Positions 1-64,000 of a DNA stretch of 64,000 nt are shown piece after piece. The stretch is from Flavobacterium sp. GTDB lineage: Bacteria; Bacteroidota; Bacteroidia; Flavobacteriales; Flavobacteriaceae. The translations under genes were made by a program, and so were the position numbers. The stretch is taken from contig NZ_JALDYN010000011.1 of the NCBI RefSeq assembly GCF_032153895.1, positions 3,937-67,936 on the forward strand. Reading direction: 5' to 3'. The notes beneath the pieces were generated by a model. The model ran no database searches. It was given only the letters and a program-made list of their open reading frames with translations, and was not told where the DNA came from. How positions within the stretch are numbered: position 1 is the stretch's first letter; every line of letters starts with the position of its first letter.

Positions 1-459
1 GGTATTGTTACTACTGATATCATGGCGCGTGGTTTAGATATTTCCGATATTACGCACGTGATTAATCTGCAATATTCTGAAGTTCCCGAACAATATATTC
101 ACAGAATTGGTCGTACCGGACGTGCCGACAAAGAAGGTATCGCCATCAGTTTAATTGGTCCGAATGAGGAAGAATTGAAAATTGAAACCGAGCTTTTAAT
201 GGAAAAGGAACTGGAAATTCTGGAAATTCCTTCATCAGTTAAAATCGAAGAAAAACGTTTGGAATTCGAAAAGGAAAAGAAAAAAATCAAATTCCTTTTA
301 AAGAAACCAAAACAAGAAGGCGGCGCCGCTTTCCACGAGAAATCGGATAAAAATAAAAAAGTGAATTTGGGCGGACCGGGAAAACGAACCCCGAGAAAAT
401 CAGCTCCAAGAAACCGTGAAGTGGAACGCAAAAGAGCGCAGAAGAGAAAGAAAAAATAA
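1..459 (+). CDS. DEAD/DEAH-box RNA helicase, C-terminal part (5'-truncated by window edge)
   Basis: Frame is open from base 1: TTDIMARGLD (motif V), YIHRIGRTGRA (motif VI), basic K/R tail. Confidence 0.9.
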   Translation, partial: GIVTTDIMARGLDISDITHVINLQYSEVPEQYIHRIGRTGRADKEGIAISLIGPNEEELKIETELLMEKELEILEIPSSVKIEEKRLEFEKEKKKIKFLLKKPKQEGGAAFHEKSDKNKKVNLGGPGKRTPRKSAPRNREVERKRAQKRKKK

Positions 460-486
460 TTATCTTTGAAAAATCTTTACAACTAA

Positions 487-2415
487 ATGCAATTCAAACA
501 TCCTGAAATTCTGTATTTCCTCTTCCTGTTGGTGATACCAATTTTAGTGCATTTATTTCAGTTGCGACGTTTTAAAAAGGAATATTTTACCAACGTTAAA
601 CTTCTCAAAGAGCTTTCCATACAAACTCGAAAAAGTTCGACCATCAAAAAATGGCTGTTATTAGCAACGCGCTTATTGTTGCTGACTTGCTTGATTTTGG
701 CTTTTGCGCAACCTTTTTTCAAAGCAAAAGATAGTGAAAGCACTGGTAATGAAATGGTTATCATTTTAGACAATTCCTTTTCGATGCAAGCCAAAGGCAG
801 TAAAGGCGAATTACTCAAAAGAGCCGTTCAAGATTTACTGGAAAACACGCCGGAAAAACAAAGATTCTCTTTAGTGACCAACACCGAAACGTTTTGGGAC
901 ACCGATATAAAGTCGCTACAGAAAGATTTACAAAACTTGCAATACAGCTCGACGCCTTTTCAATTAGATTTTTTGCTGACCAAAATCGAAACCAAGAAAC
1001 ACAACATTCCGCTTGATATCGTGGTGATAAGTGATGTCGTTGGAGTTGAACAGAAAGAAGTTCAAAAATTAGCCGAACGAAAATCGGTTTACAGTTTGCT
1101 TCCGGAAGCTGAAAATAAAAACAATATCAGTATTGACAAGGTTTCCATCAGCCAACAACTGGAAAATTTCTATGAAATTAAAGTCGACATTGCTGTTTAC
1201 GGTAAAGTGGATACTGAAATTCCGATGTCGGTTTACAATGGTAACAACTTGATTGCCAAAACATCGGTTAAACCAGACTCGGACAAAAAATCGATCACAT
1301 TTACACTGCCTAAAAAAGATTTTCACGGTTATGTGACAATTGAAGACAACAGTTTGACTTACGACAATCACTATTATTTCAGCATTTCCAAACCTGAAAA
1401 ATCAAATGTTACTGTAATTGGTGATGCTGCTAAAAATCAATTCCTTACCCGAATTTATACCGCCGATGATTTCAATTTCACCAATACTGAATTAAACACT
1501 TTAAACTATAATTCTCTTGAAAATCAAGATGCTGTGGTTTTGAATGAATTGAAAGATATTCCGCAGGCGTTGGGAACAACTTTAAAAGATTTTTACGCAA
1601 AAGGCGGCAATATCGTACTGATTCCTTCTTCGGAAAATTCGGTTCAAAATTTAAATACTTTTTTAGGGAATTTTACCGGATTGAAAGCAAATGCAATTCA
1701 AAATCAGGAAAAACAGATTACGAAAATCGCGTTCAGCCATCCGTTATACCAGACGGTTTTTGAAAAGAAAATTGACAATTTCCAATATCCGAAAGTAAAC
1801 TCGGCATTTACCTTTAACGGTAATACTGCTCCGGTTTTAAGCTACGCAGATCAATCGTTTTTCTTAGGTTCGGTGACCAATAAAATCGGAAACTTTTATG
1901 TGTTTTCCTCGCCGATTAATAAAACGAACAGTAACTTTCAAAATTCGCCATTAATTGTTCCGACGTTTTACAATATGGCGCAAAACAATCAGAAAACCGG
2001 AATTTCTGCTTATACAATCGGAGAAAATGAAAACCTGATTTTAGACGTTTTACTTTCTAAAGATGAAGTAGTTACCATCGCAAATGATGCTTCCGATTTC
2101 ATTCCTATGCAACAGATTCTGAATAATAAAATCAAATTGTCTTTTGGGGATTATCCGGAAACTTCAGGCAATTATTCGGTATTGAAAAACAAAGAAAATT
2201 TAAAAAATATCAGCTTCAATCACGCCCGAACTGAAAGTGATTTGAGCCAACGCAACGACAACTTATTTGATAGTTTTACTTCAGCAGATTCAGTTTCTAC
2301 AGTGTTTGACGACATTCATTCGGCACGAACCGGGAACGAAATCTGGAAGTATTTCATCATCGCAACACTACTCTTTTTATTACTCGAACTACTAATCCAA
2401 AAATTCGTAAAATGA
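487..2415 (+). CDS. BatA-domain / vWA-like membrane protein
   Basis: N-terminal BatA-type segment (MQFKHPEILYFLFLLVIPILVHLF...LRLLLLTCLILAFAQP), vWA-like ILDNSFSM, C-terminal TM helix; ATGA overlap with next gene. Confidence 0.8.
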   Translation: MQFKHPEILYFLFLLVIPILVHLFQLRRFKKEYFTNVKLLKELSIQTRKSSTIKKWLLLATRLLLLTCLILAFAQPFFKAKDSESTGNEMVIILDNSFSMQAKGSKGELLKRAVQDLLENTPEKQRFSLVTNTETFWDTDIKSLQKDLQNLQYSSTPFQLDFLLTKIETKKHNIPLDIVVISDVVGVEQKEVQKLAERKSVYSLLPEAENKNNISIDKVSISQQLENFYEIKVDIAVYGKVDTEIPMSVYNGNNLIAKTSVKPDSDKKSITFTLPKKDFHGYVTIEDNSLTYDNHYYFSISKPEKSNVTVIGDAAKNQFLTRIYTADDFNFTNTELNTLNYNSLENQDAVVLNELKDIPQALGTTLKDFYAKGGNIVLIPSSENSVQNLNTFLGNFTGLKANAIQNQEKQITKIAFSHPLYQTVFEKKIDNFQYPKVNSAFTFNGNTAPVLSYADQSFFLGSVTNKIGNFYVFSSPINKTNSNFQNSPLIVPTFYNMAQNNQKTGISAYTIGENENLILDVLLSKDEVVTIANDASDFIPMQQILNNKIKLSFGDYPETSGNYSVLKNKENLKNISFNHARTESDLSQRNDNLFDSFTSADSVSTVFDDIHSARTGNEIWKYFIIATLLFLLLELLIQKFVK

Positions 2416-3665
2416 ACGTAATTTTTAAAAACGCAACGATACTCGATAAAGAAAGTCCTTTTCACAACCAAAAAGTGGATGTTAAAGTGGAAAACGGCAG
2501 CATCGCAACTATTGGACAAAATCTGTCTTCTGAAAATGGTTTTAAAGTGGTGGAATTAGACAATTTACACCTTTCGCAAGGTTGGTTCGATTCGTCGGTT
2601 TCGTTTGGCGAACCGGGTTTTGAAGACCGCGAAACTATCGCTAACGGTTTGAACACTGCAGCAAAAAGCGGATTTACGAACGTGGCGCTGCAACCCAATT
2701 CCTTTCCGGTAATCGATAACCAATCGCAAGTGAGTTTTGTTCTGAATAAATCAAACGGTTTTGCTACCCAATTGCATCCAATCGGAGCGTTTACAAAAAA
2801 CAGCGAAGGAACCGATTTAGCCGAAATGTTCGACATGAAAAATGCCGAAGCGGTTGCTTTTGGGGATTATAATAAGAACATCGACAACGCCAATATTTTA
2901 AAAATCGGTTTACAATATGTTCAGGATTTCAACGGATTAGTGATTGCCTACTGTCAGGACAAAACCATCAAAGGAAACGGTGTAGTTCATGAAGGTTTGG
3001 TGAGTACGCGATTAGGATTGAAAGGAATTCCTGCTTTGGCAGAAGAATTGGAAGTAGCCCGAAACTTGTTTTTATTGGAATATTCCGGTGGAAAAATGCA
3101 TATTCCGACAATTTCTACTGCAAAATCGGTGGAATTGATTAAAGCTGCAAAGGCTAAAGGACTGAACGTAACTTGTTCTGTAGCAATACACAATTTAGTT
3201 TTAACCGATGACGTTTTGAGCGGATTCGATTCAAGATATAAAGTAACACCACCATTACGCGACGAGAACCACAGAAAAGCTCTTATTGAAGGCATTTTAG
3301 ACGGAACGATTGACATGATTACTTCCGACCACAACCCAATTGATATTGAATTTAAAAAGATGGAATTCGACAATGCTAAAAACGGAACTATCGGTTTGGA
3401 AAGTGCTTTCGGGGCATTGCAGACTATTTTACCTACTGACGTTATCGTTGAAAAACTAACCAAAGGAAAATCGGTATTCGGAATTGAATCATCGGCAATT
3501 AAAGAAGGAAATAAAGCTTCTTTCACATTATTCACCACAGCAGGAAATTGGGAATTTACCAAAGAAAATATTCTTTCAAAATCTAAAAATTCTGCGTTCT
3601 TAGGCCAACCGATGAAAGGTCGCGCCTACGGAATTTACAATAACGGACAATTAATCTTAAACTAA
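2412..3665 (+). CDS. Dihydroorotase-family protein, probably catalytically inactive (PyrC'-like)
   Basis: Amidohydrolase/DHOase motifs EPG, AAKSGFT, PPLR, TSDHNP, GTIGLE; the HxH metal motif reads SVS. Confidence 0.8.
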   Translation: MNVIFKNATILDKESPFHNQKVDVKVENGSIATIGQNLSSENGFKVVELDNLHLSQGWFDSSVSFGEPGFEDRETIANGLNTAAKSGFTNVALQPNSFPVIDNQSQVSFVLNKSNGFATQLHPIGAFTKNSEGTDLAEMFDMKNAEAVAFGDYNKNIDNANILKIGLQYVQDFNGLVIAYCQDKTIKGNGVVHEGLVSTRLGLKGIPALAEELEVARNLFLLEYSGGKMHIPTISTAKSVELIKAAKAKGLNVTCSVAIHNLVLTDDVLSGFDSRYKVTPPLRDENHRKALIEGILDGTIDMITSDHNPIDIEFKKMEFDNAKNGTIGLESAFGALQTILPTDVIVEKLTKGKSVFGIESSAIKEGNKASFTLFTTAGNWEFTKENILSKSKNSAFLGQPMKGRAYGIYNNGQLILN

Positions 3666-3670
3666 TCGTC

Positions 3671-3997
3671 ATGGAAAACAACACGGTAGAACAAGGAAAA
3701 ACTACGGCAATTATAAGTTATCTAACCATTTTGGGAAGTATCATTGCGATTTTCATGAATCTGGAACCGAAAAATTCGTTTGCCAAATTCCACATTCGTC
3801 AGGCGTTGGGAATCAATTTAATGTTTTGGGTATTAGGCTATTTCATTGGCTATTTTGACAGTTGGATGATTTCATCTGCCTTCTATGTTTTTGGATTCAT
3901 TTTATGGGTTTATGGTTTTATTGCTGCTGTTCAAGGTGAAGAAAAAGTAACGCCTTTGGTTGGTTCTTATTTCCAAGATTGGTTTAAAAATTTATAA
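3671..3997 (+). CDS. DUF4870/Tic20-like small membrane protein
   Basis: Three TM segments; AIISYLT...FAKFHIRQALG...P pattern. Confidence 0.7.
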   Translation: MENNTVEQGKTTAIISYLTILGSIIAIFMNLEPKNSFAKFHIRQALGINLMFWVLGYFIGYFDSWMISSAFYVFGFILWVYGFIAAVQGEEKVTPLVGSYFQDWFKNL

Positions 3998-4000
3998 TTC

Positions 4001-4645
4001 ATGAGTTTTTCATTATATCATTTAGTTCGAGAACCAAAGGTTAAACTCGACAAAAACCCATTATTGCTATTGTTACACGGTTACGGTAGTAATGAAGAAG
4101 ATTTGTTTTCTTTTGCTTCGGAATTACCTGAAGAATATTATGTCATTTCAGCTCGTGCACCCTATTCACTTCCACCGTACGGAAATGCTTGGTATGCCAT
4201 TCATTTTGATGCCGATGAGAACAAATTTTCCGATAATGACCAAGCGCGTGATTCCCGTGATTTGATTGCGAATTTCATTGATGAACTAATTGCAAATTAC
4301 CCAATTGACAAAGACAAAGTTACTTTAATTGGATTTAGTCAAGGAGCTATTTTAAGTTATAGTGTTGCGCTTTCGTTTCCTGAAAAAGTACAGCGTGTAG
4401 TAGCTTTAAGCGGTTATCTGAATTTAGATATTATTGACGAGAACTTCCGAAACAACAATATTAGCGATTTAAAATTCTTCATTTCCCACGGAACCGTTGA
4501 TCAGGTTATTCCAGTGGATTGGGCACGAAAGGCACCAGAATTTTTAAAAGATTTAGGCTTAGACATAGTCTACAAAGAATATCCCGTAGGTCACGGTGTA
4601 GCACCACAAAATTTTTACGATTTCAAGAACTGGTTACAGTCTTAA
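4001..4645 (+). CDS. Alpha/beta hydrolase, phospholipase/carboxylesterase family
   Basis: LLHGYGS, nucleophile GFSQG, HGTVD, GH triad. Confidence 0.9.
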   Translation: MSFSLYHLVREPKVKLDKNPLLLLLHGYGSNEEDLFSFASELPEEYYVISARAPYSLPPYGNAWYAIHFDADENKFSDNDQARDSRDLIANFIDELIANYPIDKDKVTLIGFSQGAILSYSVALSFPEKVQRVVALSGYLNLDIIDENFRNNNISDLKFFISHGTVDQVIPVDWARKAPEFLKDLGLDIVYKEYPVGHGVAPQNFYDFKNWLQS

Positions 4646-4647
4646 AT

Positions 4648-4680
4648 AAAAATCCCGCTTTAATTTAAGCGGGATTTTTT
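4648..4680. terminator. Bidirectional intrinsic terminator
   Basis: AAAAATCCCGCTT-loop-AAGCGGGATTTTT between convergent genes. Confidence 0.85.
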
Positions 4681-5189
4681 TATTGTTCTACTTTATCGCT
4701 GCCGACAAATTTCTTTTCTTGTGCAATGGCCGAAACGTATTGAATTTCAGTTCCTTTCTTAAGCACGTAACCTTTCCAGGATTCCAGCATCCAATCGTTG
4801 TTTACATAAGGTTTTCCTTCGCTTTCTCTTTTCAGTATGATTGATTTGGAAGACGTTGGTAAAAACAATTCGGCTTTGTCTTGCTCTTCGTTGAAAATGA
4901 TATAAGCATTCAAGGTTGCTTGCTCATTGTCTTCTTCAGTTGCTTCAGCTTCATTTTTATAAGGAGCCAAACGATAACCTTCTTCGAAAACACGAATACA
5001 ACCGTTTTTAATTTCAGACCACATATAGCCCGCCGAAGTCACACAGCCTTTTTCGTCTTTATCCGTACCTAAAACGACTTTTTTATCTCCTAAATCTACT
5101 TCGTTATCTTTATCTCGCGGCTTCAAAATCAAGTCGCAAGACGCCAATAAAAAAGGGATGATAACTACTATGAATAAATTTCTTTTCAT
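4680..5189 (-). CDS. Hypothetical lipoprotein
   Basis: Lipobox LLASC; DEKGCVTSAGYMWS motif. Confidence 0.75.
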   Translation of the reverse strand: MKRNLFIVVIIPFLLASCDLILKPRDKDNEVDLGDKKVVLGTDKDEKGCVTSAGYMWSEIKNGCIRVFEEGYRLAPYKNEAEATEEDNEQATLNAYIIFNEEQDKAELFLPTSSKSIILKRESEGKPYVNNDWMLESWKGYVLKKGTEIQYVSAIAQEKKFVGSDKVEQ

Positions 5190-5231
5190 GATTCGAAAAT
5201 AGCGGTTAATTAAAACTCGAAAAACAACAAA

Positions 5232-5735
5232 TTATTGTCCTGGTTTTCTCGGTTGATGCAAAAGCGTTTGTATCGTTTCAAAATCGGTTGGTTTTCCTTC
5301 ATTCAGGAATTATTTGATTAGAATTTCACCGCGAAAATTTCCGGAATACACATCGGCTATAATCCATCGGTGATTAATGATTTTAAATTTGTTGATGATG
5401 AATTTATTCCCGTCAATGGCATCATACGGCACTAAACGATTCCCCTTCGGATCATCATTCAAGGCCAATAACTCATTGCGAAGTTGCTCCGTAAGCTCAG
5501 TAATACTATAATTTTCCAGATAATTCTGAGATTCATCGTTCATTTCCAAAGAAAAATAATTCGCGTCAATCATCTGATTGTAAACAATGTTCGACGAATC
5601 GCGTACCATTTTAATTTTGGCATCACAATTTTCAATCTCTTTGCTTTGGGTTTTTAGAATCTTTGTCGAATTCATATATTGAAAAATGTTGAACAACAAA
5701 GACAAAATGAACAGATATAAGACGATTTTTTTCAT
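5232..5735 (-). pseudogene. Hypothetical exported protein interrupted by an in-frame TAA at 5310-5312 (track ORF 5310..5735)
   Basis: After GEILIK-TAA the same frame continues FLNEGKPTDFETIQTLLHQPRKPGQ-TAA (5232); signal-anchor N-terminus. Confidence 0.55.
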
Positions 5736-5739
5736 GGTT

Positions 5740-6504
5740 TTAAATTGTAATTTCTAAATTATCGTAAGCCAAAAATACGTTTTTCGGCAGTTTTTTTTCT
5801 ACTTCTTGGTGAAAACCTAGCAAATGACTGATGTGCGTTAAATAAGTTCGCTCCGGTTTGATTAGTTCTACGAAAGCCAAGGCTTCTTCCAAATTGAAAT
5901 GCGTCGCATGTGGTTCTTCACGCAAAGCGTTAATTACCAAAACCTTAACACCTTTCAATTTTTCAATTTCGGCATCATCTATGGTTTTTACATCCGTTAA
6001 ATACGCAAAATCGTCCACCCGAAATCCGAAAACCTGCAAATCACCATGCCACACATTAATCGGAATTGCTTTTTTATCACCAATAATGACCGTTTCTTGT
6101 TCTTGTATTTCAAATTCCTGAACAGATGGTGCTCCCGGATAACGGTTTTCAGTCGCAAATATGTATCCGAAACGTTGGTGTAAATTATTCAAAACTCGTT
6201 GATGTGCATAAATCGGTAAATCGCCCTGACGAAAATTATACGGACGAATATCATCTAAACCCGCAGTATGATCGGCGTGTTCGTGGGTAAAAAGGATTCC
6301 GTCGAGTCTTGTGCATCCGCATGCTAACATCTGTTGACGAAAATCGGGACCACAATCAATTACATACGAAAATTCTCCCCAATGCAACCAAACAGAAACC
6401 CGCAAACGCTTGTCTTTTGGGTCATTACTTAAACAAACAGGATGATTGCTCCCGATTACCGGAATACCCTGCGATGTACCTGTTCCCAAAAAATATACTT
6501 TCAA
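5740..6504 (-). CDS. MBL-fold metallo-hydrolase (PhnP-like phosphodiesterase)
   Basis: LGTGTS, IDCGPD, THEHADH, THISH motifs; TTG start. Confidence 0.9.
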   Translation of the reverse strand: MKVYFLGTGTSQGIPVIGSNHPVCLSNDPKDKRLRVSVWLHWGEFSYVIDCGPDFRQQMLACGCTRLDGILFTHEHADHTAGLDDIRPYNFRQGDLPIYAHQRVLNNLHQRFGYIFATENRYPGAPSVQEFEIQEQETVIIGDKKAIPINVWHGDLQVFGFRVDDFAYLTDVKTIDDAEIEKLKGVKVLVINALREEPHATHFNLEEALAFVELIKPERTYLTHISHLLGFHQEVEKKLPKNVFLAYDNLEITI

Positions 6505-6519
6505 ACGGATGATTTTTTA

Positions 6520-6570
6520 CAAAAATAGAATTATTTATCTTTTGTAAAAATAGCTATTTTGTTAACTTTG
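6520..6570. promoter_or_regulatory. Divergent Bacteroidota sigma70-type -7 boxes: TATTTTTG (-, 6520-6527) and TAACTTTG (+, 6563-6570)
   Basis: Match to TAnnTTTG just upstream of both divergent starts. Confidence 0.7.
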
Positions 6571-6588
6571 TCAATATCTATTGAAAAC

Positions 6589-8055
6589 ATGAAGATTACC
6601 GAAGGAGAATTGATATTAAAAGGCGACCGAATAATTGAGCACGTTCCCGCCATTGCCGATAAGGCTTTACGAATAAATCTAAACAAAAACATTTACGGAA
6701 CTTTTGCCGAAATTGGTGCGGGTCAGGAAACGGTTCGTCACTTTTTCCGTGCGGGTGCTTCATCCGGAACGATTGCAAAAGCGATGTCTGCCTATGACAA
6801 AGACTTCAGTGACGCCATTTACGGTATCGAAGAAGACGGTCGTTATGTAACCGAAAGCCGTTTGCGTAAAATGTTAGCCCACGAAACTCGTTTGATTGAA
6901 GAACGTTTGGGGCGTGAAAAACATCCGGAAAAATTATTCTTCAGTTATGCTAATACTGTTGCGACCATAGATTTTGCAAAGCAATTCAAAGGTCATGGTT
7001 GGATGGGCATTAAATTTCAGGTAGATCCGGGAGAAGATTACAACGAGATTATCCTTCACATTCGTTTCAAAGAAAATGATTCCAAATTACAACAGGAAAC
7101 CCTTGGTATTCTTGGCGTTAACTTGATATACGGTGCTTTTTACAAGCACAATGATCCGAAAAAACTCTTACGTTATTTGTACGACCATTTGGATAAAGAC
7201 CAATTGGAAATTGATACAATCAACTTTTCCGGACCGAAATTCAAAGACGTTGACAACCGTTTGATGAGTTTACAATTGGTTAAAAACGGAATGACCGAAG
7301 CCGTAATGTTCGGACCTGACGGTAATAATGTTTTACCAGCTGCGGTATTGTACAAGAAAAATATTTTGGCCCTACGCGGAAGTTTCCGACCGGTTACCAA
7401 AGTAAATATGGACATGTACGAGAAGTCGTTGGAGATGTTTTTGCAGGAGAAAAAAGTGGATAAAGAAAATGCCTTGGTAGTTTTCGAAATTACACTTTCC
7501 AATTTGCGCTCTGAAGGAGAAATCGACGAGCGTGACTTCATGGACAGAGCTGAATTGCTGTGTTCTTTAGGACAAACCGTAATGATTTCCAATTTCCAGG
7601 AATACTACAAAGTAGTGGAATATTTCTCCGAATATACCAAAGCCCGCATGGGATTAGCCATGGGTGTCAGCAACTTAATTGACATTTTCGACGAAAAGTA
7701 TTACCGTCATTTGAGTGGTGGAATTCTGGAAGCTTTCGGAAAATTATTCTACCGCGATTTAAAAGTATTCTTGTATCCGATGGAAGAAAACGGCGAAGTA
7801 ATCAATTCGCAAAACTTAAAAGTACATCCGCGTATGAAAGAATTGTACAAATTCTTCGCTTACAACGGAAAAGTATTGGATATCACGGATTTCGATAAAG
7901 ACCACCTTAAAATATTCTCCCGTGAAGTTTTAAAACTGATTTCAAAAGAAAAATCGGGTTGGGAAGACATGCTACCGGAAGGTATTGCGGAAATCATCAA
8001 GAAAAACAACCTATTCGGTTGTGGTGAAAAGAAGGAACTGGAAGAAGCAGAATAG
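6589..8055 (+). CDS. CinA/PncC-like plus NadD-like (nicotinate-nucleotide adenylyltransferase-like) two-domain protein with degenerate motifs
   Basis: N-terminal AEIGAGQE...SAYDKDFSDAIYG resembles PncC; RGSFRPVTKVN sits at the HIGH-motif position. ATG 6589 preferred to the track's TTG 6559. Confidence 0.65.
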   Translation: MKITEGELILKGDRIIEHVPAIADKALRINLNKNIYGTFAEIGAGQETVRHFFRAGASSGTIAKAMSAYDKDFSDAIYGIEEDGRYVTESRLRKMLAHETRLIEERLGREKHPEKLFFSYANTVATIDFAKQFKGHGWMGIKFQVDPGEDYNEIILHIRFKENDSKLQQETLGILGVNLIYGAFYKHNDPKKLLRYLYDHLDKDQLEIDTINFSGPKFKDVDNRLMSLQLVKNGMTEAVMFGPDGNNVLPAAVLYKKNILALRGSFRPVTKVNMDMYEKSLEMFLQEKKVDKENALVVFEITLSNLRSEGEIDERDFMDRAELLCSLGQTVMISNFQEYYKVVEYFSEYTKARMGLAMGVSNLIDIFDEKYYRHLSGGILEAFGKLFYRDLKVFLYPMEENGEVINSQNLKVHPRMKELYKFFAYNGKVLDITDFDKDHLKIFSREVLKLISKEKSGWEDMLPEGIAEIIKKNNLFGCGEKKELEEAE

Positions 8056-8059
8056 TTTG

Positions 8060-8135
8060 CAGTATTCAGTGGTCAGTTTGCAGTTGTAATACAGGCCACT
8101 GAATACTGAACACTCCTCACTTTTTACTGAACACT
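8060..8135. repeat. CAGT/ACTG-based intergenic inverted repeat
   Basis: CAGTATTCAGTGG (8060-8072) / CCACTGAATACTG (8096-8108), plus two ACTGAACACT copies. Confidence 0.7.
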
Positions 8136-8582
8136 TAATATCTGAGCGCTGTGCTCTTTGGTTTTTACTTTCGTAATTACTTCGTCGATGATTCCTTTTT
8201 CGTTAATGATGAAAGTCGTTCGGTGGATTCCGTCAAACTCGCGCCCCATGAATTTCTTTGGTCCCCAAACCCCGAAAGTTTCAATCAGTTTTTTATCTTC
8301 ATCCGCCAATAACGGAAACGGCAATTCAAATTTGTTCTTGAAATTCGACTGCTTTTTTTGCGTATCGGCACTCACACCCAACAACGAATAACCTGCTTTT
8401 ACTAATTCCGAATAATTATCCCTCAAATTACAAACTTCGATAGTACAACTTGGCGTGTTCGCAGCAGGATAAAAGAAAACGATTAACTTCTTTCCTTTAT
8501 AATCCGATAGTTTATGTGCAATTCCGTCTTGGTCAACCGCAGTGAAATTTGGTGCTTTGTCACCTTTTTGAAGCATTTTCAT
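8124..8582 (-). CDS. bcp: Thioredoxin-dependent thiol peroxidase Bcp
   Basis: FYPAANTPSCTIEVC, GVSAD, FPLLAD, RTTFII. Confidence 0.92.
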   Translation of the reverse strand: MKMLQKGDKAPNFTAVDQDGIAHKLSDYKGKKLIVFFYPAANTPSCTIEVCNLRDNYSELVKAGYSLLGVSADTQKKQSNFKNKFELPFPLLADEDKKLIETFGVWGPKKFMGREFDGIHRTTFIINEKGIIDEVITKVKTKEHSAQILSVQ

Positions 8583-8651
8583 TATATTTTTATTTGAATG
8601 GTATAAAGTTTAAATTTGTTCAAAGTTGCCACATTTTCTAATAATAAAAAA

Positions 8652-9305
8652 ATGACTAAAGACGAAAAAGTACAATTTATCATCAATACTCTCAACGAAT
8701 TGTATCCTGAAATACCGATTCCGCTAGATCATAAAGACGCTTATACGTTGTTAATTGCAGTTTTGCTTTCGGCGCAATGTACCGATGTTCGGGTAAATCA
8801 GATTACACCAATTTTATTTGCCAAAGCCGATAATCCGTACGATATGGTCAAACTATCAGTGGAAGAAATTAAAGAAATCATCAAACCTTGTGGCCTTTCT
8901 CCAATGAAATCAAAAGGAATTCACGGATTATCTGAAATTTTGATTGAAAAGCACAACGGTGAAGTTCCTCAGAGTTTTGAAGCTTTGGAAGCATTACCGG
9001 CGGTTGGTCATAAAACGGCAAGTGTGGTGATGAGTCAGGCTTTCGGAGTTCCTGCATTTCCGGTAGACACACATATTCATCGATTGATGTATCGATGGAA
9101 TTTAACCAATGGAAAAAATGTTCAACAAACTGAAAAAGATGCCAAACGAATCTTCCCGGAAGAACTTTGGAACGATTTACACCTTCAGATTATCTGGTAC
9201 GGACGAGAATATTCACCGGCTCGCGGCTGGAATTTAGACAAAGACATTATCACCAAAACCATTGGGCGAAAAACGGTAATTGACGAGTATCACAAAGGGA
9301 AATAA
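8652..9305 (+). CDS. nth: Endonuclease III (HhH-GPD glycosylase) lacking the C-terminal 4Fe-4S motif
   Basis: LLSAQCTD, LPAVGHKTA, VDTH; TAAATTTG promoter at 8611-8618. Confidence 0.9.
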   Translation: MTKDEKVQFIINTLNELYPEIPIPLDHKDAYTLLIAVLLSAQCTDVRVNQITPILFAKADNPYDMVKLSVEEIKEIIKPCGLSPMKSKGIHGLSEILIEKHNGEVPQSFEALEALPAVGHKTASVVMSQAFGVPAFPVDTHIHRLMYRWNLTNGKNVQQTEKDAKRIFPEELWNDLHLQIIWYGREYSPARGWNLDKDIITKTIGRKTVIDEYHKGK

Positions 9306-9309
9306 ACAA

Positions 9310-9340
9310 GAAATGCCCCGATTTCTTATCGAGGCATTTC
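9310..9340 (-). terminator. Intrinsic terminator of the sigma/small-ORF transcript
   Basis: GAAATGCC-CGAT / ATCG-GGCATTTC stem; the mismatch is a G.U pair only on the - strand and is followed by TTGTTT. Confidence 0.7.
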
Positions 9341-9341
9341 C

Positions 9342-9485
9342 CTAATTAGCAAGGTTTTCAAAAGTTAAGTCACCTACTTTCGTAATGCTCAAAGCCTTTG
9401 AGTAATTGAGCAAAAAATTAACCGTTTCTTTCTTAGGCGACATTTTTGGACTTGCTTTTTTCTTCTTAGAGTAGAGTTTTGCCAT
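9342..9485 (-). CDS. 47-aa small basic protein downstream of the ECF sigma factor (not in ORF track)
   Basis: MAKLYSKKKKASPKMSPKKETVNFLLNYSKALSITKVGDLTFENLAN*, lying between the sigma stop and the terminator. Confidence 0.7.
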   Translation of the reverse strand: MAKLYSKKKKASPKMSPKKETVNFLLNYSKALSITKVGDLTFENLAN

Positions 9486-9537
9486 TTTTTAGTATTTCAA
9501 TTATACTACTATAACGCAACTCAAGTCCTAATATTGT

Positions 9538-10122
9538 CTAATTGGTCAAAATAATTTGATTTTTTTCAATAACCTTTCTCAAATTCATCAACGCATAACG
9601 CATTCTGCCTAAAGCCGTATTAATACTTACTCCGGTTGCGTCTGCAATTTCTTTAAAACTTAGATCTTCATAAATACGCATTACCAAAACTTCGCGCTGA
9701 TCATCCGGAAGCTCGTTAATCAAGCGTTGTAAATCTTGTTCTACCTGAGCCGAAATAATTCTGCTTTCAATATTCGGACTGTTGTCTGACATGATTGAAA
9801 AAATAGAAAACTCCTCAGTTTCACGATAGTACGGCATTTTCTGATTTTTACGGAAATAATCCACAATCAGATTGTGCGCAATTCGCATCACCCAAGGCAA
9901 AAATTTACCTTCTTCGTTGTAGTTTTTTGCTTTTAAAGTTTTAATTACTTTGATAAACGTATCCTGAAAAATATCTTCAGTTACATCTCTGTCGGATACT
10001 TTAGAGTAAATAAAACCGTAAATTTTAGATTGATGTCTGTCAATTAATGTAGCTAAAGCAGTTTCGTCTCCACCTACATAATTTTTCACTAGGACTGCGT
10101 CCGGAAGTACAACATTAGCCAT
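9538..10122 (-). CDS. ECF RNA polymerase sigma factor
   Basis: EDIFQDTFIK, FLPWVMRIAHN (region 2); LPDDQREVL...SFKEIA...TALGRMRYA (region 4); TACATTTG box at 10220-10227 (-). Confidence 0.93.
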   Translation of the reverse strand: MANVVLPDAVLVKNYVGGDETALATLIDRHQSKIYGFIYSKVSDRDVTEDIFQDTFIKVIKTLKAKNYNEEGKFLPWVMRIAHNLIVDYFRKNQKMPYYRETEEFSIFSIMSDNSPNIESRIISAQVEQDLQRLINELPDDQREVLVMRIYEDLSFKEIADATGVSINTALGRMRYALMNLRKVIEKNQIILTN

Positions 10123-10427
10123 AATAATACCTTTTAGTTTTTGGTTTTGGGAATCGATGTTACAATTCTAAAAAGTATTTTTGTCGAATAGGCGAATGTT
10201 TTGGTGATGATTAATAACCCAAATGTACTGAATTTTATCTTTAATACACAAATAAAAATTCAATATTTAACATATTTTGATACAATAAATTCAAAATAAG
10301 CAATAGAAAATCTTCAAATTAGCAATTTCAAGCCTTTTTAACATTGAGAATAACAATAATAAAAACTTCAGCTTCAATTCTTTAAAAAGCAGTTTTTGGT
10401 TATCTTTGCAAATCATTGAATTTTGCT

Positions 10428-13214
10428 ATGCAAACCGACATCACAACACTAGAACCGAAGAAAAATATCATCATTAAAGGCGCGCAGCTTCACAACTTAA
10501 AAAATGTGGATGTGGCGATTCCTCGAAACAAACTTGTGGTTATCACGGGCTTATCCGGTTCGGGAAAATCCAGTTTGGCTTTTGACACGCTTTATGCGGA
10601 AGGACAACGCCGCTATGTGGAAAGTTTATCTTCATACGCCCGCCAGTTTTTAGGCCGATTAGACAAGCCGAAAGTCGAATACATCAAAGGCATTGCGCCT
10701 GCTATCGCCATTGAGCAAAAGGTAAATACTACCAATGCGCGTTCAACGGTTGGTACTTCTACGGAGATTTATGATTATCTGAAATTACTCTATGCCCGAA
10801 TCGGGAAAACTTATTCTCCGGTTTCAGGTTTAGAAGTCAAAAAACATACCGTTTCCGACGTAATCGAACAGGTAAAAACCTTTGATTTAGACAGCAAATG
10901 GCTACTTCTTTCTCCGATTCATTTAGAAGAAGGCCGAGCACTGGAAGACAAATTGAAAGTGCTTTTACAACAAGGTTTCGCCCGTATTTTGGTGGATGGC
11001 AACATGGTTCGTTTGGATGAAATTGATCAACATTCGCTTGATAATAAAGACATTCTGTTGATTATCGACAGAATTGTGGTTAAGGAAGAAGAAGAATTTT
11101 TCAACCGTTTAGCCGATGCCATTCAAACCGCATTCTACGAAGGAAAAGGCGAATGTTATCTGCAGGAATTGAATTCGGAAACTAAATTCACGTTCAGCAA
11201 TAATTTTGAATTGGACGGAATTACGTTTTTAGAACCGAATATCCATTTATTCAGTTTCAACAATCCTTATGGCGCTTGTCCGAAATGTGAAGGCTACGGC
11301 AATGTAATTGGTATTGATGAAGAATTGGTCGTTCCGAATACGGCTTTATCGGTTTACGAAAACGCAATTTATCCGTGGCGTGGCGAAAGCATGGGTTGGT
11401 ATCGTGACCAATTGGTTAACAACAGCCATCATTTCGATTTCCCGATTCACAAACCTTATTTCGAACTATCGGAAGAACATAAAACCTTAATCTGGAAAGG
11501 CAATAAATATTTTGTTGGCCTAGACGCGTTCTTTCAGGAATTAGAAGAGAAAAATTATAAAATACAGAATCGTGTAATGCTTTCCCGTTATCGAGGCAAA
11601 ACCAAATGTAACATCTGCAAAGGAAAACGTTTGCGAGAGGAAGCGAATTACGTTTCAGTTGGCGGAAAAACTATTTCTGATTTAGTCGATTTGCCGATTA
11701 AAAACCTAATCGATTTTTTTAAAGAACTTACTTTATCAGAATATGACGAAAAAGTTGCTAAACGCCTTTTACTGGAAATTAACAACCGTTTGCGCTTTTT
11801 GGACGAAGTTGGCTTGAGTTACCTGACTTTGAACCGAAATTCCGCAACCTTATCCGGTGGAGAATCACAGCGAATTAACTTGGCGACTTCACTAGGAAGT
11901 AGTTTGGTCGGTTCGATGTATATTTTAGATGAACCAAGCATCGGTTTACACCCAAAAGATACTGAAAGACTTATTAAAGTTTTGGAAGATTTACGCAATT
12001 TGGGCAATACCGTAATTGTGGTGGAACACGACGAAGACATCATGAAAGCTGCGGATATGATTATCGACATCGGTCCCGAAGCAGGAACTTTTGGTGGTCG
12101 ATTGGTAGCCCAAGGTACTTACGATGAAATCCTGAAATCCGATTCTCTGACGGCACAATATCTGAACGGTAAAATGGAAATTAAAGTTCCCGAGAAACGC
12201 CGCAAGTTCAAAAATCATATCGACGTTATCGGTGCGCGTGAAAACAACTTAAAAAACATTGACGTTACTTTTCCTTTGGAATGTTTAACCGTAATTACAG
12301 GCGTTTCAGGAAGTGGAAAAAGTACATTGGTTAAGAAAATACTATTCCCGGCGCTGCAGAAAAAACTGGAAGGTGTTGGCGAAAAAGCTGGTCAATTCAC
12401 TGATTTGGCTGGAAGTTATTCGCACATCAAACATATTGAATACGTTGATCAAAACCCGATTGGAAGAAGTTCGCGTTCCAATCCGGTGACGTATATTAAG
12501 GCGTATGATGACATCCGTGATTTATTTTCAAAGCAGCAGCTTTCTAAAATGCGCAGTTATCAGGCGAAACATTTTTCGTTCAACGTAGATGGCGGACGCT
12601 GCGAAACCTGTAAAGGCGACGGTGAAGTTACCATCGAAATGCAGTTCATGGCTGATGTTCACTTGGAATGTGAAACCTGCAACGGTAAACGGTTCAAAAA
12701 AGAAATTCTGGAAGTTAATTTCGAAGGCAAAAACATCGACGATATTCTAACCATGACGATTGATGATGCGATTGCTTTTTTCAACGACCATAAACAAGTA
12801 AAAATTACCCAAAAACTGCAACCGCTTCAGGATGTTGGCTTGGGTTATGTTCAATTGGGACAATCCTCTTCTACCCTTTCTGGTGGTGAGGCACAGCGTA
12901 TTAAACTGGCTTCGTTCTTAGTAAAAGGAGCAACCAAAGAAAAAGCGTTATTTGTTTTTGACGAACCTACAACCGGCTTGCATTTCCACGATATTAAAAA
13001 ATTACTGGCTTCGTTTGATGCTTTGATTGAAAAAGGACATTCGATTGTCGTAATTGAACACAATCTCGATTTAATCAAATGTGCAGATTACATTATTGAT
13101 ATTGGCCCTGAAGGAGGCGAAAACGGCGGAAAACTAATCGCATTCGGAACACCGGAAGAAGTAGTAAAAAACACAAAATCCGAAACCGGAAAATATTTAA
13201 AAGAAAAACTATAA
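10428..13214 (+). CDS. uvrA: Excinuclease ABC subunit A
   Basis: GLSGSGKSS and GVSGSGKST Walker A motifs, two LSGGE signatures, zinc-finger Cys pairs; TATCTTTG box at 10401-10408. Confidence 0.96.
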
Positions 13215-13217
13215 AAG

Positions 13218-13245
13218 AAAAGACCTCTTAATTGAGGTCTTTTTT
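13218..13245. terminator. Bidirectional intrinsic terminator
   Basis: AAAAGACCTC-TTAATT-GAGGTCTTTT. Confidence 0.85.
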
Positions 13246-14443
13246 ATTCTATTACAAGTTTCTTCGTTATTCTTTTGTCGCCAGCTTCCAAAATACCTAG
13301 ATACATTCCGGAGCTTAAGTCTGAAACATCAATAGTTTCTATTTGTTTGGCCTCTTTGAAAACATAATCTGCCACTTTCTTTCCGTTGATATCGACTATA
13401 GAAAACACATAATTCGGATTGGTTAAACTGCCCAAATTAATACTTAATTTTCCTTTTACCGGATTAGGAAAAACACTTACCTGAAAATCATCTGCAAATT
13501 CACTATTAGAAAGCGTTGTTGCTGCTTTGGCAAAGTGAAGTGTTGCGCCTGCCGCAGCTTTTGCCACGTTAAAATTATACACCGGGTCCATATTTACCAA
13601 TAAATCATTAGTTGTATGTGCGTAAGGTGTTTCGTTGGTTTCAAAAAAACCGGTAATGATTTCATTGTTTTCTTCAAAAGGCATATAATCTGAGGCATAA
13701 GCATACGATAAAACTGGTGTTAAAGTTGAATACAAACTCACGCAGTTCATCAGTTCCTGTGTCATTGTGTTGGATAACGCATTGTTGGTTGTCGGATTCC
13801 CGGTATCGCGTTCACAGGTAATGGAATTGTTTGCCATTCCGGCTCTTCCGCCTACTTCATCAATATTGAAAACCAAACGGATGTCCATTTTGGGATTGGT
13901 CGCATTCACAACATTGGATACGTAATGCGAACTTCCGCGCAAACCGTCTTCTTCCCCACTGAAATTGATAAACTTCACAGAATATTCGGTTGGAATGTTC
14001 TGAAGCAATCGCGCTATTTCCAGAATCGTTATTACACCGCTTCCGTTGTCATTTGTTCCAGTTCCGGTAATCGAATCATAATGACCACAAACAATTACGT
14101 AAGTATTTGGATAAACCGTTCCGATTTTAGTAACCACAACATTTTTACAAGTTACCGGAGAACCTGAATAATTGTATGTATACGAATCTTCAACAATTTG
14201 AGAAGCCGTATAACCATAACTCAAATACTTGTTTTTAAGCCAATTTAAAGTGTTTTGTAAAGCCGACGAGCCTCTTACTTTTACGCCTAAACCTTCATAC
14301 TCGGTCAAATTCGTGGTAACGTTTGATTGTGAAGTTTGATTGACAACATCAGCGTACGCCTGAATAAAAGTCTGCGCTGTGGTGGTTTGCAAACAAACTA
14401 TTACTGATAACAACAGTAATAGTTTCGTGAAACATCGTTTCAT
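13244..14443 (-). CDS. M28-family aminopeptidase with T9SS type-A C-terminal domain
   Basis: GHYDS, DNGSG, SGEEDGLRGS, NIDE, YAH; CTD VFPNP...LSSGMYL...KKLVIE. Confidence 0.9.
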   Translation of the reverse strand: MKRCFTKLLLLLSVIVCLQTTTAQTFIQAYADVVNQTSQSNVTTNLTEYEGLGVKVRGSSALQNTLNWLKNKYLSYGYTASQIVEDSYTYNYSGSPVTCKNVVVTKIGTVYPNTYVIVCGHYDSITGTGTNDNGSGVITILEIARLLQNIPTEYSVKFINFSGEEDGLRGSSHYVSNVVNATNPKMDIRLVFNIDEVGGRAGMANNSITCERDTGNPTTNNALSNTMTQELMNCVSLYSTLTPVLSYAYASDYMPFEENNEIITGFFETNETPYAHTTNDLLVNMDPVYNFNVAKAAAGATLHFAKAATTLSNSEFADDFQVSVFPNPVKGKLSINLGSLTNPNYVFSIVDINGKKVADYVFKEAKQIETIDVSDLSSGMYLGILEAGDKRITKKLVIE

Positions 14444-14645
14444 TTTTAGTTAGTTTTAGTTAAGTCAGTTAGTTTGGTTCACGAATGTATAAAAATTTAA
14501 CTTATTTGATGATTTATTTTAAAATATTATCATCTATAAATATAAAAACAATCTAACAACTAAAATTTTCTTCGCTCAACAAACACAATGATTATGAACA
14601 CTTTAAACATTTCAACAAAAAAATCTAAACCCTACATTCATTTTT

Positions 14646-14660
14646 TGGCACGCAAATTGG
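14646..14660 (+). promoter_or_regulatory. Candidate sigma54 (-24/-12) promoter
   Basis: TGGCACG-CAAA-TTGG: exact -24 box and spacing, with GG instead of GC at -12. Confidence 0.5.
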
Positions 14661-14743
14661 ATACTATTAAACAACAAGAAATTTTACTTGTTCGAGAAAG
14701 CTGAAAATCGAAAGAGTAAGCACAAGAATAAAATTAAATTGTC

Positions 14744-15466
14744 ATGAAAAAAATTACTCTATTAGTAGCCAGCACTTTCCTGGTAGGAAGTATGGCTTTA
14801 GCGTCAGAAAATCCTGTTTTTTCTGACAACGGAAGAAACCCACGTCATTATGTGGATTATCGCAACGCAGAACCGATTATGTTCATGGAACGCGGAGTTG
14901 AGTTTTACGTATTCCCAAACGGTGAATTCGATTTCAACACCAGACCTTCAGGACCAAGACGAGCAGCGGTAAACACCACTTATGGAGCGCCTGGGGTTCG
15001 TGTTTCAACAACCTATTATGGTCCTGCAAATTATGGAGTTCGCGTAGAGCATGATAACTTCGGACGTGTAAGACGTGTAGGTAATGTGTTCATCAACTAC
15101 GATAGCCGTAACCGTGTAAAACGTGTCGGTTCCATATACATGAGCTATAACAGTTATGCATTGACTCGTGTTGGTGGCTTAAGAATCTATTACAACCGCA
15201 GAGGCCAAATTATCGATGCGATAGGTTTTGTAAACGGATCAAGTCATGCGTATGCCTACAACCCATTCGCAACAACAGGAGGATATGGTGGAAATTATGG
15301 TGCCGATACCGATTATGACTACGGTTATGATAGCGGATCAGGTTACAACGACGACGATTACTACTACTACAAATCAGATGGTACAAAAGCCAAAATGAGT
15401 GCAGCAGAAATCGAAGAAGTTAAACAAGATGAGAAAGCCGTAAAGGCAAAAAATAAAAGATCGTAA
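14744..15466 (+). CDS. Exported hypothetical protein with RVG repeats and a Tyr/Gly/Asp-rich tail
   Basis: Signal peptide; RRVGNVFINYD / KRVGSIYMSYN / TRVGGLRIYYN repeats. Confidence 0.75.
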   Translation: MKKITLLVASTFLVGSMALASENPVFSDNGRNPRHYVDYRNAEPIMFMERGVEFYVFPNGEFDFNTRPSGPRRAAVNTTYGAPGVRVSTTYYGPANYGVRVEHDNFGRVRRVGNVFINYDSRNRVKRVGSIYMSYNSYALTRVGGLRIYYNRRGQIIDAIGFVNGSSHAYAYNPFATTGGYGGNYGADTDYDYGYDSGSGYNDDDYYYYKSDGTKAKMSAAEIEEVKQDEKAVKAKNKRS

Positions 15467-15495
15467 TTAAGATTTTGGTTGGTTAGTTTGGTTAG

Positions 15496-15530
15496 AATCC
15501 CGTGGAGCAGCAATGTGAAGCGGGATTTTT
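15496..15530. terminator. Intrinsic terminator (AATCCCG/CGGGATT family)
   Basis: AATCCCG...GCGGGATTTTT. Confidence 0.7.
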
Positions 15531-16806
15531 ACTTTAATAGACTAGCCAGCTCTTTTGTCAAACTCTTACGACTGTATTGCTGTAAACCAACTGGAAACAC
15601 TTTTAAATTCTGGTTTAAATACAAGTTGAAGTACTTCAGAATCGTTTCTTTTACTTTTTCTTTTTCGTCGTACAACGCGAATGTTCCGGTGTTGGTTTGT
15701 TGTAAGATTACCGAAAAATCTGCGCCTTTTGGGCCAATAGCTAAAATCGGACGTTCGGAAACCATGTATTCGAATAATTTCCCGGGAATGATGCTTTTAG
15801 TATCTTCGGAATCAATTTCAATCAACAATAAAACCTGTGATTTTCGTTGTTGTTCTACAGCTTCCTGATGCGAAACATAGCCTAAATTGTTCACAAAATC
15901 CGTCAGTTTGAATTCTGCAATCGTGTCTAAAACTTCCTGACTGGTGGCACCGATTAATTTCAATTCAAAATATTTGCGAAACTCTTCATTTTCTTTGGTC
16001 AGTTCACGCAAAGCTTTCCATAAAATTCGTGGATTGCGTTCCGATAAAAACGAACCGATATGCGCCAACGTAAATTTCCCATCCAAAGCCGGTCGTCCTA
16101 CGTTTTCTATATCGTAACCGTTGGTGATTACGTGTATTGGTTTTGTAGTAATCGCTTCGAACTCCTTTTTCGTCGTTGGACTCGTTACCAAAAGAAAATC
16201 GGCAGTATTCATCACTTTTTTCTCTAAATCTTTATGCTTTTTAGCTGATGAATTCGATAGTTTCAACGCTTTATGATATCCAATAGTTGTCCACGGATCA
16301 CGGAAATCGGCAATCCATTTTACCTTTAAATTTTCTTTCAGTTGCAAACCGATTAAATGTAAACTGTGTGGCGGACCAGTTGTTATTATCGTATCAATTC
16401 CGTTTTCCTTAATGTATTTTGTCAGATAGTTTACCGATGGCTTTACCCACAAAACGCGCGCATCCGGTATGAACAAATTTCCGCGAACCCAAAGCATCAT
16501 TTTCTGAACAAACGATTGCTTCTTCTGATTTGGAATGATTCCGGAACTGATTTTTTTGGTACTTTTTTTCGAAAAAAACGACGCCCAGGCATACGGCTCA
16601 ATAATTTTGTTTTTAAGAATAGTTACGTTTGCCGGCACTTCGGAAAGTAACTTTTCATCCATTAACGGATAGGTTGGATTCTCTGGAATGTAAACAATCG
16701 GTTCAATGTCAAAATCGGGTAAGTACTTTACGAATTTCAACCAGCGCTGAACACCGGGTCCTCCGGCGGGTGGCCAATAATACGTTATGATAAGTACTTT
16801 TTTCAT
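15529..16806 (-). CDS. Glycosyltransferase family 4
   Basis: YYWPPAGGPGVQR, DFRDPW, PGKLFEYM. Confidence 0.88.
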   Translation of the reverse strand: MKKVLIITYYWPPAGGPGVQRWLKFVKYLPDFDIEPIVYIPENPTYPLMDEKLLSEVPANVTILKNKIIEPYAWASFFSKKSTKKISSGIIPNQKKQSFVQKMMLWVRGNLFIPDARVLWVKPSVNYLTKYIKENGIDTIITTGPPHSLHLIGLQLKENLKVKWIADFRDPWTTIGYHKALKLSNSSAKKHKDLEKKVMNTADFLLVTSPTTKKEFEAITTKPIHVITNGYDIENVGRPALDGKFTLAHIGSFLSERNPRILWKALRELTKENEEFRKYFELKLIGATSQEVLDTIAEFKLTDFVNNLGYVSHQEAVEQQRKSQVLLLIEIDSEDTKSIIPGKLFEYMVSERPILAIGPKGADFSVILQQTNTGTFALYDEKEKVKETILKYFNLYLNQNLKVFPVGLQQYSRKSLTKELASLLK

Positions 16807-17178
16807 TTACAATTTTGAAAGCATTAAACCTGCCCAAGTGGCGGTCAATCCTAAAATCACACTTAATCCGATGTATAAAAATGCTGCTCCGATTTGATTG
16901 TTTTGCATCAATTGTACATTCTCGTTAGAGAAGGTTGAAAAAGTCGTATAACCACCGCAAAAACCGGTTATCAAAAAGAATTTCAAATCGGAATTGGTAA
17001 TGTTATTTTTCTCCAAATACCCCAAAAACAAACCAATAAGCAAACAGCCTAAAATATTAGCCGTAAACGTCGCATACGGAAAAACCGATGCAAAATTTTT
17101 ATCAATAAACTGGGCAGTCAGGTAACGAAAAACGCTGCCTAAACCTCCGCCCAATGCTATTAATAAAAGGATTCGCAT
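16807..17178 (-). CDS. crcB: Fluoride channel CrcB/FluC
   Basis: GGGLGSVFRY, FPYATFTAN, GFCGGYTTFSTF. Confidence 0.95.
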   Translation of the reverse strand: MRILLLIALGGGLGSVFRYLTAQFIDKNFASVFPYATFTANILGCLLIGLFLGYLEKNNITNSDLKFFLITGFCGGYTTFSTFSNENVQLMQNNQIGAAFLYIGLSVILGLTATWAGLMLSKL

Positions 17179-19622
17179 TATGCTATAACCTGTTTACGTT
17201 TTTTAATTTCTGCAAAAATTCCAAAGCCGATTAATGCAAGCATTCCAATGAAACTTACTAACGAAATCATACTTCCGGTTTTCACTACTTCTGGTTCGAA
17301 TTTAAATTCGATTGTGTGTTTTCCTGCTGGAATTTGCAAACCTCTTAAAACGTAATCTACATTTAGAATCGTGGCTTCTTTTCCGTCGATTGTAGCAATC
17401 CAACCTTTTGGATAATAGATTTCTGAGAAAACTCCGAAACCTGCGTTTGCGTTGTTGGATTCGTATTTTATATGGTTCGGTTTGTATGCTTTTAACTGAA
17501 TTGTTGCTGTTGAATCTTTCGTAAAACTTCCTTGCATCGATTTTATACTCATGGCATCATTCGACGCAAAGCTAATTACAGCTTCTTCTTTTGAATTCAA
17601 TTTATCAAGAGCTTTCATTTCCTGATCTGCTGTCATAACATCCTTAACTTTAGACACAAACCAAGCATTTCCATTCGCTTTGGGATTTAACATCGGAATG
17701 TCTTGCCCTTGTTCGTCTTTCTGAATGATGTATTTCACGTTCAGCATGTTCAAGACTTCAATATTGTTTTTAGCAATCTGATAGTCGAACAACTGTTGCA
17801 TTTTTCTAGGCTTGGCTGCATGATAACCACCAATCGATTTATGAAAATAAGACGAACGTGCGCTCGACATGTTTCCGTCCACTTCAAAAACGCGGTAATT
17901 TGTGGTGTCTTGTAAAATATGTTCGTCTGCTGGTGTTGCCTCGAATGGTAAATCCGCTTGACGGGCCGAAACGAAACTGTCATTATTCACGTAATTTTTA
18001 TCCACGAAGAACAAATCGCCAACCATCAAAACGCCAACAATAATTATCGCTGTCAGTTCGGATAATTTATTTTTAACAAACAGCCAAAGTGTTCCTGCTG
18101 CCAACAAAATAAGGATTCCCGAACGCAACAAATCGGAAGTGTACATCGCTTTTCTTTGTTCAACCAAAGCATCAATGAATGGTGGTCCCATTTCGCCGTA
18201 CATTTGTAAAAACATACTGTCGCTACCTCCTGTAAATCGGAACATTCCTTTTGCTAAAAACAGAATTACGATTGTGCTTAATGCTACTGCAGCAGTTTTC
18301 CATAAAGCTGAAAAACGTTCTTTTTCTTCGGCTTTAAAGAAGGCTTGTAATCCTAAAATTGCCATGACCGGCATACACAATTCTAACAAAACCTGAATCG
18401 ATGAAACGGCTCTGAATTTGTTGTACATCGGCACAAAATCGATGAAGAAATCGGTTAGTATTGGAAAATGTTTTCCCCACGACAATAACAAAGATAAAAT
18501 CGCACCGCCTAAAAACGCGTATTTGATTTTACGTTTATCCACAAACATTGCTAAAACAAACAAGAAGAAAACGATTGCACCAATATACGCCGGGGCTGTC
18601 ACAATAGGCTGATCGCCCCAATAAGTAGGAACTGAGGAAGCAAAATCTTTCGCCTCAGCCGGTGATGCGCCTTGCGTTAAGACAAAATCATACATTGGTG
18701 AACCTTCACCTACGTTTTCATGGTTAGAACCACCAAACAAGCGCGGTGCAATTAAATTGAAACTTTCTGCAATTCCGTAACTATACTCTGTGATGTAATC
18801 GTAAGACATTGCGTTGTTGCTTTCGGCTTTTTGACCGTCTGCTGAAAAAGTCAATTCGCTGTCACTTCTTGTGGAATATTTGGCGTATTCCGAAGTTGCC
18901 ATTAAGTTCGTAGCATTCGCTCCAACAGCTAAAATCGCAGCGATGGCAAATACTCCTGCTACTTTCCAAAGTCCTTTAAAATCTTTCTCTTTTAAGTATT
19001 GAATTTTATAATAAATCGCAATCACCAACAACAAAAACAGTAAATAATACGTCATTTGAAAGTGATTCGCATTGATTTCCAAAGCAGCGGCAAGCATCGT
19101 GAGCAATCCACCAACAACATACCGTTTCTGATAAACCAGAATTACTCCGGCAACCACCATCGGCATATAGGCAATCGCGTGGGCTTTTGCATTGTGACCA
19201 ACACCAAGAATGATAATCATATAGGTTGAAAACCCAAAGGCTAAGGCTCCAAAAAACGATTTCAGCGTATCAACCCGAAGCGATTTCAACAAAATGAAAA
19301 AACCTAAAAAGTATAAAAACAGATAATCGGCAGGTCTTGGCAAAAAGCGGAAAACACTGTCTAATTTCTTGATATAGTTGTGCGGATAATTCGCTCCTAA
19401 CTGATAGGTTGGCATTCCTCCGAAAGCACTATTCGTCCAGTACGGTTCTTCGCCAGTGGTTTTTCTGAAATCGGCTTGTTCTTTTGCCATTCCGATATAT
19501 TGGGCTATATCACTCTGGAATACTTTTTTACCCTGCATTACCGGATAAAAATAGATAATGGAAATAATCGCAAAACCTGCTATAACCAGCAAATAAGGGT
19601 AGATTTTGTTTAGGTTTTTCAT
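17178..19622 (-). CDS. YfhO-family multi-pass membrane protein (GT-C-like)
   Basis: ~12 TM segments, PYWTNSAFGGMP, GYHAAK, YYPKGW...DYVLRG tail. Confidence 0.85.
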   Translation of the reverse strand: MKNLNKIYPYLLVIAGFAIISIIYFYPVMQGKKVFQSDIAQYIGMAKEQADFRKTTGEEPYWTNSAFGGMPTYQLGANYPHNYIKKLDSVFRFLPRPADYLFLYFLGFFILLKSLRVDTLKSFFGALAFGFSTYMIIILGVGHNAKAHAIAYMPMVVAGVILVYQKRYVVGGLLTMLAAALEINANHFQMTYYLLFLLLVIAIYYKIQYLKEKDFKGLWKVAGVFAIAAILAVGANATNLMATSEYAKYSTRSDSELTFSADGQKAESNNAMSYDYITEYSYGIAESFNLIAPRLFGGSNHENVGEGSPMYDFVLTQGASPAEAKDFASSVPTYWGDQPIVTAPAYIGAIVFFLFVLAMFVDKRKIKYAFLGGAILSLLLSWGKHFPILTDFFIDFVPMYNKFRAVSSIQVLLELCMPVMAILGLQAFFKAEEKERFSALWKTAAVALSTIVILFLAKGMFRFTGGSDSMFLQMYGEMGPPFIDALVEQRKAMYTSDLLRSGILILLAAGTLWLFVKNKLSELTAIIIVGVLMVGDLFFVDKNYVNNDSFVSARQADLPFEATPADEHILQDTTNYRVFEVDGNMSSARSSYFHKSIGGYHAAKPRKMQQLFDYQIAKNNIEVLNMLNVKYIIQKDEQGQDIPMLNPKANGNAWFVSKVKDVMTADQEMKALDKLNSKEEAVISFASNDAMSIKSMQGSFTKDSTATIQLKAYKPNHIKYESNNANAGFGVFSEIYYPKGWIATIDGKEATILNVDYVLRGLQIPAGKHTIEFKFEPEVVKTGSMISLVSFIGMLALIGFGIFAEIKKRKQVIA

Positions 19623-19687
19623 AGAAGTATGTAAAATTGCTTCGATTCGCTTAAAAATCAGGCTAAAATAACAATAAAAACCCTTTT

Positions 19688-19724
19688 AAAAAAAGAAAAC
19701 GAACAACTGCTGTTATTCGTTTTC
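19688..19724 (-). terminator. Intrinsic terminator after the DUF4834 gene
   Basis: GAAAACGAAcAAC / GTTaTTCGTTTTC stem with a T-run on the - strand. Confidence 0.65.
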
Positions 19725-19731
19725 GTATTGT

Positions 19732-20007
19732 TTACTCAATTTCTTCAAAATCAATATACTCGCCAACTTTTTTCTTCTCTCGAGGCATTTCATTTTTAGG
19801 TGCCTGCTGCTGATTTTGTTGTGAGTATTGCTGTTGCGTATTTTGCTGATAATTCTGTTGTTGCTGTCTGAAATTTTGCTCGGCTTTCTTCACTACTTGC
19901 TGAAACAAATACGGCGCTAATAAACGCATTAAAAATTTCAAAGCGTAGTAAATGAAAAGTATCCAAAGTAACGTTTTTAACAGTCCGGTAAATGAGGCCG
20001 TCTCCAT
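19732..20007 (-). CDS. DUF4834-family small membrane protein
   Basis: One TM helix, Q-rich linker, C-terminal VGEYIDFEEI; ATG 20007; TAGCTTTG box at 20036-20043 (-). Confidence 0.8.
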   Translation of the reverse strand: METASFTGLLKTLLWILFIYYALKFLMRLLAPYLFQQVVKKAEQNFRQQQQNYQQNTQQQYSQQNQQQAPKNEMPREKKKVGEYIDFEEIE

Positions 20008-20127
20008 AATCCAAATAAAATTTTTCAAATTTAAGCAAAGCTAACTTTAAAATTCGGTTTGATTTCTTAAAATAATAATAAAAATGCTATTTTTGAAAAG
20101 CTTAATAAAAACCGAAACTACAAGCAT

Positions 20128-21075
20128 ATGCAAAACATAAAAACAAAACTTCTTCCCTTTTTTCTTTTAGCCACCGGAATTTCTTTTGCTCAATATACAG
20201 AAGAAATTAACTCGAATCGTCCCGGAAAATCATTCGGTGCGTATTCTATCGGAAAAACTGTAATTCAGGCAGAAACAGGTATTTATTACCTAAAAGAAGA
20301 ACATGATTTAGCGGAAACAGAATCAAAAGGTTTCGGACTGGATTTAGCACTTCGCTATGGTGCCTTTTTAGAACAATTGGAATTCATTGCTGAAATGCAG
20401 TACCAAACCGACAAATTTGAAACTCCGGTTTCAAGCGAAAACCGCAATGGTTTCAAACAATTAATCGTTGGTGCAAAATATCTGGTTTACGATCCGTGGA
20501 AAAATTACAAGGAAAAAGTAAATGTATACAGCTGGAAAGCCAACAAAAAATTCAAATGGAGAAAATTGTTGCCGGCTGTTGGAGTTTATGCTGGAGCCAA
20601 TTTCAATGTAGGTGAAAATCCGTATACCTTTCCAAACGATCCGAGTTTCAGTCCGAAAGTGATGTTATTATTGCAAAATCACTTTGGAAACAAAACGGTA
20701 TTAACGACAAACATTATCTACGACAAATTCACAACAGACTATCCATCAATGGGATACATCCTTACTTTAAGCCGTGCAGTTGGTGAGCGTTGGTCGGTCT
20801 ATTTAGAAAATCAAGGCTATAAAAGTGATTGGTATGGCGACAGCGTTTTACGTGGTGGAGGTGCTTTCTTGCTGAAGAAAAACATGCAAATTGATGTTTC
20901 GTTAGGAACCAATTTTAAAGATACGCCGTCTATTCTTGGTGGCGCTGTTGGTTTTTCGTGGCGTTTTGACAAAAACTACAAACCGATTGAAATTAAAGAA
21001 GGTAAAGAAGTGAAAGGCGATTCGAAAGGAAAAGCTGCTGAAGAAAAGAAAAACCGTACCGACGAAGTAAAATAA
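20128..21075 (+). CDS. Outer-membrane beta-barrel 'transporter' family protein
   Basis: Signal peptide, NRPG motif, amphipathic strands; TATTTTTG box at 20088-20095. Confidence 0.7.
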   Translation: MQNIKTKLLPFFLLATGISFAQYTEEINSNRPGKSFGAYSIGKTVIQAETGIYYLKEEHDLAETESKGFGLDLALRYGAFLEQLEFIAEMQYQTDKFETPVSSENRNGFKQLIVGAKYLVYDPWKNYKEKVNVYSWKANKKFKWRKLLPAVGVYAGANFNVGENPYTFPNDPSFSPKVMLLLQNHFGNKTVLTTNIIYDKFTTDYPSMGYILTLSRAVGERWSVYLENQGYKSDWYGDSVLRGGGAFLLKKNMQIDVSLGTNFKDTPSILGGAVGFSWRFDKNYKPIEIKEGKEVKGDSKGKAAEEKKNRTDEVK

Positions 21076-21076
21076 C

Positions 21077-22195
21077 ATGATTACAATACAAGAGGTAACC
21101 TCAAAAAAAGAGTTGAAGGAGTTCGTTTTGTTCTCCTTCGAACTTTTTAAAAACAATCCGTATTGGATTCCGCCGATTATTGCTGACGAATTGGAATCGT
21201 TTGATGCGGAAAAAAATCCTGCGTTCCAATCGGCTACGGTAAAATTTTATTTAGCGTTTAAAAACAATAAAATAGTCGGAAAAGTAGCTGCCATCATCAA
21301 TTGGGATGAAGTAAAATTACTTGGAAAGACAAAAACTCGTTTCGGTTGGTTTGATGCTATCGACGATATCGAAGTAACCAAAGCACTTTTGAATCAGGTA
21401 GCCGAATTCGGAAAAGCTAACGGCATGGATCATATTGAAGGGCCAATGGGGTTTTCCAATCTGGACAAAGTCGGTGTTTTAACCGAAGGGTTTGATCAGT
21501 TAGGAACGATGATTTCCTGGTACAGCCCGCCCTACTACAAAGAACATTTCGAAAAACTGGGTATGGCAATGGAAAAACAGTACTATGAAAGTTATTTTTC
21601 CATGGAAGCAGTAAATCCGGCACCCTTTCAACGAGCGAGTAAAATGATTAAAGAGCGTTACGGATTAAAAGTTCTCAACTTCAAAAAAACCGAAGACGTA
21701 ATGCCATATGTTGATCAGATGTTTGAACTTTTCAACAGTTCGTATGCTTCGTTACAATCGTTTGTGGCTATTAATGAAGAAACTCAGGAATATTTCAAGA
21801 AAAAGTACATCAGTTTTATCAATCCGGAATACATCAAATTCATCATTGATAAAAACGAAAAAATGATTGGTTTTACGGTAGTAATGCCATCGTTTGAAAG
21901 AGCTTTACAAAAGGCGAAAGGCAAATTGTTTCCGTTTGGTTTTATTCATTTATTGTGGGCGAAAAAGCATTCTAAAGAAGTTGTTTTTTACTTGATTGGT
22001 GTAAGTCCGGAATATCAAAACAAAGGGATTACCGCTGTAATTTTTGATGAATATTACAAAGAATTCAAAAGTAAAGGTATCAAACGTTTCATCCGAACTC
22101 CGGAGCTTGAGGAAAACCATGCCATGCATAATTTATGGAAGAATTTCGATCCGACAATTCACAAATGGAGAAGAACTTACCGTAAAGATATATAA
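21077..22195 (+). CDS. GNAT-fold acyltransferase of the bacterial ceramide synthase (bCerS)-like family
   Basis: NPYWIPP, RFGWFDAIDD, GPMGFSNLD, PPYY, LIGVSPEYQNKG, PELEEN. Confidence 0.7.
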   Translation: MITIQEVTSKKELKEFVLFSFELFKNNPYWIPPIIADELESFDAEKNPAFQSATVKFYLAFKNNKIVGKVAAIINWDEVKLLGKTKTRFGWFDAIDDIEVTKALLNQVAEFGKANGMDHIEGPMGFSNLDKVGVLTEGFDQLGTMISWYSPPYYKEHFEKLGMAMEKQYYESYFSMEAVNPAPFQRASKMIKERYGLKVLNFKKTEDVMPYVDQMFELFNSSYASLQSFVAINEETQEYFKKKYISFINPEYIKFIIDKNEKMIGFTVVMPSFERALQKAKGKLFPFGFIHLLWAKKHSKEVVFYLIGVSPEYQNKGITAVIFDEYYKEFKSKGIKRFIRTPELEENHAMHNLWKNFDPTIHKWRRTYRKDI

Positions 22196-22197
22196 AC

Positions 22198-22227
22198 AAA
22201 AAACCGAAGATCGCTCTTCGGTTTTTT
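22198..22227. terminator. Bidirectional intrinsic terminator
   Basis: AAAAAACCGAAGA-TCGC-TCTTCGGTTTTTT. Confidence 0.9.
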
Positions 22228-22247
22228 TATAATTTGTCTTACTGAAA

Positions 22248-23513
22248 TTACTCTGCAGAAACGTCTACTGTAGTTTTTTCAGCAATTGCTTTATAGGTTC
22301 CGTTGGATAATTTTTCACGAATAGCTTCGAAGGCTGATAATGTTTCATCAATATCCGCAATCGTGTGTGAAGCCGTTGGAATCATACGTAACAAGATAAT
22401 ACCTTTCGGAATTACCGGATAAACCACGATAGACAAGAAAATGTTGTAGTTTTCACGTAAATCGTTTACCATTACCATCGCTTCCGGAATTGAACCTTCT
22501 AAATATACTGGCGTTACACAAGTATTCGTATCACCAATGTTGAAACCTTTAGATTTTAATCCGTTTTGCAAATAGTTTACATTTTCCCAAAGTTTGTCTT
22601 TCAACTCTGGCATCGTACGCAACATTTGTAAACGTTTCAAAGCTCCAACGGTGAAAATCATCGGTAAAGATTTAGCAAACATTTGAGAACGTAAGTTGTA
22701 TTTTAAGTAATCGATAATGTCTTTATCTCCTGCTACGAAAGCTCCGATACTTGCCATAGATTTTGCAAACGTTGAGAAATACACATCAATTCCTTCCTGA
22801 CAACCTTGCTCCTCACCTGCTCCTGCTCCAGTTTTACCTAAAGTTCCGAAACCATGTGCATCGTCAACCAATAAACGGAAGTTGTATTTTTTCTTTAAAG
22901 CAACGATTTCTTTCAGTTTACCTTGTTGTCCTCGCATTCCGAAAACACCTTCCGTAATTACTAAAATCCCACCTCCTAATTCGGTAGCCATTTTAGTAGC
23001 ACGTTGTAAATTTTTCTCTAAACTTTCAACATCATTATGCTTGTAGGTAAAACGTTTTCCCATATGAAGACGAACACCGTCGATGATACATCCGTGACCA
23101 TCCACATCGTAAACGATAACGTCATTTTTAGTAACCAATGCGTCGATAGTAGAAACCATTCCCTGGTAACCAAAGTTCAATAAATAAGCTGCTTCTTTAC
23201 CAACGAAAGCTGCTAACTCATCCTGTAATTGCTCGTGTAAGGTTGTGTGACCAGACATCATACGCGCACCCATTGGATAAGCGGCTCCGTATTGTGCAGC
23301 TGCTTCAGCATCAACTTTACGGATTTCAGGATGATTGGCCAATCCTAAATAATCGTTAATTGACCAGTTTAAAATTTCTCTTCCGTGGAATTGCATTCTT
23401 GGTCCTAATTCTCCTTCTAACTTTGGAAACACGTAGTAACCCTCTGCTTGTGAAGCCCATCTTCCTAAAGGACCTTTATTGTTTTGTATTCTTTCAAATA
23501 AATCTTTTACCAT
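22248..23513 (-). CDS. PLP-dependent alpha-oxoamine synthase, most like cysteate-C-fatty acyltransferase (CapB/SulA type) of sulfonolipid synthesis
   Basis: NDYLGLA, DDAHG, TFAKS; N-terminus GPLGRW...GYYVFPKLEGELGPRM matches my recollection of SulA/CapB; TACTTTTG box at 23550-23557 (-). Confidence 0.78.
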   Translation of the reverse strand: MVKDLFERIQNNKGPLGRWASQAEGYYVFPKLEGELGPRMQFHGREILNWSINDYLGLANHPEIRKVDAEAAAQYGAAYPMGARMMSGHTTLHEQLQDELAAFVGKEAAYLLNFGYQGMVSTIDALVTKNDVIVYDVDGHGCIIDGVRLHMGKRFTYKHNDVESLEKNLQRATKMATELGGGILVITEGVFGMRGQQGKLKEIVALKKKYNFRLLVDDAHGFGTLGKTGAGAGEEQGCQEGIDVYFSTFAKSMASIGAFVAGDKDIIDYLKYNLRSQMFAKSLPMIFTVGALKRLQMLRTMPELKDKLWENVNYLQNGLKSKGFNIGDTNTCVTPVYLEGSIPEAMVMVNDLRENYNIFLSIVVYPVIPKGIILLRMIPTASHTIADIDETLSAFEAIREKLSNGTYKAIAEKTTVDVSAE

Positions 23514-23647
23514 AATTCAAGAATGTATAAGTCTGATTTTAAATCGCTCCAAAAGTAATTATTTCTGTTTTCCTATCATAATTATTTTGAAAAGATAGTG
23601 GTAAAAATATTTATTTAAAAAAATGACAATATTCTAAAAGTTTGAAT

Positions 23648-23655
23648 TACATTTG
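23648..23655 (+). promoter_or_regulatory. TACATTTG -7 promoter box of the candidate sRNA
   Basis: Consensus TAnnTTTG followed by CACCC-GAACG; there is no + strand gene downstream. Confidence 0.65.
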
Positions 23656-23660
23656 CACCC

Positions 23661-23724
23661 GAACGCACAGCAATGTGGTTACACGTTCAACTTAAAAGTC
23701 GGGGGCTCCACCTCGGCTTTTTTC
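23661..23724 (+). ncRNA. Candidate ~64-nt structured small RNA
   Basis: GAACG/CGTTC stem, CACA-GCAA-TGTG GNRA hairpin, GTTACA bulge, then terminator AAAAGTCGGGG-GCTCCA-CCTCGGCTTTT. Confidence 0.6.
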
Positions 23725-23827
23725 TTTTATAAAAAGCTACACAGCTTTCCTTCACATATCAAAATACACTAGAGACAGTGACTTATTCCTATTTTCTAAT
23801 ATGAATACACTATAATTTCCGTCATAA

Positions 23828-23917
23828 TTATTGGTAGTAAACATAAACTTGATATGCTGCTACCAAAAAAATAATTACAGCTAGAATAGCAATCCAAAAT
23901 TTTTTAATAAAATTCAT
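23828..23917 (-). CDS. 29-aa single-TM peptide or gene remnant (not in ORF track)
   Basis: MNFIKKFWIAILAVIIFLVAAYQVYVYYQ*. Confidence 0.35.
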   Translation of the reverse strand: MNFIKKFWIAILAVIIFLVAAYQVYVYYQ

Positions 23918-23953
23918 GGCTTATAGTTTAAAATTGATTTCTATCTGAAGATA

Positions 23954-23990
23954 GCAATAGAAGAACACTATTAAAATGTTCTTCTATTGC
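23954..23990. terminator. Perfect 14-bp inverted repeat downstream of the OmpA gene
   Basis: GCAATAGAAGAACA / TGTTCTTCTATTGC; weak U-tract. Confidence 0.55.
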
Positions 23991-24045
23991 ATAAAAAAGA
24001 TTTTATCGTTGAAAACTGGATTCTTTATCCAAATTTGTGCTCTAA

Positions 24046-25983
24046 CTATTTTTCAACAATGATAAAATCTGACCTTCTGTTTATAAAATGCTCGTCTTCA
24101 GAACATTTTACACCGTTACTGCACTGATTTCTTAATCGGGATTCTCCAAATCCTACGGCGCTTTCAATTCGCTCCGGAGAAATTCCTTTAGATAGAATAT
24201 AGGTTTGTGTTGATTTGGCGCGGTTATCTGATAATTTTAAATTATACAAATCCTTCCCTCTGGAGTCTGTGTGTGATTCGATTCTGATTCGCACTTTAGG
24301 AAAGTTTTGCAAAACGTAAACCACTTTATCCAACTCTGTTGCGGCTTGTGGTGTAATGTCCCATTTGTCGTAATTGAAGAAAATCGGGTTGATGTCTATT
24401 TTTTCATTACCGTTATCTTTTACAACAAAATCTTCCAATTTACTGAGTTCAAAATCAAGTTTGTGAATGGCGCCGTCTTTATCCAGAGTTATCAGTTCTT
24501 TTTCCTGAGTACTGTAATCTGGTTTGGATGCACTGATTTTATAGGTGTGATTACAAGGTAACTGAAATTCGAAGGTTCCATCTGCTTTTGTAGGGAATTC
24601 ATTTTTAAGATCTCCGAACGGATCAAACACTTTGATTGTTGCTCCTGAAAGTCCAATCTTATCTTTTGTGGTTACCACTCTTCCTTGAACAATTTGATTG
24701 CATTCCGGCTTTTTCTTGATAAAATGATAGATGTCATCGTCGCCTTTTCCCGTTTCACGATTTGATGACAAATAACCGTACTTTAATTCTTTATCAATGA
24801 TGAATGCAAAATCATCTTTATTACTGTTTGCCGGCTCGCCTAAATTTTTAGGCTCGGAGAATTTTTTACCATGCTGTTTACTTTCTAAAATGTCCAATCC
24901 TCCAAAACCATAATGCCCGTCAGACGAGAAATACAAAACGCCATCGTTGTAAAAAGGGAACATTTCCCTGCCAATAGTGTTAATTTCAGGTCCAACGTTA
25001 ATTGGTGTATTAATCTTTCCGTCTGAAAAAACCTCAGCCATGTATATATCTGTTTCTCCATAACCGCCCGGCATATCTGAAACGAAAAACAGCCACTTTC
25101 CGTCTGGACTTAAATTAGGATGCCCTACACTATAATCTAAACTGTTGAAAAACATTTTTTCGGTTTTAACTACCTTATCCCCTTCCAGCCATCCTTTAAT
25201 GATTTGAAAATTATTGGTTCTCTTTTTCCCGTTTTTCAATCGGTTACCTTTTAAAGTGTTTGTCGTGTAATAAAAGGTTTTTAAATCTGGTGAAAACGTA
25301 ATTGTTGCATCATGATAGCTAGAATTAATTTCTTTTAGAAACAGCTGCTCGTTGGTTAACGCACCGTCAGAAACACTTCTGTCTGCAACATACATGCTTA
25401 AAAAAGGCTGTTGGTTCCAAGTATAAATTTTGGTATCACCTTCAACACTCTCCTTACTTGATGAAAACACCAACTGATTACCATAAAATGTTGCTCCAAA
25501 ATCTGAATTAGCGCTATTATTTTCAAGGTTTCTCAAATCATACAACGGTGTTCTTTTAGAAATACTGTCTATGTATTTCTGATTGTTAGCAAAATGAGTG
25601 ATTTGCGTGTTATCACCCTTCTGTTTTAAAAAATCTTTGGCTATTTGATTCGCTTTATCGTAATCTCTGACACTTCTTAGAGTTTGAGTATAACGCAATA
25701 TGTATTTATCCGACAAACTCAATCCTTGCATATCGTACAACTTTTGATACCACGTAAGCGCTTTTCGCATATCATTTAAATAATAATAGGTATCTGCAAT
25801 ATTTGAAATGGTTTCAGCTGATGTTATCGACGGATTAGTTTCCAAATACGATTCATATAACTTGGAAGCCTCAACATAAGACATTTCATCAAACAATTTT
25901 TCAGCAGCTTTTAATTTCGATTGGGCAAACAGGACGCTTGTAAACAACAATAATCCCAGTGTATATATAGTTCTCATATGCAT
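24046..25983 (-). CDS. OmpA-family (PorE-like) protein: TPR, PD40 propeller, CRD and OmpA_C domains
   Basis: SVGHPNLSPDGK, FVSDMPGGYG, ESHTDSRG, NRRSDF. Confidence 0.9.
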   Translation of the reverse strand: MHMRTIYTLGLLLFTSVLFAQSKLKAAEKLFDEMSYVEASKLYESYLETNPSITSAETISNIADTYYYLNDMRKALTWYQKLYDMQGLSLSDKYILRYTQTLRSVRDYDKANQIAKDFLKQKGDNTQITHFANNQKYIDSISKRTPLYDLRNLENNSANSDFGATFYGNQLVFSSSKESVEGDTKIYTWNQQPFLSMYVADRSVSDGALTNEQLFLKEINSSYHDATITFSPDLKTFYYTTNTLKGNRLKNGKKRTNNFQIIKGWLEGDKVVKTEKMFFNSLDYSVGHPNLSPDGKWLFFVSDMPGGYGETDIYMAEVFSDGKINTPINVGPEINTIGREMFPFYNDGVLYFSSDGHYGFGGLDILESKQHGKKFSEPKNLGEPANSNKDDFAFIIDKELKYGYLSSNRETGKGDDDIYHFIKKKPECNQIVQGRVVTTKDKIGLSGATIKVFDPFGDLKNEFPTKADGTFEFQLPCNHTYKISASKPDYSTQEKELITLDKDGAIHKLDFELSKLEDFVVKDNGNEKIDINPIFFNYDKWDITPQAATELDKVVYVLQNFPKVRIRIESHTDSRGKDLYNLKLSDNRAKSTQTYILSKGISPERIESAVGFGESRLRNQCSNGVKCSEDEHFINRRSDFIIVEK

Positions 25984-25988
25984 TAGTA

Positions 25989-26927
25989 TTAAAAGAAACG
26001 TGGCGATTTAATAGTAGATGATTTGGATGTTAATTGATATCGCAATATAATTTCGTGCGTACCATCGTTATATTTGTTCAGGTCTGTAACCGTATAATCG
26101 AAAGAATATCCTAAGAAGAAATCTTTAAGAAACTGAATACCAACTAAAGCACTGACAGAATCATCCCAACGGTAGGAAGCTCCTAAAGTGACTTTTTCCT
26201 GAAGCAGAAAATTTGCAGAAAGATCCGTAGACAATGGTGCACCTCCAACAGCTTTTAAAAGCACTGATGGTTTGAATTTTACCGATGATGACAAATCAAA
26301 AACATAGCCTCCGATAAAATAATAATGAAGTTTATCTGATACTACAGACTCTTGGACATCATCGTAATAATCATATCGCAAAAAGTTAGGTACAGATACT
26401 CCGGCGTACCATTTATCTGAATAAAAGTAGATACCGGAGCCTATTAAACCCATCATTTTGTTGTTGATATTGGTATTCAGCAACACATCGTTACTATCGT
26501 AATAACGACCTTTTGACCAATCGATATCCAACACCCGAATACCCGCTTTTGCTCCAAATGCCAGTTTTGTTCTGTAATTTAAATCTATAGCATAGGAAAC
26601 ATTTCCCGCAAGAGTATTTTCACTAGACGGCCCTAATTTATCACTGATAATATTAAGCCCCAAACCGATTTTTTTATTTCCTACTGGCGAATGAACGCCT
26701 AAAGTACCGGTTTGTGGCGCTCCGTCAATTCCAACCCATTGCTTCCTGAGCAATAAATTAGCCTCTAAAGCTCCTACCGAACCTGTGTATCCGGGGTTTA
26801 CCATCATAGTATTGTACATGTATTGGGTATATTCGGGGCTTTGTTGTGACAGCGTTACTTGCGGAAGGAAAACCAAAGTCAATACTGTGATTAACTTTGA
26901 TAATGTGGTATTTATCTTCGTTTTCAT
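25989..26927 (-). CDS. PorP/SprF-family T9SS outer-membrane protein
   Basis: TQYMYN...NPGYTG, RKQWVGIDGAPQT, GTHEIILRY. Confidence 0.92.
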   Translation of the reverse strand: MKTKINTTLSKLITVLTLVFLPQVTLSQQSPEYTQYMYNTMMVNPGYTGSVGALEANLLLRKQWVGIDGAPQTGTLGVHSPVGNKKIGLGLNIISDKLGPSSENTLAGNVSYAIDLNYRTKLAFGAKAGIRVLDIDWSKGRYYDSNDVLLNTNINNKMMGLIGSGIYFYSDKWYAGVSVPNFLRYDYYDDVQESVVSDKLHYYFIGGYVFDLSSSVKFKPSVLLKAVGGAPLSTDLSANFLLQEKVTLGASYRWDDSVSALVGIQFLKDFFLGYSFDYTVTDLNKYNDGTHEIILRYQLTSKSSTIKSPRFF

Positions 26928-26967
26928 AAATTGTTTTTTTGTGGATTTTAAAAAGACTGATTTTCAC

Positions 26968-29900
26968 TTATCGCATTATAAATAACCATCCTGACTTAAT
27001 GATGTTTTCAGCATCTCCAGATTCGAAAGTATAGTAGTACGTGCCTGTTGCCAAAACATTACCATCAAAAGTGTTACTAACATTGGAAATTCCTCTCCAA
27101 TCGTTTGCATAACCTCTGGTTTCGAAAACCAAATTGCCATAGCGATTATAAATTGCCAATTTGTTATTAGGATAAAACTCTGCACATTTAATATTAAAAG
27201 TATCGTTGGAACCGTCTTCGTTTGGAGTAAACTCATTGTAAACAGTAAGACAAGGATCTTCCCCAACGCCTCCAACACAAATTTCCACCACAATATTTAA
27301 GGTTTCAGAACTCGGTAGATTACAAACCAAGCTGTTGTTGTATGACACCCCAACTGAATTTACGCCCGGCTGCTGCCATGTTATAGTAACAAAGTCATCA
27401 TTAACTCCTCCACCTGCAGTAATAAGACCATCGTCGCTTACAGTCCATATATAATTACTCATGCCGGATTCTGTTGTATACGTAACCGATGACAAAATAC
27501 AAGTCGTGTTCAATCCTCCGTTAATTGTTGCCGGACCACTGGCATTAAAGTTAACCGTTATTCCTAAAAGTGTTGTACTCAAACATCCAGTAATCGAATC
27601 AGTCATTCCTGCGTAATAGGTAGTTCCATCTTCTAAAAGTGTGGTTGAAGCTAAAACATTTCCTCCAGTTGGTGCATCGTACCAAATTACTCCAGCTTCA
27701 TTAACCTGAAGCGAAGCAATTGTTGGATTGTCAGCTTCGCAAAAATCTTGTATTGTTCCAGTGGTTGTAGGAGTCTGTCCCTCATCAAGATTTGCAGAGA
27801 CTGCAAGAAGAATTTCACTTGAACAGCCAGTTACACTATCTGTAATTCCAGCATAATAAATTTGTCCGTCAACTAATAGTGTTGTTGATGATAAAACATT
27901 TCCACCTGTTGGCGCATCATACCAAATCACACCCGTTTCATTAACCTGAAGCATTCCTATAGTAGGACTATCCGAAGCACAAAACTCCTGAGTAGTATCG
28001 GTTGTGGTTGGTGTTGAAACGCTATTAAGGCTAACAGTAACCGCAAGAAGTGAGACGCTAGAACATCCAGTAACAGCATCCGTAATTCCAGCATAATAAA
28101 TACCGCCATCCGTTAATGGTGTTGTTGAAATCAAGACATTTCCTCCCATTGGTGCATCATACCAAATAACTCCAGCCTCGTTTACCTGAAGCATTGCTAT
28201 TGTTGGATTGTCAGATCCACAAAAATCCTGCGTTGTGTCATTTGTAGTTGGTGTAGCAGTACTATTAAGATTAACAGTAACAGCTAAAAGTGATGTACTC
28301 GAACATCCGGTAACAACATCCGTAATTCCGGCGTAGTAAATTCCATCGTCTACTAAAGCTGTTGTTGGAGCGATTACATTACCACCTGATGGTGCATCAT
28401 ACCAAATTACCCCTGTCTCGTTTACCTGAAGTGAAGCCACTGTTGGACTGTCAGCACTACAAAAATCTTGTATCGCATCGGTTGTAGTCGGTGTAGCAAC
28501 AACATTTATTTGCGCGGTGACCTCTAATCGGGTTGAACTGGAACATCCCGTTACATTATCTGTCAAACTTCCGTAATAAATCATTCCGTCAACCAATGCA
28601 GTTGATGAAGAAATAATATTCCCATTCGCTGGTGCATCATACCAAATTGTTCCAGCTTCATTGGTTTGTAGCATTGCTACTGTTGGATTTTCAGACTCGC
28701 AAAAGCTTTGTATCGCTTCTGTAGTTGTTGGTGTTACAGTATCATTTACCTGAACGGTAACCGCTTTTAACGTTCCAGGCATATTGGAACAGGTCGTATC
28801 ACTTGCCATCGAAATATAATACGTATACGGACTATTCAAAGTGGTTAATCCTGTAACCGTTAATACGCCGTTGGCATCTATCAGATAAGTAATTCCACCA
28901 AAAGTTCCATTTGAAACCGGTTGGGTTGTATCGTTTGTAAAATACCAGCTGAACTGCGGATTTGTCAGTGAACTGTTTGGTTCTAAAATTACTGGATTTC
29001 CAATACAAACATTTTGATTAGCAATTTGAATATCTGCATCTGTAGAAAATGGTAAAATTGTGAAGGTTACAGATTTTCTGTCTGGTTGTAATGTTTCACA
29101 ATATTCATCAGAACTAACTCCGACATAATAGGTGTATGTACCTGGTGTCAATCCTGTTAATTGTAATACATTTCCGTTTTGTCCCGGTATCAAAACCTGA
29201 TTGGTTCCGTCAAAACTATACCAATAATAAACCGGATTGGTTACTACTGCTGCTACTGAACTTAACTGTGCTGTTAAAGTGACATTTCCTGTATCGCTAC
29301 AAATGGTCGTATCTGTCGTTGCATTCACCAAAACATCCATTAAATAAGGTTCAGGTGCAGCAGGCATCACTGTTACGGTTACTTTTGTACGTGATAAAAC
29401 TTCGCAACCTCCACGAATCGGCTGAACAAAGAAATCATAAGTTCCTCCTGTAATATTGGCTGGAATTGTATATGAAATTCCATCCGCCAAAACATTCCCT
29501 CCCGTTGCAGCATCATACCAACGGTAAGTTGTACAGGCATCCGGAACAATACTTACGCTTCCTCCCTGACAAACTGTAATGGTAGTATCTGGAGTATCTG
29601 TGATATCAATTAATGCCTCACGTTTCACATAGTGTACTTGCACAAAATCTAAAACATTGGCAACACCTCCTAAACGGATTCTTACTCTGTCATAGGATGG
29701 TAATTGCGTGTTTGAAACAAAGATTATTTCACTACCCCCATTAAGCAGTTCTATATTTGCAGTGGAACCATCAGCGATAAGAGGATTTCCAACCGGAACA
29801 TTGCCCATATAAGCCTGCACAGTAAATCCTGCCAATGCTCCTACGGATAATACCGAACCGGATTTAGTCAATTTTATTTTAAGAATATCTGTTGGTTGTG

Positions 29901-32769
29901 AAGCGGTTTTAAATTTAACCGTTAAATCTGAAGCTGATAGCACTCCTACTCCGTTGTACATTGTAGCAAAACTGTCATCATCATTATCAACGGCATTCCA
30001 CGGATTTTGAACACTTGTTGTACTGGTTAAAACTCCTATTCCCAAATCGTAAACTCCATGAAAAACATCTTCTATATCTCCCGGTGAACAAACTGCGGGG
30101 TTTTCTTCAACATAATAATAAGCCTCATAAACTTTGGCATTTTGAGCCACACTTAGCACAGAGCCAACAATGATTCTAACACCATCGTATGGTTTGGGTC
30201 CCGTAATATTTGACGGTACAAACGTATACTCAAAACAATTCTCTCCTGGAAGCAAATCAAGTAAAGTCCCCGAAAGTGGCTGAATAACTCCGATGTCTTC
30301 CGGTACACCCATTCCGTTTCTTTTGGTTCCGACAACTGATATGGCTCCAATTAACGCTAAACCACTGTATTCGGTACCTAATTTTACGGTTAATGGCGTA
30401 CCGGCCGGTATGGTTGAATTCCATTGAAGTGTCTGCCAAGTTGTACCCACGCCTAAAAGACCTAAACCAGTTGTAATTGTGGAATACGTTTGTGGATTGT
30501 TGTCTATGGCTTGGTTGTTATTTGAAACTCCACCTGTTATTATAGAACCTTCGGTTTGAGTTTCTGCATAAACTCTTCTTGTTGCTATGCCGCAATTCGC
30601 CGGATCATTAACAACAATTGTTACAGTTATTGTAGTATTACACAATGAATTACTCGCTACTGCAGTGAATGTAAAGCTTCCCGATGTAGTAAAAGGCCCC
30701 GCAATATTTGAAGCCAATGCATTACCATCTGAATCATACCAAATAACTGTTGCGTCTGAAGTGTACGTTAACGTTACACTATCTCCTATATTCACATTAT
30801 AAGTAGTTGGATTAACTTGTAATACTGGTAACGGATTAACCGTAACGACCACTTCCTGCATAACCGAAGCACAAACATTTGAAGCATTTGAAGCCTGAAC
30901 ATAATACGTTCCGTTTACGCTAATATTTTGAGCATCTTCCGCTGTTATTGGATTACTAGCTCCATCAAAAAAACTGTAGGTTGTTGCACCGGTTGTGTCA
31001 AAACCGACAATAGCATCAGCTAGATTTACAGAACCACATCCTGATAGTGTCGGGGAAACTGTTAGCAAAGTCTGAGTTGGGAAAACAACTTCAACAGGTA
31101 ACAAAGTATTCGCTGCATTTTCACACAAACCGGCTACTTCGACTGCTATGAAATAAGTCATTGGAGTATTTCCAGAATTCAAACCTGTTATGGTTAATTC
31201 ACCGTTCGTTGTATTTTTAACATACGTAAGTCCCGAATGTCCTGAAAAACCAGTATCAATTTCCTGACTCATCAATTGGTCAGTGTAATAATTGAAAGAA
31301 GAATTTGCAATAAGCGTTGTTGGATTTAAAATGGCCTCACCCGAGCAACTTGCAGTTATTGGACTACTTATAGTAATGTCTGCTGCTGTTGGTAAATCTA
31401 ACACCGTCACAACAACCGGAATCCTTGATGATAACTGTGGACATCCAATTTTGCGACTTGCCACATAATATGTTGTGGTAGTATTTAAAACTGGCGTGGT
31501 ATATCCGACGTTAAATGCGGTAACCGCTATTGGAGTATTGCTAGTAGAAGAATCAAACCATACTAATTCGTTGTCATTGGCCGTATCTGCTAACAATGTA
31601 ACCGATTGTCCTTCGCATATTGTTGCGTTTTGAGAACTTAACGCAATAGTTGGAGCAGCGGGTGATTTGTATACGTCATAAAAACGAACGCCTTTGGTAA
31701 GATTCAACTGAACAAGTGATGACAAAGTCAATTTAACCCTATCAAATGGTTGCCCAGGCGAAATCGGTATGGTGGCTTTTTGACCTCCACTTAATAAGCC
31801 TAACAAATCTAAATCTAGAACAGTTCCAACATCGAGGGTATGTACAACATTCGTTCCGTTTAAGGCTTCAATTTTAAAGCCATCAGACAAGCCAAGCGAT
31901 AATATAGACGGATTATCCAACTGCACTGTAACATGCACCTGATCTGTTGGATTTGATAACGCGTCGAAATATACCGTCTGACTCATCGTTCCGGCCAAAG
32001 ACAACACACCTAAACTTATATGGGAATAACTATTAGCATTAGTATCAATTGCATTTTCAGAATTAGAAACGCCAGCTGCGCCTAAACCTAGCAAATCAAC
32101 AGTTCCACCGGTTCCGTCAAAAGAAGTTGCAAATGGAGAAATGCAGACATTCGTACCATCTGTATAATAAGCGTGATAAACCCGCATACTATTAAAAGTT
32201 CCCAACAGAAGTGCACTAGTAGTATCTGTAATCTCAACTCTATTATATGGCTGATTGGGCGTTATGGCAAAATAAAAATTCCCATTAACGTCTTTTATCA
32301 GTTTACCAGCTTCTGTAGAAAAGTTATTTTGACTGGAATAAATTGCTACTGTTGACGCATTGTTTTTGGCCGCAACCGTAAAATAATGATTCCCCAAAAC
32401 AACTGTTCCTAAAAGATCTGCTAATCCTCCTCCTAAATTTCCTCCTAACAAGGCATTAAGAACATCCTGATCAAAATCGATTCTAATAAATGTTGTTTTA
32501 CCTGCGGGCAAAGTAGATGGGAATTCGAGTTCAACTTTTCCACTATAACTCCCTAGACCAACAGCTACACCTCCATACGAATTAAGAGTCGTGTATGAAT
32601 TATCATAAATAGTAGCATTTAAAGGGCTAGTTGCGTGATCTGAAGACACCAGTGTACTGGCATTCACATAGCTAACCTGTCCTGTAGCAACGGTTTGAAT
32701 CATAAAAGACAATACCGAAAGACAGCATACAAGGAAAGATTTATCCCTGAGAGTAGGCTTCCAATTCAT
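26968..32769 (-). CDS. Large T9SS type-B (gliding-motility CTD) surface adhesin, 1933 aa
   Basis: Signal peptide; Ig-like WYDA(P/A)TGGN repeats; CTD FTPNEDGSNDTF...YNRYGNLVF...GTYYY...GWLFI. Confidence 0.92.
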   Translation of the reverse strand: MNWKPTLRDKSFLVCCLSVLSFMIQTVATGQVSYVNASTLVSSDHATSPLNATIYDNSYTTLNSYGGVAVGLGSYSGKVELEFPSTLPAGKTTFIRIDFDQDVLNALLGGNLGGGLADLLGTVVLGNHYFTVAAKNNASTVAIYSSQNNFSTEAGKLIKDVNGNFYFAITPNQPYNRVEITDTTSALLLGTFNSMRVYHAYYTDGTNVCISPFATSFDGTGGTVDLLGLGAAGVSNSENAIDTNANSYSHISLGVLSLAGTMSQTVYFDALSNPTDQVHVTVQLDNPSILSLGLSDGFKIEALNGTNVVHTLDVGTVLDLDLLGLLSGGQKATIPISPGQPFDRVKLTLSSLVQLNLTKGVRFYDVYKSPAAPTIALSSQNATICEGQSVTLLADTANDNELVWFDSSTSNTPIAVTAFNVGYTTPVLNTTTTYYVASRKIGCPQLSSRIPVVVTVLDLPTAADITISSPITASCSGEAILNPTTLIANSSFNYYTDQLMSQEIDTGFSGHSGLTYVKNTTNGELTITGLNSGNTPMTYFIAVEVAGLCENAANTLLPVEVVFPTQTLLTVSPTLSGCGSVNLADAIVGFDTTGATTYSFFDGASNPITAEDAQNISVNGTYYVQASNASNVCASVMQEVVVTVNPLPVLQVNPTTYNVNIGDSVTLTYTSDATVIWYDSDGNALASNIAGPFTTSGSFTFTAVASNSLCNTTITVTIVVNDPANCGIATRRVYAETQTEGSIITGGVSNNNQAIDNNPQTYSTITTGLGLLGVGTTWQTLQWNSTIPAGTPLTVKLGTEYSGLALIGAISVVGTKRNGMGVPEDIGVIQPLSGTLLDLLPGENCFEYTFVPSNITGPKPYDGVRIIVGSVLSVAQNAKVYEAYYYVEENPAVCSPGDIEDVFHGVYDLGIGVLTSTTSVQNPWNAVDNDDDSFATMYNGVGVLSASDLTVKFKTASQPTDILKIKLTKSGSVLSVGALAGFTVQAYMGNVPVGNPLIADGSTANIELLNGGSEIIFVSNTQLPSYDRVRIRLGGVANVLDFVQVHYVKREALIDITDTPDTTITVCQGGSVSIVPDACTTYRWYDAATGGNVLADGISYTIPANITGGTYDFFVQPIRGGCEVLSRTKVTVTVMPAAPEPYLMDVLVNATTDTTICSDTGNVTLTAQLSSVAAVVTNPVYYWYSFDGTNQVLIPGQNGNVLQLTGLTPGTYTYYVGVSSDEYCETLQPDRKSVTFTILPFSTDADIQIANQNVCIGNPVILEPNSSLTNPQFSWYFTNDTTQPVSNGTFGGITYLIDANGVLTVTGLTTLNSPYTYYISMASDTTCSNMPGTLKAVTVQVNDTVTPTTTEAIQSFCESENPTVAMLQTNEAGTIWYDAPANGNIISSSTALVDGMIYYGSLTDNVTGCSSSTRLEVTAQINVVATPTTTDAIQDFCSADSPTVASLQVNETGVIWYDAPSGGNVIAPTTALVDDGIYYAGITDVVTGCSSTSLLAVTVNLNSTATPTTNDTTQDFCGSDNPTIAMLQVNEAGVIWYDAPMGGNVLISTTPLTDGGIYYAGITDAVTGCSSVSLLAVTVSLNSVSTPTTTDTTQEFCASDSPTIGMLQVNETGVIWYDAPTGGNVLSSTTLLVDGQIYYAGITDSVTGCSSEILLAVSANLDEGQTPTTTGTIQDFCEADNPTIASLQVNEAGVIWYDAPTGGNVLASTTLLEDGTTYYAGMTDSITGCLSTTLLGITVNFNASGPATINGGLNTTCILSSVTYTTESGMSNYIWTVSDDGLITAGGGVNDDFVTITWQQPGVNSVGVSYNNSLVCNLPSSETLNIVVEICVGGVGEDPCLTVYNEFTPNEDGSNDTFNIKCAEFYPNNKLAIYNRYGNLVFETRGYANDWRGISNVSNTFDGNVLATGTYYYTFESGDAENIIKSGWLFIMR
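27535..28734 (-). repeat. Five tandem 240-bp (80-aa) Ig-like coding repeats
   Basis: TPTTT..Q.FC...PT.A.LQ.NE.G.IWYDAP..GN recurs at an exact 240-nt period. Confidence 0.9.
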
Positions 32770-33340
32770 AAGCGATAATTTTACGGGTTAATTTATTTTT
32801 GCTTTATGAGCTTAACTCATATACTTGTAACCACTTAAAAAATCAAACTTTTCACCTCTCCCTTTCTTACTCTGTCTGATGCTTTTACAACACCTTCAAA
32901 CCATCATCATTAAATCATTCTCATTTTATTTTTGCAGATTTAGGGATAATCTTTTGACTTAAGATGCATAAATCACTCAGATTTAATTTTTAAATCAAAA
33001 AATCGCAAAAAGTCATTTTATTTGAATGCAATTTTCTTTTACTTGACATTTAATATTTTTATTATTTGAGGCTTTTATCTTGTTAAATATTAATTTTAAT
33101 AAATTTTTATATAGACTTCTTCTAAATAATCACAATTTCATTGTAAATATTTATTTTTTTTATAGCTTGCTAATCATCAACAAAATAGCTAGTCGTCTCT
33201 CACACACAAAGATTAGCGGCATTTGTTAAATTATTAAGGAGTGAGAAAATATTAATTATTGCGAATTTAAATCATTACCGTAACGAATAACTCGTCTTAT
33301 TCTTACACTTTATAGTAAAGCTAGTCTAAAATTTATTCTT

Positions 33341-33970
33341 ATGCAAGAAAATAATTCGCAATTTGCGAAAAATACGATAAAAGGATTGAAAAAATCGTTA
33401 AACGTAAAGACCGATCTCGAGTTAGCGAAAATTTTAGATGTAAAACCCAATACCATTTCTACCTGGAAAAAGAGAAACACGCTTGATTATCAAAAAATAA
33501 TTCAGAAATGTCTTGAACACAGTATCGATTTACACGAATTGTTCAGAAAGGAAAACGAACAAATAACAGATGAGCAGGAAATTTCCATCATTTCTAAAGA
33601 ATTAATCTATCAATACACTCGTGGTCAATTAAGTTCGCTATCAAGACTTCCATCGGCTAAGTTGCCTTTTAACTTTGATAAAGACACGCTTATTTTTCAA
33701 ATTGAAAATCAAAAAAAAGAGAATCAGAGCCCCACGAGTACATTCGCAATCTGTAAAAAAATTGAATTACCAGAAACAAGAGAAAACGAGTTATATATTG
33801 TAATCAGCCAAAAGAAAGGTTTTTTTATCGCTTTTATCCAAAAAGATAGTGATTCCGAATCTATTATCTTAAAACAAGAAGATCAACCCGCTTTTAATGA
33901 TTCGATATCCATTGCTCTTGATGATATTGACGAAATATGGGAAATAAAAGGAAATCTTTCTATTTGGTAG
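33341..33970 (+). CDS. Phage CI-repressor-type HTH regulator with a degenerate S24-like C-terminal domain
   Basis: LKKSLNVKTDLELAKILDVKPNTISTWKKRNTLD; C-terminal I..IWEIKG; no GDSM/KR catalytic residues. Confidence 0.75.
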   Translation: MQENNSQFAKNTIKGLKKSLNVKTDLELAKILDVKPNTISTWKKRNTLDYQKIIQKCLEHSIDLHELFRKENEQITDEQEISIISKELIYQYTRGQLSSLSRLPSAKLPFNFDKDTLIFQIENQKKENQSPTSTFAICKKIELPETRENELYIVISQKKGFFIAFIQKDSDSESIILKQEDQPAFNDSISIALDDIDEIWEIKGNLSIW

Positions 33971-34083
33971 TTTAACACTTTAAAAGCAAATTGACTTCTT
34001 CTCGAATTTCAAGTACAAATTTTAATTCATCCGAAATCACAATTGTTTATAAACTCTATTGTCAAATTCAAAAACCCATAATC

Positions 34084-34118
34084 AGTATCTAAAAAAGTAA
34101 ATTAGTTTTTTAGATACT
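34084..34118. terminator. Terminator between convergent genes
   Basis: AGTATCTAAAAAA / TTTTTTAGATACT, a perfect 13-bp stem. Confidence 0.7.
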
Positions 34119-34358
34119 TTATTCAAAATCAGACAAAATTTCACATACTGGATTATGCAATAAAGCAACTTTGATAATGTCATTTGTACTAAAAAAGCCT
34201 TCCACACGCAAAACTCTGTCGATATCCTCAAGGTCAAAATCAACTTTAAGATTTGGGTATATGAAAAGTAAATCACTTTTAATTTTCTGCATTTGTTTAC
34301 CATTTTTAATAGAAGTTTTAAAAACTTCTATTTGATACTTACTTACATCATTCATCAT
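34119..34358 (-). CDS. Small ferredoxin/HMA-like-fold hypothetical protein
   Basis: IEVFKTSI...VDFDLEDIDRVLRVEG; start at MMND preferred, although the frame is open to 34601. Confidence 0.55.
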   Translation of the reverse strand: MMNDVSKYQIEVFKTSIKNGKQMQKIKSDLLFIYPNLKVDFDLEDIDRVLRVEGFFSTNDIIKVALLHNPVCEILSDFE

Positions 34359-34619
34359 TTTCCGTTTTGCATTAAGAATTCTTTTGTAGACAATTGTATT
34401 ATTTTTAAAAACCCATTGAATATCACTTAAACTCATATCTGTTTTCATTATGGAAAGAAAATAATTTATATTACTTTTTCTTGTTATGTTTAATTCTGTT
34501 TTTGGCGATTTTTTAAGAAATTCATAATTAATCCAGAAAAAATCATATTCTGAAATATTTTTTAGATTAAAATGATAATTCTCCAGTTTTGCTTTTATCA
34601 TATTTAAAAAATTAAGGTT

Positions 34620-34910
34620 TTATCTTTTTCTTGGATCTGTATTTTTATATTCTCTCAATACTTTTTGAAACGCAATAATATCAACAGGCTTATGAAACAA
34701 TTCTATTGCTGAAGGGTATTTCAAAAGTAATTTTTGTGGTCGTGTTGGTCTTTTCTCGAAACCTCCATCGCAATTTGGGCATGTATTTTCTAATATATTT
34801 TGTACACAGTCTAAACAGAATGTACACTCGAAACTACATATCATGGCTTGATCGCTATCATTTGGAAGCGATTGTCCGCAATTTTCACAATTAAGTCTTA
34901 ATTCTAACAT
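34620..34910 (-). CDS. DUF1272-family Cys-rich protein
   Basis: MLELRLNCENC...ICSFECTFCLDC...CPNCDG. Confidence 0.88.
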   Translation of the reverse strand: MLELRLNCENCGQSLPNDSDQAMICSFECTFCLDCVQNILENTCPNCDGGFEKRPTRPQKLLLKYPSAIELFHKPVDIIAFQKVLREYKNTDPRKR

Positions 34911-35017
34911 AAACTATTATTTTGGGTTTAATTAGACATTGTTTAAATCTTCATAAAGCGTTCTTCACATACTTTATGATTGTAATTTTTACTTTTATAG
35001 TTGTTCTTAAAACGTCA

Positions 35018-35788
35018 TTATTTTAAAGTAGCTAATAAATAGATTACATAACCCGATTTCCCTTTCACTTTATTGATTTCCCAATTGAAAGCATCTTGAT
35101 TTTCAAGCCCTTTAACCAATTCTTTCATTTCTTCAACAGAATAGGTTCTTAAGGACGAAACTACTCCGTCCCATAAAACACAGATAGGAACTATTGGAAT
35201 CAAATAGGTAAAAATTATGCGCCCAAAACTAAACGGCTTAATGAATGGCGTTACCAACAAAACCGATATTGGTGAAAGCAGCATTACCATAATACTCAGA
35301 AAACTTCGCTCCTGAGCTTCAAAAATGGCTATATTACTTTTGGTATTTACTGCATTTTGTAATATCTGCTTGGCGTCATCAGTTTCAAAATGATGGAATG
35401 ACAAAAATTGAGTACGTAATCCTTTAAAATTCTCAGGAACATTGCGGGCATCCACAGGTTCTGCAACAAATTCAAAATTTTCGGCTTGTTTTTGAGTATA
35501 GCGAAAAGCTTTTTTGTTGGGATAATAGTCGGTCAAGAGAATTTTCAAATCTGGCTTAGTTTTTAAAAGTTCGGTATTGAGCCAAAGCAGACCACCTCCG
35601 CCGCCTGAAGCTAAATCTATTATTTGATTGTTTTTAGAAGCCTCTAATCCTTTTTCAATTACAGGAATTACAGGTTGGTACAATTTTGTTTTATTGGATA
35701 GAAACTGTAAAAAATCTGTCATGTAATTTCTAAGAAAAGTTGGAAACCATTTTTGGTCTTCAATTTCAAATAAGTGAATACGACTCAT
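35018..35788 (-). CDS. Class I SAM-dependent methyltransferase-like protein
   Basis: IIDLASGGGG, LTDYYP, VDAR, FHHF, WDGVVSSLRTY. Confidence 0.75.
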   Translation of the reverse strand: MSRIHLFEIEDQKWFPTFLRNYMTDFLQFLSNKTKLYQPVIPVIEKGLEASKNNQIIDLASGGGGGLLWLNTELLKTKPDLKILLTDYYPNKKAFRYTQKQAENFEFVAEPVDARNVPENFKGLRTQFLSFHHFETDDAKQILQNAVNTKSNIAIFEAQERSFLSIMVMLLSPISVLLVTPFIKPFSFGRIIFTYLIPIVPICVLWDGVVSSLRTYSVEEMKELVKGLENQDAFNWEINKVKGKSGYVIYLLATLK

Positions 35789-35812
35789 ACACTTTTAATT
35801 TAATGATTGATA

Positions 35813-36931
35813 TTAATTGGTTTTTTTATAATTGATTACTGCCCAAATATTAAAAACTAAAGCAAAAACGATGATACAGGCAAAATGTGGCAATACGTTG
35901 TGAAAACCGCTGCCTTTTAAAATAAACATCCGCATCACATCAATCAGATAGGCAACAGGATTCAATTTGGAAATCCAGATGGCCCATTCCGGCATACTAT
36001 CGATAGGCGTAAACAAGCCACCCAAAAGCAAGAAAATCAATTGAAAGAAAAACATGACCAGCATCGCCTGTTGTTGAGATTCACAGTAAGTTGAAACCAA
36101 CAAACCAAAACCTAGTATTGCTAGCAAATAAATCGCCACAAAAGCATACATAACCAACATATTGCCTTCTGGCACAATACCATATATGTATCGTGCCAAT
36201 AACAATCCTATCGTAAAAACGATATTAGCCAATATCCAGAATGGAATAAGTTTACCAAGTATGAAATGGTGTTTTTTTATAGGAGTTACGTTAATCTGCT
36301 CGATAGTACCAATTTCCTTTTCTTTAACAATATTGAGCGTAGCAAGAAAACCTCCAACCAAAGTAACCAACAGGGCCAGAATTCCGGGTACAAAATACTT
36401 TTGATAATTGAGGTTTTTATTGAACCAGTTTTCAGATCTTATTTCGATTGTTGGCATTTCATAGAAAGATGAAGGATTTTTCAATTTCATTCGGATATTA
36501 TGATTAAAATCGGCTATGGTCTGTTGCAGATAATTGGCTCCCAAACCCGCTTTACTTCCGTTAATGGCATTTACGGCAACAAATAACTTTTCTTCATTAT
36601 CACGGATTAGATTTCGCTCGAATCCTTTTGGAATTTCCAAAATTAAATCGGCTGCATCGTTTTCAATATTTTTCAAAGCTTTTGTATAAGACGACTCATA
36701 ACTCTGTAATTTGAAATAAGGAGTCCCCGAAATTTTACTGATTAATTCTTTAGAATAACCCGATTTATCATTATCAACAATAGAAATATTGATGTTTTTC
36801 ACTTCATAATTGGCAGCTAAAGGCAATATCAATAGCTGGATGGTTGGCATCATAAAAATAATAGCCAAAATCGATTTGTTCCTGAATATCTGACGGAACT
36901 CTTTTCGTAGGAGAAAAAGTAATGTTTTCAT
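35813..36931 (-). CDS. ABC-2 transporter permease (YbhR-like)
   Basis: KEFRQIFRNK, VKEKEIGTIEQINVTP, LFTPIDSMP. Confidence 0.92.
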   Translation of the reverse strand: MKTLLFLLRKEFRQIFRNKSILAIIFMMPTIQLLILPLAANYEVKNINISIVDNDKSGYSKELISKISGTPYFKLQSYESSYTKALKNIENDAADLILEIPKGFERNLIRDNEEKLFVAVNAINGSKAGLGANYLQQTIADFNHNIRMKLKNPSSFYEMPTIEIRSENWFNKNLNYQKYFVPGILALLVTLVGGFLATLNIVKEKEIGTIEQINVTPIKKHHFILGKLIPFWILANIVFTIGLLLARYIYGIVPEGNMLVMYAFVAIYLLAILGFGLLVSTYCESQQQAMLVMFFFQLIFLLLGGLFTPIDSMPEWAIWISKLNPVAYLIDVMRMFILKGSGFHNVLPHFACIIVFALVFNIWAVINYKKTN

Positions 36932-36933
36932 AA

Positions 36934-38040
36934 TTATTCCAATCTGATTTTAAATTTTCTTAAGCTCACTAATAGCAGAAACAAAGTGATACCCAAAAGA
37001 ATAAGCGTTTCCTTCCACACAGATTCAAACCCCAATCCTTTTATCATTATATTTTTGACAATTATATAAAACCACTTCGATGGTACTATATTGGAAAATA
37101 ATTGCAATATTTTGGGCATGTTTTCAATCGGGAACATGAATCCGCTGAAAATCATTGTTGGCATTAACATCCCTACTAATGAAACCAGCATAGCTAATTG
37201 TTGTGAAGTAGTATTTATGGATATCAAAATACCTAAAACCAAACAACAGGTTATGAACAATGCGCTTTCGAGAACGAGTAACAACAAACTTCCTTGAATG
37301 GGCAAATCCATCGCATATACGCTCAACAATAAGATGGTACCTAAATTGATTAACGATAAAATGAAATACGGAACTGCTTTAGCCAGAATAACCATTATTG
37401 GCCGGAATGGCGACACCAAAAGAATTTCCATAGTGCCCATTTCTTTTTCCTTGACAATTGAAATAGCCGTCATCATCACACAAATAAGCATTAGCACCAT
37501 TGCCATTACACCCGGAACAAAATTGTGAACTCCTTTCATTTGCGGATTATACAACATTCGGGTTTCCGCTTTAATTTGGTAAGGTATTTGAACCGTGTTA
37601 TTTATGTCTTTTTGGTAATCGTTAATAATTGCCGACGCATAGTTGGTTATTGTCGTTGCGGTGTTCGGATCTGATGCATCTGCCAAAACCTGAATTTGTG
37701 CTTTATGCTGGTGCATTAAATCATTATTGAAATTGGCAGGTAACACTATAGCCGCCTTGATTTTCCCGTTCCTGAATTGCTCCAGAATTTCTTTTTGTGA
37801 AAACGGAGTCTTCTCAATTTCAAAATAACGACTGCTCTCAAACTTGGTGATTATTGCTTGTGAACTTTGGTCTTTTGCATTGTCAACTACGATAATTTTA
37901 GAGTTTTTCAATTCATTGGTTAACGCAAAACCAAATAACGTAATCTGGGCGATTGGCATTCCAAACAAAATGAACAGCGTTTTTCTATCACGCAATACGT
38001 GGAAAAACTCCTTTAGTACAAACATTAAAAACTGTTTCAT
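36934..38040 (-). CDS. ABC-2 transporter permease (YbhS-like)
   Basis: KEFFHVLRDRK, VKEKEMGTMEILLVSP, FPIENMP. Confidence 0.92.
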   Translation of the reverse strand: MKQFLMFVLKEFFHVLRDRKTLFILFGMPIAQITLFGFALTNELKNSKIIVVDNAKDQSSQAIITKFESSRYFEIEKTPFSQKEILEQFRNGKIKAAIVLPANFNNDLMHQHKAQIQVLADASDPNTATTITNYASAIINDYQKDINNTVQIPYQIKAETRMLYNPQMKGVHNFVPGVMAMVLMLICVMMTAISIVKEKEMGTMEILLVSPFRPIMVILAKAVPYFILSLINLGTILLLSVYAMDLPIQGSLLLLVLESALFITCCLVLGILISINTTSQQLAMLVSLVGMLMPTMIFSGFMFPIENMPKILQLFSNIVPSKWFYIIVKNIMIKGLGFESVWKETLILLGITLFLLLVSLRKFKIRLE

Positions 38041-38057
38041 ATTTTTAAGTGCTAATG

Positions 38058-38810
38058 TTAATCGCCTCTTTGGGCAACTCGCGCCAATTGATAAAATACC
38101 TCATCCATAGTGGCGACGTTAAACTGATTTTTCAAATCGGTTGGTGATCCTAATGCGGAAATCGCTCCATCAACCATCATCGAAATACGATTACAATACT
38201 CTGCTTCGTCCATATAATGTGTGGTTACAAAAATGGTAATACCCCGTTCAGCTGCTTCATAAATCAAATCCCAAAATTGTCTCCTAGTTACCGGATCGAC
38301 ACCTCCTGTTGGCTCATCAAGAAATACAATTTCAGGATCATGGAATACGGCTGTACAAAATGCCAACTTCTGTTTCCATCCCAAAGGAAGGCTGGCTACA
38401 AGTTTATTTGCTTCTTTCTGTAAGCCCAGTTTTGTAATAAGTTGCTCACTTTTTGATTTAATCTGCTCATTGGAAAGGCCGTATATGCCTCCAAAAAATT
38501 CCAAATTTTCCAAAATAGTTAAATCTTCATACAAGGAGAATTTCTGACTCATGTAACCAATGTGTTTTTTGATTTTTTCAGTTTCCTTAAACACATCATA
38601 GCCTGCAATGGTAGCAGAACCCGAAGTTGGTATAGACAAACCGCACAACATACGCATGGCGGTGGTTTTCCCTGCTCCATTCGCTCCTAAAAAGCCAAAT
38701 ATTTCACCCTTATACACTTCAAAGCTGATTTCTTTTACCGCTGTAAAATCACCAAAGCGTTTGCATATTTTTTCGGCCTTAATAGATATTTCCCTATTCG
38801 TTTCCATCAT
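38058..38810 (-). CDS. ABC transporter ATP-binding protein
   Basis: GANGAGKTT, LPLGWKQ, LDEPTGGVDP. Confidence 0.93.
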   Translation of the reverse strand: MMETNREISIKAEKICKRFGDFTAVKEISFEVYKGEIFGFLGANGAGKTTAMRMLCGLSIPTSGSATIAGYDVFKETEKIKKHIGYMSQKFSLYEDLTILENLEFFGGIYGLSNEQIKSKSEQLITKLGLQKEANKLVASLPLGWKQKLAFCTAVFHDPEIVFLDEPTGGVDPVTRRQFWDLIYEAAERGITIFVTTHYMDEAEYCNRISMMVDGAISALGSPTDLKNQFNVATMDEVFYQLARVAQRGD

Positions 38811-39789
38811 GTTTATTTTTATCAAATAATAACAGCATGAAACTATCTTCTACTGTTGCTTTAGCAAGTTTTACTTCTATATCAGAATGTCCTTGTGTTT
38901 TCAGATAGTTTTCGATTTCTGAAATAGTATCACTTTGCTCATTCAAAACTGTTAGATGAGCATATTCCCCAAAGGCATAGCTATTGTCCGTATTACCCCA
39001 ATGGCTTAAAGATTTCAACACTCCATACATATTATTAGCCTTTACATCATACAATTGCTTTGGATAATTGGACATAATGTTTTGTGGTGAATCGATCGAA
39101 AGAATTTTACCATCCTGCATCAATGCAATTCGATCACACATGGTAGCTTCGTCCATATAAGGTGTAGAAACCATAATAGTGATGTTTTGCTTTTTTAACC
39201 TTTTCAGCATTTCCCAAAATTCTTTTCGTGAGACAGGATCTACCCCGGTTGTAGGCTCATCTAGAAAAAGTACTGTTGGTTTGTGGATAAGAGCACAGCA
39301 AAGAGCTAATTTTTGTTTCATTCCTCCCGATAACTTCCCTGCCCGTCTGTCTTTAAACTTTTCAATCTGACTGTATATATCCTCAATCAAATGGTAGTTT
39401 TCCTCTATAGTTGTATTGAAAATAGTGGCAAAAAAACGTAGATTTTCTTCGATAGTCATGTCTTGATACAGCGAAAATTTACCAGGCATGTAACCTACAT
39501 TGTTTCTGATTTTTTTATAGTCTTTTACAATGTCAAAACTATCTACTGAAGCTATACCGCTGTCTGGTAAAACCAAAGTAGTCAATACTCTAAACAAACT
39601 CGTCTTCCCTGCTCCGTCTGGACCTATGATGCCAAAAATTTCGCCACGGTTTACTGTAAATGAAACATTGTTTACTGCTACTATTTCCTTTTGCTTACCA
39701 TAAGCTTTTGAAATATTCTCAACTCGTACGGCAATTTCAGCATGGCTGTTTTGTTCGGAATGGTCAATATCTTTTTTAATAGCTTCCAT
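38794..39789 (-). CDS. ABC transporter ATP-binding protein
   Basis: GPDGAGKTS, LSGGMKQ, LDEPTTGVDP. Confidence 0.93.
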   Translation of the reverse strand: MEAIKKDIDHSEQNSHAEIAVRVENISKAYGKQKEIVAVNNVSFTVNRGEIFGIIGPDGAGKTSLFRVLTTLVLPDSGIASVDSFDIVKDYKKIRNNVGYMPGKFSLYQDMTIEENLRFFATIFNTTIEENYHLIEDIYSQIEKFKDRRAGKLSGGMKQKLALCCALIHKPTVLFLDEPTTGVDPVSRKEFWEMLKRLKKQNITIMVSTPYMDEATMCDRIALMQDGKILSIDSPQNIMSNYPKQLYDVKANNMYGVLKSLSHWGNTDNSYAFGEYAHLTVLNEQSDTISEIENYLKTQGHSDIEVKLAKATVEDSFMLLLFDKNKHDGNE

Positions 39790-39800
39790 TATTGCACGTT

Positions 39801-40691
39801 TTACAATTTAACTTCGCCGTACATGCCAATTTTAAGCAATCCGTCGTTTTTCACTTTTATTTTAACAGCATAAACCAAATTAGCTCTCTCTTCTTTTGTT
39901 TGTATCGTTTTTGGTGTAAACTCGGCTTTGTCGCTAATCCATTCAATAATTCCTTCGTATTTTTTATAGCTATCGGCTTCAGAATCAACAAAAACAGTTA
40001 CTTTTTGCCCGATTTTAACTTTAGAAAATTGATTACCAGTTATGTAGGCTCTTAAGGTTATCGTCGATAAATCAGCTATTTTGTACAATGCTTTACCAGT
40101 TGATGTCATCTCGCTCTCTTCAGCAAATTTTGTAATAACGCTTCCATCCAATTCATTGATAATCTGTGATTTTTCGAGCTGGTCGTTGATTTGCTCAATT
40201 TGTGCCTTAATAGCTTCCGCCTCTTCACCTAAACTTGAAACAGAATTTCCTAAAGAAGTGTGTTGCGCAGCAATTTTCTTCTTAATGATATCTATCTGAC
40301 TACCGGCATCATCCAATTGCTTACGGGTTGCTGCATCCGCTTTTACCAAATTTGCAATACGGTTTTGCTCTCTTCTAGCATGCTTCAAATCTTCCTGTAA
40401 AGCAGCAGTTTCAGCGGCAATATTTGGTTTTCTACTTATAATTGCACTCATTTGTGCTTCCAATTGTTTTTTCTTTAGCGACAACTGAACGGTATCAATA
40501 TATCCTAATTTTTGACCTGCTTTAAGAACCTGTCCTTCTTCAATACTCAATTCTTTGATAAGGCCACTTGCCTGTGCTGATACAATGGTTTCTACAGCTT
40601 CAAATGTTCCTGTTGCATCGAATTCATTTTCGTTGTTACCACATGATAATAAGAACAGTGCTGCAATTACTATGATTAATTTAGTTTTCAT
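39801..40691 (-). CDS. HlyD-family membrane-fusion lipoprotein (YbhG-like)
   Basis: Lipobox LLSC; EFTPKTIQT...LVYAVK...LKIGM. Confidence 0.9.
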   Translation of the reverse strand: MKTKLIIVIAALFLLSCGNNENEFDATGTFEAVETIVSAQASGLIKELSIEEGQVLKAGQKLGYIDTVQLSLKKKQLEAQMSAIISRKPNIAAETAALQEDLKHARREQNRIANLVKADAATRKQLDDAGSQIDIIKKKIAAQHTSLGNSVSSLGEEAEAIKAQIEQINDQLEKSQIINELDGSVITKFAEESEMTSTGKALYKIADLSTITLRAYITGNQFSKVKIGQKVTVFVDSEADSYKKYEGIIEWISDKAEFTPKTIQTKEERANLVYAVKIKVKNDGLLKIGMYGEVKL

Positions 40692-40704
40692 ATTTCTTAA
40701 AGAA

Positions 40705-41958
40705 TTAGTTTCCAGTTATTGTTTTTTCTTTGTACAATGCCATGAGTAATTCTATTTCATGGGCTTTTTTGTTTTGCATTGCTTTGTTTTCTTCGTTTAC
40801 CTCCTGCAAGTAATCATTACTGTCAATGACACCATTTTCCAGTTGTGCTAATGAAGCTTTTTTAATACTGCTTCTTAACATTATTATCTTTGCATCTGTA
40901 TCAATGAACTCTTGTAACTTACTGATTTCGGCATTTTGTTGTTTGAGTTGCTGATTAGTATTGAAAAGAAATGTTTCTCGATCTGCGTTATTCATTTCTT
41001 TTTTGATATCTAAAATTGCTTTCTCTTTTTTCTTGGTAAACGACATCGACCAGTTTAGACGAATACCTCCGATAAAATAACTTTGCACACCTTCTTCAAA
41101 CATATTTAATCCCGGGTTTGACATTCCAGATTGAGCAAACAAACTTATTTTGGGAGTATCTCTTATACTGATTAATTTTTTATCGGCATCCAGCTTCTGA
41201 TTTTTATAATCGAATAATTGCAGTTCCGGGCGATTGATTGTTGCAACTGTTGATGTCGGAACTGGTTTTTCAAAAATGCTCTTTTCATTGATTTCAAAAC
41301 CTGTAAAAAGCGACAACATTTGAACAAAAGCAATTTTGCTGTTTTTGATTTCGATGGCTTGTAATTCTGCTTTTAACAGTTCTGCCTTCAGGATTTCAGC
41401 ACTGCTGCGAAATGCGGTACCATTAATAATTTGTGCTTCCACTGTTTTAAGCCCGATTTTAATATCGGTTTTCAACAATTCGTTTTGTGCTGCTTGTTCG
41501 TCTAAAAGCAGGATTCCAAAATATAAATTATTAACTCTGTCTTTTACCGCATACAATTCAACCTCAACAGATTGCAAATCAATTTTATTGATTGCCTGTT
41601 CAGTTTTTTTTCTGTTTTTGATAACACCTCCGTCAAAAATCAATTGGTTAACATCCGTATAAGCTTTGTATTGTGTTTGGCTTATCTCGGGCATATCAAC
41701 ACCCGGAATTGATACCGGAAATTTAGTTACATCAGATTGCCAAGACAATTGATTAACCCCCGAAAGCTGAGGAAGATATCCCTTAGAAATATTAGAAATC
41801 GAATACTCAAGGCTCTTTGAAATAAGTTCCTTCTTTTTCGTCGATGGATACTGCTCTATGGCAGCTTTTTGACATTCTTCTAAAGTTAGGATTCTCACTT
41901 CCTGAGCTTTAGAAAACGTTGTTAAAAACAACAACAGTAATACATAATTCATTTTCAT
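40705..41958 (-). CDS. TolC-family outer-membrane efflux protein
   Basis: Signal peptide, YLPQL, coiled coils, LENGVI; operon context. Confidence 0.88.
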   Translation of the reverse strand: MKMNYVLLLLFLTTFSKAQEVRILTLEECQKAAIEQYPSTKKKELISKSLEYSISNISKGYLPQLSGVNQLSWQSDVTKFPVSIPGVDMPEISQTQYKAYTDVNQLIFDGGVIKNRKKTEQAINKIDLQSVEVELYAVKDRVNNLYFGILLLDEQAAQNELLKTDIKIGLKTVEAQIINGTAFRSSAEILKAELLKAELQAIEIKNSKIAFVQMLSLFTGFEINEKSIFEKPVPTSTVATINRPELQLFDYKNQKLDADKKLISIRDTPKISLFAQSGMSNPGLNMFEEGVQSYFIGGIRLNWSMSFTKKKEKAILDIKKEMNNADRETFLFNTNQQLKQQNAEISKLQEFIDTDAKIIMLRSSIKKASLAQLENGVIDSNDYLQEVNEENKAMQNKKAHEIELLMALYKEKTITGN

Positions 41959-41973
41959 TTTTTTGTTTTTAAT

Positions 41974-42002
41974 TTAAAAATTTGTTTTAATCATTTGATT
42001 AA
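41974..42002. promoter_or_regulatory. Candidate TetR operator (tandem) upstream of tolC
   Basis: Palindrome TTAATCA-TT-TGATTAA (41987-42002) with an adjacent AAAAATTTGTT. Confidence 0.6.
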
Positions 42003-42021
42003 TTTATGGATAAAAAAATAG

Positions 42022-42615
42022 CTATTCTTTTTCCAGAAGAATTTTTACCCAATGTGGAATTAAAGTTCTCCTTTCATCCATCAGCACTTCAAAAGTTTCA
42101 TTAGTTGCCATTCCTGAAGCAAACATCATTGGTTTTGCCAAAAAAGGAAAAACCGTAAGACCAAGAACACTAATCATAAAATGAACTGGATTAACCTCTG
42201 GCTTTTTATCATACAATTGTTTTGCAAAGGATGAATTAACAATAGCATCGAGCTTGATTCTTCCGTCAAAAAGCTGAGGATTATTTTTCAACTCACTAAA
42301 TACAAAAATTGGCAAATCAGGATTCTCAAGGAGCATTTTTGTATACGTTTCAACAATGGCTTGTACTTTATCTTCTAGCGTTAAGCTTTCGTTTGTTAGA
42401 ACCGGAAAAAGAACACCAAAAATTTGTTGCACTTTTTCAAATATCACCTGATGAAACAACTTTTCTTTACTTCTAAAGTAATAATTCAACAAGGCTAAAT
42501 TAATTCCAGCTTCATCTGCAATATCTCTAGTCCTGGTAGCAGCATAACCTTTTTTCATAAACACAACTCTGGCCGCTTCTTTAATTCTCTCTTCAGTAGT
42601 TTCGTCTTTTTTCAA
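42022..42615 (-). CDS. TetR/AcrR-family regulator
   Basis: KGYAATRTRDIADEAGINLALLNYYFRSKE; TTG start; TATCTTTG box at 42639-42646 (-). Confidence 0.93.
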   Translation of the reverse strand: MKKDETTEERIKEAARVVFMKKGYAATRTRDIADEAGINLALLNYYFRSKEKLFHQVIFEKVQQIFGVLFPVLTNESLTLEDKVQAIVETYTKMLLENPDLPIFVFSELKNNPQLFDGRIKLDAIVNSSFAKQLYDKKPEVNPVHFMISVLGLTVFPFLAKPMMFASGMATNETFEVLMDERRTLIPHWVKILLEKE

Positions 42616-42660
42616 TTTTTAGGGCTTTAATTTCAGGACAAAGATATAACTTTTTTTGAT

Positions 42661-42703
42661 TTAAACAAATTTTTTAATCAAATGATTGATTTTTTTAACT
42701 TTG
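42661..42703. promoter_or_regulatory. Candidate TetR operator (tandem) overlapping the tetR -33 region, next to a divergent TAACTTTG box (42696-42703)
   Basis: TTAAACAAATTTTTTA plus TTAATCAAATGATTGA, matching the tolC-upstream site. Confidence 0.55.
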
Positions 42704-42869
42704 CTCCTAATCGACACTGATTCAAACCTATAGAATTAAACTTTAAAACTAGAAGAAAAAAATATAAAAGAAGATTCTAAGTATAATACTTAATTCCATT
42801 TAACCGCTCAATATCAAACAATAAGCTAACATATTATTCACTAACTTTATAAAACCTATTTGAAATACA

Positions 42870-45173
42870 ATGAATTTTAACGAATTTAAGCATAGCCCTT
42901 TTGAAATAAAGATTTCTTTCCACAAAGTATTAGAAACCTTAGAAGATATAGCTGCTTCCAATATTGATTATCGCTCGAATTATGCGAAAGCATTGATAGA
43001 AAAAACTTCGGAGATTTCCAATATAAGGAACGGTTTTGAGAATATGGATCAAATTAATGAGAATGAAACATTAATTCAACATTTGCTTGCAGATTTATTT
43101 CCAACAGCTCTAACTCATAATGAAATAAAAGCCGTTACTATTCCTTTTTTAAATATTACTTTCAATTATACTGAAAGATTTAAAAAAATATTGGCTGATG
43201 CTGGAAGTGAATTTGACATTTCCATCAGAGATTTCGACAAAGATCAGTTTTATGTAATGAATTGTTGTTTGATTCTCAACGCCCATTACAATCAAAAGTT
43301 TGATTTCAGCAAACCACTCTACTATGATATTCCTGATTCTGAAGGCATAACAAGACACTATCGCATTCTATACAATGCCGATTTTCTAGAAATTATACCA
43401 ACAGAAAAGTCCGTTACAATTACTCAAAAAGATATCGAAATTCTAATTGACAATTTTGAAAACGTAGAACTATGGAAAGAAAAATTTCCACCTCAAAGTT
43501 GGCTATTGAAAGGTTTTGGTATCGTTGTACTTTATGATGCAACTACAGAAAATGCAATTTCAAATCTTAAAACAGGCTTGAACAAACTTAATGATGAAGA
43601 AACAAAACCTAATATTGATAACTTTTCTAAAATATTTCAATCGATTTTTAGAATATCAAACATCAAGATTGGCTTTACCTCATTATTAGGAAAGGAAATC
43701 ATTCCGAATGAAAGACGAATTAATAGTTTCATTTTAGGCAATCGATCCGAAATTATGTGCAAAACCATATTGCCTGTAAGCATATACGACACTTTAATTA
43801 ATCAGCAGAAAAAAGTTGAAATTTCAAATGTAGAAAGATTAAAACAAAATATTGAATACCAAAGTTTTGCCAACCATCTGCTTGAGCAAAATATTCATAG
43901 TTGCATACTGGCTCCCGTTGTCAAAGAAAATAAGCTGTTTGGAATTTTAGAAATTGTTACCTCAAAAAAAAATGAACTAAATAGTCTTAATTCGAATAGA
44001 CTAGACATAATTATGCCTTTTATAGCCGATACAATTGATCGATACAATGCCAGTGTTTTGAATAAAATAGAAGCAATTATACAAAAAGAGTATACTAAAA
44101 TACATTCAAGCGTTTATTGGAAATTTCAAGACAATGTTTTAAACTATATCATTTCAAGCGATCATAAGTCGGATTACGAATTCAGTGATATTGTCTTTAA
44201 AGATGTTTATCCGCTTTACGGACAAATAGATATCAAAGAATCATCGGGTACCAGAAATTATGCTGTTCAGCATGACATTCAAAACCAATTGAACGATTTA
44301 ATTAATATTATTTCATTACTGCATCAAAAATCAAATCTGAAAATCCTGGAACAACGAAAATTCGAACTCGAATCCTATTTAAAGGAACTCCAAACCAATT
44401 TAAAAGCCGATACAGAGCAACAAATAAACCGTTACGTAGAAACAGAAATTCATCCAATTTTACAAAACGCAATAAATAGTGCTACTGGAAATTCAGAAAA
44501 CATCCAGGAGTATTTTGAAAAAATAGACGATACAACAGGTACTTACTACAACGAACGTAAAAAATTTGACGCCACACTTACCACTATTAATAAAAAACTT
44601 AGTGTGGTTTTGGATGACAAACAAAAAGAAGCACAAGCCATCTTTCCGCATTACTTTGAACGCTTTAATACCGATGGTGTTGAACACAATATGTACATTG
44701 GAAACTCCATTGCGCCACAATCCAACTTTAGTCTAACTTATTTGTACAACATGCGTTTGTGGCAACTTCAGGTACTTGCAGAAATGGAAAGGGAACACTA
44801 CGCTTTAAAAGATTCGCTTCCTTATCCGTTAGAAGTTACTTCACTGATTTTGGTTTTCAGTTCACCGATTACCATTCGTTTCCGTATGGATGAAAAGCGC
44901 TTTGATGTAGACGGTTCGTACAATGCTCGTTACGAAGTCGTTAAAAAACGAATAGATAAAGCCATGGAAAAAGGAACCCAAAAGCGCATAACTGAACAAG
45001 GCAAAATAACCATTGTATATTCTCATGCTGATGAAGAAAAAGAATACAAAAAATACATCGAATACCTTCAGTTTCAAAAAATTCTGGAACCAACAACTGA
45101 GTTTTTGGAAGTAGAAGATTTACAAGGTGTTTCCGGTTTAAAAGCTATCCGTGTAAAAGTAAAACTGAATTAA
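42870..45173 (+). CDS. GAF-domain protein with a C-terminal divergent class III nucleotidyl-cyclase-like domain
   Basis: GAF signature SCILAPVVKENKLFGILEIVT; GQIDIKESS, NTDGVE, RFDVDGSYNARYE, LQGVSGL line up with cyclase elements (by eye). Confidence 0.6.
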   Translation: MNFNEFKHSPFEIKISFHKVLETLEDIAASNIDYRSNYAKALIEKTSEISNIRNGFENMDQINENETLIQHLLADLFPTALTHNEIKAVTIPFLNITFNYTERFKKILADAGSEFDISIRDFDKDQFYVMNCCLILNAHYNQKFDFSKPLYYDIPDSEGITRHYRILYNADFLEIIPTEKSVTITQKDIEILIDNFENVELWKEKFPPQSWLLKGFGIVVLYDATTENAISNLKTGLNKLNDEETKPNIDNFSKIFQSIFRISNIKIGFTSLLGKEIIPNERRINSFILGNRSEIMCKTILPVSIYDTLINQQKKVEISNVERLKQNIEYQSFANHLLEQNIHSCILAPVVKENKLFGILEIVTSKKNELNSLNSNRLDIIMPFIADTIDRYNASVLNKIEAIIQKEYTKIHSSVYWKFQDNVLNYIISSDHKSDYEFSDIVFKDVYPLYGQIDIKESSGTRNYAVQHDIQNQLNDLINIISLLHQKSNLKILEQRKFELESYLKELQTNLKADTEQQINRYVETEIHPILQNAINSATGNSENIQEYFEKIDDTTGTYYNERKKFDATLTTINKKLSVVLDDKQKEAQAIFPHYFERFNTDGVEHNMYIGNSIAPQSNFSLTYLYNMRLWQLQVLAEMEREHYALKDSLPYPLEVTSLILVFSSPITIRFRMDEKRFDVDGSYNARYEVVKKRIDKAMEKGTQKRITEQGKITIVYSHADEEKEYKKYIEYLQFQKILEPTTEFLEVEDLQGVSGLKAIRVKVKLN

Positions 45174-46360
45174 TATCCAGACGTTTTAAAAGCCCAGACA
45201 AAAGCAAAAACCGATGCAATTAGTCCTATCATAAAAATAGTGTACGTCATTCGCAAAAGTTTGTATTTTCGGTTTAAAACCAAGCCGAGATAATACAAGT
45301 CTTTTATCATGGAATTGTACAAATAATCACGGTCTTTCATCAGTTCATTTACTGCCCATTCATATTCGGGCAACGGCATTTTGTAGAAATTCCCGAAGAA
45401 CAACAAATTCACTTTTTTGTCTTCAATGTCTTTTCGGGTAAATGTGCCACTGGTTACTTTTGGCCGTGTTGACATAATCGCAAAAATGATAGTTACAACA
45501 CTAGACATTAAAAGTATAAAAGTAGGAATTACCAAATGAGCATTTCCCGGACTATCCAGTTTCGGAATCAAGGTCGATAACGAAATCGAAATAATAATCG
45601 CATTTACCGAAAGTAATATATTGGCCTTGCTGTCTGCAATTTCACTCAAACGGGTGTGGTTGTTTAACGTAGTACGAAACATTGTATCGATACCGCGTTC
45701 CGGTCGTTCCAGCTTTTCCAGCTTCTTCTTATTGATTTTGGATTTTGAAAACTCTTTTTCGCCGCCGGAAAGTTTCTTGATTTGTTCGTGTACCAAAAAA
45801 ATGTTTCTGTCTTTTTGCTGCTGCCAATTGGCCTTAGCGTAATCTGTAAAATAGCGATGACAATTAACCAAAACGTGACGATTTTCGGTAGCCCATTCTA
45901 TATCGGTGTAGGTTTTATGCTGTATTAGCTGCCATTCATCTCGCAATAATTGACATATAGCCATATAATTTTCATTACCAAAATGCCAATAGTCAGCATC
46001 TTTTATGATTTTCTCCAATAAATTTTCCGGCTGATAATCTACTTTGGTAGCTTGAATTAATTTAGCCACCTTGTCAATAAATTCTTTATCTTTATTGTGA
46101 TTTTCAAGGAATCCGCGAACAATCGATATACTTTGTTCTTCATGATTTGAAAATCCTTTAATATAACCGGTATCGTGAAACCATGCTGCAAGAAGTACTA
46201 TTTCTAAATCTTCTGTTTTTACATTTTCATTCAAGGCAAGTAAATTAGCTGCCGAAACCACTTTTTGGGTATGGTTGAAGTTGTGATAAACGTAAGAATC
46301 CGAAAGCTGTTCTTTAAAAAGATTGAACACGAAATCTTCAGCAGTTTGCATGATATTCAT
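45170..46360 (-). CDS. HD phosphohydrolase fused to a Pycsar-effector (PycTM/DUF5706)-like membrane domain
   Basis: YHNFNH, AWFHDTG, KDAD; then ADSKANILL, TM pair, RP...LLFFGNF, RKYKLLR and a TM helix. Confidence 0.8.
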   Translation of the reverse strand: MNIMQTAEDFVFNLFKEQLSDSYVYHNFNHTQKVVSAANLLALNENVKTEDLEIVLLAAWFHDTGYIKGFSNHEEQSISIVRGFLENHNKDKEFIDKVAKLIQATKVDYQPENLLEKIIKDADYWHFGNENYMAICQLLRDEWQLIQHKTYTDIEWATENRHVLVNCHRYFTDYAKANWQQQKDRNIFLVHEQIKKLSGGEKEFSKSKINKKKLEKLERPERGIDTMFRTTLNNHTRLSEIADSKANILLSVNAIIISISLSTLIPKLDSPGNAHLVIPTFILLMSSVVTIIFAIMSTRPKVTSGTFTRKDIEDKKVNLLFFGNFYKMPLPEYEWAVNELMKDRDYLYNSMIKDLYYLGLVLNRKYKLLRMTYTIFMIGLIASVFAFVWAFKTSGY

Positions 46361-46386
46361 AAACGTATTTTTAATACCACTAATTT

Positions 46387-49300
46387 ATGAAATTGTTTTG
46401 TGTAATTAACGTAAAACAAATACGTAAGCCATTTACTTACGCATTAATACTCTTTTTTCTGCATTCTTGTGCAACATACAAACCAGATTTTGGTAAAAAA
46501 ACTGCTGCTACACTTTCCGAAAATCAATCGGATTCTATAAAAACATTACATACCTTTTATTTAATTGGTGATGCCGGAAATGCTGACGAACCTCAAACCC
46601 AAAACACTTTAGCACTTTTAGAAGAAAATTTGAAAAAAGCAGATAAAAATGCTACACTCCTATTTCTTGGCGACAACATTTATCCTTTAGGAATGCCGGC
46701 CAAAAAGAAAGATCCTGAACGGGAATTAGCGGAAATCAAATTGAAAAATCAGCTTAAAATTACTGAAAACTTTAAGGGTAAAACCATTTTTATTCCCGGA
46801 AATCACGATTGGTATCACGGTATCAAAGGCTTAAAAGAACAGGAAACTTTTGTAAATGATTACTTGAAAGCTAAAAAAGCGTTTTTGCCGCAAAACAGTT
46901 GTGCTTTAGAAAGTGTAAAAATCAATAATGATGTAACCCTGATTATCGTTGACAGTCAATGGTTTTTAGAAGATTGGGATAAAATTCCGCTAATTAACGA
47001 CGAGTGCGACATCAAAACCCGTGAAAAGTTTTTTGAAGAATTTGAAAGCCTCATCAACAAGAACCAAAATAAGGTTACGATTTTGGCAATTCATCATCCG
47101 TTAATGAGCAACGGACCACACGGCGGTCAGTTTTCGTGGGACAAACAAATTTATCCGTCAAAAGCCAAAATTCCAACGCCAGTTTTGGGTTCATTCATTA
47201 ATTTATTGCGAAAAACATCCGGAATCAGTCCTCAGGACATCCAAAACAAGCAATATTCTGCTTTTATCAACAGAATTTTGCCAATCATTCAGAACAATGA
47301 CAATATTGTGGTCGTTTCCGGACACGAACACAATTTACAATACATAGAAAAAGATGGTTTAAAACAAATTATCAGTGGTTCGGCATCCAAAAGAGAAGCG
47401 GCAAAAGCGATTTATCCAGTCAATTTTTCTTTTGGCGGTAACGGATATGCCGTCTTAAAAGTAAAGGAAAACAAAAGTACCGAAGTACAGTTCATCAGCA
47501 CCGAAAACAACACCGAAAAAGAACTTTTCTATCATCAGGTTTTAAAGCCGCATATTGCCAAAGATTCTATTTATCCGTATAAAGCGGACAAGACTTTTGC
47601 AGCATCGGTTTATCATCCTGAAATGACAAAAAAGAGCGGATTTTATCGCTTTTTGTGGGGCGAACATTATCGCAACTATTACGGTAAAGCTATTGAAGCT
47701 CCCGTTGTCTACCTCGACACCCTTTACGGTGGCTTAAAACCCTCAATCGAAGGCGGCGGTCATCAGTCGTTATCATTGCGCTTAAAAGATAAAAACGGAA
47801 AAGAATACGTAATGCGCGGTCTCAGAAAAAGCGCTACCCGATTTTTGCAAACCGTTGCGTTTAGAGACCAAAACATTGAAAACGAATTCAAAAACACGAC
47901 TGCAGAATCTTTTATTTACGATTATTACACTACAGCGCATCCGTTCACACCATTTATTATTGGTGAGTTAGCTGATAAAGCCGGAATTTATCATTCAAAT
48001 CCAAAACTGTTTTATGTTCCCAAACAAAATGCTTTAGGAAAATACAATGAAAATTTTGGCGACGAATTGTATATGATTGAAGAACGTCCTACCGATGAGC
48101 ACAAAGATCTTGCGAGTTTCGGTAAACCGGACGCCATTGTTGGCAGCGATGATGTTTTGGCAAATTTGCGCAAAGATGAAAAATACGAAGTTGATGAAAC
48201 TGCCTATATCAGAGCGCGATTATTCGACATGCTCATTGGCGATTGGGACCGACACATTGACCAATGGCGTTGGGCGGAATATAAAAAAGACGACAAAATT
48301 ATTTACAAGCCAATTCCTCGAGATCGCGACCAGGCTTTTGCTAAAATTGACGGTAACTTACTGGAATTAATTGCCAATGGAGCGCCTGCAACAAGGCACA
48401 TGAAATCGTTTAAAAAAGAGTTTGCCGATGTAAAATGGTTCAATTTTGCGGCAAATTCGCTTGATTTGGCGTTCATTAAAAATAATGATATTGAAACTTG
48501 GAAAGCTCAGGCTCAAGATATTGTGAAAAACTTAACGGATGATGCTATTGATTCGGCTTTTGCAAAACTTCCGAAAGAAATGAATACTGATGCGACAACT
48601 GCTAACATTGTTGCAACCTTAAAAGAAAGAAAAAAAGGATTAGAAGCCTATGCCGTAAAATACCATCATGTTCTTGAGAAAAAAATTCTGATTTTAGGAA
48701 CCGACAAAAAAGACAAATTCATAATAACCCGACTAAACAACGGAAAAACAAAAATCGAAGTACTGCGAATTATCAAGGGAGAAGAACAACTTCAGTTTTC
48801 CAAAATTTATGATAAAAAATACACTAAAAACATCTGGATTTATGGTCTTGATGAAGATGACGATTTTATCGTAAACGGTGATGGCGGTTCTCCTATTTTT
48901 ATCCGATTAATTGGTGGACAAAACAAAGACACTTACACCATCAACAACGGAAAAGGATTAAAAATTCATGATTTTAAATCGAAGCCGAATACTTTCAACT
49001 CCAACAAAAATGCAAGAGTTGCGCTTTCTGACGATTACGACATCAATGAATATTATTACAAACGCCCAACATTAGATGCAACGATGGTTTTACCTTCGAT
49101 CGGTTCCAATCCGGATGATGGTGTAAAATTAGGAGCTGCAATTACTTATACCAAATACGGGTTTATTAATGCTCCGTTTACCCGAAAACATACTTTTAAA
49201 GGCAATTACTATTTTGCCACCGAAGGTTTTGAACTCTTTTACAACGGCATTCTCACCAAAGCCATCAAAAATTGGAATTTTGAATTGGATGCGCAATACA

Positions 49301-50118
49301 CTACACCCAATTTCAGTATTAATTATTTTGGTTATGGCAATGAAACTATAAATGAAGATGATGCATTTGGCATGGATTTCAATCGAGTTAAAATTCAGCA
49401 GTTTAAAGTGGCTCCATCCATTAGACGAATTGGCCGTCATGGCAGCGATTTACAATTTTCTGCAAGTTTTGAAAATATCGAAGTGGAAGGAACCAATAAT
49501 AGATTCGTTAATATTCCGGGAGCCGTTTCTTCTACAATATTTGAATACCAGCAATTTGCCGGTTTAGGAATGCGATTTGGTTTTGAAAATTATGACAACA
49601 TTTCCAATCCAACTATGGGAATGACGTTTTATGTTTTAGCGAATTGGAAAATGAACCTTTCAGACAACAAGCGAAACTTTCCATATCTTGAAGGTGCTTA
49701 CGGAATCAGTCATAAATTATCCACCAATGGTCGCCTTGTTTTCGGAACACTTTTAAAAGGAAAAATGCTTTTAAACAACAATTTCGAGTTTTATCAAGGT
49801 GCAACATTAGGCGGAGATTACGATTTAAGAGGTTACCGAGCGCAACGTTATTTGGGTAAACAATCATTTTATCAAAGCTCGGATTTGCGTTTCACACTAG
49901 GTAAAATCAGTCAAAGTTTAATACCGATGCGTTACGGAATTTTGGGAGGATACGATTACGGACGCGTTTGGGTTGATGGCGAAAATTCCAACAAATGGCA
50001 TCAGGCTGTTGGTGGCGGAATTTGGCTTAACGGCTTAAATTCAATAACTGGCCGCTTAACCTATTTTAATGGAACTGACGGAAACAGAATAGCGTTCGGA
50101 TTAGGTTTCGGATTCTAA
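46387..50118 (+). CDS. Lipoprotein: purple-acid-phosphatase-type metallophosphoesterase + atypical kinase-like domain + Omp85/BamA-ShlB beta-barrel
   Basis: Lipobox LHSC; GDAG, GDNIY, GNHD, HHP, GHEH; GGGHQS, IGDWDRH..QW, RDRDQAF; LRGY and terminal GLGFGF. Confidence 0.8.
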   Translation: MKLFCVINVKQIRKPFTYALILFFLHSCATYKPDFGKKTAATLSENQSDSIKTLHTFYLIGDAGNADEPQTQNTLALLEENLKKADKNATLLFLGDNIYPLGMPAKKKDPERELAEIKLKNQLKITENFKGKTIFIPGNHDWYHGIKGLKEQETFVNDYLKAKKAFLPQNSCALESVKINNDVTLIIVDSQWFLEDWDKIPLINDECDIKTREKFFEEFESLINKNQNKVTILAIHHPLMSNGPHGGQFSWDKQIYPSKAKIPTPVLGSFINLLRKTSGISPQDIQNKQYSAFINRILPIIQNNDNIVVVSGHEHNLQYIEKDGLKQIISGSASKREAAKAIYPVNFSFGGNGYAVLKVKENKSTEVQFISTENNTEKELFYHQVLKPHIAKDSIYPYKADKTFAASVYHPEMTKKSGFYRFLWGEHYRNYYGKAIEAPVVYLDTLYGGLKPSIEGGGHQSLSLRLKDKNGKEYVMRGLRKSATRFLQTVAFRDQNIENEFKNTTAESFIYDYYTTAHPFTPFIIGELADKAGIYHSNPKLFYVPKQNALGKYNENFGDELYMIEERPTDEHKDLASFGKPDAIVGSDDVLANLRKDEKYEVDETAYIRARLFDMLIGDWDRHIDQWRWAEYKKDDKIIYKPIPRDRDQAFAKIDGNLLELIANGAPATRHMKSFKKEFADVKWFNFAANSLDLAFIKNNDIETWKAQAQDIVKNLTDDAIDSAFAKLPKEMNTDATTANIVATLKERKKGLEAYAVKYHHVLEKKILILGTDKKDKFIITRLNNGKTKIEVLRIIKGEEQLQFSKIYDKKYTKNIWIYGLDEDDDFIVNGDGGSPIFIRLIGGQNKDTYTINNGKGLKIHDFKSKPNTFNSNKNARVALSDDYDINEYYYKRPTLDATMVLPSIGSNPDDGVKLGAAITYTKYGFINAPFTRKHTFKGNYYFATEGFELFYNGILTKAIKNWNFELDAQYTTPNFSINYFGYGNETINEDDAFGMDFNRVKIQQFKVAPSIRRIGRHGSDLQFSASFENIEVEGTNNRFVNIPGAVSSTIFEYQQFAGLGMRFGFENYDNISNPTMGMTFYVLANWKMNLSDNKRNFPYLEGAYGISHKLSTNGRLVFGTLLKGKMLLNNNFEFYQGATLGGDYDLRGYRAQRYLGKQSFYQSSDLRFTLGKISQSLIPMRYGILGGYDYGRVWVDGENSNKWHQAVGGGIWLNGLNSITGRLTYFNGTDGNRIAFGLGFGF

Positions 50119-50126
50119 CAAAACAA

Positions 50127-50984
50127 TTATGGATTCAAATCAAACTGATATACAATGCCACCACTTTTCTTCACTTTCTCATCAGCAATAAAAAGCGTGT
50201 TGCCGTTTTTAAAAGCAATCGCTTCTTTTTGGGAATTATGATTCAGATTAATTTCCGATATTTTACCATCGAAAAAAGCATCCTCTTTAAAATCTTCAAA
50301 AAGCCATACTTTCTGGTGACTTAAAATTGCAATCCGCTTTTGATTAGGACTAATTGCCGCACCCGTTACTGCTCCGGAATTGAATGTATCATCGGTTTTA
50401 TACGAACCCATTAAAGTCGCCTGATGATTTCCAGCAGTCATCGGAACACGATACAACAAAGTGGTTCCGTCAAAATTCTTGCTTCGGTTTTTGGTAAAAA
50501 TATAGAAGTGATTGTTGTACACGATAAAAGCTTCGGCATCATATAACAATTCCAATTTTTTAGGTGGAAAATCTTTTTGTTCGGGATAGCTGAAACTAAT
50601 TTTAGCAACGGCATCGGTTTCTTCAGTGTCTAACGAATCTTTACTGATTTTATAAATGTACAAATCTTTTCGGATATTGTCGTTGTTGCCGAAATCACCG
50701 ATGTAGATATTCCCTTCGGTATCGCTGGCTAAATCTTCCCAATCGATATTTTCGGCATTGGCAATTGTAATTTCATTAGCAATATCACCTGCTTCGGTTA
50801 GCTGAAAAAGAACATTTTTATTTCCACTATCGGCAATAGCCCAAATAGAGTTATCCACTGAAGTTATCCCCGAAATCTCTTTTAATTTTTTCGGTAAATC
50901 GAAGAGCTTTTCCGGTTGGGTTTCCGAAGGTGTACAACGCAAAAACAATAATCCTATAACAAAAAATGGAACGACTTTTTTCAT
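50127..50984 (-). CDS. Beta-propeller lipoprotein (SdiA-regulated/phytase-like)
   Basis: Lipobox FLRC; KEISGI, DWEDL, DIGNN-like GDFGNN, DAEAF, QKEAI repeats. Confidence 0.65.
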   Translation of the reverse strand: MKKVVPFFVIGLLFLRCTPSETQPEKLFDLPKKLKEISGITSVDNSIWAIADSGNKNVLFQLTEAGDIANEITIANAENIDWEDLASDTEGNIYIGDFGNNDNIRKDLYIYKISKDSLDTEETDAVAKISFSYPEQKDFPPKKLELLYDAEAFIVYNNHFYIFTKNRSKNFDGTTLLYRVPMTAGNHQATLMGSYKTDDTFNSGAVTGAAISPNQKRIAILSHQKVWLFEDFKEDAFFDGKISEINLNHNSQKEAIAFKNGNTLFIADEKVKKSGGIVYQFDLNP

Positions 50985-51073
50985 GCTTAATTTTTACACT
51001 ACTAAATTACTGCTTTTAACAACATTCTCTAAAACAATAGTTATTTTTGTGCTGCAGAAAAAAAAACTCATTC

Positions 51074-51652
51074 ATGTTACAGCTCGTTTTCGCTTCCAAC
51101 AACAAAAATAAAATCAAAGAAATTCAACAATTAGTTCCTTCAGATATACGAATTCTCAGTTTAGAAGATATTGGTTGCGATGTCGATATTCCTGAAACTG
51201 CCGAAACCATTGAAGGAAACGCCATTCTAAAAGCCAATTATGTAACCAAAAACTATGGTTATCCTTGTTTTGCTGACGACAGTGGCTTGGAAGTCGATGC
51301 TCTAAACGGCGAACCCGGAGTTTATTCTGCTCGTTATGCCGGATTGCAGCGAAATGATGATGATAATATGATCAAAGTCTTGACCAATCTTCAAAATCAA
51401 TCCAACCGCAAAGCCAATTTTAAAACGGTTATTGCTTTAAACCTCAACGGAGAGCAACATTTATTCACCGGAATCATCAACGGAGAAATCATTCATGAAA
51501 AACGCGGAACAAATGGTTTTGGCTACGATCCGATTTTTGTAGCTGAAGGATACCACAAAACCTTTGCAGAACTTTCTATGGAAGAAAAATCCGCCATCAG
51601 TCATCGTGGAAAAGCGGTGAAACAACTGATTTCATATCTTCAAAAAATGTAG
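51074..51652 (+). CDS. rdgB: Non-canonical purine NTP pyrophosphatase (RdgB/HAM1)
   Basis: ASNNKNK, ADDSGL, GVYSARY, GFGYDPIF, SHRGKA; TATTTTTG box at 51042-51049. Confidence 0.94.
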   Translation: MLQLVFASNNKNKIKEIQQLVPSDIRILSLEDIGCDVDIPETAETIEGNAILKANYVTKNYGYPCFADDSGLEVDALNGEPGVYSARYAGLQRNDDDNMIKVLTNLQNQSNRKANFKTVIALNLNGEQHLFTGIINGEIIHEKRGTNGFGYDPIFVAEGYHKTFAELSMEEKSAISHRGKAVKQLISYLQKM

Positions 51653-51829
51653 TTTTTATTGTAAAATTCTCAATAAAAAGGCACAAAAATCTTAAAATAT
51701 TCAAGGTTTACATTTACTTATTTTTGTAATTTACTGATTATCAAATATTAATAAATTCACAAATAAATATTTTCCGCTAGTTTATCTCGTTAATTAGCAG
51801 TACTTTTGCACCCAATTTAAAAATAACAA

Positions 51830-53728
51830 ATGAACAAATTTGAACAATTGGGTCTTAACGAGTCGCTACTGCTGGCGATCAAAGATCTAGGATTTGAGAA
51901 TCCGTCAGAGGTACAGGAAAAAGCGATTCCCCTATTATTGGAAAAAGACACCGATATTGTGGCGTTGGCGCAAACAGGAACAGGAAAAACAGCCGCTTTC
52001 GGTTTTCCGTTGATCCAGAAAATTGACGCTGAGGACAGAAACACTCAGGCTTTGATTTTATCGCCAACTCGCGAACTTTGTTTACAGATTACCAACGAAA
52101 TTAAGCAGTATTCTAAATATGTAAAAGGACTTCACACCGTAGCGGTTTATGGCGGTGCAAGCATTACAGAACAAGCGAAAGATGTAAGACGCGGAGCGCA
52201 GATTATTGTAGCGACTCCAGGTCGTATGCAAGATATGATCAACCGTGGGATGGTGAACATCAAAAACATCAATTTCTGTGTTTTGGATGAGGCCGATGAG
52301 ATGTTGAACATGGGATTCTATGACGATATCACCTCTATCCTATCCGATACACCAGAAGATAAATCTACTTGGTTATTCTCGGCTACAATGCCTCAGGAAG
52401 TTGCGCGTATTGCACGTGAATTCATGAGAAAGCCGTTAGAAATTACTGTTGGTCACAAAAACTCAGGTTCGCAAAATGTATCGCACGAATTTTATTTAGT
52501 AAATGCTCGTGACCGTTATGCAGCTTTAAAACGTTTAGCGGATGCTAACCCGGATATTTTCTCGGTTATTTTCTGTAGAACTAAAAGAGATACTCAGGCT
52601 GTTGCCGAAAAATTAATCGAAGACGGTTATAATGCAGCTGCTTTACACGGAGATTTATCGCAGGCACAACGTGATGCGGTTATGAAATCGTTCCGTGGAA
52701 GACAAATTCAGATGTTGGTTGCGACTGACGTTGCCGCTCGTGGTATCGACGTCGATGATGTTACTCACGTTATCAACTACCAATTACCAGACGAAGTTGA
52801 AACGTATACGCACCGTTCAGGTCGTACAGGTCGTGCCGGAAAATCAGGTACTTCTTTGGTAATTATCACGAAAAGTGAATTGCGTAAGATTTCTCAAATC
52901 GAGCGTATCATCAAGATGAAATTCGAAGAGAAACCGATTCCTTCTGGTATTGAAATCTGCGAAATTCAGTTATTCCACTTAGCTAACAGAATTAAAGATG
53001 TTGAAGTAGATCACGAAATCGACACCTATTTACCAGCTATCGAGGAAGTATTGAAAGATATTCCGAAAGAGGAATTAATCAAAAAAATGGTTTCTGTTGA
53101 ATTTAACCGTTTCCTTGCTTATTATAAAAAATCAAGAGATATCAGTTCTGAAACAGCAGGAAACCGCAGAGATGCTGGTGCTGCTCCAACTGAAGGCGCT
53201 GTTCGTTATTTCATCAACATCGGAGCCAGAGATGATTTCGATTGGATGTCATTGAAAGACTTCTTACGCGATACGATTGGCTTAGGTAAAGACGATTTAT
53301 TTAAAGTAGACGTAAAAGAAGGTTTCTCTTTCTTCAATACTGATGCTGAGCATGTAGAAAAAGTAATGGACGTTTTGAACAACTTCCATTTAGAAGGAAG
53401 AAAAATCAACGTTGAAATTTCTAAAAACGACGGAGCATCTAACAGCCGAAGAAGAGATCACGGCGGACGCGGTGGAGAAAGAAGAAGTTTCGGTGGTGGA
53501 AGAGACAGAGATTCAAGAGATCGCGACTCAAGAGGTGGTGACAGAGACAGAGCGCCACGCGGTGATAGAGGCTCAAGAGGTGAAAGTCGATTTGGCGGAG
53601 AAAAACGTTCAGACAGAAGAAGCAGTTCTTCAGATGACAGAGCGCCAAGAAACGAAAGACGTTCAGACAGAGCACCACGTCGTTCCGACTCAAGCGCACC
53701 TAAAGAAAGAAGACCAAGAAGAAGCTAA
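51830..53728 (+). CDS. deaD: DEAD-box RNA helicase, DeaD/CsdA type with RNA-binding domain and RGG/RD tail
   Basis: AQTGTGKT, PTREL, DEAD, SAT, HRSGRTGRAG; TACTTTTG box at 51801-51808. Confidence 0.9.
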   Translation: MNKFEQLGLNESLLLAIKDLGFENPSEVQEKAIPLLLEKDTDIVALAQTGTGKTAAFGFPLIQKIDAEDRNTQALILSPTRELCLQITNEIKQYSKYVKGLHTVAVYGGASITEQAKDVRRGAQIIVATPGRMQDMINRGMVNIKNINFCVLDEADEMLNMGFYDDITSILSDTPEDKSTWLFSATMPQEVARIAREFMRKPLEITVGHKNSGSQNVSHEFYLVNARDRYAALKRLADANPDIFSVIFCRTKRDTQAVAEKLIEDGYNAAALHGDLSQAQRDAVMKSFRGRQIQMLVATDVAARGIDVDDVTHVINYQLPDEVETYTHRSGRTGRAGKSGTSLVIITKSELRKISQIERIIKMKFEEKPIPSGIEICEIQLFHLANRIKDVEVDHEIDTYLPAIEEVLKDIPKEELIKKMVSVEFNRFLAYYKKSRDISSETAGNRRDAGAAPTEGAVRYFINIGARDDFDWMSLKDFLRDTIGLGKDDLFKVDVKEGFSFFNTDAEHVEKVMDVLNNFHLEGRKINVEISKNDGASNSRRRDHGGRGGERRSFGGGRDRDSRDRDSRGGDRDRAPRGDRGSRGESRFGGEKRSDRRSSSSDDRAPRNERRSDRAPRRSDSSAPKERRPRRS

Positions 53729-53805
53729 TTCTTTTTGTTAATTTTCTTCTAATTCCTATAGAAACTACAAAATATCTAGTACTTTTAGGCCAACTAAAAA
53801 CAAGT

Positions 53806-54576
53806 ATGAAATATTTTGTAGTTTTTTTATTTGCCTTATTTTCGGTTACTGCGATTGCTCAGGAAAAAGGATATACCAAAATTTCCGGAGTTGTGGTTAA
53901 CGAATCGAATCTGTTACCTAAAGCCGATGTGAATGTTATCAACCTTAACACCGTAAAAGGAACTACCACTAACGGTATGGGGGAATTTGAAATCGAAGCC
54001 AAAGTAAACGACACACTACACTTTTCATACATCGGATTTCAGTCTATTAAAATTCGTGTTTCTTCGGATTGGGTTAAAAACAAAACTGGTTTTAAAGTAA
54101 AGCTTACTGAAAAAGCGTTCGCAATTGAAGAAGTTTTCATTCCACGTTATATGCTTACCGGGTATTTAGAAGTCGACACCAAATTAATTGCTTTAAACGA
54201 AGCACACCGATACAGCATCTCAGGATTGCCGTATGGTTATGAATCGGGTGGAAATTCTTCTTCTCAAGTAAAAAAAGTATTGGGAGCTTTGTCTAACCCT
54301 GCGGATGCACTCTATAATGCCTTCGGTAAAAAAGGGAAAGAAATGCGAAAACTACGCGAGTTCAAAAAAGACGAAACTGTTCGTAACGTTTTAGCGTCCA
54401 AATACGACCGTGAAACCGTATCAGCATTATTGGGAATTGACAAAAAAGACATCAAAGACATCTTAAAAGGATGCAGCTATTCTGATACTTTTATCGAAAC
54501 CGCTAACGATTTACAAATCATGGATGCGATAAAAGGTTGCTATGAAGATTATAAATTGCTGAAGAAGAATAAATAA
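53806..54576 (+). CDS. Carboxypeptidase-regulatory-like domain protein
   Basis: Signal peptide; GTTTNGMGEFEI...DTLHFSYIGF. Confidence 0.75.
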   Translation: MKYFVVFLFALFSVTAIAQEKGYTKISGVVVNESNLLPKADVNVINLNTVKGTTTNGMGEFEIEAKVNDTLHFSYIGFQSIKIRVSSDWVKNKTGFKVKLTEKAFAIEEVFIPRYMLTGYLEVDTKLIALNEAHRYSISGLPYGYESGGNSSSQVKKVLGALSNPADALYNAFGKKGKEMRKLREFKKDETVRNVLASKYDRETVSALLGIDKKDIKDILKGCSYSDTFIETANDLQIMDAIKGCYEDYKLLKKNK

Positions 54577-54690
54577 GTCTTCAGTCTCAGTAGACAGTAA
54601 ATAAAAAACGCTTTGACTTATCAAAGCGTTTTTTATTTGAGAATTACCCAATAAACACAGAAAACTGCGACTGCGACTGAAAACTAAACT
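54577..54690. terminator. Bidirectional terminator (54599-54638) nested within CAGTCTCAGT / ACTGCGACTG repeat arms
   Basis: AAATAAAAAACGCTTTGA-CTTA-TCAAAGCGTTTTTTATTT with complementary flanking repeats. Confidence 0.8.
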
Positions 54691-55352
54691 CTTTCTAAAT
54701 ACTTCTTCGTAATAAAATCAATATCCTTGATTGATTTTCTTGTCCAATCGATGCGTTTTTCCAGTAATTCTTCTTCAGTTAATTTCCAATCGATATCCGA
54801 ATGACGTAATCTGTTGGTAATCGCTTGAATAATAATCGCCGCGGATACTGAAATATTCAAACTCTCCGTAAAACCAACCATCGGAATTTTCAAAAAACCA
54901 TCGGCTTGCTTCATAATATCTTCCGATAAACCTAATTTTTCAGTACCAAAGAAAATTGCTGAAGGTTTTGTAATATCAAAATCTTCCAACATACAATCAT
55001 TTTCATGCGGTGTCGTGGCAATAATCTGATAGCCTTTCGCTTTTAAATCGTTTACACAATCTTGATTCGTTGAAAAACGTTTGATATCTACCCATTTTTC
55101 GGCACCCATCGCAATTTCCTTGTCAATTTGCTTACCAAAGCGTTGTTCCACTACATTAAGCTCTTGAATTCCAAACACTTCACAACTTCGCATTACAGCA
55201 CTGGTATTGTGCAATTGGTAAACATCTTCACAAGCAATAGTAAAATGCTTTGTTCGACTTTGAAGCACTTTTAAAAAGCCTTCTTTTCGGTTTTCGGTGA
55301 TAAATTCTTCTAAATAGGCAAGATAATTAGCGTCTTTAAACAGGTTTTCCAT
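54684..55352 (-). CDS. trmH: TrmH/SpoU-family RNA 2'-O-methyltransferase
   Basis: HNTSAVMRSCEVFG, FFGTEKLG, IPMVGFTESLNISV. Confidence 0.88.
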   Translation of the reverse strand: MENLFKDANYLAYLEEFITENRKEGFLKVLQSRTKHFTIACEDVYQLHNTSAVMRSCEVFGIQELNVVEQRFGKQIDKEIAMGAEKWVDIKRFSTNQDCVNDLKAKGYQIIATTPHENDCMLEDFDITKPSAIFFGTEKLGLSEDIMKQADGFLKIPMVGFTESLNISVSAAIIIQAITNRLRHSDIDWKLTEEELLEKRIDWTRKSIKDIDFITKKYLERV

Positions 55353-55408
55353 GAAAATGGCGGTATTTTAAATATTGTTTATTAATTTTAGGAGATTAAT
55401 TCCTACGT

Positions 55409-55939
55409 ATGACGCAAGAAGAATTACTAGAGCAAATTTATAAAAAAGACAATAAAGCCTTTACCCTTTTGTACGACATGTACGCTAAAAGTCTGTTTGG
55501 TATCATCTACAACCTTCTCAAAGACAAAGAAGAAGCCGAAGACGTATTGCAAGAAGTTTTCGTAAAAATCTGGAAAGGCATAGACAGTTATGATCAAAAT
55601 AAAGGTCGTTTTTACACCTGGATTCTGAACATCGCCCGCAATACGGCGATTGACAAACTGCGCTCAAAAGACTACAACAACAGTCAAAAAAACTTATCTT
55701 CTGAAAATTTCGTACATATATTGGATGACAGCAACAAAATCAACAATAAAATTGACACGATTGGCATTCAGGAATTTATAAAAAGATTGAAACCGAAATG
55801 CATTCAGCTTATCGATTTACTGTTTTTTAAAGATTTTACCCAAAAGGAAGTTTCCGAAGAATTAGAAATTCCGCTTGGAACTGTAAAAACACAAAGCCGA
55901 AACTGTATCAACGAATTACGGAATTTATTAAAAATATAA
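55409..55939 (+). CDS. ECF RNA polymerase sigma factor
   Basis: AEDVLQEVFVKIW, WILNIARNTAID, IPLGTVKT. Confidence 0.93.
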   Translation: MTQEELLEQIYKKDNKAFTLLYDMYAKSLFGIIYNLLKDKEEAEDVLQEVFVKIWKGIDSYDQNKGRFYTWILNIARNTAIDKLRSKDYNNSQKNLSSENFVHILDDSNKINNKIDTIGIQEFIKRLKPKCIQLIDLLFFKDFTQKEVSEELEIPLGTVKTQSRNCINELRNLLKI

Positions 55940-56745
55940 TGAACAGCAGAGAATATATAGAAAGTGGCATTTTAGAACTTTACGTTTTTGGAAAATTATC
56001 TGAAGATGAAATGGCTGAAGTTCAACAAATGGCGGCAGATAATCCGTCTATCCGAACCGAAATTGCGGCTATTGAAAAGGCTGTGATTAATCTTTCGCAC
56101 AGTGTTTCGCCTAATATTTCTTCGGAAACTTATGATAAAATCCGTCGGGAATTATTGGCCGCCAATGACGAGAAAGTCATTCAACTGAAAAAGAAAAAAA
56201 CAAATTGGGCTGCCATTTCAGGTTGGGCTGCCTGCTTAGCAGTTTTGTTAGGTGCCGGTTTTATGTATTTGCAGATCACTGATTCCATGGACGAGCAAAT
56301 CAATTCTGAAGTGGAAAAAAGCAAATCTGAAGTAACCAAAATGCAGCAAACGGTAAAAACTTTAGAAGATAAATCCGAAGCTACCGAAAATATTTTAAAC
56401 ATAATCCGTGACCAAAATAATATTGTTGTTCGTTTAGAAGGGCAAGCCGCTATGCCAACCGCCAATGCAAAATTATTCTGGAACAAAGCCACAAACGAAG
56501 TTTACATCGACGGACAAAGTCTTCCTGAGCCGCCACAAGGTATGGTTTATCAGGTTTGGTCGGTAAAACTAAATCCGATGGCTCCAACGAGTATTGGTCT
56601 TTTGGAAAGAGCATCAGATTCTTCCTCAAAAATGTACCGCGTCGACAATACGACCGATGCCGATGCTTTTGGAATTACGCTTGAACCTGAAGGCGGAAGC
56701 GCAGTACCGACCATGGAAAATCTCTATTCTTTCGGAAAAGTATAA
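55939..56745 (+). CDS. Anti-sigma factor, RskA family
   Basis: YIESGILELYV, TM helix, YQVW, FGITLEPEGGS..PT; TAATG overlap with the sigma gene. Confidence 0.88.
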   Translation: MNSREYIESGILELYVFGKLSEDEMAEVQQMAADNPSIRTEIAAIEKAVINLSHSVSPNISSETYDKIRRELLAANDEKVIQLKKKKTNWAAISGWAACLAVLLGAGFMYLQITDSMDEQINSEVEKSKSEVTKMQQTVKTLEDKSEATENILNIIRDQNNIVVRLEGQAAMPTANAKLFWNKATNEVYIDGQSLPEPPQGMVYQVWSVKLNPMAPTSIGLLERASDSSSKMYRVDNTTDADAFGITLEPEGGSAVPTMENLYSFGKV

Positions 56746-57425
56746 TGAGAAAGAAAATTGTAATTCTGTCTGGCGCCGGTATGAGTGCCGAAAGCGGAAT
56801 CAAAACCTTTCGGGATGCCGATGGTTTGTGGGAAGGTCATGATATCATGGAAGTGGCTTCACCAATCGGTTGGGCTAAAAATCCGGAATTGGTATTGGAT
56901 TTCTACAACAAACGTCGCGCACAACTTTTCGAAGTTGAACCTAATAAAGGACATTTTCAGGTTGCAGCATTAGAAAAAGAGCATGAGGTTTATGTGATTA
57001 CTCAAAATGTAGACGATTTACACGAACGCGCCGGAAGTACGAACGTTTTACATCTTCACGGAGAATTGTTAAAAGTCCGAAGCACTAAACATTATCACGA
57101 AGTTTACGATTGGAAAACCGATTTAAATTTAGGCGATGTAGATTCAGATGGAAATCAATTGCGACCACACATCGTTTGGTTTGGCGAAGAAGTTCCCGCC
57201 ATTGAAGAAGCCGCACAAATTGTAGAAAACGCCGATATTCTGATTGTCATCGGAACTTCATTGCAAGTATATCCCGCAGCAGGTTTAATCAATTACGCTA
57301 AGCATCATATTCCGATTTATTATATTGATCCGAAACCCGCAACGTTATACGATATTCCAAATCCGGTTACTGTAATTCCAATGAATGCAAGCGAAGGAAT
57401 GGAATTTCTGTTGGAAAAATTATAA
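56745..57425 (+). CDS. cobB: NAD-dependent protein deacylase (sirtuin)
   Basis: GAGMSAESGIKTFRD, TQNVDDLH, HLHG, RPHIVWFGE, GTSLQVYPAA. Confidence 0.93.
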   Translation: MRKKIVILSGAGMSAESGIKTFRDADGLWEGHDIMEVASPIGWAKNPELVLDFYNKRRAQLFEVEPNKGHFQVAALEKEHEVYVITQNVDDLHERAGSTNVLHLHGELLKVRSTKHYHEVYDWKTDLNLGDVDSDGNQLRPHIVWFGEEVPAIEEAAQIVENADILIVIGTSLQVYPAAGLINYAKHHIPIYYIDPKPATLYDIPNPVTVIPMNASEGMEFLLEKL

Positions 57426-57505
57426 AAACTGATTAAAAGAAAGCGTAGTTTTTCCAAATGGACTAATTATCTTATCTTTGCCCCTTCAAAAAACAACACA
57501 ACAAC

Positions 57506-58849
57506 ATGCAACTAACTGAATTGAATGCTATTTCGCCAATCGATGGTCGTTATAGAAATAAAACGGTTTCCCTATCTCAATATTTTTCTGAAGAAGCTTT
57601 AATCCGCTACCGTGTTTTGGTGGAAGTGGAATATTTTATTGCTTTATGCGAATTGCCTTTACCGCAACTTTCGGGAGTTGATAAAAACTTATATCCGGAA
57701 TTGCGCAAAATGTATGAGAACTTCTCTACGGAAGACGCCCTTTGGATTAAAGAAACCGAAAAAACAACCAATCACGATGTAAAAGCTGTTGAATATTTCA
57801 TCAAGGCGGCTTTTGACAAGTTAGGTTTGCAACAATACAAAGAATTCATTCACTTCGGATTGACTTCGCAAGACATCAACAATACCGCGATTCCTTTATC
57901 GACTAAAGAAGCTTTTGAAAAAGTATATATGCCGTCGTTAATCAGTGTCGTTTCAAAATTAAAAGACTTAAGTATCGAGTGGAAGGATGTTCCGATGTTA
58001 GCCCGCACCCACGGACAACCGGCTTCCCCTACCCGTTTAGGTAAAGAAATTCAGGTTTTTGTTGAGCGTTTGGAAGAGCAGATGCGTTTGTTATTCAACG
58101 TTCCGTTTGCCGCTAAATTTGGTGGCGCAACAGGAAATTACAACGCGCATGCGATTGCTTATCCGAACAATGACTGGAGAAAATTCGGAAATGAATTTGT
58201 GGAAGAAGTTTTAGGCTTACACCACTCATTCCCCACTACGCAGATTGAGCATTACGATCATTTTGCAGCTTTCTTTGACGCTTTAAAACGCATCAACACG
58301 ATTTTAATAGACTTAGACCGTGACATCTGGACGTATGTTTCGATGGATTATTTCAAACAGAAAATTAAAGCGGGTGAAATTGGTTCATCTGCTATGCCTC
58401 ATAAAGTAAACCCTATCGATTTTGAAAATTCTGAAGGCAACTTAGGAATTGCCAACGCGATTTTCGAACATTTATCGGCTAAATTACCGGTTTCAAGATT
58501 ACAGCGCGACTTGACCGACAGTACGGTTTTAAGAAATATCGGTGTTCCGATGGGACATACGCTAATCGCTTTCGAAGCCACTTTAAAAGGTTTGAACAAA
58601 TTGCTTTTAAACGCAGAGAAATTCGAAGAAGATTTAGAGAAAAACTGGGCTGTGGTTGCCGAAGCTATCCAAACGATTTTACGTCGTGAAGGTTATCCGA
58701 ATCCTTACGAAGCTTTGAAGGATTTGACCAGAACGAATACTGTTATCAATAAAGAAGCTATTCATAACTTCATCGGTACATTAAATGTTTCGGACGATGT
58801 TAAAGCGGAATTGTTGCGAATTACACCTTCAAATTATTTAGGAATTTAA
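57506..58849 (+). CDS. purB: Adenylosuccinate lyase
   Basis: SPIDGRY, TNHDVKAVE, RTHGQPA, SSAMPHKVNPIDFEN; TATCTTTG box at 57473-57480. Confidence 0.97.
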   Translation: MQLTELNAISPIDGRYRNKTVSLSQYFSEEALIRYRVLVEVEYFIALCELPLPQLSGVDKNLYPELRKMYENFSTEDALWIKETEKTTNHDVKAVEYFIKAAFDKLGLQQYKEFIHFGLTSQDINNTAIPLSTKEAFEKVYMPSLISVVSKLKDLSIEWKDVPMLARTHGQPASPTRLGKEIQVFVERLEEQMRLLFNVPFAAKFGGATGNYNAHAIAYPNNDWRKFGNEFVEEVLGLHHSFPTTQIEHYDHFAAFFDALKRINTILIDLDRDIWTYVSMDYFKQKIKAGEIGSSAMPHKVNPIDFENSEGNLGIANAIFEHLSAKLPVSRLQRDLTDSTVLRNIGVPMGHTLIAFEATLKGLNKLLLNAEKFEEDLEKNWAVVAEAIQTILRREGYPNPYEALKDLTRTNTVINKEAIHNFIGTLNVSDDVKAELLRITPSNYLGI

Positions 58850-58870
58850 TTTTCTAACAATACTAATAGC

Positions 58871-58900
58871 AATCCCGTTAAATATTTAGCGGGATTTTTT
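58871..58900 (+). terminator. Intrinsic terminator (AATCCCG family)
   Basis: AATCCCGTTA-AATAT-TTAGCGGGATTTTTT. Confidence 0.85.
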
Positions 58901-59024
58901 TATGCAGTAAAATTGCAAGAAATCATAAATTCGTCTTAAAAGCGATTGGATTGAGCGATAAAACTTGATTAAAACGGCTTTTTTTAGTATTTTTCGCAAT
59001 ATTCATTTTTTATACTATAAGCCT

Positions 59025-61262
59025 ATGTTTTTAACTGTTGCCGCTACGACAACTTCGCATCTGAAACCTTTAATAAGCGATTTGGGGCTCATTTTAATGA
59101 CCGCCGGAATTGCTGTATTAATCTTTAGAAAATTAAAACAACCCTTAGTTTTAGGGTATTTGATTGCGGGATTTCTTGCAGGCAACAATTTTGACTTTTT
59201 CCCAACCGTAAAAGACCATCACAGTGTTGAAGTTTGGGCTGAAATTGGTGTAATCTTCCTTTTATTCAGTTTAGGACTCGAATTCAGTTTTAAAAAGTTA
59301 GTTAAAGTAGGCGGAACAGCTTCCATTACAGCTGCAACGCAAATCGTCACCATGGTTGCCCTCGGATTTCTGGTCGGACAAATGATGGGCTGGAGTAAAA
59401 TGGACAGTATTTTTCTGGGTGTAATGCTTTCAATTTCATCGACTACCATTATCTTAAAAACCTTTGATGAATTGGGTGTAAAAGCCCAAAAATTTGCCGG
59501 AAACGTTATCGGTGCGCTTATTGTTCAGGATATTTTAGCGATTTTGATGATGGTGTTGCTATCCACTTTAGCGGTAAGTCAGCAGTTTTCGGGAAGCGAA
59601 TTACTGCAATCGGTATTAAAACTTGTCTTCTTTCTAACGATTTGGTTTGTAGCGGGAATCTTTTTCATTCCGACTTTGTTGAAAAAAGCCAAACATCTTT
59701 TAACCGATGAAATGTTATTAATTCTTTCACTTGCTTTATGTTTAGTGATGGTTACTTTAGCAGCAAACGTTGGTTTTTCACCCGCTTTAGGCGCTTTTAT
59801 CATGGGTTCCATCATAGCCGAAACTACTCAGGCGGAACATATTGAACATCTCATCAAACCCGTAAAACATCTTTTTGGAGCTGTATTCTTTGTATCCGTC
59901 GGAATGTTGATTAATCCGGATACTTTGGTGCAATACGCTTTTCCGGTTGCGGTTTTAACTTTGGTTACGATTTTCGGACAATCCATCAGTTCAACAATCG
60001 GTTCTTTACTATCAGGACAACCTTTAAAACAATCGGTTCAGGCGGGTGTAAGTTTGTCGCAGATTGGGGAATTCTCCTTTATCATTGCCACTTTAGGTAT
60101 GACTTTAGGGGCAACGAGTGATTTTTTATATCCGACAGTCGTTGCCGTTTCTGCCATTACAACGTTTACGACGCCGTATATGGTGAAATTCGGAACACCT
60201 TTAGCGGTATATCTGGAGAAAAAATTACCAAGAAAATGGGTAAAAGCCATAGCCGATTACAGTGCGAATACGGAAGCTATCAAGACCTTATCTACCTGGC
60301 AGATTGTGATTAGAGCTTACATTTTTCAGATTGTCTTCCACTCTATCATAATTGTTGCAATTATCTTGTTATCAACAAAATACATCATTCCATTATTAGA
60401 CGGATTAAAATTCGGGCACGGATTGGCCGCTTTATTAACCTTGGTAATTGTTTCCCCCTTTTTATGGGCGCTATCATTACGAAGAATTGCTTCAGAAGAA
60501 GTCAACGAATTATTCAAAAACCGAAAATCAAGAGGGCCACTTTTATTGTTGGTTTTCCTTAGAATGGGATTGGGCTTGTTTTTCATCGGATTCATCTTAA
60601 ACAACTTCTTTTCACCTGTAATCGCCGGAATCGCGCTTGTGATAGCTTTGGCTTCCTATTTACTTTTCCCGAAACAGCTACACGCTCGTTACAACCGCAT
60701 TGAACAACACTTCTTAAGCAATTTAAACGACCGAGAAATTACGAAAGAAAGTCGCTTACGAAAAGACTTGACACCTTGGGATGGTCACATGGCGACCTTT
60801 GAAATTACAGGAACTTCCAATTTATCCGGAAAAACGCTTCAGGAATTACAAATGCGCGAAAAAATCGGAATTAACATCGCTTTTATCAAGCGTGGTGAAT
60901 ACATTATCAATGTTCCAAGCCGAAACGAACGTTTATTTCCGAGTGATGAAATTTGCGTTATCGGAACGGATTCTCAGGTAAAAAAGTTTCAAAAATTTCT
61001 GGAATTGAACGAAATCGAACCGCCAGAAAGCACCACTGAATCGGAAATTGTTTTACAGCATTTGGAACTCAAAAACGAATCCTTCATTGGAAAAAGTATA
61101 CGGGAATCTCAAATCAGGGAAAAAACGAGCGGCTTAGTCGTTGGTATCGAACGAAATGGCAGAAGGATGCTCAACCCAGATTCACATTTAGTTTTAGAAC
61201 AAGGTGACATTCTTTGGGTAGTAGGCGATAAAAAGCTCCTCACAAGTTTGGAAAAATGTTAA
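59025..61262 (+). CDS. CPA2 cation:proton antiporter with two TrkA-C (RCK_C) domains
   Basis: GVIFLLFSLGLEFS, LIVQD, SQIGEFSFII, C-terminal LVVGIERNG; ATG 59025. Confidence 0.92.
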   Translation: MFLTVAATTTSHLKPLISDLGLILMTAGIAVLIFRKLKQPLVLGYLIAGFLAGNNFDFFPTVKDHHSVEVWAEIGVIFLLFSLGLEFSFKKLVKVGGTASITAATQIVTMVALGFLVGQMMGWSKMDSIFLGVMLSISSTTIILKTFDELGVKAQKFAGNVIGALIVQDILAILMMVLLSTLAVSQQFSGSELLQSVLKLVFFLTIWFVAGIFFIPTLLKKAKHLLTDEMLLILSLALCLVMVTLAANVGFSPALGAFIMGSIIAETTQAEHIEHLIKPVKHLFGAVFFVSVGMLINPDTLVQYAFPVAVLTLVTIFGQSISSTIGSLLSGQPLKQSVQAGVSLSQIGEFSFIIATLGMTLGATSDFLYPTVVAVSAITTFTTPYMVKFGTPLAVYLEKKLPRKWVKAIADYSANTEAIKTLSTWQIVIRAYIFQIVFHSIIIVAIILLSTKYIIPLLDGLKFGHGLAALLTLVIVSPFLWALSLRRIASEEVNELFKNRKSRGPLLLLVFLRMGLGLFFIGFILNNFFSPVIAGIALVIALASYLLFPKQLHARYNRIEQHFLSNLNDREITKESRLRKDLTPWDGHMATFEITGTSNLSGKTLQELQMREKIGINIAFIKRGEYIINVPSRNERLFPSDEICVIGTDSQVKKFQKFLELNEIEPPESTTESEIVLQHLELKNESFIGKSIRESQIREKTSGLVVGIERNGRRMLNPDSHLVLEQGDILWVVGDKKLLTSLEKC

Positions 61263-61265
61263 TTG

Positions 61266-61295
61266 AAAAGGATGGTTTTATACTGTCCTTTTTTT
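61266..61295 (+). terminator. Intrinsic terminator
   Basis: AAAAGGATGGT-TTTAT-ACTGTCCTTTTTTT. Confidence 0.8.
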
Positions 61296-61697
61296 ATGTC
61301 ACACTTTAAAAAAATGACAACTATCTTTTCATTTTTCTTAATATTCCTATATTTTTTAATCAATTAATTAAACATTAAGTTGTGATTTTGTTAATCACAA
61401 TTAAATTATAAAAACTTGTTTTTTATCACATCTTTCATAGTTTTAATTTTAAAATATTGATTTTCAATATTTTATAAATTGTAAATTTTTGAATATTCAG
61501 CAAATCTTCTTTATTTTTTATACAACTTTTGGTTTCAATTCATCAACCAATTGGCACTTCAAAACATACTTTTATATATTTGGTTTAACAGTTATTTAAC
61601 ATTTTGTAAAATAATAATGCTTTAGTGATTTTATATCACTATTGATTAAAAATAAAAACAACACAATAACAACAAACAACTAAACCAAAAACAAGTA

Positions 61698-64000
61698 ATG
61701 TCATTAAATTTATTTAAAAACAAAATTGTAGGTTTCGCCATAATTGCTTTTTCAATAGGTAATGTATTTGCCCAGTCACCAGGAGGAGTATCTACAAATC
61801 TAACATTATGGTTAAAAGCTAACAATCCTGCATCGATTACCGGCTCACCGGTTCAAACATGGACAACCAGCGGCGGAACTGCAGCAGGCTACAGTTTAAA
61901 CCAAACAAATGTGGCAAACCGGCCTCTTTTCGTAGATGGTGCTACTAATTATAAGATGTTTAATTACAATCCCCGATTAGACTTTATTCGAACATCGAGC
62001 ACTAAAATCTTCAACTCTTCAACCACCCCTAATTTATTAGGTAACAATGGAACCGCCATCGTTGTATCGTCACAGGAAATCGGAAATATTTTCACCTATG
62101 CATCAGGCGGACGCTACCAATTAAAACCAACATGGCGTTTTCAAACCGGGATCAGCGGTACTGGCTATACTTTTGATTGGACTCCTCCAACGGAATTTTC
62201 CACAGATGCCGGAACAATAATGTGTAGTTATGGCTGTGGAACAAACATGGAATTGCGTAAAAACTCAATATTAGCCTCTACTCCATCAAATGTTGCAACT
62301 ACATATAACCCAGCAATTTCTAACGGACTTTATCTGGGTGCAAACAATTCAACGGAATATGCAGACAGTTCAATTGCAGAAATAATTTTATTTAACACAA
62401 AACTGACTGCTGCCGAAATGGATCGGGTTGAAAGCTATCTTTCACTTAAATACGGAATCACAAGAGGTGGAAATACCAATACTACTGCACTATACAACTA
62501 TATTGCTTCAGATGCTGCAACTGTATTTTGGGATAAAAGCATCAACACTGGTTTTAACAATGACATCGCAGGAATTGGAAGGGATGACAACAGTGGTTTA
62601 AATCAAAAGCAATCTATAAGCTGTAACAACAACGAGGCAGTTACCATTGCTTTAGGCAACACAATTGCTTTGGAAAACACAAGTAATCCTAACGCTTTTA
62701 CAGGAAATCTTTCTTTTTTAACTTGGGGAAATAATGGTCTTTCAAACGATTTTAATAACGCGACTACATTTCCTATCGGAATTCTGGAACGTCTAAACAG
62801 AGTATGGAAAACTCAGGCTACTAATTTCAATCAGCAGATATCTGTTGGTTTTGAGAACTCTATAATTACTGGTATGGGTTCAGGATCAGACTTGGTTTTA
62901 CTGTTTGATGAAGACGGAGTTGATTTTTCAAATGCTACCCGAGTTGCAGCTTGTTATGGCTTTAATGCTGACAACAAAATTCAATTTAGAGGAATTAATA
63001 TTCCGGCTGGAAAACCATACTTTACCTTAGCCCGAATGATTACGCCTACACAAGTAGCGAATAATGGTCCGTTATGTGATGGAAGTACTCTAAATTTAAC
63101 TTCTCAGTCCTTAACTCCTGATACCGAATATTTCTGGATCGGGCCAAACGGATTTACTTCAATAGATCAAAATCCTATGATTCCTTCTGTTTCATCTGTT
63201 GATGCTGGCACATATACCGTGTATATTACTACACAAAATTGCACAACAGAATTAAGTACTGATGTTACCATCAATCCACTAATTACTCCAAATTTCACAG
63301 CAGTACCTCCAATTTGTAGTGGTGACACATTATCTGCACTACCAACAACTTCAACCGACGGCATTACTGGTATATGGTCTCCAGATTTAGATAATACTAC
63401 AACTACAACCTATACTTTTACTCCCGATGCTGGACAGTGTGCAACCAGTACTACTATGACGATTACGGTGAATTCGACCATCACACCTACTTTTGATCAA
63501 GTAGCTCCAATTTGCAATGGCAGTACTCTAAATGATTTACCTACAACTTCCAATGATGGAATTACAGGAACGTGGTCACCATCTTTAGACAATACAGCAA
63601 CCACAACCTATACTTTTACTCCCGATACTGGGCAATGCGCGTCTACAACAAGTATGATGATTACTGTAAATACCTTACCTGTCATTACTGGAATTTTGAC
63701 AGTTTGCGAAGGATTGACAAGCACACTTGTTGGATCGGGAATACCAGCATTGTCTGATGCTTGGATATCATCAGATACTTCAATTGCAACGATTGATACT
63801 AACGGAATTCTTAGTGGTATTTCTGAAGGAACTGCAACAATAACTTATACAGACGAAAACGGATGTGGTACAACGGTATTAGTAACTGTTAATCCGCAGC
63901 CAACCATTTCTGGAAACTTATCTCTTTGTATCAATGACACTTCGCAGTTAAGCGGATCGGATTCACCGGCATCATCAAATGCATGGATTACTTCTGACAG
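61698..64000 (+). CDS. Large surface adhesin-like (probable T9SS cargo) protein, 3'-truncated by window edge; absent from ORF track
   Basis: MSLNLFKNKIVGFAIIAFSIGNVFAQSPGGVSTNLTLWLKA..., ESYLSLKYGIT, Ig-like repeats; I translated the frame and found no stop up to 64000; TATATTTG box at 61575-61582. Confidence 0.85.
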   Translation, partial: MSLNLFKNKIVGFAIIAFSIGNVFAQSPGGVSTNLTLWLKANNPASITGSPVQTWTTSGGTAAGYSLNQTNVANRPLFVDGATNYKMFNYNPRLDFIRTSSTKIFNSSTTPNLLGNNGTAIVVSSQEIGNIFTYASGGRYQLKPTWRFQTGISGTGYTFDWTPPTEFSTDAGTIMCSYGCGTNMELRKNSILASTPSNVATTYNPAISNGLYLGANNSTEYADSSIAEIILFNTKLTAAEMDRVESYLSLKYGITRGGNTNTTALYNYIASDAATVFWDKSINTGFNNDIAGIGRDDNSGLNQKQSISCNNNEAVTIALGNTIALENTSNPNAFTGNLSFLTWGNNGLSNDFNNATTFPIGILERLNRVWKTQATNFNQQISVGFENSIITGMGSGSDLVLLFDEDGVDFSNATRVAACYGFNADNKIQFRGINIPAGKPYFTLARMITPTQVANNGPLCDGSTLNLTSQSLTPDTEYFWIGPNGFTSIDQNPMIPSVSSVDAGTYTVYITTQNCTTELSTDVTINPLITPNFTAVPPICSGDTLSALPTTSTDGITGIWSPDLDNTTTTTYTFTPDAGQCATSTTMTITVNSTITPTFDQVAPICNGSTLNDLPTTSNDGITGTWSPSLDNTATTTYTFTPDTGQCASTTSMMITVNTLPVITGILTVCEGLTSTLVGSGIPALSDAWISSDTSIATIDTNGILSGISEGTATITYTDENGCGTTVLVTVNPQPTISGNLSLCINDTSQLSGSDSPASSNAWITSD
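63282..63677 (+). repeat. Two tandem 198-bp (66-aa) Thr-rich coding repeats
   Basis: ITP.F..V.PIC.G..L..LPTTS.DGITG.WSP.LDNT.TTTYTFTPD.GQCA..T.M.ITVN occurs twice. Confidence 0.85.

Follow-up and report, generated by a model that had tools for sequence, protein, structure and literature searches.

The window analysed here is a stretch of 64,000 nucleotides of Flavobacterium DNA, in which a compact block on the + strand (23648-23723) lies between two genes of the − strand: an SPT-like α-oxoamine synthase (aminotransferase class I/II by Pfam match; 22248..23513, −), which is the divergent neighbour and has a −7 box of its own at 23550-23557 (−), and an OmpA-like gene (24046-25983, −), which converges on the block. 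The block opens with a −7 box, TACATTTG (23648-23655, +), which can be read directly and fits the Bacteroidota sigma-A consensus TAnnTTTG; its TA..TTTG letters are invariant in 19 of 19 sequences, that is, in the window and in the 18 homologues described below. A TTG is found 19 nt upstream of the TA of this box in 14/19 sequences of the homologue alignment (A1); the window has TGA instead, displaced 2 nt further upstream, and its −33 position (23624..23628, +) thus reads TGACA and is off-consensus. Since in the map of transcription start sites of F. psychrophilum the sigma-A box TAnnTTTG occupies positions −12 to −5 (PMC9723704), transcription is predicted to start at 23660..23661 (+), at the foot and first base of the hairpin that follows, in agreement with the start near 23661 proposed in a preliminary description of the locus.

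The hairpin (hairpin 1; 28 nt, 23661..23688, +) is predicted both by the minimum free energy (MFE) fold and by RNAalifold. It consists of an outer stem GAACG/CGTTC (GAACG/CGUUC in the RNA; 23661-23665 / 23684-23688, +), an inner hairpin CACA-GCAA-TGTG (23666-23677, +) with a GCAA tetraloop at 23670-23673, and a 6-nt bulge GTTACA (GUUACA in the RNA; 23678-23683, +) that is left unpaired on the 3' side; the 28-nt sequence occurs only once within the window. A variable linker, AACUU in the window (23689..23693, +), is the sole poorly conserved stretch inside the RNA, and it leads to an intrinsic terminator (23694..23723, +) for which the terminator scan reports 11 pairs, 5 of them G-C, a loop of 6 and a run of six T. 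The terminator stem-loop, AAAAGTCGGGG-GCTCCA-CCTCGGCTTTT (23694-23721, +), is made up of an A-tract, 7 G/C-rich pairs including U.G and G.U, and the invariant loop GCUCCA (23705-23710), with the T-run at 23718-23723; a G/C-rich stem-loop is thus followed at once by a U-tract on the transcribed strand, as expected of an intrinsic terminator. No + strand open reading frame of at least 40 aa was found from the terminator to 23987, and none of at least 150 aa before 33341, in keeping with the earlier remark that no + gene follows. Likewise, no family of Rfam 15 matches the element, even at E ≤ 10 with relaxed filters: the best overlapping match is BSnc120, with 17 bits against a threshold of 114 (E = 1.7), and the only other overlap is a chance match to Histone3 (13.8 bits). 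The box, both stems, the bulge and the 11-bp terminator are all found where the preliminary description had placed them.

Folding of the element is a property of one strand. The + strand folds at −22.2 kcal/mol into exactly two hairpins (z = −3.1; 0 of 200 shuffled sequences were as stable), while its reverse complement does no better than shuffled sequences (z = −0.03) and the terminator does not fold there. The proposal that the G.U pairs of the terminator work on the + strand only is therefore borne out.

Homologues were collected in two ways. Using the divergent SPT-like neighbour (22248-23513, −) as the anchor, 80 syntenic genome loci were fetched, and the element was recognized at the same place in two of them, one from Flavobacterium fragile (L014) and one from an uncultured Flavobacterium (L024). 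A metagenome scan with the exact 18-mer CACAGCAATGTGGTTACA returned 25 loci, of which 16 are true homologues and 9 are chance matches, a number that seems plausible for an 18-mer in such a large collection; the total is thus 18 homologues, from 2 Flavobacterium genomes and 16 metagenome contigs. A covariance model (R1), built from 11 sequences and used for the structure-aware alignment of all 19, detected no divergent copies beyond these 19 when run over 97 sources (727 kb), and in viral contigs only two chance matches were found. One of the nine chance matches of the metagenome scan (L094:1271-1288) apparently falls in 23S rRNA, where a short hairpin of variable sequence precedes the conserved stretch GACUGUUUACCAAAAACACAG; the assignment is based on a flank recognized by eye, and the match was judged to be a coincidence.

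In the alignment of 19 sequences identity runs from the −33 TTG through the −7 box and the hairpin to the terminator; the conserved block ends about 10 nt past the T-run, and the flanks cannot be aligned. Since 16 of the 19 sequences were ascertained by means of the exact 18-mer, the invariance of positions 23666-23683 is unbiased in only three of them (the window, L014 and L024), and in these three the inner stem, the tetraloop and the bulge are identical. The unpaired GCAA loop, the GUUACA bulge and the GCUCCA loop of the terminator are all retained. Overall, the 65-nt RNA is identical to its homologues at 53-61 of 65 positions (80-94%), and the differences between carriers fall either in the linker or at paired, compensating positions. 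For comparison, the SPT-like protein of the window is 85-89% identical to those of the other carriers, and the four-fold degenerate sites of its gene are only 39-54% identical between the window and the carriers (39-55% for all pairs, including L014 and L088), values that we read as near saturation. Because the RNA is 80-94% identical while the four-fold sites of the adjacent gene are only 39-55% identical, the sequence comparison indicates that the element is under purifying selection at the RNA level.

The pattern of substitutions points to the same structure. Among the 16 distinct sequences, all 320 pair cells of the 20 base pairs contain standard pairs, whereas in controls in which the pairing was slid along the sequence 17-50% of the cells are paired. 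Double-sided, compensatory changes can be recognized at three pairs: one in the outer stem, where C-G is replaced by U-A (L088, L095, L101), and two in the upper part of the terminator, which covary as G-C/U-A/U-G and C-G/G-C. Several other pairs toggle between A-U or G-C and G.U, as in the A-U to G.U change of the outer stem in L091 and L098, and the U.G pair of the terminator is kept in 15 of the 16 distinct sequences. The same fold is recovered independently by RNAalifold. Conservation beyond the terminator, whose absence the preliminary description had named as one outcome that would count against it, is thus present: the block is conserved from promoter to T-run and its structure covaries. 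Together with the metatranscriptome contigs considered below, the presence of the same block in 18 homologues upholds the view of a self-contained + strand unit of promoter, GNRA hairpin and terminator.

Three further pairings were considered. A pseudoknot between the GTTACA bulge and the downstream AACT had been suggested earlier, and it did not survive the comparison: it is specific to the window, its middle pair being broken in 14 of 16 distinct homologues because the linker varies, and an H-type pseudoknot of this kind (GUU:AAC, preQ1-I-like) was rejected, as its helix is only 70.8% paired across the homologues. An alternative hairpin, AAUGUG-GUUA-CACGUU (23672..23687, +), overlaps hairpin 1, and the two are mutually exclusive; the predicted stabilities are −5.0 kcal/mol for the alternative and −7.0 kcal/mol for hairpin 1, and according to the folding model the alternative could form in all five sequence subtypes. 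Finally, in the subtypes that carry an inserted A, the 5' end GAACGAC can pair with the 5' half of the terminator, GUCGAUC, and the MFE structure of the nascent RNA is an antiterminator-like fold. This pairing is absent from the subtype of L093, L084, L086 and L103, and in the subtype of the window it requires three C residues located before the predicted start.

The surroundings of the element differ between carriers. The SPT-like gene is the divergent neighbour in 11 of 19 loci, with a distance of 137-152 nt or about 272 nt from its start codon to the RNA core. In relatives the RNA lies between this gene and a same-strand gene of about 190 aa, which is followed by one of about 634 aa. The former is rdgB, a member of the Ham1 family (1e-66 to 1e-69), and the latter a DEAD-box helicase with a DbpA RNA-binding domain. 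The preliminary description had offered a cysteate or cysteine synthase as an example, which is not what follows the RNA in these relatives. Domains of the DbpA type recognize a specific hairpin of rRNA in E. coli DbpA and B. subtilis YxiN. The ancestral order is the SPT-like gene, transcribed away from the RNA, then the RNA, rdgB (Ham1 ITPase) and the DEAD-box helicase. The same two genes are present in the window: rdgB (Ham1-family non-canonical purine NTP pyrophosphatase; 51074..51652, +), located by tblastn and by a Pfam match to Ham1p_like (1.4e-69), is followed, as in relatives, by a DEAD-box RNA helicase with a DbpA RNA-binding domain (PF03880; 51830..53728, +). Here, however, rdgB lies 27.3 kb downstream of the RNA, behind a block encoding a T9SS adhesin, and a box of its own, TATTTTTG (51042-51049, +), can be read upstream of it.

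In six loci (L091, L098, L099, L093, L103, L092) rdgB begins 28-55 nt past the terminator with no TAnnTTTG in between, and only in these 6 of 19 is it placed directly behind the terminator without a promoter of its own; L024 and L090 have a TACTTTTG box between the terminator of the RNA and rdgB. The position of a 5' leader relative to a gene that it might regulate is thus found in 6/19 loci and not in the window, where the RNA has its own promoter and terminator, independent of any downstream gene. The gene that comes next is a convergent one in the window, L014, L088 and L095. The interval that follows the RNA in the window starts with the convergent OmpA-like gene, a PorP/SprF gene and an adhesin-sized open reading frame of 1933 aa, i.e. 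a T9SS cargo cassette, and a cassette of the same kind directly follows the RNA in L014 and in L088/L095, with only 38-46 nt between the RNA and the OmpA-like gene in L014 and L088. A common junction sequence is recognizable in the window, L014 and L088/L095, while the OmpA-like proteins are only 35-44% identical; for this reason the orphan arrangement, which is found in three diverged lineages with the RNA intact in all, looks old. The cargo differs elsewhere: a convergent 440-aa Kelch-like gene lies behind the RNA in L082 and L102, accompanied by a lipoprotein, and also in L085 and L086; L097 has a convergent gene of 230 aa instead, and L101 additional sequence. About 10 nt past the T-run the homology to loci in which rdgB is adjacent is lost, and the site directly 3' of the terminator (about 23734 in the window) is a hot spot for the insertion of differing cargo, as seen in the window, L014, L082, L085, L086, L088, L095, L097, L101 and L102; no integrase was seen in the fetched flanks of these loci.

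There are also loci in which the RNA is missing. In L018 (1745-1932) and L033 (2835-3001) the SPT-like gene adjoins rdgB, at a distance of 166-187 nt, with no trace of the RNA; in L033 rdgB is preceded by an ordinary TATCTTTG box. As L018 is the sister of the RNA-bearing L101 on the tree of SPT-like proteins, its arrangement suggests a recent and clean loss. On the same tree the carriers are scattered, such that at least five changes are needed, and we therefore read the RNA as an old element that has been lost repeatedly.

Some additional features of these loci can be mentioned. The SPT-like gene and the RNA of L101 are separated by an insertion (oriented 3140-4985) that encodes a DUF2157 membrane protein and a GDYXXLXY protein, which shows that the RNA can remain linked to rdgB, just as it can to the SPT-like gene. 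In the window, part of the 320 nt from the terminator of the RNA to the OmpA-like gene (23724-24045) can be aligned with the short junction found in L014 and L088, namely with the terminator and 3' end of the OmpA-like gene, and this interval looks like a junction remnant. It contains an open reading frame for a hydrophobic peptide of 29 aa (23828-23917, −), which is conserved in no related locus, and a perfect 14-bp inverted repeat, GCAATAGAAGAACA ... TGTTCTTCTATTGC (23955-23991), just downstream of the OmpA-like gene and probably its terminator; this repeat gave spurious snoRNA and miRNA matches in the relaxed Rfam scan. Finally, a contig binned into a metagenome-assembled genome of Limnohabitans (Betaproteobacteria; L003, JASGCW010000093.1) carries a Flavobacterium-type SPT-like gene (88% identical) and a partial rdgB, and probably represents a binning error in the public record.

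Evidence of transcription comes from metatranscriptomes in which relatives of the element are represented. In two true metatranscriptomes (X22 and X26) contigs of the L093 type extend from within rdgB through the terminator and end at positions 2558 (X22; a 254-nt contig with no mismatches) and 2557 (X26; a 595-nt contig), which is 7-8 nt into the RNA if it starts, as predicted, at 2566/2565; the 150 nt of promoter and spacer have zero coverage, which resumes at the start codon of the SPT-like gene. A contig of the L099 type in X26 begins 13 nt after the predicted start and runs for 171 nt towards rdgB, and one more read-through contig is present in X36. Because these contigs start just past the predicted start and continue into rdgB, the promoter is active and the terminator leaky in relatives. 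In X21 a 63-nt contig corresponds to the predicted RNA, reaching from its predicted +1 position to the base after the U-tract, and two contigs end exactly on the base equivalent to the predicted start; as X21 also has contigs with promoter DNA of relatives, this short contig may reflect a de Bruijn break where conservation ends, and as a sign of a discrete short RNA it is only suggestive. In none of the runs is a discrete short transcript visible beyond doubt, and RNAs of this size are not expected to survive such library preparation. No RNA run is listed for the window's own 86-nt variant, for which there are low-depth contigs in X4 and X19, runs whose status as RNA is a guess; one of these contigs covers 23554-23717, its upstream end thus lying before the predicted start.

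The best reading of the block at 23648-23723 (+) is a real, selected and separately transcribed small RNA, and we assign a probability of roughly 0.6 to the proposition that the short terminated product, of about 62 nt, functions in its own right, probably in trans. According to this reading, the sigma-A promoter TACATTTG would start transcription at about 23660/23661, at the foot of the 28-nt hairpin, and the intrinsic terminator would stop most transcripts in the T-run at 23718-23723, yielding an RNA of about 60-63 nt. The unit is old within Flavobacterium, and its ancestral place is between the divergent SPT-like gene and rdgB-deaD; its terminator is leaky, and in several relatives read-through from the RNA promoter is the sole visible source of rdgB transcription. 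A T9SS cargo block separates the RNA from rdgB in the window and in no fewer than two further diverged lineages, the rdgB of the window having its own promoter. The short terminated RNA would most likely act in trans, the invariant loops GCAA, GUUACA and GCUCCA serving as a candidate contact surface for an mRNA or a protein. We are led to a function of its own because the promoter, both helices and the unpaired nucleotides are kept despite the orphan state, because the 13 of 19 copies whose position does not allow them to regulate rdgB show the same degree of conservation as the other six, and because the orphan state appears to be old. Against a separate function counts the fact that the RNA is dispensable, since most Flavobacterium loci, L018 and L033 among them, are without it at this site. 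The 5' region of the SPT mRNA offers only weak A/U- and G.U-rich matches to the RNA, and their complementarity is not conserved.

The preliminary description had framed the problem as a choice between a trans-acting sRNA and an attenuator orphaned by the arrival of an accessory block, and these are indeed the two live explanations, because relatives have a + gene within 28-95 nt of the RNA, while that of the window lies 27 kb further on, behind the T9SS adhesin block. If the element were purely a cis-acting leader of rdgB-deaD (an attenuator or a small terminator-embedded riboswitch in which a factor, a metabolite or temperature chooses between termination and read-through), the copy in the window would be a functionless orphan. 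This is what the six loci with promoter, structured leader, terminator and gene within 28-55 nt, and no promoter in between, would lead one to expect; every metatranscriptome contig of the RNA reads through into rdgB, which fits a leader equally well, the two mutually exclusive hairpins (−7.0 and −5.0 kcal/mol) and the antiterminator-like pairing of the 5' end with the terminator in the A-insert subtypes would be suited to a switch, and the invariant loop of the terminator hints at more than a plain terminator. However, the antiterminator pairing is not conserved, being absent in L093/L084/L086/L103 and dependent in the window on bases that precede the start; 13 of 19 copies are unable to control rdgB in cis and yet are conserved like the rest, the RNA has survived in an orphan arrangement that appears old, and relatives that lack the element drive rdgB from an ordinary promoter. 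A purely cis-acting role, the main rival reading, is unlikely, though its chance is not negligible. We regard as improbable a combination of the two, in which a very small RNA switch would control rdgB and a cold-shock-type helicase by conditional termination through the two exclusive hairpins (with, for example, non-canonical purine nucleotides, temperature or the helicase itself as the signal), and the product of termination would have been recruited as an sRNA acting in trans; such co-option would account for survival as an orphan, and no riboswitch or attenuator for rdgB/Ham1 was found in the literature.

The remaining explanations do without a functional RNA or give it another role. The block could act as DNA, either as a palindromic operator located among the divergent promoters or simply as a shared terminator, the transcript having no role: GAACG...CGTTC and CACA...TGTG are DNA palindromes, and the block is 90 nt from the −7 box of the SPT-like gene. 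This is very improbable, considering that the conserved U.G and G.U pairs become A.C mismatches on the other strand, which is unfolded, that the block is conserved together with its own −7 box and T-run, that RNA contigs begin just past the box, and that the OmpA-like gene has a separate terminator of its own. It is extremely improbable that the transcript is the mRNA of a micro-peptide read from the AUG of the tetraloop (23673-23675), which in the window would be MWLHVQLKSRGLHLGFFLL, of 19 aa. This AUG does open a frame of 17-27 codons in all homologues, and Bacteroidota do not need a Shine-Dalgarno sequence (PMC9723704), but it is sequestered, 13 nt from the 5' end, in the hairpin of highest stability, and the reading was rejected on the pattern of substitutions, which are paired across the helices and change residues (G/S, H/Q, L/I/V), with non-synonymous changes in the linker and a stop whose position varies. 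An antitoxin RNA of a type I toxin-antitoxin pair has next to no probability: although the small hydrophobic frame at 23828-23917 (−) converges on the RNA from about 100 nt away, the peptide was found beside none of the 18 homologues, L014 and L088 leave only 38-46 nt between the RNA and the OmpA-like gene, no overlap or extended complementarity is evident, and the region looks like the remnant of a junction; this reading was rejected on the absence of the 29-aa frame from all related loci. A guide RNA of the dCas12f or omega-RNA type, in which a conserved scaffold is followed by a variable 3' guide and which is encoded near its effector (PMC13472631), was rejected as well, since the 3' end of the element is a conserved terminator and its only variable stretch is the 5-nt linker.

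Taken as a separate small RNA, the element is a well-supported sRNA candidate on the present evidence. We know of few regulatory RNAs of Bacteroidota described outside the gut Bacteroides, and to our knowledge the phylum is without Hfq and ProQ. A compact, strongly selected RNA of about 62 nt, with promoter, structure and terminator defined and with cultivable carriers such as F. fragile, offers a tractable entry point. Being the leader of rdgB, a house-cleaning gene, in some species and a stand-alone gene in others, it amounts to a natural experiment on how leaders become sRNAs, and it also marks a site that has repeatedly received T9SS cargo cassettes and other genes. Should the element prove to sense the quality of the nucleotide pool or temperature, it would represent a new regulatory class.

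These results can be compared with what has been described for other small RNAs and leaders. The sRNAs Rfp18 of Flavobacterium psychrophilum (PMC9723704) and GibS of Bacteroides thetaiotaomicron (PMC7366714) likewise have their own TAnnTTTG promoter and an intrinsic terminator, and they share with the RNA of the window the lack of coding potential, stable stem-loops, conservation that is limited to part of a genus, and hairpin loops as a candidate contact surface. They differ in having no sequence or Rfam relationship to it; moreover, at about 62 nt the RNA of the window is much shorter (the median independent transcript of F. psychrophilum is 176 bp) and, unlike them, it also serves in some genomes as a 5' leader to rdgB. 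In the literature the sequence of the RNA core was not found, and the F. psychrophilum supplements contain neither the RNA sequence nor rdgB. Flavo-1 and the other Flavobacteria motifs of Rfam are from the same taxon and are also small and hairpin-based; none of them matches the RNA at E ≤ 10. The Listeria RNAs SreA and SreB are riboswitch-derived sRNAs that also act in trans. As with these, a single promoter gives rise to a promoter-proximal terminated transcript and a read-through mRNA, and the short product could have a function of its own; unlike them, the element persists where no gene follows, and no ligand or aptamer class is assigned to it. The HMP-PP thiS motif is a small terminator-embedded riboswitch or attenuator, and it resembles the present element in having a short hairpin followed by a terminator whose nucleotides are conserved beyond the needs of termination, and in lying directly upstream of a metabolic gene in some genomes; in contrast to that motif, the terminator stem is perfectly paired and leaves no internal loop or pocket, the subtypes do not share a conserved antiterminator pairing, and most copies are upstream of no gene. 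The RNA of the window is thus outside all curated families, and resembles both the intergenic sRNAs of F. psychrophilum and B. thetaiotaomicron and the sRNAs derived from leaders.

Follow-up and report, generated by a model that had tools for sequence, protein, structure and literature searches.

A conserved four-gene locus

In the 64,000-nucleotide stretch of Flavobacterium sp. DNA that we analysed (the window), four open reading frames are tightly packed. The first, g1 (42870..45173, + strand, 767 aa), encodes a cytoplasmic GAF-domain protein, and its partner g2 (45170-46360, - strand, 396 aa) a membrane protein. They are followed by g3 (46387..50118, + strand, 1243 aa), which encodes an outer-membrane fusion protein of lipoprotein type, and g4 (50127..50984, - strand, 285 aa), which encodes a beta-propeller lipoprotein of the SdiA-regulated/phytase-like type. 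Reading the DNA directly, we confirmed the layout given in the first-pass annotation: the stop codons of the convergent genes g1 and g2 share 4 bp (45170-45173), 26 bp (46361..46386) separate the start codons of the divergent genes g2 and g3, and g3 and g4 converge across a gap of 8 bp (50119-50126). Because the strands alternate, g1-g4 do not form one operon in the window.

The collection, which holds one genome per species, contained at least 552 g2 relatives, and we examined 80 of these, all from Flavobacteriales species genomes, in regions centred on the g2 orthologue. Overall, g2 was adjoined by g1 in 77 of the 80, by g3 in 78 and by g4 in 70, with unchanged orientation; the same neighbours recurred in two families or more, and the module was found in at least three orders. 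The next most conserved neighbour was present in only 37 of the 80 genomes, and TetR, TolC, rdgB and DEAD helicase genes were each adjacent to g2 orthologues in 0/80. The rdgB frame (51047-51652, + strand), mentioned in the first-pass annotation as following the four genes, is an incidental neighbour and no part of the system. Both the length and the sequence of the g2/g3 spacer are conserved, with a median of 26 bp, at most 50 bp in 72 of 77 loci, and the consensus CAT-AATTTaGTgGTaTaAAAAtatTcttT-ATG (29 loci). The arrangement of g1-g4 is far from chance.

In other genomes, those of distant relatives included, the module genes remain together though their order and strand are shuffled. Aureibaculum (L071) has g1-g2-g3 all on one strand, Mucilaginibacter (L081) has a one-strand operon of HD-PycTM, PPK1, g4, g3 and g1, and L093 has the order g4-g3-g2 ... 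g1, with a cNMP-binding regulator 2 kb from g1. In F. difficile, g1 itself bears a g2-type HD domain (42% identity, E 4e-44), a Rosetta-stone fusion; a PycTM-only gene with 66% identity to the C-terminal half of g2 lies 1 bp 3' of it, and g3 and g4 come next. In Hymenobacter, Melioribacteraceae, Haliovirga and L088, g1 stands by itself, which speaks against the circuit proposed below. Synteny kept through rearrangement, together with domain fusion, links the four genes functionally. They are an inherited module of Bacteroidota that has apparently gone undescribed.

Domains of the encoded proteins

The assignment of g2 as an HD-PycTM protein proved solid. Its N-terminal, cytoplasmic HD phosphohydrolase domain (45761..46360, - strand, aa 1-200; Pfam HD E 1e-9) has H26, H30, H62, D63 and D123 invariant in A1. 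It is a generic HD domain, neither HD-GYP nor matched by the Rel family, with weak similarity to HD-CE and PDEase_I. The C-terminal PycTM domain (45173..45685, - strand, aa 226-396; Pfam PF18967 E 1.8e-36) is the most conserved portion of g2 and contains three hydrophobic segments by hydropathy (246-268, 273-300 and 368-394). Among PADLOC models this region matched PycTM (3.2e-17) and the CBASS 2TM effectors (E 4e-11 to 1e-4). The NCBI name for the protein is "Pycsar system effector family protein".

More than 3458 homologues of g1 are named "GAF domain-containing protein", and hydropathy predicted no hydrophobic or transmembrane segment in it. A PAS/GAF-like region (aa ~124-270) precedes the GAF domain (43758..44090, + strand, aa ~297-407). 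Pfam matched GAF weakly in the g1 of the window (E 0.008) but found it again in 31 of 32 orthologues, at E 1.7e-6 in the best case, and Foldseek matched the region to the GAF structures 3ksf, 3rfb and PDE6. Then follow a predicted beta-hairpin (aa 441-456) and long-helix bundle (aa 458-591; together 44106..44642, + strand), read from AF2 secondary structure at pLDDT 80-94. D454, R462 and D469 of the hairpin region are invariant in 16 sequences of 27-56% identity. An orphan alpha/beta domain stands at the C-terminus (44646..45170, + strand, aa 593-767), with zero sequence match in Pfam, PADLOC or PDB; its profile recovered no more than 959 clusters from 1.84 billion representatives. This domain carries the motifs FPHYxE[KR]xxxDG, FD[VI][DE]G..N.RYE..KKR and LQG..G..A.RV, and E597, D602, G603, D679, K692, K693, R694, K697, R706 and R761 are invariant in the 16 sequences.

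The g3 protein begins with a lipoprotein-type N-terminus (...ALILFFLHSC), and its AF2 model reached pLDDT 80 and pTM 0.73. Its calcineurin-like metallophosphoesterase domain (46552..47421, + strand, aa 56-345; Pfam Metallophos 1.1e-12) is of the purple-acid-phosphatase/GAP50-like type (Foldseek 3tgh, 3.9e-10), with the GD, GDN, GNHD, HH and GHxH residues invariant in 77 orthologues; g3 homologues are named metallophosphoesterase. The middle domain (47569..48696, + strand, aa ~395-770) had no match in Pfam and a weak PDC-M03A match in PADLOC. Searched against PDB, its profile aligned best with H. pylori CtkA (3akj, E 0.13), including the catalytic loops, and GGGxQS, GDWDRHxDQW and PxDRDQxF are invariant; on these sequence comparisons we tentatively read it as a HipA/CtkA-like kinase fold. 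At the C-terminus stands a 16-strand Omp85-type beta-barrel (49072..50115, + strand, aa ~896-1243), recognised by Foldseek (Sam50, BamA and TamA at 1e-8 to 1e-6), by NCBIfam Omp85_fam (3e-13) and, in homologues, by Pfam ShlB and Omp85. Of the phosphatase-kinase-Omp85 protein described earlier, the phosphoesterase fused to an Omp85 barrel therefore stands, and the kinase part is a weak HipA/CtkA resemblance only. Enzyme domains N-terminal to a 16-strand Omp85 barrel recall the Type Vd/PlpD-like fusions and the BamA/TamA family. However, the N-terminal part of g3 is a purple-acid-phosphatase-like metallophosphoesterase plus the HipA/CtkA-like region, not a patatin, and g3 has a lipoprotein-type signal peptide; no POTRA domains were identified in it. 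The Riemerella metallophosphoesterase is T9SS-secreted (PMC13595192) and is a protein distinct from g3.

The g4 protein begins ...LLFLRC. Its Pfam matches are weak in the window and stronger in distant orthologues (SdiA-regulated, 1.1e-5), and a g4 HMM recovered the neighbours in L081, L089, L092, L093 and L094 (E 2e-10 to 1e-6; 1.1e-13). Nucleotide- or phosphate-handling motifs had been claimed for all four proteins; this holds for g2 (HD) and g3 (metallophosphoesterase), while for g1 and g4 we can only infer it.

Cyclase, writer or receptor

As a recognisable cyclase, g1 failed every sequence comparison. With E up to 10, Pfam found GAF and no cyclase in 32 g1 orthologues, the PADLOC PycC models gave no match at E up to 1, and PDB profile searches returned no cyclase match. 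By hhalign against 9-12 genuine cyclase domains, the probability was at most 2.2%, compared with 97.6% in a cyclase-versus-cyclase control. Neither N685 nor R687, the putative transition-state residues, is invariant, which also speaks against a cyclase. In the Foldseek search of the g1 model, sensor-coiled-coil-cyclases ranked first: 6fht (8.5e-6), 6et7 and human sGC (6jt0/8hbe), the last without a GAF domain. The TM-scores, ~0.18, span whole multidomain chains, so the share of the C-terminal domain in these matches is not separable. It is the fold model and the genomic position that suggest a cyclase, and the chance that g1 writes the signal falls a little below even.

The link to Pycsar gained support from other genomes. 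A transmembrane class III cyclase family adjoins g2 orthologues in Persicobacteraceae; PADLOC PycC models matched 3/3 of its members, and Pfam PF00211 matched the Fulvitalea member. In Fulvitalea the PycC-like cyclase accompanies a g2 orthologue, g3 and g4, and no g1 lies in the stretch examined (9-kb flanks); in Persicobacter it is convergent with the g2 orthologue. Another member of the family is found in L089 at a distance of 3 kb from g1, and with a true cyclase beside it g1 fits a GAF-type reader as well as a writer. g1 might accordingly be a GAF receptor or regulator that binds a cNMP or metabolite and controls HD-PycTM, PPK1 or both, with a separate class III cyclase making the signal. 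Binding of cNMPs and metabolites is a classic function of GAF domains, and this reading would account for the failed cyclase tests, the joint presence of cyclase and g1 in L089 and the dedicated cyclase family associated with the module. Against it, no such cyclase was found in the window or the 80 loci, the Fulvitalea cyclase takes the usual place of g1, which resembles displacement by an analogue, and the invariant Asp, Glu, Arg and Lys residues of the C-terminal domain are typical of a catalytic site. We consider it an unlikely alternative, though one that deserves weight.

Probable phosphate physiology and the proposed circuit

The phosphate connection, a guess in the first-pass annotation, gained independent strength from PPK1, which sits within the module in four distant lineages and in four arrangements (L081, L083/84, L085/86 and L092). 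His_Phos_1 and PAP2 phosphatases also lie near the module. On the other side, PPK1 was absent from the window and all 80 Flavobacteriales loci. Since PPK1 stands beside the module in other Bacteroidota, phosphate physiology rather than phage defence is probable.

The same gene suggests a polyphosphate handling or trafficking machine that needs no second messenger. Polyphosphate made by PPK1 at the inner membrane would be retained, trimmed or passed across that membrane by HD-PycTM and g1. In the periplasm or at the outer membrane, g3 and g4 would consume or break down the polymer, and the kinase-like domain might draw there on polyphosphate instead of ATP. PPK1 inside the module in four lineages, envelope parts consisting of a phosphoesterase and a phytase-like protein, the many invariant Lys/Arg of g1 and a kinase-like domain in a compartment without ATP all favour such a machine. 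Nevertheless, nothing indicates passage of a polyanion through a PycTM domain of 3 TM segments, the machine gives no reason for the sensor domains or for the PycC-like cyclase neighbours, and PPK1 is unlinked in Flavobacteriales, so that we regard it as rather improbable. Polyphosphate systems for comparison are PPK1 with PPX/GppA and the yeast VTC complex. By analogy, the module may resemble them in its genomic coupling to PPK1 and in having membrane components and a sensor domain beside the polymerase gene, but PPX/GppA, CHAD, SPX and VTC domains were not detected in it and its link to PPK1 lies outside Flavobacteriales only.

A genuine anti-phage Pycsar variant, acting by abortive infection through an HD-regulated PycTM effector, is very improbable. 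It would draw on the matches of the PycTM domain to Pycsar and CBASS effector models, the NCBI name of g2 and the PycC-like cyclases beside g2 orthologues in two genera. However, the g2 relatives are spread over many species with shared neighbours, the module, found in several orders, goes together with PPK1 and envelope enzymes, and the window yielded no detectable cyclase. A search of 2.9 million viral contigs returned no relatives, plasmid matches were confined to large non-mobilizable replicons, and no defence-island context surrounded the 80 g2 loci. The earlier preference for physiology over abortive defence is borne out: the module behaves as core physiology and is probably vertically inherited, not a mobile defence system. 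As for g1-g4 being unrelated neighbours packed by coincidence, which their alternating strands and lack of a single operon in the window might suggest, there is next to no chance of it, given synteny kept while flanks are conserved in 0/80, one-strand operons in other lineages and an HD domain that shifts between g2 and g1.

Comparison with known systems places the module near Pycsar. The C-terminal half of g2 belongs to the PycTM family and is encoded beside a sensor/enzyme partner, which in Fulvitalea and Persicobacter is a PycC-like class III cyclase. In contrast to Pycsar, no cyclase can be recognised in the partner g1, the g1/g2 pair is convergent in the window with no operon, and PycTM, or in its stead g1, bears a fused HD hydrolase. 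The module genes, moreover, are core genes that pass vertically and in synteny through Bacteroidota, accompanied by PPK1, a phosphoesterase-Omp85 fusion of the outer membrane and a propeller lipoprotein. Nucleotide signals gate the CBASS 2TM effectors, which are small membrane proteins, and the PycTM region of g2 matches their PADLOC models; unlike CBASS, the module lacks a CD-NTase, a SAVED or STING-type sensor and a defence context. Writer-eraser fusions join a Rel/SpoT synthetase to an HD hydrolase, or GGDEF to EAL or HD-GYP, and attachment of an HD hydrolase is seen where one locus makes and degrades a signal. An HD hydrolase attached to a putative maker (F. difficile g1-HD) or to a receptor (g2) may be analogous, but the g2 HD is generic and g1 catalysis only putative.

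The circuit put forward in the first-pass annotation is thus upheld in part, and we infer a writer, a reader and an eraser with an envelope kinase/phosphatase output. The core signalling pair would be the cytoplasmic sensor g1 and the inner-membrane protein g2. g1 would sense a cytoplasmic metabolite and make or convert a nucleotide-type signal, the PycTM domain of g2 would read it at the membrane as in Pycsar, presumably as a non-lethal receptor that leaves the cell alive, and the HD domain would destroy it. The circuit would be coupled to the phosphate economy: PPK1, for polyphosphate synthesis, shares the module in several lineages, g3, with its periplasm-facing metallophosphoesterase, kinase-like domain and Omp85 barrel, and phytase-like g4 may handle envelope phosphoesters, and information would flow towards PPK1, g3 and g4. 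Involvement of a nucleotide signal of some kind is somewhat likely, favoured by the strong PycTM match, the PycC-like cyclases beside g2 orthologues, the Foldseek ranking of g1 and the cNMP-binding regulator of L093, and the complete proposal, a physiological Pycsar-related module with g1 as writer, PycTM as reader and HD as eraser, stands slightly better than an even chance. With good confidence, the module would serve a physiological role linked to phosphate or polyphosphate.

Four-gene linkage and local layout

The four open reading frames at 42870-50984 of the window matched the coordinates given in the first-pass annotation exactly, and all three junctions described there were borne out when the DNA was read. 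The gene for the GAF protein (g1, 42870-45173, forward strand) converges on that for the HD-PycTM membrane protein (g2, 45170-46360, reverse strand), with stop codons overlapping by 4 bp. The starts of g2 and of the phosphoesterase-Omp85 lipoprotein gene g3 (46387-50118, forward strand) diverge 26 bp apart, and g3 and the propeller lipoprotein gene g4 (50127-50984, reverse strand) converge with ends 8 bp apart. The closest named relative of this Flavobacterium is F. enshiense, at a protein identity of 74-77%.

In a collection with one genome per species, relatives of g2 numbered at least 552. We examined the best 80, which came from Flavobacterium, Chryseobacterium, Myroides, Moheibacter, Bergeyella, Aureibaculum, Gelidibacter and Mariniflexile. 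Overall, among these best 80 of at least 552, g2 adjoined g1 in 77, g3 in 78 and g4 in 70; its next most conserved neighbour was present in only 37, and none of the window's flanking genes was found beside it (0/80). The four genes are strongly linked, in agreement with the first-pass proposal that they belong together. That proposal also noted that rdgB (non-canonical purine NTP pyrophosphatase, 51047-51652, forward strand) comes next; we reject it as a fifth member, since it follows g4 in this genome only (0/80). Its listed TTG start is probably about nine codons upstream of the true start, as similarity to the family sets in at residue 12, where an ATG (MLQLVF...) sits.

The spacing between the genes was kept across loci. 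For the 26-bp g2-g3 spacer (window 46361-46386, corresponding to position 9975-10000 of the collected loci L003-L080), both the length and the sequence (AATTTaGTgGTaTaAAAA...) were kept. The g2 and g3 promoters must overlap the adjoining coding regions, and the spacer may be a common regulatory element for both genes. A scan for sigma-70 promoters and terminators has no informative value in Bacteroidota. Directly upstream of g1 lies an efflux cluster (39801-42615) of a TetR regulator, a TolC-like outer-membrane factor and an HlyD-like adaptor, which is not conserved alongside the module. The G+C content is 0.30-0.32 in 32001-36000 and 42001-44000 versus about 0.36-0.40 elsewhere; the latter interval takes in the DNA between the TetR gene and g1 as well as the first half of g1. 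Further downstream, a DEAD-box RNA helicase (51830-53728) has a long C-terminal low-complexity tail of about 110 aa, rich in Arg, Asp, Ser and Gly.

The membrane and envelope proteins

The HD-PycTM identity of g2 (396 aa) is secure. Its C-terminus is a membrane effector domain of the type found in the anti-phage system Pycsar, matching PF18967 (E 1.8e-36, 125 bits versus a cut-off of 27) and the PADLOC PycTM models (E 3.2e-17, 2e-12 and 9e-12), and the same region also matches the PADLOC models for CBASS 2TM effectors. The N-terminus carries the H...HD...D metal motif of the HD superfamily together with a PF01966 match (E 1e-9), its metal-binding residues H26, H30, H62, D63 and D123 are invariant, and the protein has three hydrophobic segments.

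The patchy, mobile distribution in defence islands that goes with Pycsar was not seen for g2, because its relatives number at least 552, the same three neighbours recur in the best 80 and none occurs on viral contigs. Among 2.9 million such contigs there was no relative of g1 or g2, and in 72,556 plasmids the matches were confined to large non-mobilizable replicons of Cytophagales and Haliovirga. The module genes are core and syntenic, and very probably not defence genes. The first-pass idea of physiology over defence is supported by this core synteny and by the lack of viral-contig relatives. In the literature that we searched, PycTM appears only as the Pycsar effector, and we found no description of HD-PycTM proteins, of the module neighbourhood or of a link to polyphosphate kinase (PPK1). 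Automated annotation calls a core gene of hundreds of Bacteroidota genomes 'Pycsar system effector family protein', which can inflate defence-system censuses.

The g3 protein (1243 aa) begins with a lipoprotein-type signal peptide, followed by a metallophosphoesterase domain with the expected fold and the motifs GD, GDxx, GNH[DE], H and GHxH (PF00149, E 1.1e-12). The motif residues are invariant in 77 orthologues and the active site is intact; the modelled domain resembles GAP50 and purple acid phosphatase (Foldseek match to GAP50 3tgh at 3.9e-10, TMt 0.65). The Riemerella 'MPPE' phosphatase is secreted by the T9SS and was not equated with g3. At the C-terminus is the 16-strand beta-barrel of Omp85 proteins, with Foldseek matches to Sam50, BamA and TamA at 1e-8 to 1e-6 (TMt up to 0.69) and a match to NCBIfam Omp85_fam at 3e-13, which is under that model's curated cut-off. 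Residues of about 771-895, ahead of the barrel, are rich in beta structure. The middle 375 residues matched nothing in Pfam, even when 14 orthologues were included at E values up to 10. Kinases of the HipA/CtkA type (PI3/4-kinase fold) are marked by a Gly-rich GxQ loop, the catalytic loop D-x-H-x-x-N and, further on, an Asp that binds Mg; the g3 residues contain the invariant motifs GGGxQS, GDWDRHxDQW (with Q replacing the N of the kinase loop) and PxDRDQxF. When their profile was compared with the PDB, the best match was the HipA-like kinase CtkA of H. pylori (3akj), at an E value of only 0.13, and in this alignment LIGDWDRHxDQWRW of g3 falls on the catalytic loop LLGNFDRHNGNWGF. Since the match is weak and the catalytic loops are nevertheless aligned, the kinase label is plausible rather than proven. 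No kinase was among the Foldseek top 50 for the whole g3 model, a list dominated by barrel matches. The g4 protein (285 aa) is a lipoprotein with weak matches to SdiA-regulated and phytase-like propellers, which are clearer in distant orthologues. Searching the PDB by sequence with all four proteins returned no useful match for g1 or g4.

The C-terminal domain of g1

The g1 protein (767 aa) is cytoplasmic, and its GAF domain is real but divergent (found in 31 of 32 orthologues). Whether it also supplies the class III cyclase PycC that adjoins the effector in Pycsar was addressed at the level of homology and of fold. At the first level, g1 showed no sign of such a cyclase: neither it nor its 32 orthologues had a match to PF00211 or to the PADLOC PycC models, the sub-regions of g1 and the same orthologues returned only GAF from Pfam at E values up to 10, and profile searches of the PDB yielded no cyclase. 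With hhalign, three versions of the g1 C-terminal region reached a probability of 2.2% or less against 9-12 genuine cyclase domains. The control, a family of membrane-anchored cyclases compared with PDB cyclase domains, reached 97.6%. The reference cyclases had been pulled from the PDB with two consensus-like probes, and only PDB sequences were used thereafter. A profile of the last 183 residues of g1 retrieved only 959 clusters among 1.84 billion representatives; nearly all of the best 150 encode proteins of about 760-830 aa (roughly 790), with the domain at a constant position. As this search was saturated by orthologues, it yields the size of the family and no distant architectures. Judged from these profiles, the domain is a discrete orphan family.

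At the level of fold, the AlphaFold model of g1 (pLDDT 77) placed sensor-coiled-coil-cyclases ahead of plain GAF domains in Foldseek: phytochrome-adenylate cyclase 6fht (8.5e-6), phytochrome-diguanylate cyclase 6et7 and human soluble guanylate cyclase 6jt0, with TM about 0.18 over whole chains. The first-pass proposal of a sensor-gated cyclase was not supported by the sequence tests; this ranking and the position of the gene alone hint at it. Nothing significant was found among viral structures. From residue 441 on, the order of elements in the model fits a palm-type (beta-alpha-beta-beta-alpha-beta) cyclase fold provided that a helical insert of 100 residues is granted. The invariant D454 and D602 stand where the metal-binding Asp of a cyclase would be expected, after strand 1 and in the hairpin of strands 2 and 3; the candidates for the transition-state Asn and Arg of helix 4, N685 and R687, occur in most sequences, with N replaced by H in Myroides and in one further locus (L027), and R by Y in another (L080). 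The predicted cyclase identity of g1 is a lead at the fold level, short of a finding, because the TM-scores are low and whole chains were compared rather than the domain alone. Six collinear cyclase-like motifs picked out by eye were not relied on, as the statistics give them no backing, and a PP2C assignment based on a by-eye 'TDGVxE' was rejected: the motif spacing is wrong and 32 orthologues gave no SpoIIE/PP2C match.

Rearranged loci and a probable phosphate connection

Distant relatives of the module are rearranged. In Mucilaginibacter rubeus (Sphingobacteriales), HD-PycTM, PPK1, g4, g3 and g1 form a single-strand operon with gaps of 1-52 bp. In Flavobacterium difficile, g2 is split: its HD half forms the C-terminal end of a 968-aa g1 fusion (E 4e-44 and 42% identity when compared with the HD domain of g2), and its PycTM half is a separate gene 1 bp downstream, followed by g3 and g4, all on one strand. 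This fusion is a classical Rosetta-stone signal of joint action by g1, the HD domain and PycTM. PPK1 recurs in three more arrangements, each different: HD-PycTM, His_Phos_1, PPK1 ... g1, g1; g1, PycTM, PPK1; and g1, PPK1 and a convergent HD-PycTM, then g4 and g3. A MAG locus (L083, 7446-12496) has tandem g1 paralogues of 824 and 831 aa, with one gene for an ECF sigma factor and two uncharacterised ones separating them from HD-PycTM, His_Phos_1 and PPK1.

Other neighbours were observed at single or paired loci. PAP2-family phosphatase genes, a further kind of neighbour that handles phosphate, adjoin g1 in Hymenobacter nivis (L090, 12453-13229) and g3 in L092 (20466-21308), and an NDH-2-like FAD oxidoreductase is directly upstream of g1 in L085 (8729-9985) and of g2 in L097 (7612-8904). 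DUF3857/transglutaminase genes lie upstream of g2 in Mucilaginibacter and Chondrinema (L081, 1-1823; L097, 3002-6914). In L093, a response regulator that combines a cNMP-binding domain with a Crp-type HTH (14519-15577) is 2 kb downstream of g1, beside a PAS histidine kinase. g1 was found alone in Hymenobacter, Melioribacteraceae, Haliovirga and one metagenome contig; the homologues in Haliovirga abyssi (Fusobacteriota; L095, 8629-10950) and Melioribacteraceae (L091) are beyond Bacteroidota and have no g2, g3 or g4 nearby. In Haliovirga, the replicon measures 298 kb and the gene is surrounded by transposases, suggesting horizontal transfer.

True cyclases also occur beside module parts. In Fulvitalea axinellae (Cytophagales), a class III cyclase with a membrane anchor comes after g3, g4 and HD-PycTM; its PF00211 match exceeds the Pfam threshold, and no g1 was present within the stretch examined. 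A cyclase of the same family is convergent with HD-PycTM in Persicobacter, and in L089, a MAG from Bacteroidota, g1 and a third member are 3 kb apart. All three (L094, 10444-11652; L098, 10812-11996, reverse strand; L089, 1063-2211, reverse strand) match the PADLOC PycC models. They represent a distinct, recurrent family of about 390 aa with a multi-TM N-terminus and the motifs IFMFxDxxxS[ST], YQY[VI]GDEVV and EIAYxG[DE]VLN.AAR. The Pycsar pairing with PycC was seen only in Fulvitalea and Persicobacter, through a gene other than g1.

The module is best read as a physiological relative of Pycsar. The sensor protein g1 and the HD-PycTM membrane protein would act as one signalling unit, which would be tied to the phosphate economy via PPK1 and the envelope phosphoesterases. 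That the module is physiological and linked to phosphate or polyphosphate, the broader claim, we consider probable, and that some kind of nucleotide signal is in use appears moderately likely. For g1 as the writer of this signal, our confidence falls a little below even. Gene position, the apparent displacement of g1 by a true cyclase in Fulvitalea, the fold hint and the invariant acidic residues argue for it; the failed homology tests and the co-occurrence of g1 with a cyclase in L089 suggest that g1 may instead be a GAF-type reader. It is also possible that the proteins form a polyphosphate-trafficking machine without a messenger. The fullest version of the Pycsar-relative reading would make g1 a new, sequence-unrecognisable family of sensor-gated nucleotide-signal synthases. 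A non-lethal PycTM receptor with a housekeeping role would sense their product and the HD domain attached to it would degrade that product, in a phylum-wide pathway setting polyphosphate synthesis by PPK1 and envelope phosphoester processing. The defence effectors of Pycsar and of CBASS (2TM) would in that case be offshoots of this housekeeping circuit, or its parents. As a whole we regard this as rather unlikely.

The module brings to light an orphan domain that looks catalytic, and an outer-membrane protein in which a phosphatase, a kinase-like domain and an Omp85 barrel are fused in an unusual way. The regulation of PPK1 and polyphosphate in bacteria is a long-standing question, for which g1 and HD-PycTM are candidates amenable to genetics in Flavobacterium johnsoniae and Mucilaginibacter. 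On the reading as a physiological relative of Pycsar, PycTM, known only as a cell-killing anti-phage effector, would have a core physiological relative across Bacteroidota, which would bear directly on how defence systems evolve out of ordinary signalling or are domesticated into it.

Follow-up and report, generated by a model that had tools for sequence, protein, structure and literature searches.

The gene at 45170..46360 (minus strand) of the window, that is, of the whole 64-kb stretch of Flavobacterium DNA analysed here, encodes an inner-membrane protein in which a cytoplasmic HD domain is tethered via a disordered linker to a three-helix membrane module of the PycTM type. This gene, HD-PycTM, is core and vertically inherited, it has phosphate-related and envelope-related neighbours and no cyclase partner in the window, and it is therefore probably a housekeeping relative of a phage-defence effector. 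With moderate confidence we regard its product as a membrane module, probably oligomeric, that is controlled by a ligand, has ligand turnover built in and serves a regulatory role connected with phosphate, polyphosphate or nucleotide signalling.

Domain architecture and conservation

The open reading frame starts with ATG and encodes 396 aa, the stop codon being counted within its coordinates. The order HD phosphohydrolase, linker, PycTM/SpdB3-type 3TM module was derived from the ORF list, from Pfam and PADLOC matches and from full-length homologues. The original prediction had described an intact HD and PycTM fusion, and this is borne out by two Pfam matches. HD (PF01966) is recognised over aa 28-126 with 39.1 bits, where the cut-off is 22 (E=1e-9), and PycTM (PF18967) over aa 270-379 with 125.2 bits, where the cut-off is 27.2 (E=1.8e-36), the latter match spanning positions 3-107 of a profile of 107. 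The AlphaFold model of the protein (mean pLDDT 81) contains an all-helical HD domain, a disordered segment at aa 201-222 and three long TM helices.

The cytoplasmic HD domain (aa 1-199; 45764..46360, minus strand) was assigned to the YedJ/YpgQ-like type using Pfam, PDB profile, Foldseek and AlphaFold results. All the metal ligands that had been predicted are in place, H30, H62, D63 and D123 lying in HNFNH30T, WFH62D63TGY and IKDAD123, and they form the superfamily signature H...HD...D in an all-helical domain with pLDDT mostly 85-97. The single sequence matched the PDB entries 2pq7, 3b57 and 3dto; the family profile matched 3gw7 (YedJ, 1.1e-5), 2pq7 (2e-5), 3dto (1e-4) and also 3djb; and Foldseek returned 2pq7, 3b57 and 5dqw (YpgQ) with target-normalised TM-scores of 0.66-0.72 and a probability of 1.00. 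As judged from these searches, YedJ/YpgQ-type proteins are the nearest neighbours in both sequence and fold, and since the identity to them is only about 18-21% the name YedJ/YpgQ-like denotes a subfamily placement and not orthology. Mn2+-dependent (d)NTP pyrophosphohydrolase activity would be expected of a member of this subfamily. The characterised YpgQ-like enzyme is an NTP pyrophosphohydrolase and not a cNMP phosphodiesterase, a point against the reading preferred below. HD-GYP structures were found among the weaker Foldseek matches (E about 0.1-0.3). Neither Pfam nor NCBIfam gave an HD-GYP family match and the GYP motif is absent after the HD, so that an identity as HD-GYP c-di-GMP phosphodiesterase is not supported.

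A flexible Lys/Glu-rich linker (aa 200-222; 45695..45763, minus strand) follows the HD domain, in agreement with the linker that had been predicted there, and has pLDDT <50 for aa 201-222. Its length and sequence are variable across the family, with as many as ~50 additional aa in Ignavibacteria-type members, and its pairwise identity falls from 46% within the genus to 25% across phyla.

The remainder of the protein (aa 223-396; 45173..45694, minus strand) is a three-TM module of the PycTM/pJV1-SpdB3 type that includes a pre-TM1 helix with ADSKAN. The original prediction had named a C-terminal domain unrelated to PycTM by profile or structure as its refutation, and the profiles speak strongly for kinship: in addition to the Pfam match, three PADLOC PycTM models match aa ~230-390 over almost their whole length (E=3.2e-17, 2e-12 and 9.2e-12). 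The '2TM effector' models of CBASS in PADLOC match aa ~243-389 (E=4e-11 to 1e-4), more weakly than the PycTM models, and the module is therefore placed within a wider set of nucleotide-activated membrane effectors.

Hydropathy locates TM1 at aa 246-268 (45557..45625), TM2 at aa 273-300 (45461..45544) with an invariant RP at its end, and TM3 at aa 368-394 (45179..45259), all on the minus strand, and the corresponding AlphaFold helices span aa 222-267, 271-297 and 344-395. The three motifs reported earlier were all recovered: ADSKA (aa 242), RP (aa 299) and LLFFGNF (aa 319). The ADSKANILLSVNAIIIS stretch of TM1 is invariant in 49 orthologues, and TM2 would be the pore-lining helix by equivalence with EcPucTM. 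Between TM2 and TM3 lies a basic cytoplasmic helical loop (aa 301-367; 45260..45460, minus strand), recognized by its K/R content, its conservation and its AlphaFold helices (309-313, 319-327, 330-341 and 344-395, the last of which continues into TM3). Three TM helices with a helical cytoplasmic insert between the second and the third, as in the PycTM family, are thus found by both hydropathy and AlphaFold. The TM2-TM3 loop contains 14 K/R residues against 1 in the TM1-TM2 loop, and the positive-inside rule therefore gives an N-in topology. The motifs NLLFFGNF, D, Y.S, DLY.LG.VL and KY..LR of the larger loop are invariant across phyla, and the loop is a candidate ligand-binding or oligomer interface.

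The HD metal ligands, ADSKA, RP and LLFFGNF are invariant in the alignment of 49 orthologues, and invariant or nearly so in 10 sequences from Flavobacteriia, Chitinophagia, Cytophagia, Saprospiria and Ignavibacteria; judged from these alignments, such conservation across classes and phyla is far beyond chance. Mean pairwise identity is higher for the TM module than for the HD domain, both in the genus (82% versus 54%) and across phyla (56% versus 38%).

Family distribution and genomic neighbourhood

A word-indexed search gave at least 7989 matches. Clustering at 50% identity left 4965 representatives with E<=1e-3, a number that drops to 3020 when E<=1e-10 is required and to 647 when E<=1e-30 is. 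Almost all of the best 150 clusters are full-length fusions with 34-57% identity. The fusion is thus neither rare nor an unusual event; it is the standard architecture of thousands of proteins and was already machine-annotated. The current machine annotation in the databases is HD+PycTM or 'Pycsar system effector family protein'. The family is very large and vertically inherited; it belongs to Bacteroidota and Ignavibacteriota and extends to at least one member in Armatimonadota. Those of its members that carry names are from Chitinophaga, Spirosoma, Phaeodactylibacter, Ignavibacteria, Kaistella, Wenyingzhuangia and Armatimonadota. A close relative is encoded in at least 465 species-representative genomes, and in Flavobacterium the gene is a chromosomal core gene, syntenic rather than patchy. 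No literature on the HD-PycTM fusion was found.

The gene stands head-to-head with the gene (46387..50118, plus strand) of a 1243-aa predicted lipoprotein, MPE-Omp85, which joins a calcineurin-like metallophosphoesterase to a C-terminal Omp85/ShlB-type barrel (Pfam Metallophos 1.1e-12 and ShlB 2.3e-4; NCBIfam Omp85_fam 3e-13), and this arrangement is found in 79 of 80 related genome loci. The 26-bp spacer between the two genes (46361..46386) carries a conserved AATTTAGTGGTA block, seen in a DNA alignment of 16 sequences, and of 77 related loci about 60 have a spacer of 23-31 bp. On the other side a gene for a 767-aa GAF-domain protein (42870..45173, plus strand) is convergent with HD-PycTM, the two stop ends overlapping by 4 bp. 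It was identified by a weak Pfam GAF match, source names and Foldseek, and its C-terminal half is highly conserved and uncharacterised. This gene lies within 8 kb in 80 of 80 loci and directly downstream of HD-PycTM in 74 of them. Its relatives are named 'GAF domain-containing protein' in the databases, and the Foldseek matches are to GAF domains. A predicted beta-propeller of 285 aa (50127..50984, minus strand; weak Phytase-like, SdiA-regulated and NHL matches in Pfam) is present in 74 of the 80 loci. The other neighbours in the window, according to Pfam, are efflux, TetR, Ham1, DEAD-box helicase, SpoU and ECF sigma factor genes. The genes around HD-PycTM are housekeeping genes, and much of the synteny within Flavobacteriia could reflect plain inheritance rather than selection for linkage.

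A purpose-built HMM for class III cyclases gave no match in the 64-kb window and none within 8 kb in the 80 related loci, and among the annotated neighbours of HD-PycTM there was no Guanylate_cyc or PycC match, so the cyclase adjacency of Pycsar is absent. None of the neighbours matched a specific defence model in PADLOC; the DEAD-box protein showed generic helicase similarity and MPE-Omp85 a single marginal match (E=5e-4). The patchy, mobile distribution of Pycsar is likewise not seen, the same flanking genes being present in 79-80 of the 80 loci. HD-PycTM is a core gene of the chromosome, its neighbours are fixed and it lacks a cyclase partner; it is therefore not part of a canonical Pycsar system, and membership was rejected.

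In an unbiased clustering of neighbours over 88 loci the top groups were MPE-Omp85, the GAF protein, the propeller, His_Phos_1 (HisPhos, a SixA-like histidine phosphatase) and polyphosphate kinase 1 (PPK1). The first three remain linked to HD-PycTM across classes and phyla. When the count is confined to the 33 loci flanked by 5 kb or more in each direction, MPE-Omp85 occurs in 26, the propeller in 18, the GAF protein in 14, PPK1 in 11, HisPhos in 9, a cyclase in 5 and PAP2 in 4, with none of these partners in 4. PPK1, the SixA-like phosphatase and the outer-membrane phosphoesterase MPE-Omp85 stand out as the strongest partners present in single copy. HD-PycTM, HisPhos and PPK1 are co-directional with gaps of 50-120 bp in several loci of other lineages, propeller orthologues of other lineages carry PF06977 (SdiA-regulated), and in Spirosoma-type loci the GAF protein is encoded upstream of HD-PycTM on the same strand. 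That adjacency is kept despite such changes of order and orientation between lineages argues for functional coupling. Neither PPK1, HisPhos nor a cyclase lies beside HD-PycTM in this window or in the Flavobacterium loci, and the link to phosphate and polyphosphate is therefore one carried over from other lineages. Cyclase adjacency, found in 8 of the 88 loci, may be no more than background in cyclase-rich genomes.

Candidate mechanism and alternative readings

We suggest that HD-PycTM takes part in an envelope physiology linked to phosphate and polyphosphate or to phospho-nucleotides. Its 3TM modules would assemble into a ring or pore, possibly hexameric by analogy with the distant relative EcPucTM, a pore analogy that the toxicity of SpdB3 in E. 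coli also favours, and the invariant cytoplasmic face (ADSKAN, RP, NLLFFGNF) may bind a phosphorylated small ligand, which, or a related phospho-compound, the tethered HD domains would hydrolyse at the membrane. The outcome would be a membrane module under ligand control with its own turnover, used for regulation and not for cell suicide. The original prediction had also proposed a ligand-controlled membrane module carrying its own ligand-degrading enzyme. This is a reasonable working model of the candidate mechanism, and such a module, if real, more likely serves physiology than suicide.

The abortive-infection framing of that proposal fared less well. Under it a phage-induced cNMP, made by a cyclase elsewhere in the genome, would open the PycTM pore and kill or arrest the cell, the HD domain degrading the cNMP as a threshold or timer. 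The clear homology to PycTM, which includes models built from Pycsar-associated effectors, is in its favour, and stand-alone PycTM/PucTM effectors do confer cNMP-dependent defence (Tal et al. 2021, as cited in other work; bioRxiv 10.64898/2026.08.12.744502). Moreover, some lineages have a class III cyclase gene close to the homologue, namely Fulvitalea (L081), Ignavibacteria (L085) and the loci L086, L120 and L139, the cyclases of L081 and L085 matching PycC models weakly. However, at E=1e-7 to 1e-9 the matches of adjacent cyclases to PycC models amount to generic class III similarity, and the window and its relatives in 80 species lack both a nearby cyclase and neighbours with specific defence matches. 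The gene is also near-universal and syntenic in the genus and beyond, whereas defence genes are patchy and mobile, and its strongest single-copy partners are the phospho-enzymes named above, so that we find the suicidal effector very doubtful. A dedicated polyphosphate device is distinctly unlikely too. Here the HD domain would be a membrane polyphosphate or nucleoside-polyphosphate hydrolase working with PPK1, and the 3TM ring a conduit for phosphate or polyphosphate to the periplasm, where MPE-Omp85 and the phytase-like propeller would act. PPK1, with or without the SixA-like phosphatase, does adjoin the gene in 17 or more of the 88 loci and in at least three arrangements, being the immediate downstream gene in Chitinophaga; the recurrent partners (Metallophos, PAP2, His_Phos_1 and the phytase-like propeller) are all phospho-enzymes; and the HD-like C-terminal domain of PPX/GppA is among the weaker Foldseek matches. 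But that domain is non-catalytic and matches weakly (E about 0.1, with a TM-score of about 0.2 when normalised to the query), PPK1 is unlinked in Flavobacteriia and in this window, the direction of transport is pure speculation, and we know of no PycTM relative that carries a polyanion.

A plain membrane-anchored HD enzyme, in which the three helices tether and perhaps oligomerise the enzyme, with neither ligand sensing nor a pore, and the PycTM scaffold is simply re-used, would agree with the intact and conserved HD active site and with a flexible linker typical of tethered enzymes, and membrane-bound HD phosphodiesterases such as PgpH do exist. A mere anchor, however, is expected to evolve faster than its enzyme and the opposite is seen, the TM module being the more conserved part both in the genus and across phyla, which argues against this reading. 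In addition TM1, ADSKAN, RP and NLLFFGNF show next to no variation across phyla and it is that very motif-bearing region which the PycTM profiles recognise, so we consider the simple anchor unlikely. The preferred reading of a regulated membrane module can also be extended, in a conjecture that we offer with low confidence, to an unrecognised housekeeping, envelope-spanning phosphate/polyphosphate system of Bacteroidota and Ignavibacteriota. It would be controlled by a nucleotide messenger and would comprise HD-PycTM, MPE-Omp85, the propeller and the GAF protein (or a class III cyclase instead), with PPK1 and the SixA-like phosphatase in some lineages; the PycTM pore would be non-suicidal, and the TM effectors of Pycsar and Pucsar would be its defence offshoots, or the reverse.

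Thousands of Bacteroidota genes are now automatically named 'Pycsar system effector family protein'. If the family is a housekeeping one this name is misleading and counts of defence systems in Bacteroidota are inflated. The family also offers a non-lethal and genetically tractable setting, for example in Flavobacterium johnsoniae, in which two questions about PycTM effectors can be asked, namely what the ligand of the 3TM module is and whether a gated pore is formed. Moreover, the recurrent linkage to PPK1 and MPE-Omp85 points to a phosphate/polyphosphate biology of Bacteroidota for which no description was found in the literature.

Comparison with known systems

PycTM (PF18967, formerly DUF5706) is the effector of Pycsar that spans the membrane (Tal et al. 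2021, as cited in other work). A Pycsar effector is defined by a neighbouring gene for a PycC pyrimidine cyclase, by activation through cCMP/cUMP and by abortive infection that protects against phage. HD-PycTM resembles PycTM in its C-terminal 170 aa, which match the profile, and in its three TM helices, of which TM2 and TM3 are separated by a helical cytoplasmic insert. It differs in the added N-terminal 200-aa HD enzyme, in having no adjacent PycC cyclase, in being core and syntenic outside a defence island, and in its linkage to phospho-metabolism and envelope genes. The PADLOC models of CBASS '2TM' effectors also match the TM module, but no CD-NTase lies near HD-PycTM.

EcPucTM of the cGMP-dependent Pucsar system is a hexamer in a 2.67 A cryo-EM structure (PDB 37HR), with 3TM protomers whose TM2 lines a channel of ~15 A (bioRxiv 10.64898/2026.08.12.744502). 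It shares with HD-PycTM the 'pJV1-SpdB3 family 3TM' class and a mainly helical cytosolic region (bioRxiv 10.64898/2026.08.12.744502), whereas it is cyclase-linked, gives phage defence, has a beta-sheet appendage or CNBD and lacks an HD domain. In the Aravind-lab nomenclature the 3TM family was founded on SpdB3 of the Streptomyces conjugative plasmids pJV1 and pSVH1, whose over-expression is toxic in E. coli (PMC4447253). SpdB3 is comparable by family naming; it is a non-defence membrane protein that acts in a multiprotein envelope-spanning complex, but it is plasmid-borne, is required for the intramycelial spread of plasmids and lacks an HD domain.

The YedJ/YpgQ-type HD phosphohydrolases (3gw7, 2pq7, 3b57, 3dto and 5dqw) have the same H..HD..D metal site, although they are soluble proteins of about 200 aa without a membrane module. 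PgpH, a membrane-bound 7TM receptor-HD phosphodiesterase of c-di-AMP, and the HD-GYP enzymes differ from HD-PycTM in domain order and membrane module, but they provide a precedent for joining an HD-superfamily hydrolase of nucleotide messengers to membrane or sensor modules.

The HD-PycTM protein

The HD-PycTM gene occupies 45170-46360 of the minus strand (coordinates with the stop codon), starts with ATG and encodes 396 aa. The original prediction, an intact HD phosphohydrolase fused to a PycTM-like three-TM domain, was confirmed in both halves. The HD ligands H30, H62-D63 and D123 are all present, as are ADSKA at 242, RP at 299, LLFFGNF at 319 and three hydrophobic segments (aa 246-268, 273-300 and 368-394). 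Pfam assigns aa 28-126 to HD (PF01966, E=1e-9) and aa 270-379 to PycTM (PF18967, E=1.8e-36; score 125 bits, threshold 27), which places the protein in the HD superfamily and in the PycTM domain family. Moreover, PADLOC models from effectors of Pycsar, a phage defence system, match aa ~230-390 over almost the full model length (E=3e-17 to 9e-12), and the CBASS '2TM effector' models match more weakly.

Twelve K/R residues lie ahead of TM1 and 14 in the loop of 73 residues between TM2 and TM3, with one in the 9 residues that join TM1 to TM2; by the positive-inside rule this distribution would make the HD domain cytoplasmic, along with every conserved motif. The AlphaFold2 model, built with 49 orthologues as input, has a mean pLDDT of 81, with an all-helical N-terminal domain (pLDDT mostly 85-97), a disordered stretch at aa 201-222 and long helices at 222-267, 271-297 and 344-395, the last two being separated by three short helices. 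The closest Foldseek matches of the HD domain in the PDB were 2pq7, 3b57 and B. subtilis YpgQ (target-normalised TM-score 0.66-0.72), followed by weaker matches to the HD-like domain of PPX/GppA and to HD-GYP, while the family profile matched the PDB sequences of E. coli YedJ (1.1e-5), 2pq7, 3dto and 3djb. Among the PDB entries searched nothing resembled the 3TM module. The only reported structure of this class, that of EcPucTM, the effector of the related Pucsar system, lies outside these entries and is a hexamer in which TM2 lines a channel of ~15 A (bioRxiv 10.64898/2026.08.12.744502). HD-PycTM is thus predicted from its sequence to be an inner-membrane protein in which a cytoplasmic YedJ/YpgQ-like HD domain with intact catalytic residues is tethered to a PycTM-class 3TM module.

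The fusion of HD and PycTM is very common. A word-indexed search gave at least 7989 matches, the best 120 of which show 60-83% identity, are nearly all full-length, belong to Flavobacterium, have the precomputed architecture HD+PycTM and are named 'Pycsar system effector family protein', 'DUF5706 domain-containing protein' or 'HD superfamily phosphohydrolase' in their sources. When 1.84 billion cluster representatives were scanned exhaustively with HMMER, 4965 matched at E<=1e-3; the count fell to 3020 at E<=1e-10 and to 647 at E<=1e-30, and the top 150 were nearly all full-length fusions of 380-430 aa with 34-57% identity. Members were found in Kaistella, Wenyingzhuangia, Chitinophaga, Spirosoma, Phaeodactylibacter, Ignavibacteria and one Armatimonadota MAG. 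In a 10-sequence alignment spanning Flavobacteriia to Ignavibacteria the catalytic residues of the HD domain and the motifs of the TM module are invariant or nearly so. A tblastn search of plasmids with the TM module, looking for stand-alone PycTM, gave three matches, all of them HD fusions from Cytophagales. Sequencing runs containing the HD-PycTM sequence were soil-metagenome DNA runs only, with no RNA run among them.

The locus in Flavobacteriia

At least 465 species carry a close relative of HD-PycTM (scan of one genome per species). Synteny was compared in the best 80 of these loci, which come from Flavobacterium, Chryseobacterium, Epilithonimonas and Lutibacter. In 79 of them HD-PycTM stands head-to-head with the gene of MPE-Omp85 (46387-50118, plus strand, in the window), a predicted lipoprotein of 1243 aa in which a calcineurin-like metallophosphoesterase is fused to an Omp85/ShlB-type barrel. 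In all 80 loci the convergent gene of GAF-767, a 767-aa 'GAF domain-containing protein' (42870-45173, plus strand), is found no more than 8 kb downstream, and in 74 it comes directly next; the other six have insertions of 1.5-7 kb between the two genes. The gene of a 285-aa propeller protein (50127-50984, minus strand; weak Phytase-like, SdiA-regulated and NHL matches) follows past MPE-Omp85 in 74/80. The propeller was also seen to travel with the Omp85 fusion and HD-PycTM in Flavobacteriia, Cytophagia, Chitinophagia and Ignavibacteria.

The head-to-head spacer measures 26 bp in the window (46361-46386) and contains a conserved AATTTAGTGGTA block; of 77 related loci, about 60 have a spacer of 23-31 bp. 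As the spacer is just 26 bp long in the window, both promoters must sit within the coding sequence of the opposite gene. Scans for tRNA, Rfam families and sigma-70 promoters or terminators gave nothing informative. The stop codons of GAF-767 and HD-PycTM overlap by 4 bp (45170-45173), and in most related loci these genes are 56-150 bp apart. Divergence of HD-PycTM was also compared with that of its neighbours as a sign of co-inheritance, and nearly all identities fell within 57-65%, a range too narrow for correlation.

The rest of the nearby window is ordinary chromosome, with Ham1, a DbpA-type DEAD-box helicase, SpoU, an ECF sigma/anti-sigma pair and an efflux cluster (35813-42615, minus strand; two ABC-2 permeases, two ABC ATPases, an HlyD-type adaptor, an outer-membrane efflux protein and TetR). 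The adjacency of this cluster to HD-PycTM is not kept in related loci. Positions 32000-36000 have a low GC content (0.30-0.32 against about 0.37 elsewhere) and include a CI-repressor-like HTH protein (33341-33970, Phage_CI_repr 1.7e-9) and two ORFs without Pfam match (34119-34601 and 35018-35788); this patch may be a mobile-element remnant. A very long ORF of 1933 aa lies at 26968-32769 on the minus strand.

The C-terminal ~330 aa of GAF-767 have no family assignment and are extremely conserved, with the near-invariant motifs FDVDG.YNARYEVVKKRIDKA, ERF.TDGVEHN.YIG and YGQIDIK.SS in 42 orthologues. By eye YGQIDIKGSS, FKTDGVEHN.YIG and FDVDG.YNARYE resemble class III cyclase motifs, and the top Foldseek matches of the full model were long alignments to GAF-cyclase chains (6fht, 7d9t), which might be due to the GAF domain and the coiled coil. 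The profile tests were all negative: hhalign gave a probability of 0.8% against the cyclases found near HD-PycTM homologues (0.3% without the helical insert) and of 0.07% against a cyclase-TPR protein, hmmsearch with an HMM built from the same neighbourhood cyclases gave no match, and neither did GAF-767 profiles against the PDB. The idea of a cryptic cyclase, based on motifs read by eye and an ambiguous full-length Foldseek result, was therefore dropped.

Neighbours in other lineages

In Fulvitalea (Cytophagales) one flank of the homologue carries the propeller and MPE-Omp85, and the opposite flank a membrane class III cyclase. In Chitinophaga the propeller and MPE-Omp85 are divergent upstream and PPK1 follows 7 bp downstream, and in Spirosoma and a relative a GAF protein, Omp85 and HD-PycTM are all on the same strand. 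An Ignavibacteria contig carries HD-PycTM with a SixA-like histidine phosphatase, followed on the opposite strand by two cyclases, Omp85 and the propeller; a related MAG has PPK1 and PAP2 in addition.

A census of 88 loci, comprising an 80-locus metagenome scan (query, a 10-sequence alignment) and the eight individual loci, those above among them, was made by targeted tblastn and unbiased clustering of neighbouring ORFs. It counted MPE-Omp85 in 43-44 loci, the GAF protein in 29-30, the propeller in 27-34, His_Phos_1 in 20, PPK1 in 17, and cyclase and PAP2 in five each, all lower bounds since many contigs are short. When the count was restricted to the 33 loci flanked on each side by 5 kb or more, the numbers were 26 for MPE-Omp85, 18 for the propeller, 14 for GAF, 11 for PPK1, nine for HisPhos, five for cyclase and four for PAP2, and four loci had none of these seven families. 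An HMM pass added three cyclase-TPR proteins adjoining propeller or Omp85 genes (L094:1447-3390, L097:5203-7161 and L109:2480-4438); each is about 650 aa long and combines a class III cyclase domain in its N-terminal part with a FlgO-like region and TPR repeats. These three are Ignavibacteria-type metagenome loci without GAF-767, in which the cyclase-TPR gene is directly beside that of the propeller or MPE-Omp85. The cyclase link of the family is suggestive only and possibly reflects background in cyclase-rich genomes.

In five loci (L089, L092, L093, L095 and L101) HD-PycTM appears to share an operon, with gaps of 50-120 bp, with PPK1 and a SixA-like histidine phosphatase of 167 aa, and a divergent pair arrangement, 230-360 bp apart, is seen in L094, L099, L100, L105 and L109-L112. 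Adjacency that is kept while order and orientation vary by lineage is the usual sign of functional coupling. Moreover, as PPK1 and MPE-Omp85 normally occur in one copy, chance would hardly explain why they recur beside HD-PycTM. HD-PycTM is linked across phyla to phospho-enzymes and to an outer-membrane Omp85 fusion.

Possible function and relation to known systems

The original prediction also saw in HD-PycTM a possible self-limiting abortive-infection effector, and for this the setting was not found. A class III cyclase HMM built from the cyclases of homologue neighbourhoods detected none, either in the 64-kb window or across the 80 related loci, so the partner that defines a Pycsar effector is absent. 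PADLOC identified no specific defence model among the neighbours, only generic helicase similarity of the DEAD-box protein and one marginal match of MPE-Omp85 (E=5e-4). In its distribution HD-PycTM behaves as a core gene. It lacks the two defining features of Pycsar membership, an adjacent cyclase and a defence-island distribution; the family is core, vertically inherited and outside any Pycsar operon. In spite of the PycTM homology, we regard the abortive-infection reading as very doubtful.

A plain membrane-anchored enzyme would agree with the intact HD residues, but the TM module is more conserved than the HD domain (mean pairwise identity 82% against 54% within the genus and 56% against 38% across phyla), and this explanation appears unlikely. 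The linkage with the SixA-like phosphatase and PPK1 is the strongest hint about function; a dedicated polyphosphate hydrolase or conduit working with PPK1, the partner in part of the census loci, is judged improbable. We lean, with modest confidence, towards a housekeeping protein. By analogy with EcPucTM the 3TM module would oligomerise, its invariant cytoplasmic face may bind a phosphorylated small ligand, and the tethered HD domains could act at the membrane and cleave this ligand or a related compound. The protein as a whole would serve envelope phosphate, polyphosphate or nucleotide-messenger physiology. Most of our weight lies on a housekeeping role apart from Pycsar defence, and much less on the details of ligand and pore.

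The architecture HD + PycTM is already in databases and the bare observation is therefore not new. We found no papers on DUF5706, on a connection of Pycsar with an HD fusion or with PPK, or on the HD-fused PycTM family and its neighbourhood. The membrane half of HD-PycTM is homologous to the PycTM/PucTM effectors and would work as they do, and its soluble half resembles the YedJ/YpgQ HD enzymes. The founding member of the 3TM class, SpdB3, has a non-defence role in an envelope-spanning complex (PMC4447253), which provides a precedent for a housekeeping 3TM module, and the current automatic name of the family probably overstates a role in defence.
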